From assembly GCA_032718475.1 (NCBI GenBank), contig JAUCBJ010007289.1, positions 124,001-188,000 on the forward strand: a stretch of 64,000 nt of DNA, read 5' to 3'. Under the pieces are notes generated by a model that saw nothing but the letters and a program-made list of their open reading frames with translations, had not been told where the DNA came from and made no database searches. The position numbers and the translations under genes were made by a program. This DNA is from Nemertoderma westbladi (taxonomy: Eukaryota; Animalia; Xenacoelomorpha). Of this stretch, positions 1-64,000 are shown piece by piece (position 1 is the first letter of the stretch; every line of letters starts with the position of its first letter).

Positions 1-3000
1 TCAACAACAACAATATAAATAAAGAGGTCAACAACAACAATATAAATAAAGAGATATGTCAACAACAACAATATAAATAAAGAGGTCAACAACAACAATA
101 TAAATAAAGAGATATGTCAACAACAACAATATAAATAAAGAGGTCAACAACAACAATATAAATAAAGAGGTCAACAACAACAATATAAATAAAGAGATAT
201 GTCAACAACAACAATATAAATAAAGAGGTCAACAACAACAATATAAATAAAGAGATATGTCAACAACAACAATATAAATAAAGAGATATGTCAACAACAA
301 CAATATAAATAAAGAGGTCAACAACAACAATATAAATAAAGAGATATGTCAACAACAACAATATAAATAAAGAGGTCAACAACAACAATATAAATAAAGA
401 GATATGTCAACAACAACAATATAAATAAAGAGATATGTCAACAACAACAATATAAATAAAGAGTATGTCAACAACAACAATATAAATAAAGAGATATGTC
501 AACAACAACAATATAAATAAAGAGGTCAACAACAACAATATAAATAAAGAGGTCAACAACAACAATATAAATAAAGAGATATGTCAACAACAACAATATA
601 AATAAAGAGGTCAACAACAACAATATAAATAAAGAGGTCAACAACAACAATATAAATAAAGAGATATGTCAACAACAACAATATAAATAAAGAGTTATGT
701 CAACAACAACAATATAAATAAAGAGATATGTCAACAACAACAATATAAATAAAGAGGTCAACAACAACAATATAAATAAAGAGGTCAACAACAACAATAT
801 AAATAAAGAGATATGTCAACAACAACAATATAAATAAAGAGATATGTCAACAACAACAATATAAATAAAGAGGTCAACAACAACAATATAAATAAAGAGA
901 TATGTCAACAACAACAATATAAATAAAGAGTTATGTCAACAACAACAATATAAATAAAGAGATATGTCAACAACAACAATATAAATAAAGAGGTCAACAA
1001 CAACAATATAAATAAAGAGGTGAACAACAACAATATAAATAAAGAGATATGTCAACAACAACAATATAAATAAAGAGATATGTCAACAACAACAATATAA
1101 ATAAAGAGTATGTCAACAACAACAATATAAATAAAGAGATATGTCAACAACAACAATATAAATAAAGAGATATGTCAACAACAACAATATAAATAAAGAG
1201 TTATGTCAACAACAACAATATAAATAAAGAGATATGTCAACAACAACAATATAAATAAAGAGGTCAACAACAACAATATAAATAAAGAGGTGAACAACAA
1301 CAATATAAATAAAGAGATATGTCAACAACAACAATATAAATAAAGAGTTATGTCAACAACAACAATATAAATAAAGAGATATGTCAACAACAACAATATA
1401 AATAAAGAGGTCAACAACAACAATATAAATAAAGAGGTGAACAACAACAATATAAATAAAGAGATATGTCAACAACAACAATATAAATAAAGAGATATGT
1501 CAACAACAACAATATAAATAAAGAGTATGTCAACAACAACAATATAAATAAAGAGATATGTCAACAACAACAATATAAATAAAGAGGTCAACAACAACAA
1601 TATAAATAAAGAGGTCAACAACAACAATATAAATAAAGAGATATGTCAACAACAACAATATAAATAAAGAGATATGTCAACAACAACAATATAAATAAAG
1701 AGATATGTCAACAACAACAATATAAATAAAGAGGTCAACAACAACAATATAAATAAAGAGGTCAACAACAACAATATAAATAAAGAGGTCAACAACAACA
1801 ATATAAATAAAGAGATATGTCAACAACAACAATATAAATAAAGAGATATGTCAACAACAACAATATAAATAAAGAGGTCAACAACAACAATATAAATAAA
1901 GAGGTCAACAACAACAATATAAATAAAGAGGTCAACAACAACAATATAAATAAAGAGATATGTCAACAACAACAATATAAATAAAGATATATGTCAACAA
2001 CAACAATATAAATAAAGAGATATGTCAACAACAACAATATAAATAAAGAGGTCAACAACAACAATATAAATAAAGAGGTGAACAACAACAATATAAATAA
2101 AGAGTTATGTCAACAACAACAATATAAATAAAGAGTTATGTCAACAACAACAATATAAATAAAGAGATATGTCAACAACAACAATATAAATAAAGAGGTC
2201 AACAACAACAATATAAATAAAGATGTCAACAACAACAATATAAATAAAGAGATATGTCAACAACAACAATATAAATAAAGAGATATGTCAACAACAACAA
2301 TATAAATAAAGAGGTCAACAACAACAATATAAATAAAGAGGTCAACAACAACAATATAAATAAAGAGGTCAACAACAACAATATAAATAAAGAGATATGT
2401 CAACAACAACAATATAAATAAAGATATATGTCAACAACAACAATATAAATAAAGAGATATGTCAACAACAACAATATAAATAAAGAGGTCAACAACAACA
2501 ATATAAATAAAGAGGTCAACAACAACAATATAAATAAAGAGGTGAACAACAACAATATAAATAAAGATATATGTCAACAACAACAATATAAATAAAGAGA
2601 TATGTCAACAACAACAATATAAATAAAGAGGTCAACAACAACAATATAAATAAAGAGGTGAACAACAACAATATAAATAAAGAGTTATGTCAACAACAAC
2701 AATATAAATAAAGAGATATGTCAACAACAACAATATAAATAAAGAGGTCAACAACAACAATATAAATAAAGAGGTGAACAACAACAATATAAATAAAGAG
2801 ATATGTCAACAACAACAATATAAATAAAGAGTTATGTCAACAACAACAATATAAATAAAGAGATATGTCAACAACAACATTATAAATAAAGAGGTCAACA
2901 ACAACAATATAAATAAAGAGGTGAACAACAACAATATAAATAAAGAGATATGTCAACAACAACAATATAAATAAAGAGATATGTCAACAACAACAATATA

Positions 3001-6000
3001 AATAAAAAGATATGTCAACAACAACAATATAAATAAAGAGGTGAACAACAACAATATAAATAAAGAGATATGTCAACAACAACAATATAAATAAAGAGGT
3101 CAACAACAACAATATAAATAAAGAGGTGAACAACAACAATATAAATAAAGAGATATGTCAACAACAACAATATAAATAAAGAGATATGTCAACAACAACA
3201 ATATAAATAAAAAGATATGTCAACAACAACAATTTAAATAAAGAGGTGAACAACAACAATATAAATAAAGATATATGTCAACAACAACAATATAAATAAA
3301 GAGGTCAACAACAACAATATAAATAAAGAGGTCAACAACAACAATATAAATAAAGAGGTCAACAACAACAATATAAATAAAGAGATATGTCAACAACAAC
3401 AATATAAATAAAGATATATGTCAACAACAACAATATAAATAAAGAGATATGTCAACAACAACAATATAAATAAAGAGGTCAACAACAACAATATAAATAA
3501 AGAGGTCAACAACAACAATATAAATAAAGAGGTGAACAACAACAATATAAATAAAGATATATGTCAACAACAACAATATAAATAAAGAGATATGTCAACA
3601 ACAACAATATAAATAAAGAGGTCAACAACAACAATATAAATAAAGAGGTGAACAACAACAATATAAATAAAGAGTTATGTCAACAACAACAATATAAATA
3701 AAGAGATATGTCAACAACAACAATATAAATAAAGAGGTCAACAACAACAATATAAATAAAGAGGTGAACAACAACAATATAAATAAAGAGATATGTCAAC
3801 AACAACAATATAAATAAAGAGTTATGTCAACAACAACAATATAAATAAAGAGATATGTCAACAACAACAATATAAATAAAGAGGTCAACAACAACAATAT
3901 AAATAAAGAGGTGAACAACAACAATATAAATAAAGAGATATGTCAACAACAACAATATAAATAAAGAGATATGTCAACAACAACAATATAAATAAAAAGA
4001 TATGTCAACAACAACAATATAAATAAAGAGGTGAACAACAACAATATAAATAAAGAGATATGTCAACAACAACAATATAAATAAAGAGGTCAACAACAAC
4101 AATATAAATAAAGAGGTGAACAACAACAATATAAATAAAGAGATATGTCAACAACAACAATATAAATAAAGAGATATGTCAACAACAACAATATAAATAA
4201 AAAGATATGTCAACAACAACAATTTAAATAAAGAGGTGAACAACAACAATATAAATAAAGAGATATGTCAACAACAACAATTTAAATAAAGAGATATGTC
4301 AACAACAACAATATAAATAAAGAGATATGTCAACAACAACAATATAAATAAAGAGGTCAACAACAACAATATAAATAAAGAGGTGAACAACAACAATATA
4401 AATAAAGAGATATGTCAACAACAACAATATAAATAAAGAGATTTGTCAACAACAACAATATAAATAAAGAGATATGTCAACAACAACAATATAAATAAAG
4501 AGATATGTCAACAACAACAATATAAATAAAGAGATATGTCAACAACAACAATATAAATAAAGAGATATGTCAACAACAACAATATAAATAAAGAGATATG
4601 TCAACAACAACAATATAAATATAGAGGTCAACAACAACAATATAAATAAAGAGATATGTCAACAACAACAATATAAATAAAGAGATATGTCAACAACAAC
4701 AATATAAATAAAGAGGTCAACAACAACAATATAAATAAAGAGGTGAACAACAACAATATAAATAAAGAGATATGTCAACAACAACAATATAAATAAAGAG
4801 ATTTGTCAACAACAACAATATAAATAAAGAGATATGTCAACAACAACAATATAAATAAAGAGATATGTCAACAACAACAATATAAATAAAGAGATATGTC
4901 AACAACAACAATATAAATATAGAGGTCAACAACAACAATATAAATAAAGAGATATGTCAACAACAACAATATAAATATAGAGGTCAACAACAACAATATA
5001 AATAAAGAGATATGTCAACAACAACAATATAAATAAAGAGATATGTCAACAACAACAATATAAATATAGAGGTCAACAACAACAATATAAATAAAGAGAT
5101 ATGTCAACAATAACAATAGAAATAAAGAGATATGTCAACAATAACAATAGAAATAAAGAGATATGTCAACAACAACAATATAAATAAAGAGATATGTCAA
5201 CAACAACAATATAAATAAAGAGGTCAACAACAACAATATAAATAAAGAGGTGAACAACAACAATATAAATAAAGAGATATGTCAACAACAACAATATAAA
5301 TAAAAAGATATGTCAACAACAACAATATAAATAAAGAGATATGTCAACAACAACAATATAAATAAAGAGATATGTCAACAACAACAATATAAATAAAGAG
5401 ATATGTCAACAACAACAATATAAATAAAGAGGTCAACAACAACAATATAAATAAAGAGGTGAACAACAACAATATAAATAAAGAGATATGTCAACAACAA
5501 CAATATAAATAAAGAAGTCAACAACAACAATATAAATAAAGAGGTCAACAACAACAATATAAATAAAGAGGTGAACAACAACAATATAAATAAAGAGATA
5601 TGTCAACAACAACAATATAAATAAAGAGGTCAACAACAACAATATAAATAAAGAGGTGAACAACAACAATATAAATAAAGAGATATGTCAACAACAACAA
5701 TATAAATAAAGAGGTCAACAACAACAATATAAATAAAGAGGTGAACAACAACAATATAAATAAAGAGATATGTCAACAACAACAATATAAATAAAGAGGT
5801 CAACAACAACAATATAAATAAAGAGGTGAACAACAACAATATAAATAAAGAGATATGTCAACAACAACAATATAAATAAAGAGGTCAACAACAACAATAT
5901 AAATAAAGAGGTGAACAACAACAATATAAATAAAGAGATATGTCAACAACAACAATATAAATAAAGAGATATGTCAACAACAACAATATAAATAAAGAGA

Positions 6001-9000
6001 TATGTCAACAACAACAATATAAATAAAGAGATATGTCAACAACAACAATATAAATAAAGAGGTGAACAACAACAATATAAATAAAGAGACATGTCAACAA
6101 CAACAATATAAATAAAGAGATATGTCAACAACAACAATATAAATAAAGAGGTGAACAACAACAATATAAATAAAGAGATATGTCAACAACAACAATATAA
6201 ATAAAGAGATATGTCAACAACAACAATATAAATATAGAGGTCAACAACAACAATATAAATAAAGAGATATGTCAACAACAACAATATAAATAAAGAGATA
6301 TGTCAACAACAACAATATAAATAAAGAGATATGTCAACAACAACAATAGAAATAAAGAGGTCAACAACAACAATATAAATAAAGAGATATGTCAACAACA
6401 ACAATATAAATAAAGAGGTCAACAACAACAATATAAATAAAGAGGTGAACAACAACAATATAAATAAAGAGATATGTCAACAACAACAATATAAATAAAG
6501 AGGTGAACAACAACAATATAAATAAAGAGATATGTCAACAACAACAATATAAATAAAGAGGTGAACAACAACAATATAAATAAAGAGGTGAACAACAACA
6601 ATATAAATAAAGAGATATGTCAACAACAACAATATAAATAAAGAGATATGTCAACAACAACAATATAAATAAAGAAGTCAACAACAACAATATAAATAAA
6701 GAGATATGTCAACAATAACAATATAAATAAAGAGATATGTCAACAACAACAATATAAATAAAGAAGTCAACAACAACAATATAAATAAAGAGATATGTCA
6801 ACAATAACAATATAAATAAAGAGGTCAACAACAACAATATAAATAAAGAGATATGTCAACAACAACAATATAAATAAAGAGATATGTCAACAACAACAAT
6901 ATAAATAAAGAGATATGTCAACAACAACAATATAAATAAAGAGATATGTCAACAACAACAATATAAATAAAGAGGTCAACAACAACAATATAAATAAAGA
7001 GATATGTCAACAACAACAATATAAATAAAGAGATATGTCAACAACAACAATATAAATAAAGAGATATGTCAACAACAACAATAGAAATAAAGAGGTCAAC
7101 AACAACAATAGAAATAAAGAGATATGTCAACAACAACAATATAAATAAAGAGGTCAACAACAACAATATAAATAAAGAGGTGAACAACAACAATATAAAT
7201 AAAGAGATATGTCAACAACAACAATATAAATAAAGAGGTGAACAACAACAATATAAATAAAGAGATATGTCAACAACAACAATATAAATAAAGAGATATG
7301 TCAACAACAACAATATAAATAAAGAGGTGAACAACAACAATATAAATAAAGAGGTGAACAACAACAATATAAATAAAGAGATATGTCAACAACAACAATA
7401 TAAATAAAGAGACATGTCAACAACAACAATATAAATAAAGAGATATGTCAACAACAACAATATAAATAAAGAGATATGTCAACAACAACAATATAAATAA
7501 AGAGGTCAACAACAACAATATAAATAAAGAGATATGTCAACAACAACAATAGAAATAAAGAGATATGTCAACAACAACAATATAAATAAAGAGCTATGTC
7601 AACAACAACAATATAAATAAAGAGATATGTCAACAACAACAATATAAATAAAGAGATATGTCAACAACAACAATAGAAATAAAGAGATATGTCAACAACA
7701 ACAATATAAATAAAGAGATATGTCAACAACAACAATATAAATAAAGAGATATGTCAACAACAACAATATAAATAAAGAGGTCAACAACAACAATATAAAT
7801 AAAGAGATATGTCAACAACAACAATATAAATAAAGAGATATGTCAACAACAACAATATAAATAAAGAGATATGTCAACAACAACAATATAAATAAAGAGA
7901 TATGTCAACAACAACAATATAAATAAAGAGATATGTCAACAACAACAATATAAATAAAGAGGTCAACAACAACAATATAAATAAAGAAATATGTTAACAA
8001 CAACAATAGAAATAAAGAGGTGAATAACAACAATATAAATAAAGAGATATGTCAACAATAACAATAGAAATAAAGAGATATGTCAACAACAACAATATAA
8101 ATAAAGAGATATGTCAACAACAACAATATAAATAAAGAGATATGTCAACAACAACAATATAAATAAAGAGATATGTCAACAACAACAATATAAATAAAGA
8201 GATATGTCAACAACAACAATATAAATAAAGAGATATGTCAACAACAACAATATAAATAAAGAGACATGTCAACAACAACAATATAAATAAAGAGATATGT
8301 CAACAATAACAATAGAAATAAAGAGGTGAACAGCAACAATATAAATAAAGAGATATGTCAACAACAACAATACAAATAAAGAGATATGTCAACAACAACA
8401 ATATAAATAAAGAGATATGTCAACAACAACAATAGAAATAAAGAGATATGTCAACAACAACAATATAAATAAAGAGATATGTCAACAACAACAATATAAA
8501 TAAAGAGACATGTCAACAACAACAATATAAATAAAGAGATATGTCAACAACAACAATATAAATAAAGAGATATGTCAACAACAACAATACAAATAAAGAG
8601 ATATGTCAACAACAACAATATAAATAAAGAGATATGTCAACAACAACAATAGAAATAAAGAGATATGTCAACAACAACAATATAAATAAAGAGATATGTC
8701 AACAACAACAATATAAATAAAGAGATATGTCAACAACAACAATATAAATAAAGAGGTGAACAACAACAATATAAATAAAGAGATATGTCAACAACAACAA
8801 TTTAAATAAAGAGGTGAACAACAACAATATAAATAAAGAGATATGTCAACAACAACAATATAAATAAAGAGATATGTCAACAACAACAATATAAATAAAG
8901 AGGTCAACAACAACAATATAAATAAAGAGGTGAACAACAACAATATAAATAAAGAGATATGTCAACAACAACAATATAAATAAAGAGATATGTCAACAAC

Positions 9001-12000
9001 AACAATATAAATAAAGAGATATGTCAACAACAACAATATAAATAAAGAGATATGTCAACAACAACAATATAAATAAAGAGATATGTCAACAACAACAATA
9101 TAAATAAAGAGATATGTCAACAACAACAATATAAATAAAGAGATATGTCAACAACAACAATATAAATAAAGAGACATGTCAACAACAACAATATAAATAA
9201 AGAGATATGTCAACAATAACAATAGAAATAAAGAGGTGAACAGCAACAATATAAATAAAGAGATATGTCAACAACAACAATACAAATAAAGAGATATGTC
9301 AACAACAACAATATAAATAAAGAGATATGTCAACAACAACAATAGAAATAAAGAGATATGTCAACAACAACAATATAAATAAAGAGATATGTCAACAACA
9401 ACAATATAAATAAAGAGGTGAACAACAACAATATAAATAAAGAGATATGTCAACAACAACAATTTAAATAAAGAGGTGAACAACAACAATATAAATAAAG
9501 AGATATGTCAACAACAACAATATAAATAAAGAGATATGTCAACAACAACAATATAAATAAAGAGGTCAACAACAACAATATAAATAAAGAGGTGAACAAC
9601 AACAATATAAATAAAGAGATATGTCAACAACAACAATATAAATAAAGAGATATGTCAACAACAACAATATAAATAAAGAGATATGTCAACAACAACAATA
9701 TAAATAAAGAGATATGTCAACAACAACAATATAAATAAAGAGACATGTCAACAACAACAATATAAATAAAGAGATATGTCAACAACAACAATATAAATAA
9801 AGAGATATGTCAACAACAACAATATAAATAAAGATATATGTCAACAACAACAATAGAAATAAAGAGGTCAACAACAACAATATAAATAAAGAGATATGTC
9901 AACAACAACAATATAAATAAAGAGGTCAACAACAACAATATAAATAAAGAGGTGAACAACAACAATATAAATAAAGAGATATGTCAACAACAACAATATA
10001 AATAAAGAGGTGAACAACAACAATATAAATAAAGAGATATGTCAACAACAACAATATAAATAAAGAGGTGAACAACAACAATATAAATAAAGAGGTGAAC
10101 AACAACAATATAAATAAAGAGATATGTCAACAACAACAATATAAATAAAGAGACATGTCAACAACAACAATATAAATAAAGAGATATGTCAACAACAACA
10201 ATATAAATAAAGAGATATGTCAACAACAACAATATAAATAAAGAGGTCAACAACAACAATATAAATAAAGAGATATGTCAACAACAACAATAGAAATAAA
10301 GAGATATGTCAACAACAACAATATAAATAAAGAGCTATGTCAACAACAACAATATAAATAAAGAGATATGTCAACAACAACAATATAAATAAAGAGATAT
10401 GTCAACAACAACAATAGAAATAAAGAGATATGTCAACAACAACAATATAAATAAAGAGATATGTCAACAACAACAATATAAATAAAGAGATATGTCAACA
10501 ACAACAATATAAATAAAGAGGTCAACAACAACAATATAAATAAAGAGATATGTCAACAACAACAATATAAATAAAGAGATATGTCAACAACAACAATATA
10601 AATAAAGAGATATGTCAACAACAACAATATAAATAAAGAGATATGTCAACAACAACAATATAAATAAAGAGATATGTCAACAACAACAATATAAATAAAG
10701 AGGTCAACAACAACAATATAAATAAAGAAATATGTTAACAACAACAATAGAAATAAAGAGGTGAATAACAACAATATAAATAAAGAGATATGTCAACAAT
10801 AACAATAGAAATAAAGAGATATGTCAACAACAACAATATAAATAAAGAGATATGTCAACAACGACAATATAAATAAAGAGATATGTCAACAACAACAATA
10901 TAAATAAAGAGATATGTCAACAACAACAATATAAATAAAGAGATATGTCAACAACAACAATATAAATAAAGAGATATGTCAACAACAACAATATAAATAA
11001 AGAGACATGTCAACAACAACAATATAAATAAAGAGATATGTCAACAATAACAATAGAAATAAAGAGGTGAACAGCAACAATATAAATAAAGAGATATGTC
11101 AACAACAACAATACAAATAAAGAGATATGTCAACAACAACAATATAAATAAAGAGATATGTCAACAACAACAATAGAAATAAAGAGATATGTCAACAACA
11201 ACAATATAAATAAAGAGATATGTCAACAACAACAATATAAATAAAGAGACATGTCAACAACAACAATATAAATAAAGAGATATGTCAACAACAACAATAT
11301 AAATAAAGAGATATGTCAACAACAACAATACAAATAAAGAGATATGTCAACAACAACAATATAAATAAAGAGATATGTCAACAACAACAATAGAAATAAA
11401 GAGATATGTCAACAACAACAATATAAATAAAGAGATATGTCAACAACAACAATATAAATAAAGAGATATGTCAACAACAACAATATAAATAAAGAGGTGA
11501 ACAACAACAATATAAATAAAGAGATATGTCAACAACAACAATTTAAATAAAGAGGTGAACAACAACAATATAAATAAAGAGATATGTCAACAACAACAAT
11601 ATAAATAAAGAGATATGTCAACAACAACAATATAAATAAAGAGGTCAACAACAACAATATAAATAAAGAGGTGAACAACAACAATATAAATAAAGAGATA
11701 TGTCAACAACAACAATATAAATAAAGAGATATGTCAACAACAACAATATAAATAAAGAGATATGTCAACAACAACAATATAAATAAAGAGATATGTCAAC
11801 AACAACAATATAAATAAAGAGATATGTCAACAACAACAATATAAATAAAGAGATATGTCAACAACAACAATATAAATAAAGAGATATGTCAACAACAACA
11901 ATATAAATAAAGAGACATGTCAACAACAACAATATAAATAAAGAGATATGTCAACAATAACAATAGAAATAAAGAGGTGAACAGCAACAATATAAATAAA

Positions 12001-15000
12001 GAGATATGTCAACAACAACAATACAAATAAAGAGATATGTCAACAACAACAATATAAATAAAGAGGTATGTCAACAACAACAATAGAAATAAAGAGATAT
12101 GTCAACAACAACAATATAAATAAAGAGATATGTCAACAACAACAATATAAATAAAGAGGTGAACAACAACAATATAAATAAAGAGATATGTCAACAACAA
12201 CAATTTAAATAAAGAGGTGAACAACAACAATATAAATAAAGAGATATGTCAACAACAACAATATAAATAAAGAGATATGTCAACAACAACAATATAAATA
12301 AAGAGGTCAACAACAACAATATAAATAAAGAGGTGAACAACAACAATATAAATAAAGAGATATGTCAACAACAACAATATAAATAAAGAGATATGTCAAC
12401 AACAACAATATAAATAAAGAGATATGTCAACAACAACAATATAAATAAAGAGATATGTCAACAACAACAATATAAATAAAGAGACATGTCAACAACAACA
12501 ATATAAATAAAGAGATATGTCAACAACAACAATATAAATAAAGAGATATGTCAACAACAACAATATAAATAAAGATATATGTCAACAACAACAATATAAA
12601 TAAATAGATATGTCAACAACAACAATATAAATAAAGAGATATGTCAACAACAACAATATAAATAAAGAGATATGTCAACAACAACAATATAAATAAAGAT
12701 ATATGTCAACAACAACAATATAAATAAATAGATATGTCAACAACAACAATATAAATAAAGAGATATGTCAACAACAACAATATAAATAAAGAGACATGTC
12801 AACAACAACAATATAAATAAAGATATATGTCAACAACAACAATAGAAATAAAGAGGTGAATAACAACAATATAAATAAAGAGATATGTCAACAACAACAA
12901 TAGAAATAAAGAGATATGTCAACAACAACAATATAAATAAAGAGATATGTCAACAACAACAATATAAATAAAGAGATATGTCAACAACAACAATATAAAT
13001 AAAGAGATATGTCAACAACAACAATAGAAATAAAGAGATATGTCAACAACAACAATATAAATAAAGAGATATGTCAACAACAACAATATAAATAAAGAGA
13101 TATGTCAACAACAACAATATAAATAAAGAGGTCAACAACAACAATATAAATAAAGAGATATGTCAACAACAACAATAGAAATAAAGAGATATGTCAACAA
13201 CAACAATATAAATAAAGAGATATTTCAACAACAACAATATAAATAAAGAGATATGTCAACAACAACAATATAAATAAAGATATATGTCAACAACAACAAT
13301 AGAAATAAAGAGATATGTCAACAACAACAATATAAATAAAGAGATATGTCAACAACAACAATATAAATAAAGAGATATGTCAACAACAACAATATAAATA
13401 AAGAGATATGTCAACAACAACAATATAAATAAAGAGATATGTCAACAACAACAATATAAATAAAGAGATATGTCAACAACAACAATATAAATAAAGAGAT
13501 ATGTCAACAACAACAATATAAATAAAGAGGTCAACAACAACAATATAAATAAAGAGATATGTCAACAACAACAATAGAAATAAAGAGGTAAATAACAACA
13601 ATATAAATAAAGAGATATGTCAACAATAACAATAGAAATAAAGAGATATGTCAACAACAACAATATAAATAAAGAGATATGTCAACAACAACAATATAAA
13701 TAAAGAGATATGTCAACAACAACAATATAAATAAAGAGATATGTCAACAACAACAATATAAATAAAGAGATATGTCAACAACAACAATATAAATAAATAA
13801 ATATGTCAACAACAACAATATAAATAAAGAGATATGTGATCAACAACAATATAAATAAAGAGATATGTCAACAACAACAATATAAATAAAGAGATATGTC
13901 AACAACAACAATATAAATAAAGAGGTCAACAACAACAATATAAATAAAGAGATATGTCAACAACAACAATAGAAATAAAGAGGTAAATAACAACAATATA
14001 AATAAAGAGATATGTCAACAATAACAATAGAAATAAAGAGATATGTCAACAACAACAATATAAATAAAGAGATATGTCAACAACAACAATATAAATAAAG
14101 AGATATGTCAACAACAACAATATAAATAAAGAGATATGTCAACAACAACAATATAAATAAAGAGATATGTCAACAACAACAATATAAATAAAGAGATATG
14201 TAAACAACAACAATATAAATAAAGAGATATGTCAACAATAACAATATAAATAAAGAGGTGAACAGCAACAATATAAACAAAGAGATATGTCAACAACAAC
14301 AATATAAATAAAGAGATATGTCAACAACAACAATATAAATAAAGAGATATGTCAACAACAACAATATAAATAAAGAGGTCAACAACAACAATATAAATAA
14401 AGAGATATGTCAACAACAACAATAGAAATAAAGAGGTGAATAACAACAATATAAATAAAGAGATATGTCAACAATAACAATAGAAATAAAGAGATATGTC
14501 AACAACAACAATATAAATAAAGAGATATGTCAACAACAACAATATAAATAAAGAGATATGTCAACAACAACAATATAAATAAAGAGATATGTCAACAACA
14601 ACAATATAAATAAAGAGATATGTCGACAACAACAATATAAATAAAGAGGTCAACAACAACAATACAAATAAAGAGATATGTCAACAACAACAATATAAAA
14701 AAAGAGATATGTCGACAACAACAATATAAATAAAGAGGTCAACAACAACAATACAAATAAAGAGATATGTCAACAACAACAATATAAATAAAGAGATATG
14801 TCAACAACAACAATATAAATAAAGATATATGTCAACAACAACAATATAAATAAAGAGATATGTAAACAACAACAATATAAATAAAGAGATATGTCAACAA
14901 CAACAATATAAATAAAGAGATATGTCAACAACAACAATATAAATAAAGAGATATGTCAACAACAACAATATAAATAAAGAGACATGTCAACAACAACAAT

Positions 15001-18000
15001 ATAAATAAAGAGATATGTCAACAACAACAATATAAATAAAGAGATATGTCAACAACAACAATATAAATAAAGAGATATGTCAACAACAACAATATAAATA
15101 AAGATATATGTCAATATCAACAATAGAAATAAAGAGGTGAATAACAACAATATAAATAAAGAGATATGTCAACAACAACAATAGAAATAAAGAGATATGT
15201 CAACAACAACAATATAAATAAAGAGATATGTCAACAACAACAATATAAATAAAGAGATATGTCAACAACAACAATATAAATAAAGAGATATGTCAACAAC
15301 AACAATAGAAATAAAGAGATATGTCAACAACAACAATATAAATAAAGAGATATGTCAACAACAACAATATAAATAAAGAGATATGTCAACAACAACAATA
15401 TAAATAAAGAGGTCAACAACAACAATATAAATAAAGAGATATGTCAACAACAACAATAGAAATAAAGAGATATGTCAACAACAACAATATAAATAAAGAG
15501 ATATTTCAACAACAACAATATAAATAAAGAGATATGTCAACAACAACAATATAAATAAAGATATATGTCAACAACAACAATAGAAATAAAGAGATATGTC
15601 AACAACAACAATATAAATAAAGAGATATGTCAACAACAACAATATAAATAAAGAGATATGTCAACAACAACAATATAAATAAAGAGATATGTCAACAACA
15701 ACAATATAAATAAAGAGATATGTCAACAACAACAATATAAATAAAGAGATATGTCAACAACAACAATATAAATAAAGAGATATGTCAACAACAACAATAG
15801 AAATAAAGAGGTCAACAACAACAATATAAATAAAGAGATATGTCAACAACAACAATATAAATAAAGAGGTCAACAACAACAATATAAATAAAGAGGTGAA
15901 CAACAACAATATAAATAAAGAGATATGTCAACAACAACAATATAAATAAAGAGGTGAACAACAACAATATAAATAAAGAGATATGTCAACAACAACAATA
16001 TAAATAAAGAGGTGAACAACAACAATATAAATAAAGAGGTGAACAACAACAATATAAATAAAGAGATATGTCAACAACAACAATATAAATAAAGAAGTCA
16101 ACAACAACAATATAAATAAAGAGATATGTCAACAATAACAATATAAATAAAGAGATATGTCAACAACAACAATATAAATAAAGAAGTCAACAACAACAAT
16201 ATAAATAAAGAGATATGTCAACAATAACAATATAAATAAAGAGGTCAACAACAACAATATAAATAAAGAGATATGTCAACAACAACAATATAAATAAAGA
16301 GATATGTCAACAACAACAATATAAATAAAGAGGTCAACAACAACAATTTAAATAAAGAGGTCAACAACAACAACATAAATAAAGAGATATGTCAACAACA
16401 ACAATATAAATAAAGAGATATGTCAACAACAACAATATAAATAAAGAGATATGTCAACAACAACAATATAAATAAAGAGGTCAACAACAACAATATAAAT
16501 AAAGAGATATGTCAACAACAACAATAGAAATAAAGAGGTAAATAACAACAATATAAATAAAGAGATATGTCAACAATAACAATATAAATAAAGAGATATG
16601 TAAACAACAACAATATAAATAAAAAGATATGTCAACAATAACAATATAAATATAGAGATATGTCAACAACAACAATATAAATAAAGAGATATGTAAACAA
16701 CAACAATATAAATAAAGAGATATGTAAACAACAACAATATAAATAAAGAGGTGAACGGCAACAATATAAATAAAGAGATATGTCAACAACAACAATATAA
16801 ATAAAGAGATATGTAAACAACAACAATATAAATAAAGAGATATGTCAACAACAACAATATAAATAAAGAGATATGTCAACAACAACAATATAAATAAAGA
16901 GATATGTCAACAACAACAATATAAATAAAGAGATATGTCAACAACAACAATATAAATAAAGAGATATGTCAACAACAACAATATAAATAAAGAGATATGT
17001 CAACAACAACAATATAAATAAAGAGGTCAACAACAACAACATAAATAAAGAGATATGTCAACAACAACAATATAAATAAAGAGATATGTCAACAACAACA
17101 ATATAAATAAAGAGATATGTCAACAACAACAATATAAATAAAGAGGTCAACAACAACAATATAAATAAAGAGATATGTCAACAACAACAATAGAAATAAA
17201 GAGGTAAATAACAACAATATAAATAAAGAGATATGTCAACAATAACAATAGAAATAAAGAGATATGTCAACAACAACAATATAAATAAAGAGATATGTCA
17301 ACAACAACAATATAAATAAAGAGATATGTCAACAACAACAATATAAATAAAGAGATATGTCAACAACAACAATATAAATATAGAGATATGTCAACAACAA
17401 CAATATAAATAAAGAGATATGTCAACAACAACAATATAAATAAAGAGATATGTAAACAACAACAATATAAATAAAGAGATATGTAAACAACAACAATATA
17501 AATAAAGAGGTGAACGGCAACAATATAAATAAAGAGATATGTCAACAACAACAATATAAATAAAGAGATATGTAAACAACAACAATATAAATAAAAAGAT
17601 ATGTCAACAATAACAATATAAATAAAGAGGTGAATAACAATAATATAAATAAAGAGATATGTCAACAATAACAATAGAAATAAAGAGATATGTCAACAAC
17701 AACAATATAAATAAAGAGATATGTCAACAACAACAATATAAATAAAGAGATATGTCAACAACAACAATATAAATAAAGAGATATGTAAACAACAACAATA
17801 TAAATAAAAAGATATGTCAACAATAACAATATAAATAAAGAGGTGAACGGCAACAATATAAATAAAGAGATATGTCAACAACAACAATACAAATAAAGAG
17901 ATATGTCAACAACAACAATATAAATAAAGAGATATGTCAACAACAACAATATAAATAAAGAGATATGTCAACAACAACAATATAAATAAAGAGATATGTC

Positions 18001-21000
18001 AACAACAACAATATAAATAAAGAGGTCAACAACAACAATATAAATAAAGAGGTGAATAACAATAATATAAATAAAGAGATATGTCAACAATAACAATAGA
18101 AATAAAGAGATATGTCAACAACAACAATATAAATAAAGAGATATGTCAACAACAACAATATAAATAAAGAGATATGTCAACAACAACAATATAAATAAAG
18201 AGGTCAACAACAACAATATAAATAAAGAGGTGAATAACAATAATATAAATAAAGAGATATGTCAACAATAACAATAGAAATAAAGAGATATGTCAACAAC
18301 AACAATATAAATAAAGAGATATGTCAACAACAACAATATAAATAAAGAGATATGTCAACAACAACAATATAAATAAAGAGATATGTCAACAACAACAATA
18401 TAAATAAAGAGGTCAACAACAACAATATAAATAAAGAGATATGTCAACAACAACAATAGAAATAAAGAGGTGAATAACAATAATATAAATAAAGAGATAT
18501 GTCAACAATAACAATAGAAATAAAGAGATATGTCAACAACAACAATATAAATAAAGAGATATGTCAACAACAACAATATAAATAAAGAGATATGTCAACA
18601 ACAACAATATAAATAAAGAGATATGTCAACAACAACAATATAAATAAAGAGATATGTCGACAACAACAATATAAATAAAGAGGTCAACAACAACAATACA
18701 AATAAAGAGATATGTCAACAACAACAATATAAAAAAAGAGATATGTCAACAACAACAATTTAAATAAAGAGGTCAACAACAACAATATGAATAAAGAGAT
18801 ATGTCAACAACAATAATATAAATAAAGATATATGTCAACAACAACAATATAAATAAAGAGATATGTAAACAACAACAATATAAATAAAGAGATATGTCAA
18901 CAACAACAATATAAATAAAGAGGTATGTCAACAACAACAATATAAACAAAGAGATATGTCAACAACAACAATATAAATAAAGAGATATGTCAACAACAAC
19001 AATATAAATAAAGAGATATGTCAACAACAACAATATAAATAAAGAGGTCAACAACAACAATATAAATAAAGAGATATGTCAACAACAACAATAGAAATAA
19101 AGAGGTGAATAACAACAATATAAATAAAGAGATATGTCAACAATAACAATAGAAATAAAGAGATATGTCAACAACAACAATATAAATAAAGAGATATGTC
19201 AACAACAACAATATAAATAAAGAGATATGTCAACAACAACAATATAAATAAAGAGATATGTCAACAACAACAATATAAATAAAGAGATATGTCAACAACA
19301 ACAATATAAATAAAGAGATATGTCGACAACAACAATATAAATAAAGAGGTCAACAACAACAATACAAATAAAGAGATATGTCAACAACAACAATATAAAA
19401 AAAGAGATATGTCAACAACAACAATTTAAATAAAGAGGTCAACAACAACAATATGAATAAAGAGATATGTCAACAACAACAATATAAATAAAGATATATG
19501 TCAACAACAACAATATAAATAAAGAGATATGTAAACAACAACAATATAAATAAAGAGATATGTCAACAACAACAATATAAATAAAGAGGTATGTCAACAA
19601 CAACAATATAAATAAAGAGATATGTCAACAACAACAATATAAATAAAGAGATATGTCAACAACAACAATATAAATAAAGAGATATGTCAACAACAACAAT
19701 ATAAATAAAGAGATATGTCAACAACAACAATATAAATAAAGAGATATGTCAACAACAACAATATAAATAAAGAGATATGTCAACAACAACAATAGAAATA
19801 AAGAGGTCAACAACAACAATATAAATAAAGAGATATGTCAACAACAACAATATAAATAAAGAGATATGTCAACAACAACAATAGAAATAAAGAGGTCAAC
19901 AACAACAATATAAATAAAGAGATATGTCAACAACAACAATATAAATAAAGAGGTCAACAACAACAATATAAATAAAGAGGTGAACAACAACAATATAAAT
20001 AAAGAGATATGTCAACAACAACAATATAAATAAAGAGATATGTCAACAACAACAATATAAATAAAGAAGTCAACAACAACAATATAAATAAAGAGATATG
20101 TCAACAATAACAATATAAATAAAGAGGTCAACAACAACAATATAAATAAAGAGATATGTCAACAACAACAATATAAATAAAGAAATATGTCAACAACAAC
20201 AATATAAATAAAGAGGTCAACAACAACAATTTAAATAAAGAGGTCAACAACAACAACATAAATAAAGAGATATGTCAACAACAACAATATAAATAAAGAG
20301 ATATGTCAACAACAACAATATAAATAAAGAGGTCAACAACAACAATAGAAATAAAGAGGTGAACAACAACAATATAAATAAAGAGATATGTCAACAACAA
20401 CAATATAAATAAAGAGATATGTCAACAACAACAATATAAATAAAGAGATATGTCAACAACAACAATATAAATAAAAAGATATGTCAACAACAACAATTTA
20501 AATAAAGAGGTGAACAACAACAATATAAATAAAGAGATATGTCAACAACAACAATATAAATAAAGAAGTCAACAACAACAATATAAATAAAGAGATATGT
20601 CAACAATAACAATATAAATAAAGAGGTCAACAACAACAATATAAATAAAGAGATATGTCAACAACAACAATATAAATAAAGAGATATGTCAACAACAACA
20701 ATATAAATAAAGAGGTCAACAACAACAATTTAAATAAAGAGGTGAACAACAACAATATAAATAAAGAGATATGTCAACAACAACAATATAAATAAAGAGA
20801 TATGTCAACAACAACAATATAAATAAAGAGATATGTCAACAACAACAATATAAATAAAGAGGTGAACAACAACAATATAAATAAAGAGATATGTCAACAA
20901 CAACAATATAAATAAAGAGATATGTCAACAACAACAATATAAATAAAGAGATATGTCAACAACAACAATATAAATAAAGAGATATGTCAACAACAACAAT

Positions 21001-23890
21001 ATAAATAAAGAGATATGTCAACAACAACAATATAAATAAAGAGATATGTCAACAACAACAATATAAATAAAGAGGTCAACAACAACAATTTAAATAAAGA
21101 GGTGAACAACAACAATATAAATAAAGAGATATGTCAACAACAACAATATAAATAAAGAGATATGTCAACAACAACAATATAAATAAAGAGATATGTCAAC
21201 AACAACAATATAAATAAAAAGATATGTCAACAACAACAATTTAAATAAAGAGGTGAACAACAACAATATAAATAAAGAGATATGTCAACAACAACAATAT
21301 AAATAAAGAGATATGTCAACAACAACAATATAAATAAAGAGGTCAACAACAACAATATAAATAAAGAGATATGTCAACAACAACAATAGAAATAAAGAGT
21401 TATGTCAACAACAACAATATAAATAAAGAGGTGAACAACAACAATATAAATAAAGAGATATGTCAACAACAACAATATAAATAAAGAGATATGTCAACAA
21501 CAACAATATAAATAAAGAGATATGTCAACAACAACAATATAAATAAAGAGATATGTCAACAACAACAATATAAATAAAGAGGTCAACAACAACAATATAA
21601 ATAAAGAGGTGAACAACAACAATATAAATAAAGAGATATGTCAACAACAACAATATAAATAAAGAGATATGTCAACAACAACAATATAAATAAAGAGATA
21701 TGTCAACAACAACAATATAAATAAAGAGATATGTCAACAACAACAATATAAATAAAGAGACATGTCAACAACAACAATATAAATAAAGAGATATGTCAAC
21801 AACAACAATATAAATAAAGAGATATGTCAACAACAACAATATAAATAAAGAGGTCAACAACAACATTATAAATAAAGAGATATGTCAACAACAACAATAG
21901 AAATAAAGAGATATGTCAACAACAACAATATAAATAAAGAAATATGTCAACAACAACAATATAAATAAAGAGATATGTCAACAACAACAATATAAATAAA
22001 GAGATATGTCAACAACAACAATAGAAATAAAGAGATATGTCAACAACAACAATATAAATAAAGAGATATGTCAACAACAACAATATAAATAAAGAGATGT
22101 CAACAACAACAATATAAATAAAGAGGTCAACAACAACAATATAAATAAAGAGATATGTCAACAACAACAATATAAATAAAGAGATATGTCAACAACAACA
22201 ATATAAATAAAGAGATATGTCAACAACAACAATATAAATAAAGAGATATGTCAACAACAACAATATAAATAAAGAGGTCAACAACAACAATATAAATAAA
22301 GAGATATGTCAACAACAACAATAGAAATAAAGAGGTGAATAACAACAATATAAATAAAGAGATATGTCAACAATAACAATAGAAATAAAGAGATATGTCA
22401 ACAACAACAATATAAATAAAGAGATATGTCAACAACAACAATATAAATAAAGAGATATGTCAACAACAACAATATAAATAAAGAGATATGTCAACAACAA
22501 CAATATAAATAAAGAGATATGTCAACAACAACAATATAAATAAAGAGATATGTCAACAACAACAATATAAATAAAGAGATATGTCAACAACAACAATATA
22601 AATAAAGAGATATGTCAACAACAACAATATAAATAAAGAGATATGTCAACAACAACAATATAAATAAAGAGATATGTCAACAACAAGAATATAAATAAAG
22701 AGGTCAACAACAACAATATAAATAAAGAGGTCAACAACAACAATATAAATAAAAAGATATGTCAACAACAACAATATAAATAAAGAGATATGTCAACAAC
22801 AACAATATAAATAAAGAGATATGTCAACAACAACAATATAAATAAAGAGGTCAACAACAACAATATAAATAAAGAGATATGTCAACAACAACAATATAAA
22901 TAAAGAGATATGTCAACAACAACAATATAAATAAAGAGATATGTCAACAACAAGAATATAAATAAAGAGGTCAACAACAACAATATAAATAAAGAGGTCA
23001 ACAACAACAATATAAATAAAAAGATATGTCAACAACAACAATATAAATAAAGAGATATGTCAACAACAACAATATAAATAAAGAGATATGTCAACAACAA
23101 CAATATAAATAAAGAGGTCAACAACAACAATATAAATAAAGAGATATGTCAACAACAACAATATAAATAAAGAGATATGTCAACAACAACAATATAAATA
23201 AAGAGATATGTCAACAACAAGAATATAAATAAAGAGGTCAACAACAACAATATAAATAAAGAGGTCAACAACAACAATATAAATAAAAAGATATGTCAAC
23301 AACAACAATATAAATAAAGAGATATGTCAACAACAACAATATAAATAAAGAGGTCAACAACAACAATATAAATAAAAAGATATGTCAACAACAACAATAT
23401 AAATAAAGAGATATGTCAACAACAACAATATAAATAAAGAGGTCAACAACAACAATATAAATAAAGAGATATGTCAACAACAACAATATAAATAAAGAGA
23501 TATGTCAACAACAACAATATAAATAAAGAGGTCAACAACAACAATATAAATAAAGAGGTGAACAACAACAATATAAATAAAGAGATATGTCAACAACAAC
23601 AATATAAATAAAGAGATATGTCAACAACAACAATATAAATAAAGAGATATGTCAACAACAACAATATAAATAAAGAGATATGTTAACAACAACAATATAA
23701 ATAAAGAGATATGTCAACAACAACAATATAAATAAAGAGATATGTCAACAACAACAATATAAATAAAGAGATATGTCAACAACAACAATATAAATAAAGA
23801 GATATGTCAACAACAAGAATATAAATAAAGAGATATGTCAACAACAACAATATAAATAAAAAGATATGTCAACAACAACAATATAACAAA
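1..23890. repeat. Satellite/minisatellite array of 27-bp (TCAACAACAACAATATAAATAAAGAGG) and 31-bp (TCAACAACAACAATATAAATAAAGAGATATG) monomers; runs off the left edge
   Basis: Seen directly: uninterrupted head-to-tail monomers with rare point variants (GGTGAAC, AATAGAA, GACATG). The array ends at ~23890 (…ATATAACAAAAGCTG). Confidence 0.99.
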
Positions 23891-24170
23891 AGCTGACTAG
23901 AAGTATAATGCAGTTATCCTTTAATATTGATTGATTGGTACGAAGGTTTGGTTCGATCCGGATTACAAAGGAGGCAAATAAATGCCCCATCCCAAGATAA
24001 TTGGCCAGTAACATTTATACTTCTTGGAAAGAAAAACAATTACAATAATTATTATTGACATTGGCACATTTTTGTTTAATAAGGGGATTGTTGTTGGAAT
24101 CGAAGAAATAAGTTATAAAATTAAATTATTATTTAATGATATAATAATTATTTAATTATTATAAATAAAA

Positions 24171-24823
24171 TTATATATTTTCGAGCTCACCTTCAATCTG
24201 TATTTTCATTTCAACCTTTTTAGCTAGAATACTAGAACTTGGTCCCCAAATTATATTTCCGTAAACCCCATTCAGATTGGATCCCACACAGTCCCGGAAC
24301 CACCATCCTCCGGGATAGTCATGATCGGCGCAGTTGAGGATGTTACTAGCATCGTTATCACGATCCAATGTGGAGAAACCCATTTCATTGTGGAAACCAT
24401 CAGGATATGATGCGTCAGTGAAGGTAGGTCCATCAGAAACATCGATCGTTGTCAGTGGATTGCTATATCCAGACACACTCAACATATAGTTGGAGTCATC
24501 TGGTCCCACTTCAAAGTATGAATATTCGGAAATGCCAAATTTTGTATCTGTATCAAAGCATATCTCTATCCTCAACTGAACCCCTCCCTTGGTGATGTTG
24601 TGGATGTTCTTCAAGCCCAACCAGAAATTCGTGTTGAGATCTCCGAAGCCATTCTCGTATTCTTCCCAGGTGCGTTCGAATCCAATATTTCCATCAACAC
24701 GACGTTGTATAACCAGCCAAGGACCTCCTGCAGTTTTATTGTCTATCCGTAGACAACCATTCAGGCCATCTATAGTTGAAGATTGGATAATGTTTCCAGG
24801 TGGATACTCTGGTAAACAGGGAT
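24171..24823 (-). CDS. Terminal exon of a fibrinogen-related domain (FReD; ficolin/tachylectin/angiopoietin-like) gene
   Basis: The frame extends upstream of the listed ORF: DPCLPEYPPG…GGPWLVIQRRVDGNIGFERTWEEYENGFGDLNTNFWLGLKNIH…FSTLDRDND…NCA…GGWWFRDCVGSNLNG…VEMKI. These are fibrinogen C-terminal domain motifs. Acceptor TTTTAG|AT at 24824/24823, phase 1 (653 nt = 2 + 217 codons). Confidence 0.93.
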
Positions 24824-25257
24824 CTAAAATATTAATTCAGTAAATAACGGATTGATTTATTAGAGAAATTAATATCCTATGAATCTATTGTACAATGAAA
24901 AAAGCGTGGGTGCGCTTGAGGTTTATAAACATAATGTTTATAAACATAAGGTTTATACACAAAATGACTTGAAAGTGATTATTGTTTTCGAAAATATGAA
25001 GTACCACGCCCTAATTTTGGTGCAACAAAACAGATGTACCACTAAGACTTGAGGCTTCTATGTTACTTTCAATCGATTCAGCGGTCCAGAAAACCCATAA
25101 AAATACGTTGGAATCAAAACTTTAGAGTATTTTTTCCGAATATTGCAAGTTTGAAAATATTGTTGCATCAATAATAACGTACCACTACACTTACATACTC
25201 CATACGAACCTCCTGACACTTTCGCACATCCACAACAACACACAAAAGAGGACCACA

Positions 25258-26451
25258 ATGACAAAAAACAGTACACCGAGAGTGACCTGGAAACAGAAGG
25301 GAAATCAAAATCATATGAGAACACACGGAAAAGAAAATCAAAGAGAAACAGTAAAAATAACAAACAAGTCAACAATACACAAAGTGTCTCAGATAGTGAA
25401 GACAACCAAACATATATCATACTATCAGAAGCCAACTGCGACTCTCAGAAAACATACCCCGATTCAGGCGACCCTAACACAGAACACAGTATATACTACC
25501 CAAAGACACTGGAAGAAGTAACAAACCCGAGAAATTACCACGTATGGCAACATGTTAGGACAGGCAACCCCCTGAACCAACCGTACCAGAACAGAAAAAA
25601 CAACCGAATAGCGCCAACTGAAACCTCAAATACCTACAACGAACTAGACATGGACAGCAAGATGGCCACCCTTCTAGAGAAACAAAATGACCTAATAGAC
25701 GCAATCAGTACCAACAACAACTACAAAAGTACAAACCATCAGGCCATGATAAACACCAAACCCCTCAAGGTTGCCAACACCGACGTCAACAACACCAAAC
25801 CCAAACAAAATAACACCAGATCACCCACAATTCACACGCACGGGAACAAAGAAAGACGAAAAGACACTAGCGAAGCAATAAAGACGATTGTAGTACTAGG
25901 CCTACCAGCAAACAGCAGCTCAGTTACCCTGTCACTATTTTGCTACAAGCAGACAGGCATACAACCTATACACGTATGGGTAAAAGGGAAAAAATTTAAC
26001 CCAAAATCGGCTATAGTAACATATAAACGCTAGTAACTATGCAATATTCATGGACAAAAGTATGTGGCCAGGTGAGAACCCCACAACCCACGACTACATC
26101 GAACCCATCAGCAATAGAAACAATCACTACCCTAGGTCAGAAACATCCAACAGTCATCAACACAACAATCCCCACAACAACATAAACAGTAGCAGTGACT
26201 ACGATGACAGAAGAAGAACCGACCTTCCAAGACATACCAGCAACCGCCAACAAGACCGCTACTACTACAAATCCAACAACCATGACATTCTTAGACAAGA
26301 CAAGCATGTGTCCATCAATCAAACTCAACCATTACACTGGGACAACCAGACACGAAATTACCAACGACACACTGCTAACTATAACAAGAAGACCCACTAC
26401 AACAACAAAAACCACAGTCGCTACAATAACGAAAAATACCGCTGCTTTTAA
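25258..26451 (+). pseudogene. LINE A ORF1 remnant (coiled coil + RRM-like), broken by stops
   Basis: Fragments 25258-25521, 25650-26033 and 26050-26451. Motifs TIVVLGLP…SAIVTY…MWPG and the position just upstream of the endonuclease ORF. Confidence 0.6.
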
Positions 26452-26555
26452 ATCGAACTCCTTTTATTCCAAACCGCCCAAAAACCTTAAGTGAGTACAT
26501 CGACCGTCTGGATGACCCCGCCCCAAAATCTCATAATGGCCATGACAAACCACAA

Positions 26556-27698
26556 ATGACGACAGGAACGACAGCGCGAGAAACAAAGAATATGGACAAC
26601 TTACCTGTAAAATCACTGAAAGTAATAACCTACAACTGCCAAGGCTACAGCAGAAACCGACACTACATTAACATGTTACTAAGCACGGAACACCCCGACA
26701 TATTGATACTCCAGGAGCACTGGCTTGGGCACAGAGAAACAACCTTTAATTTCGGTAAAACGCAAATGAACAAAAATTACTCATGTAAACCAGGTCAATA
26801 TACCGTTGCCATCGGGATGGACAACGGCAAACCACGAGTTAGAGGCGAAGGTGGTGTTGCTTTTTTCACTAGGAACGACATCACACCTTTCTGTACGTCT
26901 TTGGAAACCAACTCTGATCGAATTGTAGCCATGACCTTAGACAACATGTACGACAGCAACATAACAGTAGTAGGACTGTACATGCCATACAACAGCGGAG
27001 AGACATATAGCGAAATGAACTACATACAGGAATGCGGCAAACTATCATCACTACTCGACGATGCTAAGCAAAATGGAAACGAGCTCCTGGTAGCAGGCGA
27101 CATTAATGGAATCCTCCCACACCACAATCAATCAAATAAGAAATCCTTCGGCAAGTTGTTCACCGACAATATCACAGAACCGTTTCAGTTACAAACCACA
27201 AACAACGCACCAATAACCACAGGTGGACATGCAAGCTTTTTCTTTAGATCAAAGAACAAGACCATCCTGCGAGAGTCACTGATAGACTACATCACTAACA
27301 CCACAGGCATAGGAAACAGGCTTTCTACAACCCATACCTACAAACCAACCTTCGACAACATATCAGATCATACACCAATTATGTCCACGTACAAACTACC
27401 AGCATACACCGACAACCAACATCTACCACCACCTTCTAAACTCAGCAAATGCCGTGTTTTCCTATTTAACAAGGCAACAGATGAGGAAAAGAAACAATAC
27501 AAGAAGCAAATTGAACGGGCCCTTCAAAATATCAACAACACAAACAATATAGACAATTCCACAACAACAAACCAGATGGCGGATCTCATCACAAACATAA
27601 TACTACAGGCCGCAAAATCCCACATTCCTTCAATAGTGCCAAAAAAACTAAACAAATGGAAAAGAAGATGGAAGGACACTTCAAAACCACCACAGTAA
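26556..27698 (+). pseudogene. LINE A ORF2 apurinic-like endonuclease domain
   Basis: Motifs VITYNCQG, DILILQEHWL, GGVAFF, VGLYMP, VAGDING, IDYI, SDHTPI. Confidence 0.92.
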
Positions 27699-27822
27699 AA
27701 CACAGCAGACGCCAACGCAAATAGAAAAATCCCTACAAAGCCTTCAGCAGAGACGAAGCTGCAAAAGACTCGCCCATGAGGCATACAAGCAACACATCCT
27801 AAGCTTAGCTGAAAACTGCAAA

Positions 27823-30122
27823 TTGTCACCCGAAAAATTCTGGAACACCTTAAAAGATGAGGAACAACAGTCGTCTAACATAGCCAACACAAACTCCGAC
27901 AACATATATCGCCACTATAAAGCCTTCTTCGAATCAGAGCGAAACAACAAAGAGGAAATAGACACAAACACACAACAACGCACACAAAACGCTAGTGAGC
28001 CCATCCAAAAGATCACCCCCACCAGGTCGACGAAGCAATAAAACTGCGGAGGACACCAAATCTCTGGATGGCACATTCATAAGAATGCTACGCCGGGTTC
28101 ATTGTGTCAAGTACAATGCACACATCTCCAACCAGACACTATATAACATTGGAGGTGTCTCATTGGTTCCCCCAAGCTTGACACTAGAACAAAATCGCCT
28201 CCGCTTTGCAGGACATTGCTTTCGCCGTGAGGACCAGCCAGTGAATAATCTTGTACTTTGACAGCCTCATGGAGTGAATAAGCATGGTGGACAGCCCATG
28301 ACTTTCTTGAGACGCATCTTAAAGGACACTGGCCTTAAAGATGCGGATGATCTAGCAAATGTCATGGGTGATAGGGAGTTGTGGCGGCGCAATTTTGTCG
28401 ACAAGCCGGCACAGCATTCTTAAAAATGCAGCTGCAATGCAGCATGCCGATCCTAGTAGTAAGCAATAAAATCTCTCAACAAACGTAAATCGGCCGACAT
28501 CAACAACCTATCTGCCGAACACCTCCTACACGGCAGAACAGTACCACTACTCACCCAATTCCTTGCAGACCTATACAACATGATGCAGTTAACCAATACT
28601 TTCCCTGACAACCTATGTACAAGTTTACTAATCCCACATCTGAAGGGAAATAACCGCAGTAAACATCACGCCGATAGCTACAGAGCGATATCTATTCTCT
28701 CCATTCTGGTAAAACTCTGGGAAACAATAGTCATGCCGCAATTCACAAAAGAAAAACCAAGTGACCTCCAGATGGCGTACAAAAAGGGTATCAGTAGTGA
28801 AATGACATATTCCATGTCAAACAGGCTCATTAAACGCTTCACCAATGGCGGATCTACCATTCACATGCTAGCAGAATTCATCACAGAACACTTTTCGAAA
28901 AGCTACAAAAAACAGACATTAACAAACGACTAATTAATCTACTGGAAGCATATTACCACAACTCAACCGCCCACATGAGAACAGGCAGAAGGGTGTACAC
29001 CGAACCTATCAAACTCGGCAAAGGAATACGGCAAGGAGGCATACTATCTGCCTGGCTCTTCAATTTCTACTTACAAGAAGACCTCTTCGAGACCCTAGGA
29101 GAATCTGGGCTAGTACTACATTTCGGCACAGAATCGTACCCGGCCCTTGGTTACGCCGACGACCTATTGTTGCTAGCAAACCTTAAGGATGATCTCCAAC
29201 AACAAATCGACATATGCACCACGTTCTTTGCCAGAAATGGCCTCACCATAAACACAAAAAAATCGCATTACGTAAGATGTACCGGTACGCAACCAAAAAC
29301 AACACCAATTGAAGGTACGCAACCACAAACAACACCAATTGAAGGCTACACCATACAAGTAGGATCAGTTTTCCTACACGAGGAGGCCAGCTGTAAATAC
29401 CTAGGTTTACCACTTCCAGGTACACCGCAAACGATCGAGACCACATAACCAAACGCTGCTGGTGGAACGTATCAAGGATGCGATCACGGGGCCTAACAGC
29501 CCACGACGTACCTCTACAAATCACCAAAAAAAACTGGAACACAATCTGCCTCCCGTCTATCGCATATGGTATTGCAAATGTGGATGACGCCTCTGTGACC
29601 AAACTATCAATAGTAATGCGAAAGGCAATGGGATCGATCATTGGCGTGGGGAACTACGTCACAAACAACACCCTACACAATCTGTTGCGATGCGACGACC
29701 TGGAATCAATCGTCGCACACAGCAGATGTAGACTCCTGTACAGCGCCGTCAACTCAGGAAACATAAAAATTGCACACCTCTACACAACACTGCTCAGCCA
29801 ACGCCTATGCGATACCTACACAGAACCAACTTTTGTCGAGTACTCCATTGCGAGTTGGAGGAGTAACCTACCCACCCTACACAGCATCGTAACAGCCTCC
29901 TACAACATAAAACTGGTGATCAAGGGCTCACGAAAACACTGCAAGCCCGTCCTGAGCACCAAGTACTGTTTCAACACGTGGTATCTCGAAAGTATCCTAA
30001 ATATTCCAAACGCAAACTACTCCATAAAGAACCAATGCATACGAGACTACTACAAACTGCCGACACTCGCGCGAACAACCAAACAGGTTTCACACGGACT
30101 CACGTTCAACTCCACCACATAA
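27823..30122 (+). pseudogene. LINE A ORF2 reverse transcriptase and C-terminus; frameshifted, interrupted and internally deleted
   Basis: Motifs EAIKSLNKRKS, SYRAISILSILVKLWE, LQMAYKKG, GIRQGGILSAWLF, YADDLLL, KYLG. The LDxxKAFD motif is absent near 28870. Confidence 0.9.
28044..28460 (+). mobile_element. 5'-truncated RTE-like LINE 3' fragment inserted into LINE A
   Basis: Encodes RLRFAGHCFRREDQPVNNLVL…RILKDTGL…MGDRELWRR and ends in a TAGTAGT tail. Flanked by an 11-bp TSD AAGCAATAAAA (28033-28043 and 28461-28471). Removing it restores host QVDEAIKSLNKRKSAD. Confidence 0.9.
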
Positions 30123-30808
30123 CAAGCACACAAATCACACGCATTTCCGATCATGACAAATACTATATGATTTCTTAATTCCCACCTCCCTATAGTCTAT
30201 AATTATATTCATTTGTTTTGGTGCATACAAACAACACTTGTGCCTTCAACAACCCTGTGTGTAATAGTCCTGTGTGTAATAGTTACACCCGTACACCTTA
30301 TAGACACTACCGTCAGACATCGTATACCCACTAATTATAATTAATTAACGGTAACATGTGACTACAGTGTAATGTAACCAATAGCATTGTTAATCTTAAT
30401 TTTGTCGATTGTGTTCTGTTCCGTTTTTACTTGACCGACCATTTTATACAATAATAGCCGACGGGGCCTCAAGCTGGTAATATAATAAAAAAAAAAAAAA
30501 AAAAAAATAGAGTAGTAAAGTGCTCCATACGAATCAAAATCAATGAAAAAGCACCAACATAGATAATTAAAACTTACAAATGACCTCTTAAAATTAGAAA
30601 ATTTCAAAAAAATTGTGTTGCTCTCGTGGACCAAATGTTGAGGTGGCACCAACATCGAAAAGTAGTCTAATTGCAACGCCGTTTTTTGCAAAAGATGCAC
30701 CATTAAATTTGACAAATTCTCGTAAAAAATTGGGAAGGTACATAATATAGTTGCATATTATAGGTACATCAATTAAAAACTAGGGGGGGGGGGGGGGGGG
30801 TGGGGGTG

Positions 30809-31915
30809 CAGCCCATGACTTTCTTGAAGGATGCAGGCATTGAGGATGCGGATGATCGAGCAAATGTCATGGACATGGGGGGTGGTTGGCGATGATAGTG
30901 GCAATTGTGGAATTGGTCTATTGATGAATCCAACTGCACATGCAGCATTGGACAAAATAGACCAAATCACTAACCGCATCATCCTTTGCCACTTCTCATG
31001 TTCTGGAAGACTTGCTAAGAAGATTCCTAAGGTGGTTCTGATTGTGTGCTACTCTCCAACTAGTGTTGCCCCTGTAGAGGAGGTGGAAAATTTCTACCTC
31101 AATCTACAAGCAGCTACTGATGGAGTGGATCAGCACGCATTCTTAACATTCCTGGGAGACTTTAATGCAAGTCTGCATCAATCACCTACATCGCCCTGGG
31201 TCTATAGCAATAGTGTTAACCGAAATTCCGTCCATCTTCAGGATTTTAACTCTGGAAATGGATTGTTTTCGGCTGTAACACAGTTCTAGAAGCGAACTTG
31301 AAAGCTATGGACTCATAGTGGACCCAGTGGTCACAAGTCCCAGATAGACCATATTCTGTTTCGTAGGAAATATAGGAGCTTTATACAAGACTGTAATGCA
31401 TTTACACTTCTACCCTTCTCCAGTGATCACCGCCTTATTGTGGCCAAGGTAAGACTTAGTCTGCGTGCTAGCAGAACAACGAAATCTGCCTTGCCGCGGC
31501 ATGACTGGTCCTCTCTGTTGCAACAGCCAAGTGTGAGATCCAGCTTCACACTACAGCTGAGCAACAGGTATGAGGTTCTTTTCTCTGAGGTGGCAGATCA
31601 CTGCGAGGGCTATACTGCCTTCACAGAAGCAGTTAAGTTAGCAGCTGAAGAAACAGTTCCTGTATACCCTCGTAACAGGACAATGGCCCCCTGGACTGAC
31701 AACAAAATTCAGAAGTCCGAAATGACCTCTATAAGGCGCAGAAAGAGTCCCGACTCAAACGGACTACAGCGGCCAAGAATGCAGTTAAGGCTGCATCTAG
31801 TTCCCTGAACAGGCAGTACTCTGTTAATCTATAGGAGCCAATAAACCAACAGGTTGATGCCATCAATGATGCTGACCACAGCAGGCAATCATCCTAGGCA
31901 TGGAAATCGATCAAC
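30809..31915 (+). mobile_element. RTE-like LINE fragment (endonuclease region), decayed
   Basis: Motifs GIGLLMN, RIILCHF, LIVCYSPT, EEVENFY, LGDFNAS, QIDHILF, SDHRLIVAK, LQLSNRYEVL, with internal stops. Confidence 0.85.
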
Positions 31916-31919
31916 TTGC

Positions 31920-32535
31920 TTACTGGGTGGAAAAGCCAACCAACCACCAGCTGCTCCGAGCTGATTGCTGATTGGCCATACAATAAACAGCGACACCCTC
32001 GATTGGCCGCCAACAGTTCCGAGTGGCACATAGTTTATGATGGTAACCGTTGGCTACCAGCTGACCGGCTACCCGACGCCTATAGCCAGTTAGATTGACC
32101 GGGTTAATAGCTGAGGAGTCGGGGTGGTCAATACTGGAAAGGATTGCGGTCGACGATGCGTATTTACTGATTCCAAACCAGAGTTTCCAATAAAACGCAC
32201 ATATGCGGTGGATGTGGTCGAGTTCGATTATATTTGGTTCTGTTGCGAAATTGTTGCAGCCGTACGAAACAGACGGTAGGACGATCGCTAGCCATATTTT
32301 CCTTGCGGTGGCAATCGAGACAACGTTAAGTTTTACCTTTATTGCAATTCGCGTACAACAGGCAATCCCCTTGCGATACAGGTGGTCGTAATGGGACCTA
32401 GGTCCATTTTTGGTTGATAGCGTCACACCGAGATATTCGAATGAAGGTTGAAACTCGATGGGGGAACCGTTGTATATATCAGAACATCGCTTCGAGCCAA
32501 CCGGCCACCGTTGCGAAATTTAACAGCTTTGGCAA
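31920..32535 (-). mobile_element. 3' fragment of another LINE (RT C-terminal region)
   Basis: Minus strand reads KAVKFRNGGRLA…PIEFQPSFEYLGVTLS…IVLPSVSYG…FYWKLWFGI, typical of the post-YADD region of non-LTR RTs. Confidence 0.75.
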
Positions 32536-33372
32536 AACACACTTTTGAGTCGTTCAAAGGAATAATAAAAGATTACAATAAGATGAACTTTATATTGCTA
32601 CGAAAAAATATCATATTTCAAAATTTGATAAGCTGCACTTTTTTTCCCTCAAGAGCCTTCGTCAATTTGTTTCATCAAAAATGATCCACTACTATAGCAA
32701 TAGCACTTCTAACCAGTAAATTATAAAGATGCCCTTTTGTACCCCTTTTGAGAATTTGGCTTTTAAAAATATTCATTAATTCACAAAAATGACATTTATC
32801 GTCACCCTGTTAGGGTGTTATTGCTGCTACTTGTAATTCATTACTGTGTACTGCCTGATCTCCCTAGCAGCCTTCCTAGATGACTCTATTAAGCCGAGCC
32901 TGAGCCGAGCCTACGTACATACGATAAGCAATTGATTCTGATTGGCTGGCCTATTATTTCGTGTAAGGGTAAGCCTTTCTTTAATTAATAAAAGGTTAAG
33001 TAAGACATTGGTGGTTGTGATAGATTAATAAGTGAACGAGAATAATTCGGCAAAGGAATAAAAATTCAATAAATTGAATGCGCTCGCTGACTGTAGCTGT
33101 TCGCTGGTTGTCTTAAATAATTGCATCAACAGCTTTGAAAACCTATAAATGCCGAAAATATGCGAGTTTAATGCAGTATAAAAACCCAGAATTCATTGAT
33201 TTTTATACTGTATGAAACTCGCAGGTTACAGTAGTGGCGGCTTCAACCCTAATTAAAACTGCCATGTCGTAAGTAACCCTAACCCTAAGTCATAATCTAA
33301 GATATTCCGCTAAATTTCTTAGAATATGACTTAGGGTTATTAAAAAAATTATAATTAATAATAATATATTAA

Positions 33373-33958
33373 TGTGACGGGATCGGAGGATCCCGACCAG
33401 TTTGGTTTATGTACGCGTCAGCCGCACCGTGTGATGGAAAAATAGAGTCTGTTGTTCCAGTGTTGTTAATAATATAAATATGGTATGCAATGTAGATACA
33501 ATAGCAGATAGCACAGTTTACCGGTATGTGTGATAATATAGTTGGTGACGGCGGTGATGGCGGTGACGGTCTTAAAATGTCAGCGTACTGCCATGACTGA
33601 GTGACTGAGTAAACTACTGAATGATATAACACCAACCGGTAATATACTACACTACCTTTGGCCGTGTTACTCAGCTGATGCCCTGCTGTCCCCCCATTGG
33701 CCGACAACCTAATTCTCGCCTTTTCTACTGCGGGAGTGTTTCCCCCCCCCCCCCCCCCCCCCGCTGCTGTTACTTTCCTTCTCCCCGGAGGTGTAACCTC
33801 TGACCTCCATTGTGTGAGGCCCTCTGGGGTTTGTCGTCCCCGTTTATTGGGGGTGATACAAGGTTGATTGGCAATCAACCTCGTACTCCCCAATATTGCT
33901 TAAAGGCGCTCTTTCCCACTTTATGGGGGTTGGTGAGGCGGAATTGAATCCGCTCACA
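33373..33958 (-). mobile_element. Solo LTR related to the LTR of the BEL/Pao element at 50156
   Basis: Minus strand TGTGAGCGGATTCAATTCCGCC…CCCCATAAAGT…TAAGCAATATTGGG…GATCCCGTCACA parallels 50156-50692 (TGTTAGCTTATTCAATCCCGCC…CCCCATAAAGT…TAAGCAATATTGGG…GATCCCGTCACA). Flanks ATTAA/ATTAC form a 5-bp TSD with one mismatch. Confidence 0.85.
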
Positions 33959-34068
33959 ATTACTAAAAAATATAATATATATAATTAAATATATTATAAA
34001 AGTTATTAATATTTCTGGAATGTGCAAATGCAAAACCAGTTTTGGTGCCATTCTGGTGCCACAGAACG

Positions 34069-34743
34069 AAAAGTACAAGTAGCAAAAATTTCAAACTTTT
34101 AAATTTTTACTTTGGTTTGGTAATTCTTAAGCTACACTGGTTTTCAAAGCCGCTGGATAACGATACAATTCGTTAAAATAATTCATGGTAACGCAACTAT
34201 CGTTATGGTGGTTGTCTGGTGGGACCTAAAATACAAGAAGCGTAAACTTTCAAATGACAAAAATATAATTTGGTCGGATAATGCGATATTTTATGAGTGT
34301 CAGAGAAAACCCATAATGTCATAAAATCAGGTTGATTCGTTATGATTTATGATCATCGAATTTCTGATACGTGTATTTTTCGTGGCGCACATTGACATTG
34401 ACACGTATCAAAAAAACCAGTAATCAACAAGGTAGGATATTTTTCAGTGTCATAGTCGTTATCAGCATCCCAAAAACCCATATGGTCATAAAATCAATTT
34501 GTTTTCGTGGTGATTTTCATTATCATGTTTGCACTACTTGTTTTTTTCATGCTCCAGTGGCACAAATAACTGACTAATTACTAATATAACAACATGCCTA
34601 TGTTGTTACATTACATAACTCTTCGATATGTTTGATGTAAAGGAAAAAAACTTTCCCAATGAAATCAGCACCATTCTAAAACCTCAGTAGCCAAATTGTA
34701 GGTAGAATTTACCACTTTTGAAAAAAGTGCTACTTGCACTTTT
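34069..34743. mobile_element. Possible MITE-like element bounded by 16-bp inverted repeats
   Basis: AAAAGTACAAGTAGCA (34069-34084) versus TGCTACTTGCACTTTT (34728-34743), 15/16 complementary. No ORF inside and no clear TSD. Confidence 0.45.
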
Positions 34744-37394
34744 GATGCTCTTTGGATATCTATTGATAATAAAATGAAAATGTTGCTTCTAATCTTGCTT
34801 TCGATTACTATTAATGAATTCAACAAAATAAAAAGGCATAGTATGGTTTTATGGTTATAAAAAGTCTTTGAAGGGTGATGTATTTTGCGTAATTTTATAA
34901 ATTCCGAAAGGTGTTGGTATGGTATGGGTGCCAGGAATGCCTCATATCTCGAAAACTTACGGAGTTATTAAATTTTTATTTGCCTCATCTGAAATAGGAC
35001 ATAATTTTAGTTAGGGACAAGAACTTTCGATGCGCTAGACCTATTGTTTCAGGGGTTGTATCTAAGATAAATAACTGGCCCACTAAATTTAGGGGCTTTG
35101 CAGCAGCTTGGCGAAGTCTCTCCGTTACAAGTAAAATTTATTGATTTTTTTAGTTAATTTTATAATTTATATATTATTTTTATTTGACGAGGATAAAAAG
35201 CCAGGTTACAACACTTATGTAATACTTTAAAAAATGTCAAAATACAGTACATCAGTCTCAATTAAAACCAGATTTGGGAACTGTGAAAATATGACATCCC
35301 TTTGTAAATAAAATGAAATGCATTAGGGGTAATCCTTTTATCGGTCACACTTGGAAATATTTTCCTGTGCTCTGCCCTGCCTAGTGCCTAGCCTATATAT
35401 ATGAACGTAAAAACTCATTAACTTACCACCACATGTAACTATAATAACAGATAGCAGTAACAGCAGTAGCAGACAATAACAAATAGCAGTGACCCCAGAC
35501 TGCTTTCAGCTTCACTTAGTCTGTCTACAGGAGAATCGCTTCTACTCGTAAATGTTTACATGCCCCACGAGTGCCCAGATACTGTTGACCTATACATGGA
35601 GAATCTTGGAAAAATTCAAAGCCTATTGCAAACCTCTACTTATAATCATGTTTTAATATTGGGAGATTTTAATGCGGTCCGCATTTTAAATTTTACAAAT
35701 TGCTGTCAGAAATGTGCGATGAGGAGGGGCTGTCTGTACTTGATTCTGATATATTGCCTAATTCTACCTTCACATATATGAGTCTAACATATAACAGTGA
35801 GTCGTGGCTCGATCATTGTGTTGTCTCAAAAGACTTTGTCCATGCGATATCGGATATCTCCGTCTCTTACAACCTTTCAATTTTTGACCATATGCCGCTA
35901 TCTGTTACTATAAATAATGGTATTGAGAGTGAATCTACCAGCTGCGATAACATTCCACCGAGAGTGACAAAGATAAATAACAACCTCTTCAGGACAGATT
36001 GGTCGGTACTATCATCTTTGCAAAGAGAAACCTACTCGGCAAAATCAAAATGATTCTATTGCATGTAATAATGCAAAATGTAAAATTCACAACCTTGAGA
36101 AGATAAATTCTACATCCCGGGCTGGAATGACGTTGCTAAAGAAAAATACAAGCACTCGCGAGACCTCTTTCTCATATGGCGAGATATGGGTAGCCCGCGT
36201 AATGGGAGCCTACATAACCAACTCCTACAGGCGAAGGCTCAATTTAAGTTGGCTCTTCGAAATTGCAAAAACTCTGAAGATCAACTACGCTCTGATAAAC
36301 TGGCGCAGTCCCTACTCGATAACAAATCCAATGATTTCTGGAAAGACGTGAAATAGAAAACCAAAGCAAAAATATCGTCTCCACTCTCGATGGATAATAC
36401 AGTCGGTGCGCCATCAATATGTCACAAATGGGCAGAGACCTACAAATGTTTATTTAACTCTCAACCCAGATCCCCATCCAAACGTCTATCCAAAGCGGCG
36501 GCCCAGCTACTTTTCTGCATCGAAATGATAGTCTCTCCAGCTGAAACTGCTGATGCTATTCGCGAACTCTCGACCAACAAGGTCCTGACCACATTTTGGC
36601 AGAACATATTTTATATGCACCGCCCCGTCTACAAATTGACCTAAGTTTACTTTTTACCTGCTTTTTTACTCATGGTTTTTTACCCAGTGCTTTGGTGCAA
36701 TCAACAATTTTACCCGTTCTAAAAGATAGAAATGGTTTAGTTACAGATTCCACTAACTATAGGCCTGTTGCCTTATCTACAATTATTGGCAAACTTTTTG
36801 AAGTTTTTATTCTAATACGTATAAGCGACTCTCTGTTTACAACGCACTGTCAATTTGGTTATAAAAAGAAAATTGGAACAGAGTTGCGCATCTATTCGAT
36901 TAAAGAATTAATTAATTATTTTCTAACTAATGGATCCAACGTATATATTTGTTTTTTAGATGCCTCCAAGGCATTCGTTACCGTCTCACATTCTATTCTA
37001 TTTGATAAACTTTTAGATAGAGGAATACCTATTTAAATTTTCCGTATCATTGACTATTGGTACAGTAACCAATCAGTAGTGTCATTTGGGATGGATTTTT
37101 GTCTGACTCCCTCCAGGGCACTAATGGTGTCAGACAAGGAAGTATTTTAAGCCCTTACTTCTTTAACATATATACCAATGACCTAAGTGGGGCAACTATA
37201 TACTACATGTATAGGTGCAAGACTTAACCATTTATGTACAAATCATTTTATTTATGTGGATGACATCTGTCTCATATCCACCTCGCCTATAGCTCTACAA
37301 TCTCTATTAAATATTTGTGCTGATTTTACTTCACATAATAACCTGAAATTTAATGTCAAAAAATCTAAATGTTTGTTTTTGCATAGCCGTTTAA

Positions 37395-38968
37395 CCCTAT
37401 TAGTACCGGGCTATAAAATGTTGTACAAATACCGGGGGGGGGGGGGGGGGGGGTCATATTGACCCACCCCCCCCCCCCTCTAAAATCCACAAATATTTAC
37501 GAAAACGTCTGATTTTTTGTTTGTACGTAGGTATCACTTGTCTGGATCCGACCGAAAAAAAACATTTTCGAAAAAATGTACTGGGGTGGTTATATTGCAG
37601 CACCAAAATTACAAGTAGTGCACAATTTTCACAAAATTTGAAAGTTACATTTTCGGCTAATTATTTTTCAATACAGGTTTTCTGGGGTGCAAAATACATT
37701 GGAAAATATTCAAAAATGACATGATTACTATAAATGGCTGTTTAGTCCTCTCTGCGTAGGAAAAAAATGAAAAAAACAAGTAACCAGCACTTTTCAGTTA
37801 GAACACAAAATTTTTAATTTACTTATACGATGCTATAAATTCACATTTTCAGGTTTTCTAGGGCGCTGATTCTAATGGAATACGTTTCGAATATGCCAGA
37901 TCATTGCTACATGTATTTTTCGGCGTAATTTGGCAAATTTTGGTGCTAGCACCAAATTTCGTACCCACCACCAAAAAGTACAATTTTGCGATGTCCAGTG
38001 CTGTTTTTATTGATTCCATCGGATTCAGGATCCTCATAAACCCGTATAACGCAAGAAACAAGGTGATACTATCTACTGATCAATTTGCATATTTTCCAAA
38101 ATTTGGTGCTGGCACAACAATTTTCACCCACCGGCGAAAAATACAAGTTTGAGGACTCTTATGAAATTTTTACTGATTCCATTGAATTCAGAACCATCAC
38201 AAACCAATATAACGCAAGAAACAAGGTGACACAATCAATTGATATATTTGATGGTTTTCAAAATTTGGTGCTAGCACCACATTTTGCACCCACATCCGAA
38301 AAATACAAGTTTGAGATGTCTAGTTCGATAATTATATATTCCATTGAATTCAGAACAGCCATAAACCTCTAAAACGCAAGAAATAAATTGTCACAAGCAA
38401 TTTTATCTATTGAATGGATTTTCAAAATTTCGTGCTAGCACCAAAATTTGCATACAGCACCGAAAAATACAAGTTTGATACGCTTGGTGCAACTCGTATA
38501 TATTTCATCGAATCCAGAACCCCAAAAAACCCCAATTGCGTAAAAAACAAGTTTCAAACAATCAATTTACAAAATTGACATATTTCAAAATTTGGTGCTG
38601 GCACCAAAATTTGGCACCCAAAGAAAAAAACAAGTTTGAAATTTCTAAATCAATTTATATGAATTCCATCCAATTTCTAACACCAAAAAACCGGTGTAAA
38701 TCAAAAATAGAGATGTTACAATTCATATTTAATGAAATGTAATTTTCAAAAAACGTCTCAAAAAAAGTGCCAAAAGTAGGGTTAAAAAATGGTGCTATAA
38801 CTCGAAAAGTACCCAATATTTTTGAAAACGGTTTTCACTACTAGGAAGACAATAGGGTTTTAGGAAAAGTCATAAAATTTCAGATTCCCAACTGCGTTTG
38901 TTTCAGAATTATAATAAAAAAACCACGGGGGGGGGGTCATATTGACCCCCCCCCCGGGTTTAATAGGG
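37395..38968. mobile_element. Non-autonomous piggyBac-type DNA transposon (1574 bp)
   Basis: TTAA TSD at 37391-37394 and 38969-38972. Termini CCCTATTAGTACCGGG / CCCGGGTTTAATAGGG. Excision restores the LINE B frame HSRLRNFISNVQI. Confidence 0.9.
37930..38720. repeat. ~163-bp tandem repeat, about 5 diverged copies, inside the piggyBac-type element
   Basis: Core AAATTTGGTGCTAGCACCAAAT…AAAATACAAGTTTGA recurs near 37938, 38101, 38262, 38427 and 38590. Confidence 0.85.
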
Positions 38969-39682
38969 TTAAGAAACTTTATATCCAACGTTCAAATTAC
39001 ATTACTTGGTGCTATTCTAGAACAAGTAGATAAATACAAGTACTTACGTCACTACATTTCAAACGATTTTTCGGACGACATTGATATTCGTAATCAAACC
39101 CGGTGCTTCTACGCCCGAGGCAATTTAATTATTAGGAATTTCAGTATGTGCAATAATGCGGTAAAATGTAACCTGTTCATCGCATTTTGTAGTAATGTTT
39201 ATTGCAATTCATTATGTGCAGACGCTTATATTACTAAATCTACTTTAGAACATATACGGGTTGGTTACAATACGTGTGTACGCAAACTTTTCGGATTGTC
39301 CATAATGAAGATTATAGTGCTTCTGCAAAGCTCGTGAACTTAAACCTCAAGTCTTTCATACATGTAAAACGGTTTTCCCTCATAAGTCAATATAAAAGAG
39401 TGAATGATTCCACGAATACTATTTTGATCCACATTCGCAATCAGTGCCGGGAAATTTCAGAAATTAATTCAACTTTTAAGCGACTATGCAGATAGTGCTC
39501 ACACCGCGCCAGATACCGTCAATCTATATTGTGCTATTGTCATTGCATGTTATGTATGTAAAATATTGTATTGTCTATTTACGGTTTAGTTTATTTATCT
39601 ATAATTAATAATGTAATTAATTTTAATATGGGTTGACCCTGGAATAAAATATAATAAATAAATAAATAAGTAACACTATCTA

Positions 39683-41869
39683 TGTTACGGTATATGGCGC
39701 TGTACCTACATTATGTAATATATTAGTCCGTTATACTGTACATATATTAGCCCATCATACAGTATAATATATTAGTCCATTATATAGTATCATATATTAG
39801 TCCGTGATGCAGTATAATTATTTAGATAAGGCATAATGCGCAATGATATTTAGATAAGGAAATTGAAACGCCCATATATTTTGAACTCATCCATTTTGTA
39901 TAGTATGTAGCCCTACCTATGTAATTTTGTAATAGGATATAAGTAGATAGTTCCAGGGTAGCAAGTTCTTGTTGGACCCTGGATATGGGCAAGCTGTTAT
40001 TAGCCTTGATGGGGCTAGCTAATGGTTTTAATTTTCTCTATAATTGCGCTAAATTAATATTTGTGCATGATATTATTAGTACCGCCAAATTAAGCATCGG
40101 GAAAATTACCTTTTATGGTGACAATTTGCGATTCCAGGGAGCAATAGGTTCACAATCCGGCTCTCTTATTGGCCTAACTGCTTCCAGGTTGGTCTAATGA
40201 TAGCTCGGATTGGGGAGCCAATGAGAGATCGATTGCATCACCCTTCTCAAATCACCTATAAATTGGCGTTTTGCCAGTGTGTCTGTACCCCACACTCCAC
40301 ACATGTACATGTCACCTTCACCTTCACCTTATCACTGTTCAACTATTATTCGATGCTTAGTTTTTCTGTGTAAATTACTGCCCTTTTGATTTTCTTGCAA
40401 TGATTTGCTAATTTGCAATTTCTGTTGATTCTTGTTTGTGTTTCTCAATCAATCCCAACGATTACTGTTAATTACAAATTGGAACTATGATTTCTACCCT
40501 TTAGTAAATGGTTCTATGTGATTCCTTTCGACAATAATCCTACGGGATTTCTTAGACTGTCAGACTTTGTGATTTGCATGTGCTGCTACGGTAGCTATTC
40601 ATTCTGATGGAGGGCTAGGGTACCGGTAAGCGCGACGGGCGCATTGGGGGGTTAGCGACGAAGGGAGTGCGGAGGATTCAAAGATGAGCAACATTGATGG
40701 GAGTACTATTGCGGGTGCAAGTTTGCAGTGTAGAGTGGGTCAGGTATGCCGGCGCAGTAATTAGGGGCTGATGATCCAGATTTTGTCTCTATTTTGTAGT
40801 ATTAGGGGGACAGGAAAAGGGTTAGTTAGGAAGCCTAGATGTAGCCGGGAGAGATCTGCATGCTTTACGTTGCGAGTTGTGAATTGCTATCTGACTGTTG
40901 ATTGTAAATTGTGCGTTAAGAACTAAAATTGGTGAGTATAAACTATAGATTGTTACTCTGATTGGTGTGTTACTAAAGTGTGCCTAATAAATCACGAATG
41001 CTTGGATAGGCGCTCTTTTCCCTTTGATTGATTTCTATTTCTTAGTTTACTGTAATTAATTACTGATTAGGTCGAAAATAATACGGTATTTTAGGCTGTT
41101 GCTAGTGTGACCCGTTGCGTAATAATTTAGAATTACGCACTCTGGAATACTTAGTAATTAGTAAGCCATTACATATTTGTGACTGTAATTATTTAGTAAA
41201 ATTAAGAATTTGTACGCAGCATAGCGGAGGGTAGTTAAGGTAATAAATTTAGAGTACCGTACACTATTCACGCTGGGCGGTTATTTGAATTAGCAGACAA
41301 AATTCACATCGTAGTATACAGTATATAGCGCGCATCAGTAAATTGCTGGTCTAAAGCCAGCCGCAGATAAGTTTGAGTCCCAAAATAAATGCTGCATCGA
41401 TTTTTGATTATTTTAAATATTCTCACATTCACACATTTCATTAGGGAACCCCAGTATTGCGATTAGATGCGATTAGATTAGATTAGAAAGGACGTAGTTG
41501 TAAACGCATTTTACAGTAAAATTAGGCCATAGGAATACACTCTGAGTGTCAAATCTCTCACACTCGTCTTAAGTCAGCTTAGGGAGCCGATTCGGGTTTA
41601 TTGTTTTGGTTATTCCCGCGTGGCTCATATATTCGAACAGTTAGCTCTCTATCGAGTAATTGGTAGAGAAAGGAACGAGAAATTAGCAGGAGCCGTAGAA
41701 AATTAGGAAATATATTAGCGGACGGCAGGTTAGCGCCATCCAACGGTGAGTAGCGGTTTTGTATTTAGCAGCCCTACATTAGCAATTATACGCTCCTGAT
41801 TGCCCAGTCTAGTAAATAGAGCAGTTTTGCGTCTTTATTGGTTATCTCCGGGGTAGTTTGTTCGTAACA
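39683..41869 (+). repeat. Putative 5' LTR of BEL/Pao element 1 (~2.2 kb)
   Basis: 7-bp terminal inverted repeat TGTTACG…CGTAACA. CCAAT near 40217, TATAAA at 40257, AATAAA near 40986. No second copy in the window to confirm the boundaries. Confidence 0.55.
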
Positions 41870-43002
41870 GTAAAGCATGTTTTGTTTTGCTGTACTGCGT
41901 ACAGTAAAGTACGAATTAGATCACTGAATTAGGTACTGTACAGCATACAGTAGAACATCGAGTGTATTCTTTAGGCTGTTAGTTTAGATTACTATATTCA
42001 CTGGTCGCATACAATAGTACAGTAGTACATTAGGCTGATTGCTGTTACTGCGTACAGTAGAAAATACATTTGTTTTGCTGTACCGCACACAGTATTCAAC
42101 ATAGGTTGTTAGGTTGGTGTACTGTTTTACTTACTGTATTGCGTACAGTGGATATACGGTAGTGCGTTTACTAATCGCAAATACAGCGGTTCCTTAGGCC
42201 GTTAGGGCAGGCCGTAATTAGTAAGTTTTTTGAAAATTTTAGCTAGGTTTGTGAGAATTCAGTTTTGGTCAAAATTATTTGTAATAAAATCTAGAGTTTT
42301 GTACCGGTATGTTAGGTAACCGCTTAGTTATTTTATACCATCTGGAGATACATGGCAAGACGGAGCTTCTGAGTTTGGGGTTCGTGTGGGTCTGCGGGTT
42401 CGGTTTGCAATCAGCGAAAAGACTGAAACTTTAGACGCGGACGTGGAATCTCACAGAAAACAAGGTTAGTTGTTCTGTTGGCACCATTGTGTTTGTGGAA
42501 GCAGTAAAAAATTACCAGTTGTTTAACTGCGAAGCTGAACTCAATTTATTAGTTAGGATAGTTAGGTTTAGCCGACCATGGGTTTTTGAATCGCTCGAGT
42601 TAGAGAGAGAGAGAGTCGCAACCCGAAGATGTAGCCATGCGCTAGTGGATACATATAATATTTGAAATTAAAATTGCGTTGATTAGAGTTATATATGTAA
42701 ATTTAGAAATATTTGGGTGGCAAGTTTATTTTGAATATTTTGTATTAGATTCAAAAAATTATTTGTGTCATACCGGTATTTAAATACTATATAATAACTA
42801 TAAAATAATATTTGTTTAAATATTGTACTAGTATTTGCTAAAATTAGATCCTATTAAATTCACAATATTGCATTGCGAATTTATTTTGACATTTTGGACA
42901 ATTAGATATTTGACAAATAATTTAATTGTATTTTCGATTAAATTATATATATATCTCGAATTTTTGCGAGATTTTTGCTGGAAGGCAAATATTATTTAGA
43001 CT

Positions 43003-46000
43003 ATGAGTGTCTCAGAGAAGGAGGCACTAGAAGACAGCTATGAGACGGCGGCAGGACCGCCGACTGACGATAGCGTTAATATTACTGTTGACGACAATGC
43101 CGACTATGACGATGCAGCGAGCGACGCTGACATAAGTGAACAGGAGGACGAGACAGTAACTAGTGAGGAAGAACCACCAGAGGTATTAGTATTAGGATCC
43201 CCTACCGCTACTGTAAGGAAGGATTGTACAGCAACCCGGCCATAGGTGAGTGATAGGGAGGGTAGTGTAGCAGAAGCGAGAGCCAGGAGCCCGGTTTCCA
43301 GACCTGTGGGTATGGTAAGTGCCGTGGTCCCAGCGGCTGTAAGGAGTACCCGTAGTTCCCGAAATAATCCTTCAAGTCCACCAAGTGTGAGTCAGGTAAG
43401 CGAAAGAGAACTCGAAATCGCGATAAAGAAGAAACTTCGCGCGCATGCCGGACATATAACTCGGACGGCGGACAAGGTAAGGAAGATGTTAGCCGACTCA
43501 GCGAACATCGGAAGGGAAGGGTTAGTAGAGATTGGAAAGGGATACAACTCAGCGTTATTCAAGCAGACGGAGGAGCTTGCAGTCCTAGCAAAGAAGGAAG
43601 TAGAGTCTCAGTCGAGCAACGTGGCGACGAGGATTTACGACAGGGTTTTAGCAGCCTTGTTGGAGCACCGCGCGTAATCGGAGCGATTTTGACGAGTTAG
43701 GACGGAGAACTGGCTGCTATGGGCATCACAAGCGCAGGCGACTCAGGTGAGTGACGCAGAGTCGAGAGATTTAGTGGAGTGGGAAGAAACGCAAGATAAG
43801 GAGGAGCGCCGTTATCAGCGGGAAGTTACCAGCTGGTTGATGCAGAGTGGAGTGGTGGTACCGGGTCAGGTGCTACCGACGACGGAGAACATTCAACAGA
43901 GAACGTTAACTCCACCCGATGACGCATCTAGAGACAGTGGCGATTCCCAGGTTAGTCACGCGCGAGGGAAAGTTATATGTGCTAGATCCCTCGTTTCTCA
44001 CAACTCGGCGGAGGAGAGAAGACGCCAACTGGACGAACAGCAGGCAGAAGTTTTGCGTGCATCGGAAGCACGGAAGGAAGCCGAGCGGGAATGGGAGCGC
44101 ACACGTAAGTTAGACGCAAAGTTGCGAGAGTTGGAAGACAAAGGTAAGCGTGAGCAAGCACAGGAAGAACGAGAACTCCAACTTGAACGCGAACGCAAAG
44201 AGCGCGAACTCCAACTCGAACGCGAACGCAAAGAACGCGAACTCCTACTCGAACACGAACGCGAAGAATGCAAACTCCAACTCCAACGCGAACGGGAAGC
44301 TAAGGAACGCGAGCAAAGAAGACGCGAACGCCAACTCGAACGCAAGCGCAAGGAGCGCGAACTTGAGCTCGAGAGGGAGCGACGGGCGTTGTATGAAGAA
44401 AAGGCGCGAGTGGAAGAAGAGAGCGCAGCGAGATGAGCGAGGGAAGAAGAAGAACGTAAACTGGCGCAGTTGGAAAGTGCGAGATTAAATTTAGAGAGCA
44501 AAGAACGGACCAGGACGGCAAATGAAATCGCCGAGAAGGGGATGCGAATGATCGAAGAATGTGGAGCGAGTGTAGGGACTGAGTTGCGAGAACTGTTCGC
44601 ACTACAGAAGGCCGAACAGGGAGCGAGAACTCCGACCACACGCGAGTCAACGACGACCAGAATTCCTATACCCGGTCCAGCTATTATGAGTACACGGATC
44701 GCTAAACCGTTCTCTACATATCGCACACCAGTTGGTATTAGTGCTTCACCTATCGCGCAGAATCCAGCGCATCATCGCACCGCACCACTATACACCGAAC
44801 GAGACAATGAAGAGTTTAGAGGAGAAACTCCGACGGGCCGAGTATTGGGCGAACCGAACCCGCGGGTTTGGAATACGCGGACGGAGCGCCGACCCAGTTC
44901 GACGGAGAACTTCCGGGTTAAACTGGAAGAGGGATCATATGAGAGACAGCGGATTACTCAGATAGAGCCGACTATACAACAGAACCCTAGCCAGGAATTT
45001 ATTACGAGGGATGAGTTAAGTGCTAGTTTAGCGGAAGCTATATCACCGCACATCCAACCTATAACGGACATGCTTAGTAACCTACGGTTAAAGGAAGCAG
45101 CCCAGGTAAGAAGTAATTCTAATCCTAGCAGGCCTGAGTTAGATAAAGTCCAACCTAGTCAACGAGTACGTATATCGGAGGCAACTATACCACATAGACC
45201 TCAGGTAAGGACGCCTGTCCCGACTATCCATAATCCCGATTTCGAAAATTCAGCCGAAAGGTTTATTCAGGATGCTTGGGTCAGGGCCTCGGCGCGCAAA
45301 CCAACACGAGCGCTAAGGACTGACACAGAATCGAGCGATGAAGAGAAAGACATGAGACGTCAGAAGTCCCGAAACTATAAGGAAAGAAGGACGGACGCGG
45401 AGCAGGTAAGTTTGAACCACCGGGAAAGGACCAGACTTAACAACCCTGCGGAACTAAACCATTTGTTAACCCGGAACGACGCAACCCTTAGGGACATAGG
45501 TAAGTTTGCTGCTAGGCAAGGACTGCCGACGCAACAACCCCAGAAGTTTATGGGTAACCACAAGCACTGGAGGACTTTCAAAACCTATGTCGACGAGCAG
45601 CTAACCAACAGCACCTTTACTCCCAACGAGAAGTTCAACTATTTGCTTCAGATGCTCTATCGAGAACCTAGAGCCATTGCTGATAACTTCGTCGGTAATG
45701 AAAGGGCATTTGAGTTGGCAATGAAGACGCTTAGCGACATCTACAGGAATAAAACCAAGATGGCACAGTCGATAGTAGAAGACTTGGGTAAGGGCGGAAG
45801 GATTACAACTCCGTTAGAGCTGTTGAACCTAGCGAACGCTATTTCGAACGCATTAGACATCTTGAGGACGGTGAATCTACCTCATCATGGTGATCACGCC
45901 GAAGTTTTGAAGAGCGTAATAAGACGTTTAAACATGCGTTACAGACAGAAATGGCGCAAATTAGAGAATAAGTTGGAGGGTCAAGGTAAGGTGTTGACAC

Positions 46001-49000
46001 TTCAACATATTCATGATATGATAGCCACAGACGCAGTAGCAGAGATGAAATCAAACTTCTCAGAGGAGAATATGAGAGAGTCTAAACCTGTTACCAGTAA
46101 GTCTATGGTAAGTTTTGACGATGACAGGACCACTGTGACATTTAGCTCAGTAGACAGATATAATTCGAGTACCCCAGCCTTTAGATCAGACTCGCGAGTA
46201 TGGTCAGGTGAGCGGTTAGATAGACCTAGGTTAAAGCAACAGGAGTTGCCGGATGGATTCGTAGGTTGCCAATACTGTTTACTAAAGGAGGTAAGATCTG
46301 ACGACCATAAATTAGATAGTTGCAGACGGTTCAAAGAATTAAATTCGGAACAGAGAAGAGTTCAAGTGCGGACGTTGGACACCTGTTGGGCATGTCTTGC
46401 GCCAGGTCATGTACGGCGGCAGTGCCCGAACAGCAAGGACGGATGCATGGAATGCGGCAGACTACATCACAAGTTGCTACATGCGGATTTCCACACCCCA
46501 ACGGACCGTTACTTACAGCGAAATCCTCACAGGAAGGGGAGCAAAGAACCCGTATTGATAAGAAGGAATACGTATACCGGCATTCAGGACGATGGTTACC
46601 AACCAGGTTCGTCGGACGCGGATGGCGAGTCGAGCGCGAGAGAGGTGACCTGCCAAGGTTTCACTGCGGATAGTTCATCAACCAGCGCGCGAACGTATTT
46701 ATCATCGGCCACATCGGAAATATTTAGCGTGATTCCGGTGAAACTTACTGGAGATAAGGGATCGAAGCGAATATATGTGATGTTGGACACTGCGTCCACA
46801 TTATCGTATATCGACGAGGAAGTGGCGAGAGCCGTTTCTAGCTTCCAGGACGCAGAGGAGATCCAAATAGAGTTGAAGTCTATGCACGGGGTAGGAGACC
46901 TCAAGGGACACAGAATTTCGGTAGAACTAGACTCCCTACTTCCAAGAGACCAACATACTCGACAAGAACAGAGAGCTTTGCCATTGGACAGATTCAAGTG
47001 TCTAGCCATGAAGGGGTTCGGCAGGCAGTTAGGTAAGGTGCCACCGATGAGTCCCATAGCACAGGAGTATTTTGACAAACTCAGAATACCCAGACACCAG
47101 GTAGGTTATAGGAATGTTTCTATGTTGATTGGTTCAGAACAGCTGATCGCACACCAGATATGGGAAACGAGACCAGCTGAGCCGCATGTAAATGGACTAC
47201 ATGCCCATAGGACTATACTAGGTTGGTATACAAGAGTACCCATGCCTTATGAGTTTACAGGTGGCGACAAGCCAATAGATAGATACGACGAATTACAGCC
47301 TATAACTGAACCACCGTTAGTAGAACCACCAGACATTGACGAGTTTAGGAGAGCCTGTATTCGATCGAGTCCATCTTGATAAACTTCTATATGGACGACG
47401 GATTGGTGTCCAAGGACACAGCAGAACAAGCCATACAAGTGGCTCACGGCCTGCAGGAGTGCTTGGCTACAGGGGGTTTCCCTCTGACCAAGTTCACTAC
47501 GAACTCGGAGGCCCTATTAGAGTCGTTCCCGGTAAAAGATCGCGGGAGCGGAGACATAGAATTGGGGGTAGAACCCATCCCCATGGCGCGAGTACTGGGA
47601 CTCGCTTGGAACCCGAACACGGATAAATTCCAGGTAAGAGTTAGGTTTGAGCCCAGTAGCCCAGACAAAGTTTTGACAAAGAGAATTTGCTTATCGACGT
47701 TAAGTAGACTATTTGACCCGATGAACTTTATCAGTCCGGTAATATTACAGGCACGAGCATGCATGAGGAAAATTTGGTTGGTTGTCCGACTTAGAGTGGA
47801 ACGAACCAATATCTCCTATACATGCAAAGCAGTGGAGAGAGTGGGAAGCCGAGTTGCATCTATTGAAAAATATAGGTGTACCCCGTTCCTACTTTCCGAA
47901 TCAGCTGGTATTCCCAGCTGATCTCGAACTCCATCTATTCAGTGACGCAAGTGACACCGGCTTCGGTATGGTAGCCTACCTTCGCCGAGAGGTGAGTCAG
48001 GATAAATTTGAGACGGCTTTTGTGACTTCTAGATCAAAGACAATGCCGGTCAAATATATGACTGTCCCTCGTGCAGAGTTACAGGCGGCAGTAGTTTCAG
48101 TTGAGGTAAGTAAGCAGATAACAGAGGAGTTAGACACGACATTGACCTTATTCTATTGGACGGACGCATCCTTAGTGTTAGTATACATTGCGGCCGACAA
48201 TATTGCACTAAAGACATTTGTGGCCAACAGACGCACTCAGATCGTTAACTTTTCGATGAAGGAACAATGGAGACATTGTCCGGGAGTGTTGAACCCGGCC
48301 GACATAACTTTGAGAGGTGCAATGCCGGCGGAATTCTGTCAGGAAGAGTCTCAAGAGTTTTGGTTGCATGGACCTGATTTTCTAACGAGGACACAGGAAC
48401 ATTGGCCAGAGCGACTAAAGATAGTGACCAATCCGATGCCTGAAGATGCAGAAGTCAAAGTGGAGAAAGTCTCTAAGTCAAAGTCTAAAGCCAAACTCAA
48501 GTCATTGGAGCGGCCTGAAGAGTCATTGGAGCGGCCTGAAGAGTCATTGGAGCGGCCCGGAGACCTGTCAGACCTACAGACTTACGTGACTACTAGGTCC
48601 GGAAGGGTAAGTTATGACATAAAATCACCCTTACAGACTAAACCAGAGTCACAATTGGTAAGTGACGGACAGAAAATGACCGACAAAATGGAGCCTTTGG
48701 TTTCCAAACCTGCGGGTTTGGATTCGAAACTTCCATTAGTTAGCGGACAACCGTTGCTGGCATTAGAGCCATGTAGTATTTATGACAAATTACTAAATTC
48801 GTCTGCCTCTTGGCTGACAATTTGTAAAAGAACTGCGTGGTTAAGCCGATACATTTCGTACCTTTGTATAAAACATTTTGAACATTTGGGAGAACAAATG
48901 AGCACTAATAGTGAGCGAATTCGGAAATTGAAACAACCTCTGACAGAGGATGATATTGATCAAGTGGAATTAAAGCATTTGAAGCACTATCAAATGTGTG

Positions 49001-50155
49001 CCTTCCCAAAAGAATTCTATCTATTATCGGCTCAACGACCAGTTCTCTATAAACCCCTTAGAAAATGGAGTCCATTAATCCATAAGGGTTTGATTTGTCA
49101 TAGATCGAGAATCCAGACTGTCGACATAAACTCACAGTTTAGGTTCCCAGTGATAATCCCTAGTCACCCAATAGAATTGCAAAGAGCGATTCTATGGGAT
49201 ATACACAAGAGGTTGCATCATGCGGGAAAGTTACACTGTTTGTCGGCAGCGAGACAGCGATTCATTCTATTGCAGCCAAGCAGGGCAGTCGGCACTATGT
49301 ATGACGCCTGTCTGGTTTGCAAGAGGGTGAATGCCAGAGTATTGGAACAGGAGATGGCTGAACTCCGGGAAGTGAGAGTGCAGGCATATGACCCACCCTT
49401 TACGAACACAGGGGTGGATTGTTTTGGTCCGATTGAGGCAAAGAGTGGACGGCTGACCCACAAGCGATGGGGCCTGCTACTGACATGCATGGCTAGTAGA
49501 GCCATACATATTGAGCGTGTGGCAGACATGTCGACCAAATCTCTGCTCCTTGCCTTAAAGAGATTTATGGCCAGGAGAGGACTAGTAAAGGCGTTCTACT
49601 CCGATAAGGGTACACACTTTGTTGGAGGGAACAGCGAGTTAAACGCGGCTCACAAAGCAGCACAGAATAAAGAAATCTCTGCAGCACTTTTGCCGCAAAG
49701 AATAGAGTGGAGATTTAATACTCCAGAAAGTCCTTGGAGAGGAGGAAGTTGGAAGCGTTTAGTTCGCTCTGTAAAGCAGGCCATTGCCAAAACGTTGCCT
49801 GTAAACAAACAACTTACCGACGACGAACTGGTCACAGCTTTCATCGAAATCGAGCATACACTAAACTTGAGGCTGATAGCTATGTTGCCAGACGGTGTTG
49901 CATTAACGCCAAATCATTTGCTAATGCAGAGTCCAGCATTTCTTGTGCCGGCATCAGAACCCGTTAGTGCCGACCTATATAGTCGTAAGAGCTGGAAAAT
50001 AACACAATTAGTCGCGTACACATTCTGGGAATATTGGCGGGAATACTATCTTGCCACCATATCCACCAGATCAAAGTGGTACAAAACGGTTCGGAGTCTC
50101 CAAAGGGGAGATTATGTATTGATAACCGAGCCTATTGTCAAGAGAAAGTACTGGG
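43003..50155 (+). pseudogene. BEL/Pao element 1 gag-pol polyprotein, inactivated
   Basis: One frame from 43003 to 47379 with in-frame stops (43243, 43675, 43690, 44434). E/R-rich coiled coil; PQKFMG capsid motif; three Zn knuckles (CQYC…H…C, CWAC…H…C, CMEC…HH…H); protease LDTAS; RT FYMDD; RNase H FSDAS/RAELQAA/WTDA/NPAD; integrase VDCFGP/SDKG/WKRLV. Confidence 0.93.
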
Positions 50156-50692
50156 TGTTAGCTTATTCAATCCCGCCAACACCCCATAAAGTTATTAGCC
50201 GATAAGCAATATTGGGAGCCACGAGATTGGGTAATTAACCAACTCGCGCCATCCCAATAAGAATGGGAAGGAAGCACACAATAGAGGGTCAGGGGCCAAA
50301 CCCCTAACCCAAGGAGAACAAGTGGAGTGAACGGGAATACTCCACGGGGCGCCAACAAGGGTATTAACCAATCAGAGGGGGGAATGGCATCGATTGAGTA
50401 GCAGTAAGGCCACCGTGCAATATAACCAATAACCTACTAATCAGTGATTCAGTTATCTCAGTGCAGCAGTGCTAGCGTAGGGTACAGCCAATTAGTTTAG
50501 TTAGGGGATCACGGGACTTTAGTTACCGTATCCCGCCTTGTACACATTCACAACATATCTATATCTTATAACCTCCTATTATACACCGAACTTCAGAACT
50601 CAATTATCTTTACTTCACCCTTACACACGGCGGGGACGCGTGGACTAAATACCACACCGGATAAATCGGGATCCCTCCTGGATCCCGTCACA
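50156..50692 (+). repeat. 5' LTR of BEL/Pao element 2 (537 bp)
   Basis: TGT…ACA ends, boundaries confirmed by the homologous solo LTR at 33373-33958. TATAA near 50421 followed by TCAGT initiator-like motifs. Confidence 0.85.
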
Positions 50693-50777
50693 GTAACTAA
50701 AACCAAGCTGCCGCCCTAGTTAAACTCTAAGAACTACCGGTACAACCTAGCTAGCCGAATCATCAGCCACAAACGAG

Positions 50778-53700
50778 ATGAGTGAATCGGGCGAGACACC
50801 GACGCGGACCCCGGACGAAGACCTAACGATCCGCGAGGCCGCGACCAAGCGATACAGGCCCACGACGCCGGAGCCATCGATAACGGGCGAACCGGAAGTC
50901 CAGGACGAGGAGGGCCTGGAACCCGAAGTCGAGCCAAGAGAGAGAGAGAGCGAGACGGAGGGAGAGGGAGATGAGTCGACACGGAACGGAGAACGGCGCG
51001 CCGATGTCGCCGGCCAGCTACCGGCCGAGGGCGACGAGCGGCCCACCGAAACGGCGACGGTGGGGCCGACGGTGCGACGCCGGACACGAAGAGACGGAGG
51101 AGAGATCGGTACCGATGTCGCCGGCCAGCTACAGGCCGAGGGCGACGGACGGCCCACCGGAACGGCGACGGTGGAGCCGCCGGTACGACGTCGAACCCGG
51201 AGGGACGGAGGAGAGGTCGGCGACGAGGACGTCGGGGTTTCTGACCGACTTCGACAGGCCTACAACGCGACCCGGAAGCTGATAAACGACGCCAAGAAGG
51301 AAGGGGCGAAGATAGACGAGGTGAGACTGAGAAAGCGACTAGGTGAGTCGGATAGACACTTAAATTACCTGATACGTTTTGGGCAGAGAGAACTAGCCGG
51401 GGAGAGAGCAAATGGAATTGCAGGCGAACTGTTTGAACTATGGGAGTGTGGGAGTATGGGACCTAGCGTAGCACCAGTGTACATAGGGCCATACTTGGTC
51501 GATGCCCGGGGAGTGAAACCAGTGGGTTGGAAGGGACCTGAAGAGGGCGAATCCGAGGTTAACACCGAGGATTCGGCCTCGTCGGTCGGAGAAAGCTCCG
51601 AAAAGGGGGAGAAAGTTAGTAGGTCGGGAAGGCGGGGGAAGTCCGTCGTAACCGATAAGTCTGCTACATCCTCCGCGAAAGAAAGAGCGGTGAGAAAAAT
51701 AGGGGCCACATACCGTCTCAGCATGGCAGAGCAAGGTCAGAGAGAAATGAAGGAACGGCTAGAGGAGGGAAGAGTGCGGTTAGAGAGGGAAACGGTATTG
51801 CTTAGAGAAACCGGAGAAAGGGCCGAAAGGGCTTTGAAAAGCCTAAGGGAGTATGATGAGATAGAGGAAAGGGAGTGTAGAGAGCGTGAAGCGAGAGAGG
51901 AAAAGGAACGCGAGGAGCGTGAAGCGAGAGAGGAAAAGGAACGCGAGGAGCGTGAGGCGAGAATGGAAAAGGAACGCAAGGAGCGTGAGGCGGAACGCAA
52001 GGAGCGTGAGGCGGAACGCGAGGAGCGTGAAGCGAGAGAGGAAAAGGAACGCGAGGAGCGTGAGGCGAGAATGGAAAAGGAACGCAAGGAGCGCGAGGCG
52101 GAACGCAAGGAGCGTGAGGCGGAACGCAAGGAGCGTGAGGCGGGAATGGAAAAGGAACGCAAGGAGCGTGAGGCGGGAAAGGAAAAGGAACGCAAGGAGC
52201 GTGAGGCGAGAAAGGAAGAGGAACGTAAAGAGCGTGGGGCGAGACGAAGGGAGAGCATTAAGAGTGCCGCAGACTCGGCCATCAAGGACACCCAGGAGCG
52301 TGAGGGGATAGTGGCAAAGGGTGAAAAGGAGCACAAGGAATTAAAGGAACGGCAGAGTGAGTATGCGAAAAATATAATTAGAGGGACGCACGAGTTGGAA
52401 TACGTGCGAGTGGGACCGCCGTCTGAAACTGGGGCCCGCTCGAGTATTTTTGAGGAGCCGAGGGCCGTAGACGTATTTGTTAATACTCCACTGACAGGGA
52501 CCGCACGACAGACTCAAGACTGGTGCGACCGTACGAGCGGGGGGGGGGTAATAATAATAATAATGGTACAGTAGACGTTGTTAATATTAATAGTACCGTA
52601 TGGGATAACGCTAATCAAACCTTTATTACAGGAAATACTTTGCCTGGTGGTAGTAATTTAAATTTAAATCAGAACGATCCCAGTGTTAATGTAGAAAATA
52701 ATCCTAATATTGATGTAGTTACGCAAAATAATTCAAATAATCAAAATAATAACTCGAATTCGGACCTACAAAATAACTTAAATAACGCAATTACACAGAA
52801 TAATTCGAATAATTCAAATAATGATCTTAGCCCGAATTTACAAAATAATTCAGATAACGTAGTCGCGCAGAATAATACAAATGATTTTATTTCAAATGAG
52901 CAAATTAGTTCCGTTTCCAATATGGGTGCTATTAATGTAAATACGTCTGGCCTACATAGTAGACAGGTTAGTAGACAGGGAGCAGAGGGCCTGGTAGGCC
53001 ACGTAGTTAGTAGACAGGGAGCAGAGGGCCTGGTAGGCCACGTAGTTAGTAGACAGGAAGCAGAGGGCCTGGTAGGCCACGTAGTTAGTAGACAGGGAGC
53101 AGAGGGCCTGGTAGGCCACGTAGTTGGTAGGCAGGGAGTAGAGGGTCCAGTAGGCCACGCAATAGCAGAGGGAGAGGCGAGGGTGAATAGACCCGACTGT
53201 GGTAGGGTTGATGTGTCGACTAGAGAGATATATAGTAGCGGGGCGAGAGGTAGCGAAGTTAGATGTAGCGAGTGGGGGGGGGGGCTACGAGCACCCCACA
53301 ACAGAAAGTTAGCGGCGAGAAGGGGGGGGCAGAGAGTGTCCCACAGCCGTCAGCGGACAATGCGAGGGCCGAACAAGGTAAACCGCAACAACCGGCGACG
53401 GAAAGTAATAGGGGGATTGCGAGTATCCCCAGCGACGTGCGATCGAGCAGAGAAAGACAGGTTGACGTCGCGGGAGGGCAGACGGAGCGTCGAGCCCGAT
53501 CAGAGGAGGAAAGAAGAACAGTGGGGTTTAACCGGGAGGTCGACGAGAGATCTCGTGAGCGGGAATATTCCACTGATAGAAGAAGAGAGGAAGAGAGTAG
53601 TAGAAGTATCGCCGCAAAAGATAGAAGAGCGAGGACAGACAGCGAGCCGTCGGTAGTCGAGATGAGAACGGAGAGTCAGTGGGGTCGGACTCCGGGAGAT

Positions 53701-56700
53701 TGCCGTCGCCCCGGAGGGATGCGATCCGATGAGACGCATTACACGCCGAGAGAGGGGTACGCGATGTACCGGTACGAAGATGAAAACGGTGGAGAGGGGG
53801 GTCGAAGAGAAACTTTCCGACGGAATATACCTACCGATCGAGAATACGGTAGCCGCAGGGAGGATTGTTCGAGAAGAATAAACTTCGATCCCGAGCAACA
53901 CATGCAGACTGTGGGGCATACTGTAGGTCTTACTGCACATACCGTAGGCCATACTGAGAGAGGCGATGTAGGCGATAGGATAGCGCGGACAACGGGATTA
54001 AACCCGGAAGTCGCGGAATACATACCGGCGGGTAGGCCAGAAGCTGATAGGCCTATACCGGTACCAGCACAGCAGTATGACTACAGCATGCAGGGACATA
54101 ACATATACCCAGGGGAGGGGGGAATTATTGCGGATAGGTGTATGGGCCCCAACATACTAACATCAACCCCAGTACCAGACATACCGGTGGGGGGGGGACA
54201 GGGTGACATTCCCCCATCACAATATCAACAATATACCCCGACAGGAACAAGAACAACGAGACCCCTAGATGAAAACAGGTCGTGTGATACAGACATATGG
54301 AGGGGGCCGCTACCCCCGATGACATATCCGAGTCAGAGAAGATCAAGAAATAGGACGGACGAACCGCACCAGACAAGGGAAACTATACAGCACCCGTCGA
54401 ATCCATTAGAAGCGCAGGCAATGGGGATGGCCACGTTGATCGATGCGTTGAAAACGAGGATCGAATTACCACCCGTGGAACCGTTCAAATTCGATGGGAG
54501 CAGGCCGGAAGAATACTTACAGTTTCGGCGAATGTATAGTAACGAAATACTAACAAAAAACTTGACGCAGGCAGAGTGCCTAAAGTATCTACAAGTGTAC
54601 ATGGGAGGCCCAGCATACGATATCGTGAGGCAATACCAGGGAATAGAGGGCGGCTTCACGACAGCATGGCGGGCACTGGATAGGGAATACGGGCACCCGG
54701 CCAAGATCATCAGGCAGACGCTGAGAGGCATAACATCGGGTGGCCTACAGGATAATCCCGTTAGCATTAAGACGTTTGCTAACAAAGTCGAGAAGGCGCT
54801 GATCGTGCTGAAGACGCTAGACGCGCCATATGAACTCAACGCGTCCAATAACATCACCACGATAGCGCAGGCACTACCGAGCTGGCTGCGCAACAAATGG
54901 AGGAAGATCGCTTTCTCCACCCGAGACAAAAAGGGTGCGGAACCAGGTTTAGAAGAAATGTCAAACTTCTTAAATTACGAGGCTGAACTAATAACGGACC
55001 CAGTTTATAGTGAAGATAGCCTGGGAAAGGGACCAAAGACAGATCATTACAGGCCCAAACCAGAGCACAATACATCGAACGCGTTACCGAGACTCAGGCA
55101 ATCATTGCCATATGCAGCGACGCAGGGGACTGCAAGTCCACAGACAAGCGAAGATAAGACAACATCAAGGGACGGACAGGGGAGCAATAACAACATGAAT
55201 AAACATAACCCCAGTACGTCCAGTAGGTCAAACCCAGTCAATAAGAATAGTAGGGACTTTGGTACGAATATAACTGCGATACGCAATGCATTATATAAAG
55301 AGGGCTACGACCCAAAGAGCAAATGCCAGTTACACGCAAATGCGCTTCATAAAACCATGAACTGCAGGTACTGGCAGGCGCTACCGAGGCAAGACCAGAT
55401 AGATTACGCGTCGAGCAATAAAATCTGCTCGCGATGTGTGAAGAGTGGACACAAGGCCAGGGAATGCCAAGAGAAACCGGTCAAGTTTGGCCAAAGGAGA
55501 GGCCAGACGATGGCAACGAGCACAGTAGGGGCGAAGAAGAGAGGAACAGTGCTACTTGGAGTAGTACCAGTACGAGTGATCGGGGAAGGCAATCGATCAG
55601 TAACAACACTAATGCTGGTTGATGGTGGAGCTGCCTTCACATTAGTTGAGGAATGGGTAGCCGAAGAAATAGGGTTGAGAACGAGGCCAAGCAGGATGGC
55701 GGTGACAACCATCTCTAGTAAAGACGAGATCCTAGAGATGAGGACAGGACGGTGCGCAATTGCAGCAGTGGCACCAGGATGCGATTATGGGGCAACCATC
55801 GACCCCATCCAAGTAATAGAGTCAATTAACATCAATGCCAGGCGGCCAACCAACATCGAGGTCGAGCAATACAAATTCCTGGATAACATTGACTTCTCAA
55901 TCCCAAACGTGGACGTTAGGAAGGTATCCATCATAGTAGGCATGGACTGCCCAACGGCCCACGAGAGAATGCAAACGGTCTTCGGCGAAGACAAGCAGAG
56001 CGACCCGGTGGCCATATTAACGCCATTCGGGTGGACGCTGAGTGGTCCAATTAAGAGCAAGATACCATTCAGGATGTCGGAGACATCAGGATGCATGTTC
56101 GCGGGAACAATGCAGGAAATGGGTGACGAGGGAGCAGAGGAGCAGCTTAAAAGACTGCTCAGACAGGACTTCGAGGGACTGAAAGAGACCGGGGTCGGGA
56201 CCTCGGTAGAAGACAAGCAGGCTTTACAAAGTGTGGAGGAATCGATGACGTGTGATGAGGGGCGGTATACAATAGGAATGGTGTGGAAACTACCGAAGAT
56301 ACCGCTACCCGATAATAGAGGGATGGTACTCACGAGACTCCGCAAGCTGAAACAAACACTACAACGGAGCCCCGAGAAGAACGAGTACATTCACAAAACC
56401 ATTAAGAAGTACGTCGAGAAAGGATGGGCCGTGGAGTTACCGGTCGACGAACCGAACACGGACAGGACATACTACCTGCCACTCCACGTAGCTTTAGACC
56501 CAAAGAAAGGTAAACTTAGGATGGTAGTCGATGCATCGGCAAAGACCGACGGAAAGTGCTTAAACGATTACCTACTAGAGGGCCCAAACATATACAATTC
56601 GGGCATAGAAGTACTACTTAGATTTAGGAATGGGAAACACGCCTTCACGTGTGACATAGAAGGCATGTTCAACCAAGTCCGAGTAACAGAGGAAGATAGC

Positions 56701-59529
56701 GATAGTCAACGCTTCTTATGGTATAACGGCGAAGAAGAACCGCCTATAATACCGGCATATAAGATGGTAGTACAAAACATGGGGGCCAAGTCGTCCTCAT
56801 TTACGACGACTATGGCAGTGAGAGACACGGTAAAGGGGAAGGAGGATAGATATAGCAGTAGGGCCGTCGATATGATCAGACGCGGTTTCTACGTAGACGA
56901 CGGCATGGAGTCTGGAAATACGGTTGAGGAGATACTGGAAACAGGGCGCGAGGTTCGCGACATCCTGAAAGGATCCGGCTTCAACCTGACCAAATTCCAA
57001 TCCAGTTCAGAAGAATTTATCAGGGAAATAGAAGACAAGAAACCAGAATCGACCATGGACAACCCTACAACAGCCAAAGGACAGGACATGGCGATTAAGA
57101 GAACGGAATCCCAGCAGAAGGCGTTGGGAATCGTGTGGGATAGAAAAACAGACGAACTGAAGTATCAGCTGAGCCAGGAGGGCGCAGACACCCATACGAA
57201 GAGGGGTTACGTATCGTATATAGCAAGGATATACGATCCCTTAGGCCTAGCATCCCCATTACTAGTCACGGGGAAACAGATACTCAAGAGAGTATATAAG
57301 TTGAAGGATGAGTGGGACGTAGAGGTACCAGAAGACATCAAGAAACAGTGGAGCAAATGGACAGGAGACTTGGAGAGGATGGGAACATACAACATGCCGC
57401 GAGTGTATTTCCCGGACGGGAACATGACGAATCTGGACCTACATATGTTCTCCGACGCGTCGTTAGAGGCATACGGAGCGGCACTCTATTTAGTACAACG
57501 AGAGGGGCCTCACAAGCCCAGATTAGCCTTTAGCAAAGCTAAGTCAACGCCGCCAGATTCAGCATCTGTTCCCAAGTTAGAATTGACAGCTGCGAGACTA
57601 GGAGTTAGAGCCACAGCCTACCTAGTGGATACAATTCCCAACATAGTGGAGACACACTACTGGACGGACTCCATGGTAGTGCTTGGTTGGCTACACAACG
57701 AAAAGACGAGGTACCCGATATTCGTCGCGAATAGAGTGGACGAAATAAGGGCGAGCACAGAACTGGAAAGGTGGCACTACTGCCCAACAGACGAGAACCC
57801 AGCGGACTTGCTGTCGAGGGGCGTGGAACGCCACACTTTCTTAAAGAAAGAAGCATTGTGGCAACACGGGCCACAATTTCTGAGCGATAGGGAGGCCTGG
57901 CCGCCGATGAGGAAGGTGGACCCGGGCTCGGAAGTAGTATCAGAAGGAGAAGAGGGAGATTCAGAGGGAGAAGAGATATACTCCCAGATGGTGAGGGAGA
58001 TCAGGGACGTGCAACCAGGAAGGGAACTGTGCGATAACCCGACGGATAAACTCCTCAGCTACAGTTCTAGTTGGTATAAGACCAAGAAACTAGTGGCGTA
58101 CTGGAGAGCCTTTGGGAATTTCCTTGCGGGAGTCGGCAAGGACAAGAAGACCAGGACAACCATAGATCTGGAAGGAGCGGCCAAGGCAGTGATCCGCTAT
58201 GAACAACGCAAGAACTACGGCGACGAGGTGGAACGTGTCGGTAACCAACAACATCTCCGACGGGATAGCGAGTTGATCACGCTGTCGCCACAACTCAACG
58301 AGGATGGGATCCTAGTAATGAATTCTAGGGTGGGATATAACAACAGTATAGTCGTGCCACCGAAACCCATCATCATTCCCACAGGATCGCCTATAGTCCA
58401 CCAGATCATATGGGACTCCCACAAATCGATACTGCATGGGGGCACCAACCGAACCCTCACAGAGATAAGGAGGACCTATTGGGTCAAACAATTAAGGAAG
58501 AAGGTGAAAGCGGTAGTGGGACAGTGTCAGACCTGCCGACGAGCGAAGAAGGAGCGAGCCGTACAGGAGATGGCGCCACTACCGGCGAGTAGGGTAAGAC
58601 AGCACGACCCGCCATTTACGCATTGCGGTGTGGACATGTTCGGGCCGATAAAGATCAAGGTGATGCGACACACGGAGAAACGCTACGGTATTATCTTCGT
58701 ATGCAACAATACGCGGGCGGTAGGGATAGAACTCGCCCAAGATGCAACCGCATCAGCTTTCATTAACGCCTTAGAAAGGTTTAGGGACCGCAAAGGTGGG
58801 ACGATCGCAGTGATATACAGCGACAACGGCACCAACTTTGTGGGCGCAGAGAATGAGATGGCAGAGGCCTTAGACATCTTGGAGGGAGAAGAAGTCAGGG
58901 CGGCCATGAGAAGACGACAAGTGAAGTGGGAGAGAAGGACGCCGTATGCACCACATACATTAGGATGCGTCGAGAGACTCGTGGGCAGTTCAAAACGTCT
59001 AATGACGAAGTTGATGAACACCCACATGGTCACTGAAGACGTCTTACGGACAGTACTTGCGAACTGCGAGGGGATCATTAATAGCAGACCGCTATACCCG
59101 GAGAATGATGACCCTGAGTCATTAGACGTGTTGACGCCTAGCCATTTCCTGATGGAAAGGCCAGCGACCATAGATATGCGGGGTGTAGACCCAGATGATA
59201 TACACTCCCGCCAAAGTTGGAAAGTAGCTAAAGCAATTAGCGCAGAGTATTGGAGGAGGTGGGTAGAAGAATACCTGCCCATGCTCCATAAGCGAAGCAA
59301 GTGGAGGAAGCCAAACAGGGAGTTGAGAGAGGGAGATCTCGTAATCGTCACGGATGATACTATCATCAACAACCAATGGCGGTTGGCGAGAGTTGTAGGC
59401 ACCTACTCCGACGAGGACGGAAGAGTCCGATCGGTAGAAGTGCGGATAGGTGGAAAGATAGGTGCGAAAGACAGAAAAACCTACAGGAGAGCAGTAGGTA
59501 AATGCTGTCTTCTAGAAGGGGCACCTTAA
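50778..59529 (+). CDS. BEL/Pao element 2 gag-pol polyprotein (~2900 aa if two poly-G frameshifts are corrected)
   Basis: ORFs 50778-52574, 52523-53656 and 53272-59529 overlap at G10 (52539-52548) and G11 (53274-53284). Motifs PFKFDG, CSRC…H…C, LVDGGA, YYLPLH, VVDAS, DIEGMF, FYVDD, FSDAS, KLELTAA, WTDS, NPADLLSRG, HHCC, VDMFGP, SDNGTNF, CVERLV are intact. Confidence 0.93.
51875..52240 (+). repeat. Coding tandem repeats (EREAREEKERE / EREAERK) in the gag N-terminus
   Basis: 21- and 33-bp units GAGCGTGAGGCG…GAACGC encoding a charged helix. Confidence 0.85.
52966..53160 (+). repeat. 39-bp coding tandem repeat (VSRQGAEGLVGHV, ~5 copies)
   Basis: GTTAGTAGACAGGGAGCAGAGGGCCTGGTAGGCCACGTA repeated. 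Confidence 0.9.
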
Positions 59530-59639
59530 ATTAGAGTTAGTGTGAAGTTTAGTCGTCCAAGTTTTGGACTGAGGGGGGTGGGATTGAGGGCGAGACGCCC
59601 TTCCCACACAAATAAAATAAAATAAAAAAATAAAAATAA

Positions 59640-60320
59640 AAGTTAGTTAGTTAGTAGGTACGTAGTACCTAGAGTTAGTTAGTTAGTAGGTACGTAGTAG
59701 CTAGAGTTAGTTAGTTGATAGGTACGTAGTACCTAGAGTTAGTTAGTTAGTAGGTACGTAGTACCTAGAGTTAGTTAGTTGATAGGTACGTAGTACCTAG
59801 AGTTAGTTAGTTAGTAGGTACGTAGTACCTAGAGTTAGTTAGTAGGTACGTAGTACCTAGTTAGAGTTAGAGTTAGAGGGTACGTAGTACCTAGTTAGAG
59901 TTAGAGGGTACGTAATGCCTAGTTAGAGTTAGAGTTAGAGGGTAGGTAGTACCGATAGAGTTAGAGTTAGTAGGTACGTAGTACCTAGGTAGAGTTAGAG
60001 TTAGAGGGTACGTAGTACCGATAATTAGAGAGTTAGTAGGTACGTAGTACCTAGTTAGAGTTAGAGTTAGAGGGTACGTAATGCCTAGTTAGAGTTAGAG
60101 GGTAGGTAGTACCGATAGAGTTAGAGTTAGTAGGTACGTGGTACCTAGTTAGAGTTAGAGTTAGAGGGTACGTAGTACCGATAGTTAGAGAGTTAGTAGG
60201 TACGTAGTACCTAGTTAGAGTTAGAGTTAGAGGGTACGTAGTACCGATAGTTAGAGAGTTAGTAGGTACGTAGTACCTAGTTAGAGTTAGAGTTAGAGGG
60301 TACGTAGTACCATTAGTTAG
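59640..60320. repeat. Tandem array of ~20 units of ~28-34 bp with palindromic core GGTAC-GTA-GTACC and AGTT/AGAGTT linkers
   Basis: Seen directly between the pol stop and the accessory ORF. Confidence 0.95.
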
Positions 60321-60825
60321 AAAGAGAGAGTAAGAGGTAAAAGGGGTAAAAATAGGATATAGATATTAGATAGCAGTAAGTAGAGTTAGTAGCGAGAGGG
60401 GGGCATATGAGTGCAGCTGGATAAATCGTGTGGCCACACGACGCATACTGCTGTACTGCATAGGCCCACTGAGTAGGCCAGAATATGGATCAGAGAGAGA
60501 ATAGAATAAATCCATAGGCAGTAGTAAGTAGTAGGACAGTAGAATCAAAGCAAAATAAATAAATAAATAGAATAGGGCTAAAATCGGAAAATAGTGGTAA
60601 CACAAGGAAAGTCGTTCTAGAACATAATAAAAGTAACGGACGGAAATTGTAAATTAGGCTGGTTTACTAGCTCCGAAATTAATTAGATTAAATTAAGCTT
60701 GAAAGGCGCAGTTAAGTAGAAAAGTAGGCCATTATCGAACTGTAGGAAACATCTTAGTACATCACTCATCTGTATTGCGCCTTGGTAAGGCACCACCCTA
60801 CAGGTGAGCGAGTGTAGTGTTCGGA

Positions 60826-63360
60826 ATGGCGAGTAAGCTGATCAGGAAGAGAAAAGCGGAGTCAGGAGGAAAAGAAATATTGGTGGATTTCACCGAAAGA
60901 CACCCGGAGGAGAAGACGAGAGGATACTACGAGAGGTTGGAAAGGGGTCACGCGACACGAGCGCTGCAGGATCACTTCCGGGAGGCGCACGAACAGCGGT
61001 TGGTCGGGACCTACGGGACGCCGTCGCTGGACAACGCGATCTTCCAACACTTCCACTACGTAGTGAAAGGAGACGAGGCGAAGTTCGGGATTCCGAAGTA
61101 TCCGAGGTAATCGCCGAGGAAGGACTGGAAAAGATTCATAGAGTCCGTCAACAGAGGAGGATATATGATCCTAGATGACGAGGGAACCGTGGAAGACGAA
61201 GCGGGTTCGAGACGAGGAACGGCAGGGTCGGCCAGGACCATACTCTTGCATTTGGCTGCGCCAAATGGGGACATCTTCTTATTCGACCTAGGGACGTATG
61301 GGAAGAAGGACGGGCCGAAATTAGACCGACTGCCGAAAGCGGTACAGGTCTTAGTAAGAGAGAAGTCGACGACGAAAGTGGGATCGGCGATTCGCGAGGA
61401 CGCGGAGAGGATCATCGGTCCGGACGCCACCAACCTCCTGGATATGCAGAAAGTCTTTATGGCTATGACGGCACCGGATGGATTGGGGGTGGTCGAGAAC
61501 TCAGGCCAATGCGGGGCGGTGGCGATGGGCCAATTATTGGGGCTCGTATGCCACAAACCAATGGATTGGGGGAAGTTTAGGGAAGAATACGGAGCAGAAC
61601 TAGCGAACTCGCTGAAGTGGGGAGCGAGACCGGGAAAGCAGGAGGTATATCAGTTTCGCAGAGGAGCGATAAAGGTATATCAGAAGCGATATATCCTGCA
61701 GGAGGACTGGATGATGATAAGTTTACTTAACTTATTCATGACCGTAGTTATCGAAAGAGAACCAGGGGCATTTCTGTTATCGGGATCACCCCTAAGCTAC
61801 AGGAGAGCCTTTAAGATGGCCTTTGACGGTCTGGTAGACCACCCGGGGCTGAAGGGCGAGTCGGTGTACTACAACAGCCGACATCTGGTAGATGGGGAGA
61901 CGGATACACCGTATCTGAGATGGGAGCAGCTAGAGATGGATAGACGGGAAGCAAAGCGACTGGAAGAAGTCGCTAGACGGGAGAGGATAGAAGCAGAGGA
62001 GAGGGAAGAGGAGGCCAGGACACAGAGTTATGGCTTCGAGGAACAGGCGGGTCTAGACGAACTTCATTGGACTTCGTCAGGGAGTTCGGGGGAGTCTCTA
62101 GGGCGAGAATTGGGATGGACGGTGGGATCGCCGAAACAGTCGACGTCGGGGTTGCAAACGATGCCCATACCAGCGGGCGCCGAGGGCGACCAACCGCCAA
62201 GGAAGCTAAGGGAGCTAGAGGGATGGAGAGCTACGGGCGAAAGCCAAGGCGGGAAGGGACATAGTGGATCCATCGGGATACCGGGGTTGGAGACACTACC
62301 AGAAGAGGAAGACGACGACGACGAGTTCGGAGAGATGCCGCCCATCGAGAGGATAGGCCACTCGGACACGGACTGGGTTGGCGGAAGGGTGGTGACGGCC
62401 AGTGGGGCGAGGGCCTTCTGGAACAGATCCGGCAAGCGGACCTGGGTGCACGAGGGGCCGGCGATGGATTTCGCGGGGAGCACCATCAGGTTGGGCGAGC
62501 AACCGGGGACGGCACCACGGATAGTATTCGGGGAGACGATGCCCGAGAGGGGCGGAGAGATAGACGTAAACAGGGAGAGCAACGTAGAGAAGTTCGCCTA
62601 CCAGCGACTCCATAGACCGCGGAGATCGCTTGGGACGAAGGACGAGGTGGGACGCGAGACATTGGTACTCGGCTGCGACTACTGTGGGAGACAGACCCAT
62701 CAGGAAAGCAGCTGCCTATACCGGTTCCAACGGGGAACCTTTTGTCTCTATTGTAGAGAACCAAGTCACAGGATGGGGGCGTGTCCACGGTTGCATAACC
62801 GATGTCCAAAGTGCCACTTTCGGGGACACTACGGACGCGAGTGCGACTGGATGAGCGACGAGGAGAAGTTCACGAGGTTCGAGGAGTGGGCCGACGTCGG
62901 GGCCATGACGCGCCAGCGCATGAAGGCCCAAGAGTTCAAGTGGGGTTTCTTCCTCATAAACCAGGAGACCCACATGGAAATCATAAAGCGAAGGTTACCG
63001 TTTACCTATCAAGAGGTAGCTACGGCGGCATCGTTCGCCGGAGTTATGAACACGCAACGGTACCTGGACAGGTGGACACCAGAGAACCGGAGGGAGTTTA
63101 GGGATTTCTTGGCGGAACACGTACCAAAGGCAATGAAGATGATCCTATGGGACGCCACACGAGGGAAACAACCAGGCCATTCTGAGGGGCCACCGGCGAA
63201 GCGGTATCGGGCTTTAATAACACCAGCGCCCAAGGAGCCGACGACCGGGATCAGCAAGGAAGTGGCAGCGAAGGTCCGGAAGCAGAAAGCGGATGATGCC
63301 AGAGGAGCGGTGATAACCAAGAAACGGGCCAGGGAGGAGGACGTGAGGAGGTACAGATGA
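60826..63360 (+). CDS. Accessory ORF: DEDDy (WRN/EXD/Mut-7-like) 3'-5' exonuclease domain, acidic linker, three CCHC zinc knuckles; one in-frame TAA at 61108-61110
   Basis: GYMILDDEG (Exo I DxE), TILLHLAAPNGDIFLFDL, LPKAVQVLVREKSTTKVGSAIREDAERI (Exo II), LLDMQ, LLGLVCHKP, KWGARP…QKRYILQED (Exo III-like). Knuckles CDYCGRQTHQESSC, CLYCREPSHRMGAC, CPKCHFRGHYGREC. The 97-aa and 731-aa ORFs share one frame. Confidence 0.75.
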
Positions 63361-64000
63361 GTTCCCGGAGGCGAGGGAATGAGACTGAGACTGGGACGTG
63401 GTGCGCCTGGAAGGCGCCGCATGTAACGTACGAACTATTAAGTATAAATTTAATTAATGCAAATAACTATATAAGTGCAATTCGTATGTACGTACGTAGT
63501 GATTAGCAGTAAAATACATACGTTTGGAGTAAGTACTATAGTCATACAACCTTTCTCAATTAGCTACTGGGACTGGGGGACAATTGACTATGGCACTATG
63601 GACGAGACAACTGACAATTTCACACTTCTTGAGTGCGGCGGCACGAGAGGGGGGGGAGGTTCGTCAGGAGAGATAAAACAGTCAAAGTGGACTTGAGAAT
63701 CGGAATAAGAGTGTGAAGTGCGGAGAGAGTGCGAACGCAATTCTAGTGTGGGGGGGGGGGGAATGAGAGGCTGAGTAAGGGACGAGGAGGTCCGGGGGTA
63801 TGAGAGAGTTAGGGTGAGAGTGAAGGTGAGATAGGGCGAAAGTGTTGGGGAAACAAAAATCGCGTGAAGAGGTGAGCGCGATCGGCCCGACATGAGACGC
63901 CAGGCGTAAAGGGTAGCGTTATCATACCCAGAGGGAGCGGCCCGGAAAGCCGACTCCGAGAGAAAAGATTTCCACCCCACACCCGATGCTAGATCGGGAT

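Follow-up and report, generated by a model that had tools for sequence, protein, structure and literature searches.

Candidate self-priming of a BEL/Pao retrotransposon by RNA from its own LTR

Element 2 is a BEL/Pao LTR retrotransposon in which the nine nucleotides directly after the 5' LTR, where a tRNA primer-binding site would be sought, are exactly complementary to a stretch within the same LTR. Analysis of the element together with its relatives makes it probable, at roughly three chances in four, that element 2 primes its reverse transcription in a Tf1-like manner, with an internal primer taken from its own LTR RNA by a cut after position 50526, in place of a tRNA. The feature is real, and it would represent self-priming in a new form, within a superfamily that has been described as tRNA-primed. 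Element 2 itself is a modest example; the strength of the argument comes from the relatives.

The two elements and their primer-site positions

The window, that is, the whole 64-kb stretch of DNA that was analysed, contains ~24 kb of 27/31-nt satellite, LINE remains and two nested BEL/Pao retrotransposons, here called elements 1 and 2 (Table 1). The satellite (positions 1-24000) consists of alternating 27- and 31-nt units with a GC content of ~0.23 and a strong AT skew. Broken LINE-type elements, which match endonuclease and RT, lie at 25155-31808 and 36554-37036, and two ~60-nt palindromes (33161-33223 and 33280-33339) adjoin a solo LTR. A search for tRNA genes across the 64-kb window found none. 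The 3' LTRs of elements 1 and 2 were sought within the window and neither was found, that of element 2 being absent up to position 64000.

Table 1. Features of elements 1 and 2 and of the related solo LTR, in window coordinates
Feature	Position	Strand	Remark
Solo LTR, family related to element 2	33373-33958	minus	73% over aligned positions; 5-bp flanks alike at 4/5
Element 1 5' LTR, 2187 bp, 7-bp terminal inverted repeats	39683-41869	+	longer than the 0.2-1.2 kb given by ICTV
Element 1 in-LTR complement, 10 nt	40859-40868	+	pairing goes on into the LTR end past a bulged A
Element 1 primer-site position, non-tRNA, 10 nt	41870-41879	+	complementary to 40859-40868
Element 2 5' LTR, 537 bp, TG...CA	50156-50692	+	sits in the DUF5641-coding end of element 1
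Element 2 putative promoter	50420-50462	+	TATA-like hexamer at 50420; TCAGT initiator-like motifs at 50441, 50449 and 50458
Element 2 5' arm of predicted 13-bp helix enclosing the site duplex	50494-50506	+	mean pair probability 0.91
Element 2 local hairpin, predicted alternative fold	50505-50534	+	exclusive with the site duplex
Element 2 GGGA motif just 5' of the complement	50513-50516	+	common to 8/25 other families
Element 2 in-LTR complement TTTAGTTAC, candidate 3' end of the self-primer	50518-50526	+	exact 9-nt complement
Element 2 primer-binding-site position, non-tRNA, 9 nt, GTAACTAAA	50693-50701	+	directly after the LTR end
Element 2 3' arm of predicted 13-bp helix	50714-50726	+	partner of 50494-50506
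Element 2 gag-side upstream coding region	50751-53656	+	two overlapping frames, without Pfam match
Element 2 uninterrupted 2086-aa frame	53269-59529	+	DUF1759, protease, RT (YVDD), Peptidase_A17, integrase, DUF5641

The assignment of element 2 to BEL/Pao follows its domains (DUF1759, Peptidase_A17 and DUF5641) and their order (protease-RT-RNase H-integrase). Its closest proteins are metazoan BEL/Pao polyproteins with 32-38% identity; PF05380 is present in all 120 matches listed, and among these the named best matches come from various animals. The 18-nt host-tRNA site that belongs to the ICTV description was not found in element 2, as judged by the absence of TGG within the first 10 nt after the LTR end. 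Downstream of pol, tandem repeats of ~30-66 nt lie at 59641-60337 in the 3' UTR and are followed by an inverted repeat (60401-60467). A 749-aa frame with three Cys/His knuckle-like motifs then occupies 61111-63360 (+ strand) and may be cargo of element 2; its N-terminal part gave an Atlas lead to 3'-5' exonucleases (PF01612, score 0.92). The frame was considered as a primer-trimming nuclease and rejected, as it yielded no homologue, no Pfam or PDB match and an unusable model (pLDDT 37), which leaves the Atlas lead only.

The LTR end at 50692 is backed by other contigs from four public runs, which pass the same terminal motif into unrelated flanks, and by the depth of the contigs of these four runs, which drops steeply past ~50690-50700. 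The original prediction had regarded this end as confirmed by the solo LTR. The end itself holds, but the solo LTR is a relative identical at 359 of 489 aligned positions which has the terminal motif in common with element 2 and lacks the complement (longest match 5 nt). Contigs of public runs also showed that the element 2 family is high-copy, with an LTR depth far above the internal depth.

The LTR-terminal 9-mer, the non-TGG site and its exact complement were all found at the coordinates first given for them. When start positions 50685-50701 were compared, the longest complement (9 nt) began at 50693, which agrees with the earlier observation that the complement meets the LTR boundary exactly. 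The terminal A had been described as unpaired, with pairing resuming for 2 nt, and indeed a C-A mismatch followed by two pairs was seen beyond the junction. Dinucleotide shuffles of the element 2 LTR reached 9 nt at offset 0 in 2 of 1000 cases, and in 5 of 1000 when a looser search admitted offsets 0-6 and spliced joins. An intron was looked for inside the LTR of element 2 and none was found. Counting element 2, 9 of 26 families have the GGGA motif, which was first spotted by eye, 5' of the complement, versus a background of 1.8%.

These data bear on the reading that the 9-nt match of element 2 is a product of chance or a decayed relic, even if its relatives self-prime. The duplex is short and AU-rich, element 2 sits on a long branch, and a longer match to its site (12 nt) was found in one foreign LTR than in its own (33-row run, cross mean 6.7). 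Nevertheless, the rarity of 9-nt matches among shuffles, the position, AC end and upstream GGGA that are the same as in distant families, the lack of an alternative TGG site, the uninterrupted pol frame and the high copy number make this explanation very improbable.

Copies of element 2 were also compared. A related subfamily in the host runs follows element 2 as far as the last paired base (50701) and diverges from there on. Host subfamilies have the LTR end in common (50623-50701) and diverge after 2, 3, 5, 6 or 9 nt of the site; the LTR partners of these diverging subfamilies should differ in step with the site. For element 2 copies, 18 substitution rows are listed in 50539-50666, whereas 50496-50538 and 50667-50701 have none; the table misses the common change at 50705 and is thus insensitive near its edges. 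Copy invariance of the site was therefore not counted as evidence. No compensatory pair was seen in the substitution rows of this edge-insensitive table.

In element 1 the 10-nt complement lies 1 kb inside the LTR, and its length was reached by 1 of 400 shuffles in the strict search and by 5 of 400 in the looser one. Past the junction the terminal A forms a bulge, after which pairing continues for 8 more pairs, two to at most three of which are G-U counting wobble. The two elements had been credited with the same geometry; a complement at the LTR edge is found in both, but the pairing is not identical, with a bulge and 8 pairs in one and a mismatch and two pairs in the other. An LTR intron was sought in element 1 and none was found. 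Several motifs in the element 1 LTR resemble donors, and an AATAAA follows the complement at a distance of 117 nt. The element 1 pol region is broken into several frames and aligns to element 2 only from residue 1196 on, with 26-33% identity, which is no closer than that of element 2 to general BEL/Pao proteins. Element 2 had been put forward as an independent second case. The two elements are separate families, and no claim is made here about their origins.

Predicted leader fold and proposed priming route

The element 2 leader was folded from a putative start at 50451, near which sequence motifs place the likely transcription start. In this fold the site duplex is predicted with a probability of ~0.85, within the 13-bp outer helix. 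The original prediction had placed the complement in a hairpin. This hairpin exists when the segment is folded alone (-13.7 kcal/mol), but it is predicted to exclude the duplex, and its probability in the folded leader is ~0. Within a set of 13 families the element 2 duplex is the shortest (9 bp, -7.3 kcal/mol), and a fold in which it is disallowed is just 3.9 kcal/mol less stable. A second long-range pairing, between 50505-50516 and 50676-50686 (-18.9 kcal/mol), would cross the site duplex as a pseudoknot and is unconserved in the relatives.

The TATA-like motif of element 2 lies at -98 relative to the complement; when 26 families were searched for a TATA box 25-35 nt upstream, just one had it (at -31). 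The primer would thus probably be internal, a 5' fragment of ~75 nt instead of the first few nucleotides of the RNA. In the proposed route the leader would fold so that 50518-50526 pairs with 50693-50701 inside the outer helix, and the RNA would be cut just after 50526, probably by the RNase H of the element, by analogy with Tf1. The resulting 3' OH, at an end in AC, would be extended into U5, again as in Tf1; synthesis of the strong-stop DNA would stop at the cut, and the product would be transferred to the 3' copy of R. AATAAA and ATTAAA were sought downstream of the complement inside the element 2 LTR and none was found, so that the R overlap needed for strand transfer is putative in element 2.

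Own-LTR complementarity and putative LTR introns in the relatives

Relatives were collected by a metagenome scan in which 596 stretches matched, 466 were confirmed and 80 loci were kept, giving 65 families at 80% nucleotide identity. Because many of the scan contigs may share a host, families and not hosts were taken as the unit of counting. Two scans of viral contigs for relatives found none. Thirteen loci have two LTR copies that run into different sequence, and 11 of these constitute Set A. The remaining two, L079 and L040, were left out for ambiguous ends and are both positive when the ends are placed by eye; the LTR end of L076 was corrected by eye and afterwards confirmed.

In Set A, 9 of 11 families have a stretch of 10-12 nt that is complementary to their own site, at 0-4 nt from the LTR edge; it is contiguous in 3 of them and is obtained in 6 only across a GT-AG intron. 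Both negative families are of the TGG/tRNA type, with 4 nt each. For the 9 positives, per-family shuffles gave 0-14 of 1000. When sites and LTRs were swapped among 13 families (Set A plus elements 1 and 2), the own pairings gave a trace of 127, and 0 of 100,000 permutations were as high; off the diagonal the mean was 6.0, with 10 or more in 3 of 156 cells. The original prediction had proposed a survey of relatives against shuffled controls and had favoured covariation over chance. In the survey, own complements exceed nearly all shuffles, and none of the 100,000 permutations made swapped pairings as good as the own ones, which supports that view. Blind end-picking by terminal inverted repeats found 3 positives among 20 further loci; most of these blind LTR-end picks were judged wrong, in a judgement that was itself not blind.

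A wider set was also assembled, in which the donor pattern was widened after seeing cases, offsets up to 9 were allowed and ends were placed mostly by eye, so that its count is descriptive: a complement of at least 9 nt is present in 33 of 43 families, in spliced form in 20 and contiguous in 13. The complement ends in AC in 29 of these 33 and lies 0-6 nt from the LTR edge in 32. The 10 negatives are L001, L005, L014, L016, L024, L034, L037, L049, L060 and L067, several of which hold a partial LTR only. All three families with a TGG site lack the complement. The primer sites differ widely in sequence among families, each tracking its own LTR, and so no single host RNA can serve all of them.

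The pairing might instead serve regulation or packaging, as a structure by which the leader is hidden or presented, with priming by an unnamed host RNA or tRNA fragment. The prevalence of AC ends would suit such a role, and half-tRNA priming is known in copia lineages (available text of PMC6317226). A structure of this kind is nonetheless an unlikely account of sites that vary so widely and yet track their own LTR, of a complement that is absent in the three TGG families, and of its confinement to 0-6 nt from the LTR edge in all but one of the wider-set positives.

In 6 of the 9 positive Set A families the full complement would arise only if a GT-AG intron of ~76-185 nt, recognised by its sequence, were removed from within the LTR. 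In these split families 5-7 nt after the acceptor and 4-6 nt before the donor make up the complement. Canonical donors occur 1-4 times among 221-420 upstream positions; in extension such a donor ranks best or tied for best in 5 of the 6 families and third in the other. L063 and L071 carry the intron in both of their LTRs, and L071 has a 5-bp target duplication. With a genomic RNA spliced at the 5' end, a primer from outside would lead the strong-stop DNA to copy the junction and erase the intron, and a cut just downstream of the junction would avoid the erasure. A spliced packaged 5' end with the intron kept would accordingly be expected only if the strong-stop DNA stops before the junction. 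The longest case is L056 (83-89 and 6346-6354), where two LTR pieces provide a 16-nt complement made of 9 nt before the donor and 7 nt after the acceptor. In L025, L038, L049, L064, L067 and L080 the complement begins right after an acceptor-like AG; a matching donor was not found, often in a partial LTR, and five of these six families cluster in the tree.

The self-priming idea of the original prediction is supported by this survey, but the intron-split complements of many relatives were not visible to it. The same primer end would in many relatives be put together by splicing out the LTR intron, and elements 1 and 2 would be intron-less forms of the system. We regard as somewhat favoured, with less confidence than the reading for element 2 itself, the general proposition that a large share of BEL/Pao elements do without a tRNA and use an internal self-primer, often made of LTR exons joined by the spliceosome, that splicing licenses reverse transcription, and that the intron is re-copied from the unspliced 3' LTR, elements 1 and 2 being intron-less.

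The primer might also be element RNA acting in trans, as short LTR transcripts (from solo LTRs or early termination, and spliced where there is an intron) trimmed to the AC end and annealed to a separate genomic RNA. This would account for the same covariation and for the survival of the intron in both LTRs, and the high copy number and excess LTR depth of the element 2 family would suit it. The duplex is, however, predicted in cis, supported by the outer helix in element 2 and extended into the LTR end in element 1, and Tf1, the one characterised precedent, cleaves its primer off the 5' end of its own transcript (available text of PMC7175516). Priming in trans thus has perhaps a slim chance of being correct, and a self-primer cut from the same RNA is preferred.

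A tree of 65 rows was built with FastTree and rooted at the midpoint; L057 and L077 were left out because of low coverage. The three TGG families form one group with a support of 97. Self-complementary families fall on both sides of the midpoint root, which indicates that the trait is broad in the sampled tree. Elements 1 and 2 were joined on long branches with a warning, and hence no claim of a clade or of an origin is made for them. The original prediction of a self-priming BEL/Pao clade is therefore modified: self-priming is the best reading of the sequences, but the trait spans the sampled tree and does not mark a small clade.

Comparison with known self-priming and tRNA-primed elements

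In the ICTV description of Belpaoviridae (genus Semotivirus), genomes measure 4.2-10 kb and LTRs 0.2-1.2 kb, host tRNA-Arg or tRNA-Gly binds at an 18-nt site, and replication is said to be primed by host tRNA and to be poorly understood (PMC8742986). No discussion of priming was found in the available text of the BEL/Pao papers PMC3118150, PMC554778 and PMC6238403, and self-priming in BEL/Pao is not described in that of PMC5445492, PMC3601003, PMC6934838, PMC13524379 and PMC3286476. No report of BEL/Pao self-priming was found in the literature covered, which lay outside subscription journals and repeat-database reports.

If the proposed reading is true, self-priming would reach a third LTR superfamily, where it would concern much of the diversity sampled, in a form unlike Tf1, with an internal primer that is often made by splicing. 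Control by host splicing would be tied directly to the start of reverse transcription, and the target site for tRNA fragments would be removed. The nematode element Cer7 has reportedly been proposed to carry its own tRNA-like primer.

Self-priming has been described for Tf1/sushi (available text of PMC6317226, PMC7175516 and 10.1101/2022.12.06.519325). The Tf1 primer consists of the first 11 bases of its RNA, released by an RNase H cut between bases 11 and 12 (PMC7175516, available text), and a three-duplex 'pretzel' has been described for it (10.1101/2022.12.06.519325, available text). Element 2 resembles Tf1 and Tf2 of Schizosaccharomyces pombe, and Tf1/sushi in general, in the absence of a tRNA site and in a site that pairs over ~9-12 nt with RNA derived from its own LTR. 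It differs from the Tf1/sushi elements, which are Ty3/gypsy chromoviruses, in having BEL/Pao domains and no chromodomain match. Unlike in Tf1, the complement is probably internal, as the position of the TATA-like motif suggests, and not within the first ~11 nt, and in many BEL/Pao relatives it spans a splice junction. Moreover, the three-duplex pretzel is not conserved among the relatives surveyed: for flanking duplexes of the Tf1 type own pairings were no better than swapped ones (7468 and 19324 of 20000 permutations as low), and four tests for conserved flanking duplexes gave at best 305 of 20000, which is unconvincing after correction.

Outside Tf1 itself, self-priming has been predicted from sequence for Tcn1 chromoviruses and for the TAR lineage of plant Ty1/copia elements (Houba, Osr-1), and in this respect the BEL/Pao elements studied here are similar; those are plant or fungal copia and gypsy elements, however, and no spliced primer is mentioned for them in the available text (PMC6317226). 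The fungal GalEa copia elements likewise have the tRNA site replaced by an element-internal pairing, the 'conserved hairpin site', but its partner lies downstream of the LTR, and according to the authors there is no complement in the LTR (available text of PMC5445492), whereas the partner found here is upstream, inside the LTR, and oriented to prime. Finally, the elements agree with the ICTV Belpaoviridae in their protein domains, domain order and, as far as the 5' LTRs show it, LTR architecture, and depart from them in the lack of a tRNA site and in the length of the element 1 LTR, which is 2.2 kb versus 0.2-1.2 kb (PMC8742986).

Follow-up and report, generated by a model that had tools for sequence, protein, structure and literature searches.

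A candidate exonuclease and zinc-knuckle gene in the env position of a BEL/Pao-type retrotransposon of Nemertoderma westbladi

An exonuclease in the env slot of an LTR element has already been published for rotifers, as far as the accessible text of PMC5408684 describes it. There, the bdelloid Juno and Vesta LTR elements and the Athena/Terminon elements carry a DEDDy-type ORF3 with a DEED motif (Rodriguez et al. 2017, PMC5408684), for which roles in 3'-end processing or silencing were proposed, the activity being unassayed in that text; the available portions of three reviews repeat the account (PMC5718144, PMC6431247, PMC6338049). A second point of reference is trypanosome RNase D (TbRND), described as a DEDDy exonuclease that binds its RNA substrate through CCHC fingers in tandem (PDB 7c42/7c45; PMC7797062).

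In searches of the open-access literature we found no BEL/Pao element with DEDDy cargo or with its knuckle-fused form. The main text of the BEL/Pao survey PMC3118150 lacks the word "nuclease", "exonuclease" does not occur in PMC13524379 or PMC7084138, and the accessible text of PMC554778 and PMC9094657 mentions no such exonuclease gene. The gene described here would extend non-env third-gene cargo from the rotifer elements to BEL/Pao, in a protein family that is so far unnamed and largely missed by Pfam. Early work on nematode Cer elements reportedly mentioned an exonuclease-like accessory region, which, if so, would reduce the novelty of the present gene.

The element and its surroundings

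The window is the whole 64,000-nt stretch of DNA that was analysed. Its positions 1-23800 are an AT-rich satellite in which units of 27 and 31 nt alternate and a 26-nt core occurs 533 times, adjoined by a single-exon ORF for a fibrinogen C-terminal domain on the minus strand (24174-24836; PF00147, E 1e-37). A non-LTR element in fragments, matching APE endonuclease and RT, follows on the plus strand (25155-30119), and then a second, decayed BEL/Pao element, also on the plus strand (43003-50155; DUF1759, Peptidase_A17), which is 30-33% identical to the pol studied here. This decayed element ends in its integrase tail at the start of the studied element, and its remainder is absent from the window; its DUF5641 match covers only positions 2-59 of 94. 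The studied element appears to begin at this break, at 50156, and comprises the following features.

50156-50640, plus strand: inferred 5' end, LTR/leader; begins TGTT, high read depth
50751-52574, plus strand: 607-codon ORF rich in E and R, without a Pfam match, with a G10 run (52539) in its overlap with the following frame
52484-53656, plus strand: 390-codon Asn-rich, repeat-bearing frame, overlapping gag-pol at a G11 run (53274)
53269-59529, plus strand: BEL/Pao-type gag-pol of 2086 codons, with DUF1759, knuckles, protease, RT, Peptidase_A17/RNase H, integrase and DUF5641
59641-60311, plus strand: tandem-repeat spacer of a 32-nt unit in about 21 copies, separating the third gene from pol
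60826-61107, plus strand: opening 94 codons of the third gene, beginning at its ATG, with the first strand of the nuclease domain; coding-like and alignable with relatives
61036-61875, plus strand: predicted DEDDy-type (DnaQ/RNase D-like) exonuclease domain, residues 71-350, from the family profile and predicted fold
61108-61110, plus strand: in-frame stop inside the predicted nuclease domain, breaking the present copy
62041-62655, plus strand: predicted disordered linker, acidic and Gly-rich, residues 406-610, pLDDT under 50
62674-63159, plus strand: three CCHC knuckles with a conserved helical module; no other part of the family is as well conserved
63361-64000, plus strand: 3' untranslated region with purine tracts at 63645 and 63750, high depth persisting

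The gag-pol polyprotein matches Peptidase_A17 (E 7e-40), DUF5641 (9e-24) and DUF1759 (2e-11), and its Pao-type domains stand in the PR-RT-RH-IN order by which BEL/Pao elements (Belpaoviridae) are recognised. The RT carries YVDD at 56890 and the RNase H carries DAS at 57454, in keeping with the YVDD/YVDN and DAS motifs that the accessible text of PMC554778 gives for BEL/Pao. Its gag has only two knuckle-like Cys-His motifs (55324 and 55426) against the typical BEL/Pao triple, which is typical and not universal, Tas being described as having none (PMC554778). The 607-codon ORF is probably the N-terminal part of gag. The G10 and G11 runs sit in the overlaps of the three successive gag-region frames, and these overlaps may reflect copy damage, assembly error or recoding. 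The tandem array at 59641-60311 varies among copies of the element.

An Rfam scan of 49000-64000 gave no match. The leader shows a self-priming-like pairing with the LTR, 50527-50537 with 50629-50638, and no tRNA-type primer site lies nearby; the fold of the leader does not reach significance (z -1.27, with 25 of 200 shuffles equally good). No 3' LTR is recognisable before the window ends at 64000. Paired LTRs had been named as a check when the locus was read from its sequence, and no repeat pairing the element's 5' and 3' ends occurs within the window.

The third gene as probable cargo of the element

The third gene (60826-63360) lies on the same strand as pol and starts 1.3 kb past the gag-pol stop, as the sequence-only reading had placed it. 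The "long ORF" of that reading does not survive: an in-frame stop at 61108-61110, codon 95 of 844, splits the frame into 94 and 749 codons. The remaining two frames across the same interval hold 50 and 15 stops. By codon-bias scoring, the 94 codons ahead of the stop are coding-like in the third-gene frame only, and the strand that precedes the stop codon can be aligned with relatives. The protein (P0001, 844 positions) is therefore given here as read through, with X at the stop.

Alignment and model place the stop inside the predicted nuclease domain, the structural match starting at residue 71. Because the domain begins upstream of the stop, the present copy would probably yield no folded nuclease without read-through. 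A small frame-preserving intron spanning the stop is unlikely, because it would excise a helix conserved in the family. We also rejected a restart at the next ATG, which would begin three residues ahead of the first catalytic Asp with the conserved helix absent. The gag region is spread across three frames, and therefore the present copy may be damaged elsewhere too. In one run that we guessed to be RNA, and that is possibly DNA, short pieces match both the third gene and pol.

Most likely, the third gene is genuine cargo of a multi-copy BEL/Pao-type element, as its proposed retrotransposon-borne, env-position status would have it, and codon bias, depth and strand agree on this. Its synonymous codon choice follows that of the element's pol by 0.06-0.21 bits per codon in all five segments of at least 90 codons, and does not fit the upstream BEL element (-0.05 to 0.005 bits per codon). 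Read coverage was taken from two runs of the same organism in 30 bins over 50100-64000. Every bin is covered in both runs, with thousands of variant contigs, and the mean depth of the third gene relative to pol is 0.73 in one run and 0.97 in the other, summed depth not being equivalent to copy number. The gene has no termini or RT of its own, and no second gag or pol similarity occurs past 59530.

The third gene could instead be a separate high-copy insertion or a host retrogene that came to lie behind pol by chance. The locus is a nest of insertions, a tandem-repeat block stands between pol and the gene, the window holds no 3' LTR, and no contig among those listed bridges pol and the third gene; all of these would suit such an origin. 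They have to be set against a codon bias that agrees with this pol and differs from that of the neighbouring element, a depth similar to that of pol, and a gene in the env slot, on the same strand, that brings no ends or polymerase with it. Among 30 clusters of related proteins, the longest contig measures 8-12 kb in 11, is longer in 5 and shorter in 14, and the 8-12 kb class, being of LTR-element size, is only suggestive of carriage by such elements. On balance we consider a separate insertion quite unlikely. An integrase scan found no match in viral contigs and, in the metagenome, one contig of 1459 nt, too short for the third gene.

The gene also appears to be under purifying selection. In a test of 40 variants, chosen by the tool for their support out of 2048 and not including the stop codon, all 13 in the third gene are synonymous where a share of 0.30 would be expected under neutrality (nominal P 1.6e-7), with nine of the 13 lying within 75 nt of each other and probably not independent; among the same 40, gag-pol has 7 synonymous of 11. 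A functionless passenger, captured once and now decaying, would account for the stop in the third gene and for the apparent frame breaks in the gag region. We hold this to be highly improbable in view of the 13 synonymous variants and of an architecture that relatives retain, with nuclease domains about 20-28% identical. That the third gene is real element cargo and has a DEDDy fold we regard, by contrast, as very probable.

A predicted DEDDy-type fold and a triple knuckle module

Direct searches return little. Pfam has no family matching the 749-codon part at E<=1, nor one for the nuclease part when the limit is relaxed to E<=10; word-indexed homologue searches at three settings, a PDB sequence search with the single sequence and a phage tblastn gave no matches; and locus scans were empty, both with the nuclease part across metagenome, genome and viral contigs and with the relative P0006 in viral contigs. 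An Atlas feature search led to clusters of 3'-5' exonucleases (0.94, with 171 features in common), PF01612 being present in 34% of the cluster members. The homologue search suggested at the outset proved productive when exhaustive: HMMER recovered 76 relatives at E<=0.001, of which 74 are best matched via the knuckle region and 62 have its signature in common. These relatives, clusters at 50% identity, are known here as protein sequences alone. No functional name attaches to any of the 30 clusters looked up, which come mostly from metagenome assemblies; the three that are named read "hypothetical protein".

The nuclease part emerges once the family is taken together. With the query left out, a profile was built from the N-terminal region; it matches 34 of the 40 relatives of at least 440 aa and one cluster mate, and searched against the window's protein alone it gives E 5e-30; P0043, a repeat protein of 2805 aa, was left out as a spurious match. 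The family profile aligns with bacterial PF01612 sets at 97-98% probability with all three Exo motifs in place, and the whole-family profile matches EXD2 (1.7e-11), TbRND (6.5e-11), WRN and Egalitarian (E 3e-6). The strong PF01612 match is obtained only with the family profile. For the single sequence, the bacterial profile scores a weak 4.6 bits, above all 500 shuffles, yet three of four subgroups do no better than shuffles; hhalign gives a probability of 10.9%, which none of 209 shuffles reaches, and global alignment gives nothing. PF01612 itself falls below its curated cut-off in all 43 relatives scanned, with three weak matches.

A structure model from the single sequence reached a pLDDT of 34. 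Built on a 50-row homologue alignment and no templates, the model has two confident regions and a disordered linker, with 431 of 844 residues at pLDDT >=70. Its residues 71-350 superpose on the Nibbler EXO domain with Z 14.5 and rmsd 3.1 over 194 aligned residues, and further matches include WRN (Z 13.4), RNase D (13.1), Rrp6 (12.5), TbRND (12.4), Egalitarian (12.2), NrnC/diDNase and PolA. Foldseek concurs with 35 PDB chains at E<=0.001, TbRND at the top; the fold comparison barely covered the knuckle module. Among these, the nearest solved folds of Nibbler, RNase D, Rrp6 and TbRND take RNA 3' ends as substrate, and the equally close WRN, PolA, diDNase and NrnC act on DNA.

Because the family profile matches EXD2, RNase D and WRN and the model matches Nibbler EXO, we assign the window's protein a predicted DEDDy-type fold, joined to a family-specific triple CCHC module. 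The original assignment to WRN/EXD/Mut-7/Nibbler-type exonucleases is borne out by this profile match and fold, and the HMM and structure searches proposed with it return a predicted DnaQ/RNase H-like fold. Each motif quoted at the time is present and in the stated order: ILDDEG at 61168, LHLA at 61246, FLFDL at 61276, LPKA at 61330, KVG at 61375, LLDM at 61435, WGARP at 61618, QKRY at 61681 and YILQED at 61690. So are the three exact CX2CX4HX4C knuckles, at 62674, 62743 and 62803. The knuckle module retains seven invariant Cys/His across 50 alignment rows, and its signature is its own, with no similarity to the element's gag-pol. The absence of a signal peptide and of a transmembrane segment had also been claimed; the transmembrane half stands, there being no clear segment in the 749-codon part (best 19-residue hydropathy window 1.3). 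With no such anchor, and a nuclease fold in place of a fusogen, the gene is, as first argued, not an env.

The catalytic residues deserve separate attention, as Exo III had been called atypical and perhaps catalytically altered. Exo I supplies Asp at 61174 (D117) and Glu at 61180 (E119), Exo II supplies Asp at 61399 (D192), and Exo III supplies Tyr at 61690 (Y289) and Glu at 61702 (E293), that is Y-x3-E in place of Y-x3-D. D117, E119 and D192 are in register with relatives and with bacterial members, and the window's protein has all four acidic sites and the Tyr (D-E-D-E-Y). The motif is indeed atypical, but it does not appear to be lost: Y-x3-E is in register, and the acidic column of 35 aligned relatives holds D in 16 and E in 10. 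Since relatives share the Glu, we read the Y-x3-E from the alignment as a recurrent Asp-to-Glu variant and not as a sign of death.

Thirty relatives, two of them cluster mates, could be aligned at all five sites. Seventeen keep the four acidic residues and the Tyr (12 DEDDY, 4 DEDEY, 1 DEEEY), and 13 have lost at least one with the architecture retained. In a quick and poorly resolved family tree (7 of 33 branches starred), the degenerate forms are scattered, and the window's protein groups with five relatives, four of which have Glu at Exo III (support 88, unstarred). Two departures from the common layout were seen. P0048 joins the family's knuckle module to a homeodomain (E 2e-5), and neither it nor its cluster mate P0111 (839 aa) matches the nuclease profile; P0002 has a truncated or degenerate nuclease region and two triple-knuckle modules.

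Proposed role and comparison with known systems

We propose that the third gene encodes the element's own nuclease-knuckle protein, which would bind and trim RNA 3' ends against small-RNA silencing, and by analogy with its neighbours in fold we give this reading a probability of about 0.4. Taking it as granted that the gene is real cargo with a DEDDy fold, we would place such a counter-silencing role a little under an even chance. Hypothetically, intact copies would encode a 3'-5' exonuclease of the DEDDy fold with a triple zinc-knuckle module attached, carried along with the element and made from a separate message, as is described as usual for third ORFs (PMC5408684). The knuckles would take hold of single-stranded RNA so that its 3' end reaches the active site, much as is described for trypanosome RNase D (PMC7797062). 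The target would be small RNAs or their precursors, whose trimming would blunt host silencing of the element, and relatives without catalytic residues would act as binding decoys. Mature piRNAs are 2'-O-methylated, which blocks trimming of the Nibbler type, and the substrates would therefore be limited to unmethylated precursors or siRNAs. From the alignment, 17 kept against 13 lost catalytic sites is easier to reconcile with an optional role of the conflict type than with a step that replication requires.

The main alternative is that the protein handles the element's own RNA, in binding, localisation, packaging or 3'-processing, with catalysis optional as in the dead EXO proteins Egalitarian and Exd1. 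Egalitarian matches by both profile and fold, and one matched entry, 9rw6, is a complex with I-factor retrotransposon RNA; CCHC knuckles are RNA binders of the nucleocapsid type, of which the element's gag has only two likenesses; and the 13 relatives without a full catalytic set keep their architecture. The lineage of the window's protein nevertheless retains its four acidic residues and Tyr, and the knuckle module is dissimilar to the element's gag-pol. We consider own-RNA handling possible, with odds well short of even.

The sequence-only reading had also offered primer maturation or proofreading, in which the nuclease trims a self-primer as far as the duplex of leader and LTR, or else corrects the ends of the cDNA while it is being synthesised. 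A part in processing the 3' ends of element RNA is suggested in the accessible text of PMC5408684, the exonucleases of WRN and PolA rank among the close fold matches, no tRNA-type TGG site lies past the candidate LTR ends, and the folded leader pairs as noted above. Primer trimming finds little support all the same, because the leader duplex does no better than shuffles, the LTR ends not being fixed, and because many relatives lack catalytic residues, which suits an obligatory step poorly. Self-priming of the Tf1 type, moreover, relies on RNase H cleavage. We rate this role as very unlikely.

Returning to counter-silencing, it could be carried further: the nuclease-knuckle family, at 76 clusters, might be an old retroelement-borne suppressor of animal small-RNA defence, trimming or sequestering piRNA and siRNA 3' ends with a fold borrowed from the host and switching repeatedly between enzyme and decoy. 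This wider claim we think unlikely. Animal transposons with their own enzymes against or for small-RNA pathways are seldom known. A concrete candidate is the predicted Nibbler/EXD2-like nuclease with putatively RNA-gripping knuckles described here, which a high-copy BEL/Pao element seems to keep under purifying selection. The family also supplies natural active-looking (DEDDy, DEDEy) and dead versions, suited to side-by-side assays.

Among described systems, the ORF3 of Juno, Vesta and Athena, as far as the accessible accounts go, resembles the present gene in being a DEDDy gene past pol in the place of env, with no transmembrane segment and with an acidic motif substitution. The rotifer elements are described as rotifer-specific lineages with dUTPase and DEED, whereas the present element has BEL/Pao domains, no dUTPase match and D-E-D-E-Y; by description, its triple CCHC module compares with a Cys-His-Cys motif in two Vesta ORFs. 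The Juno and Vesta lineages we take to be affiliated with Ty3/gypsy. TbRND shares the order of nuclease and then CCHC fingers, is the top Foldseek match and is matched by the profile over both domains. By description, TbRND is a cellular enzyme that trims guide RNAs in mitochondria, with four fingers and a linker of 28 residues. In the window's protein the knuckles number three, the linker runs to about 260 residues and a further helical module is present; the fusion of nuclease and fingers in the two may be convergent.

Nibbler/MUT-7, EXD2 and WRN (the PF01612 group) have the same fold and the same motif order, but identity is only 13-19%, and Exo III of the window's protein ends in Glu. MUT-7 and Nibbler are described as having MUT7-C after the exonuclease (PMC11347159), whereas here the knuckles take that place, with no MUT7-C Pfam match at E<=1. 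On present evidence, the window's protein is no orthologue of Nibbler, MUT-7, EXD2 or WRN. The env-bearing BEL/Pao elements roo, Tas, Cer7/Cer13 and Atlas belong to the same class and likewise have an extra gene past pol (in the accessible text of PMC9094657, PMC554778 and PMC13524379); the extra gene there is described as a viral fusion glycoprotein, whereas the present one is a predicted soluble nuclease.
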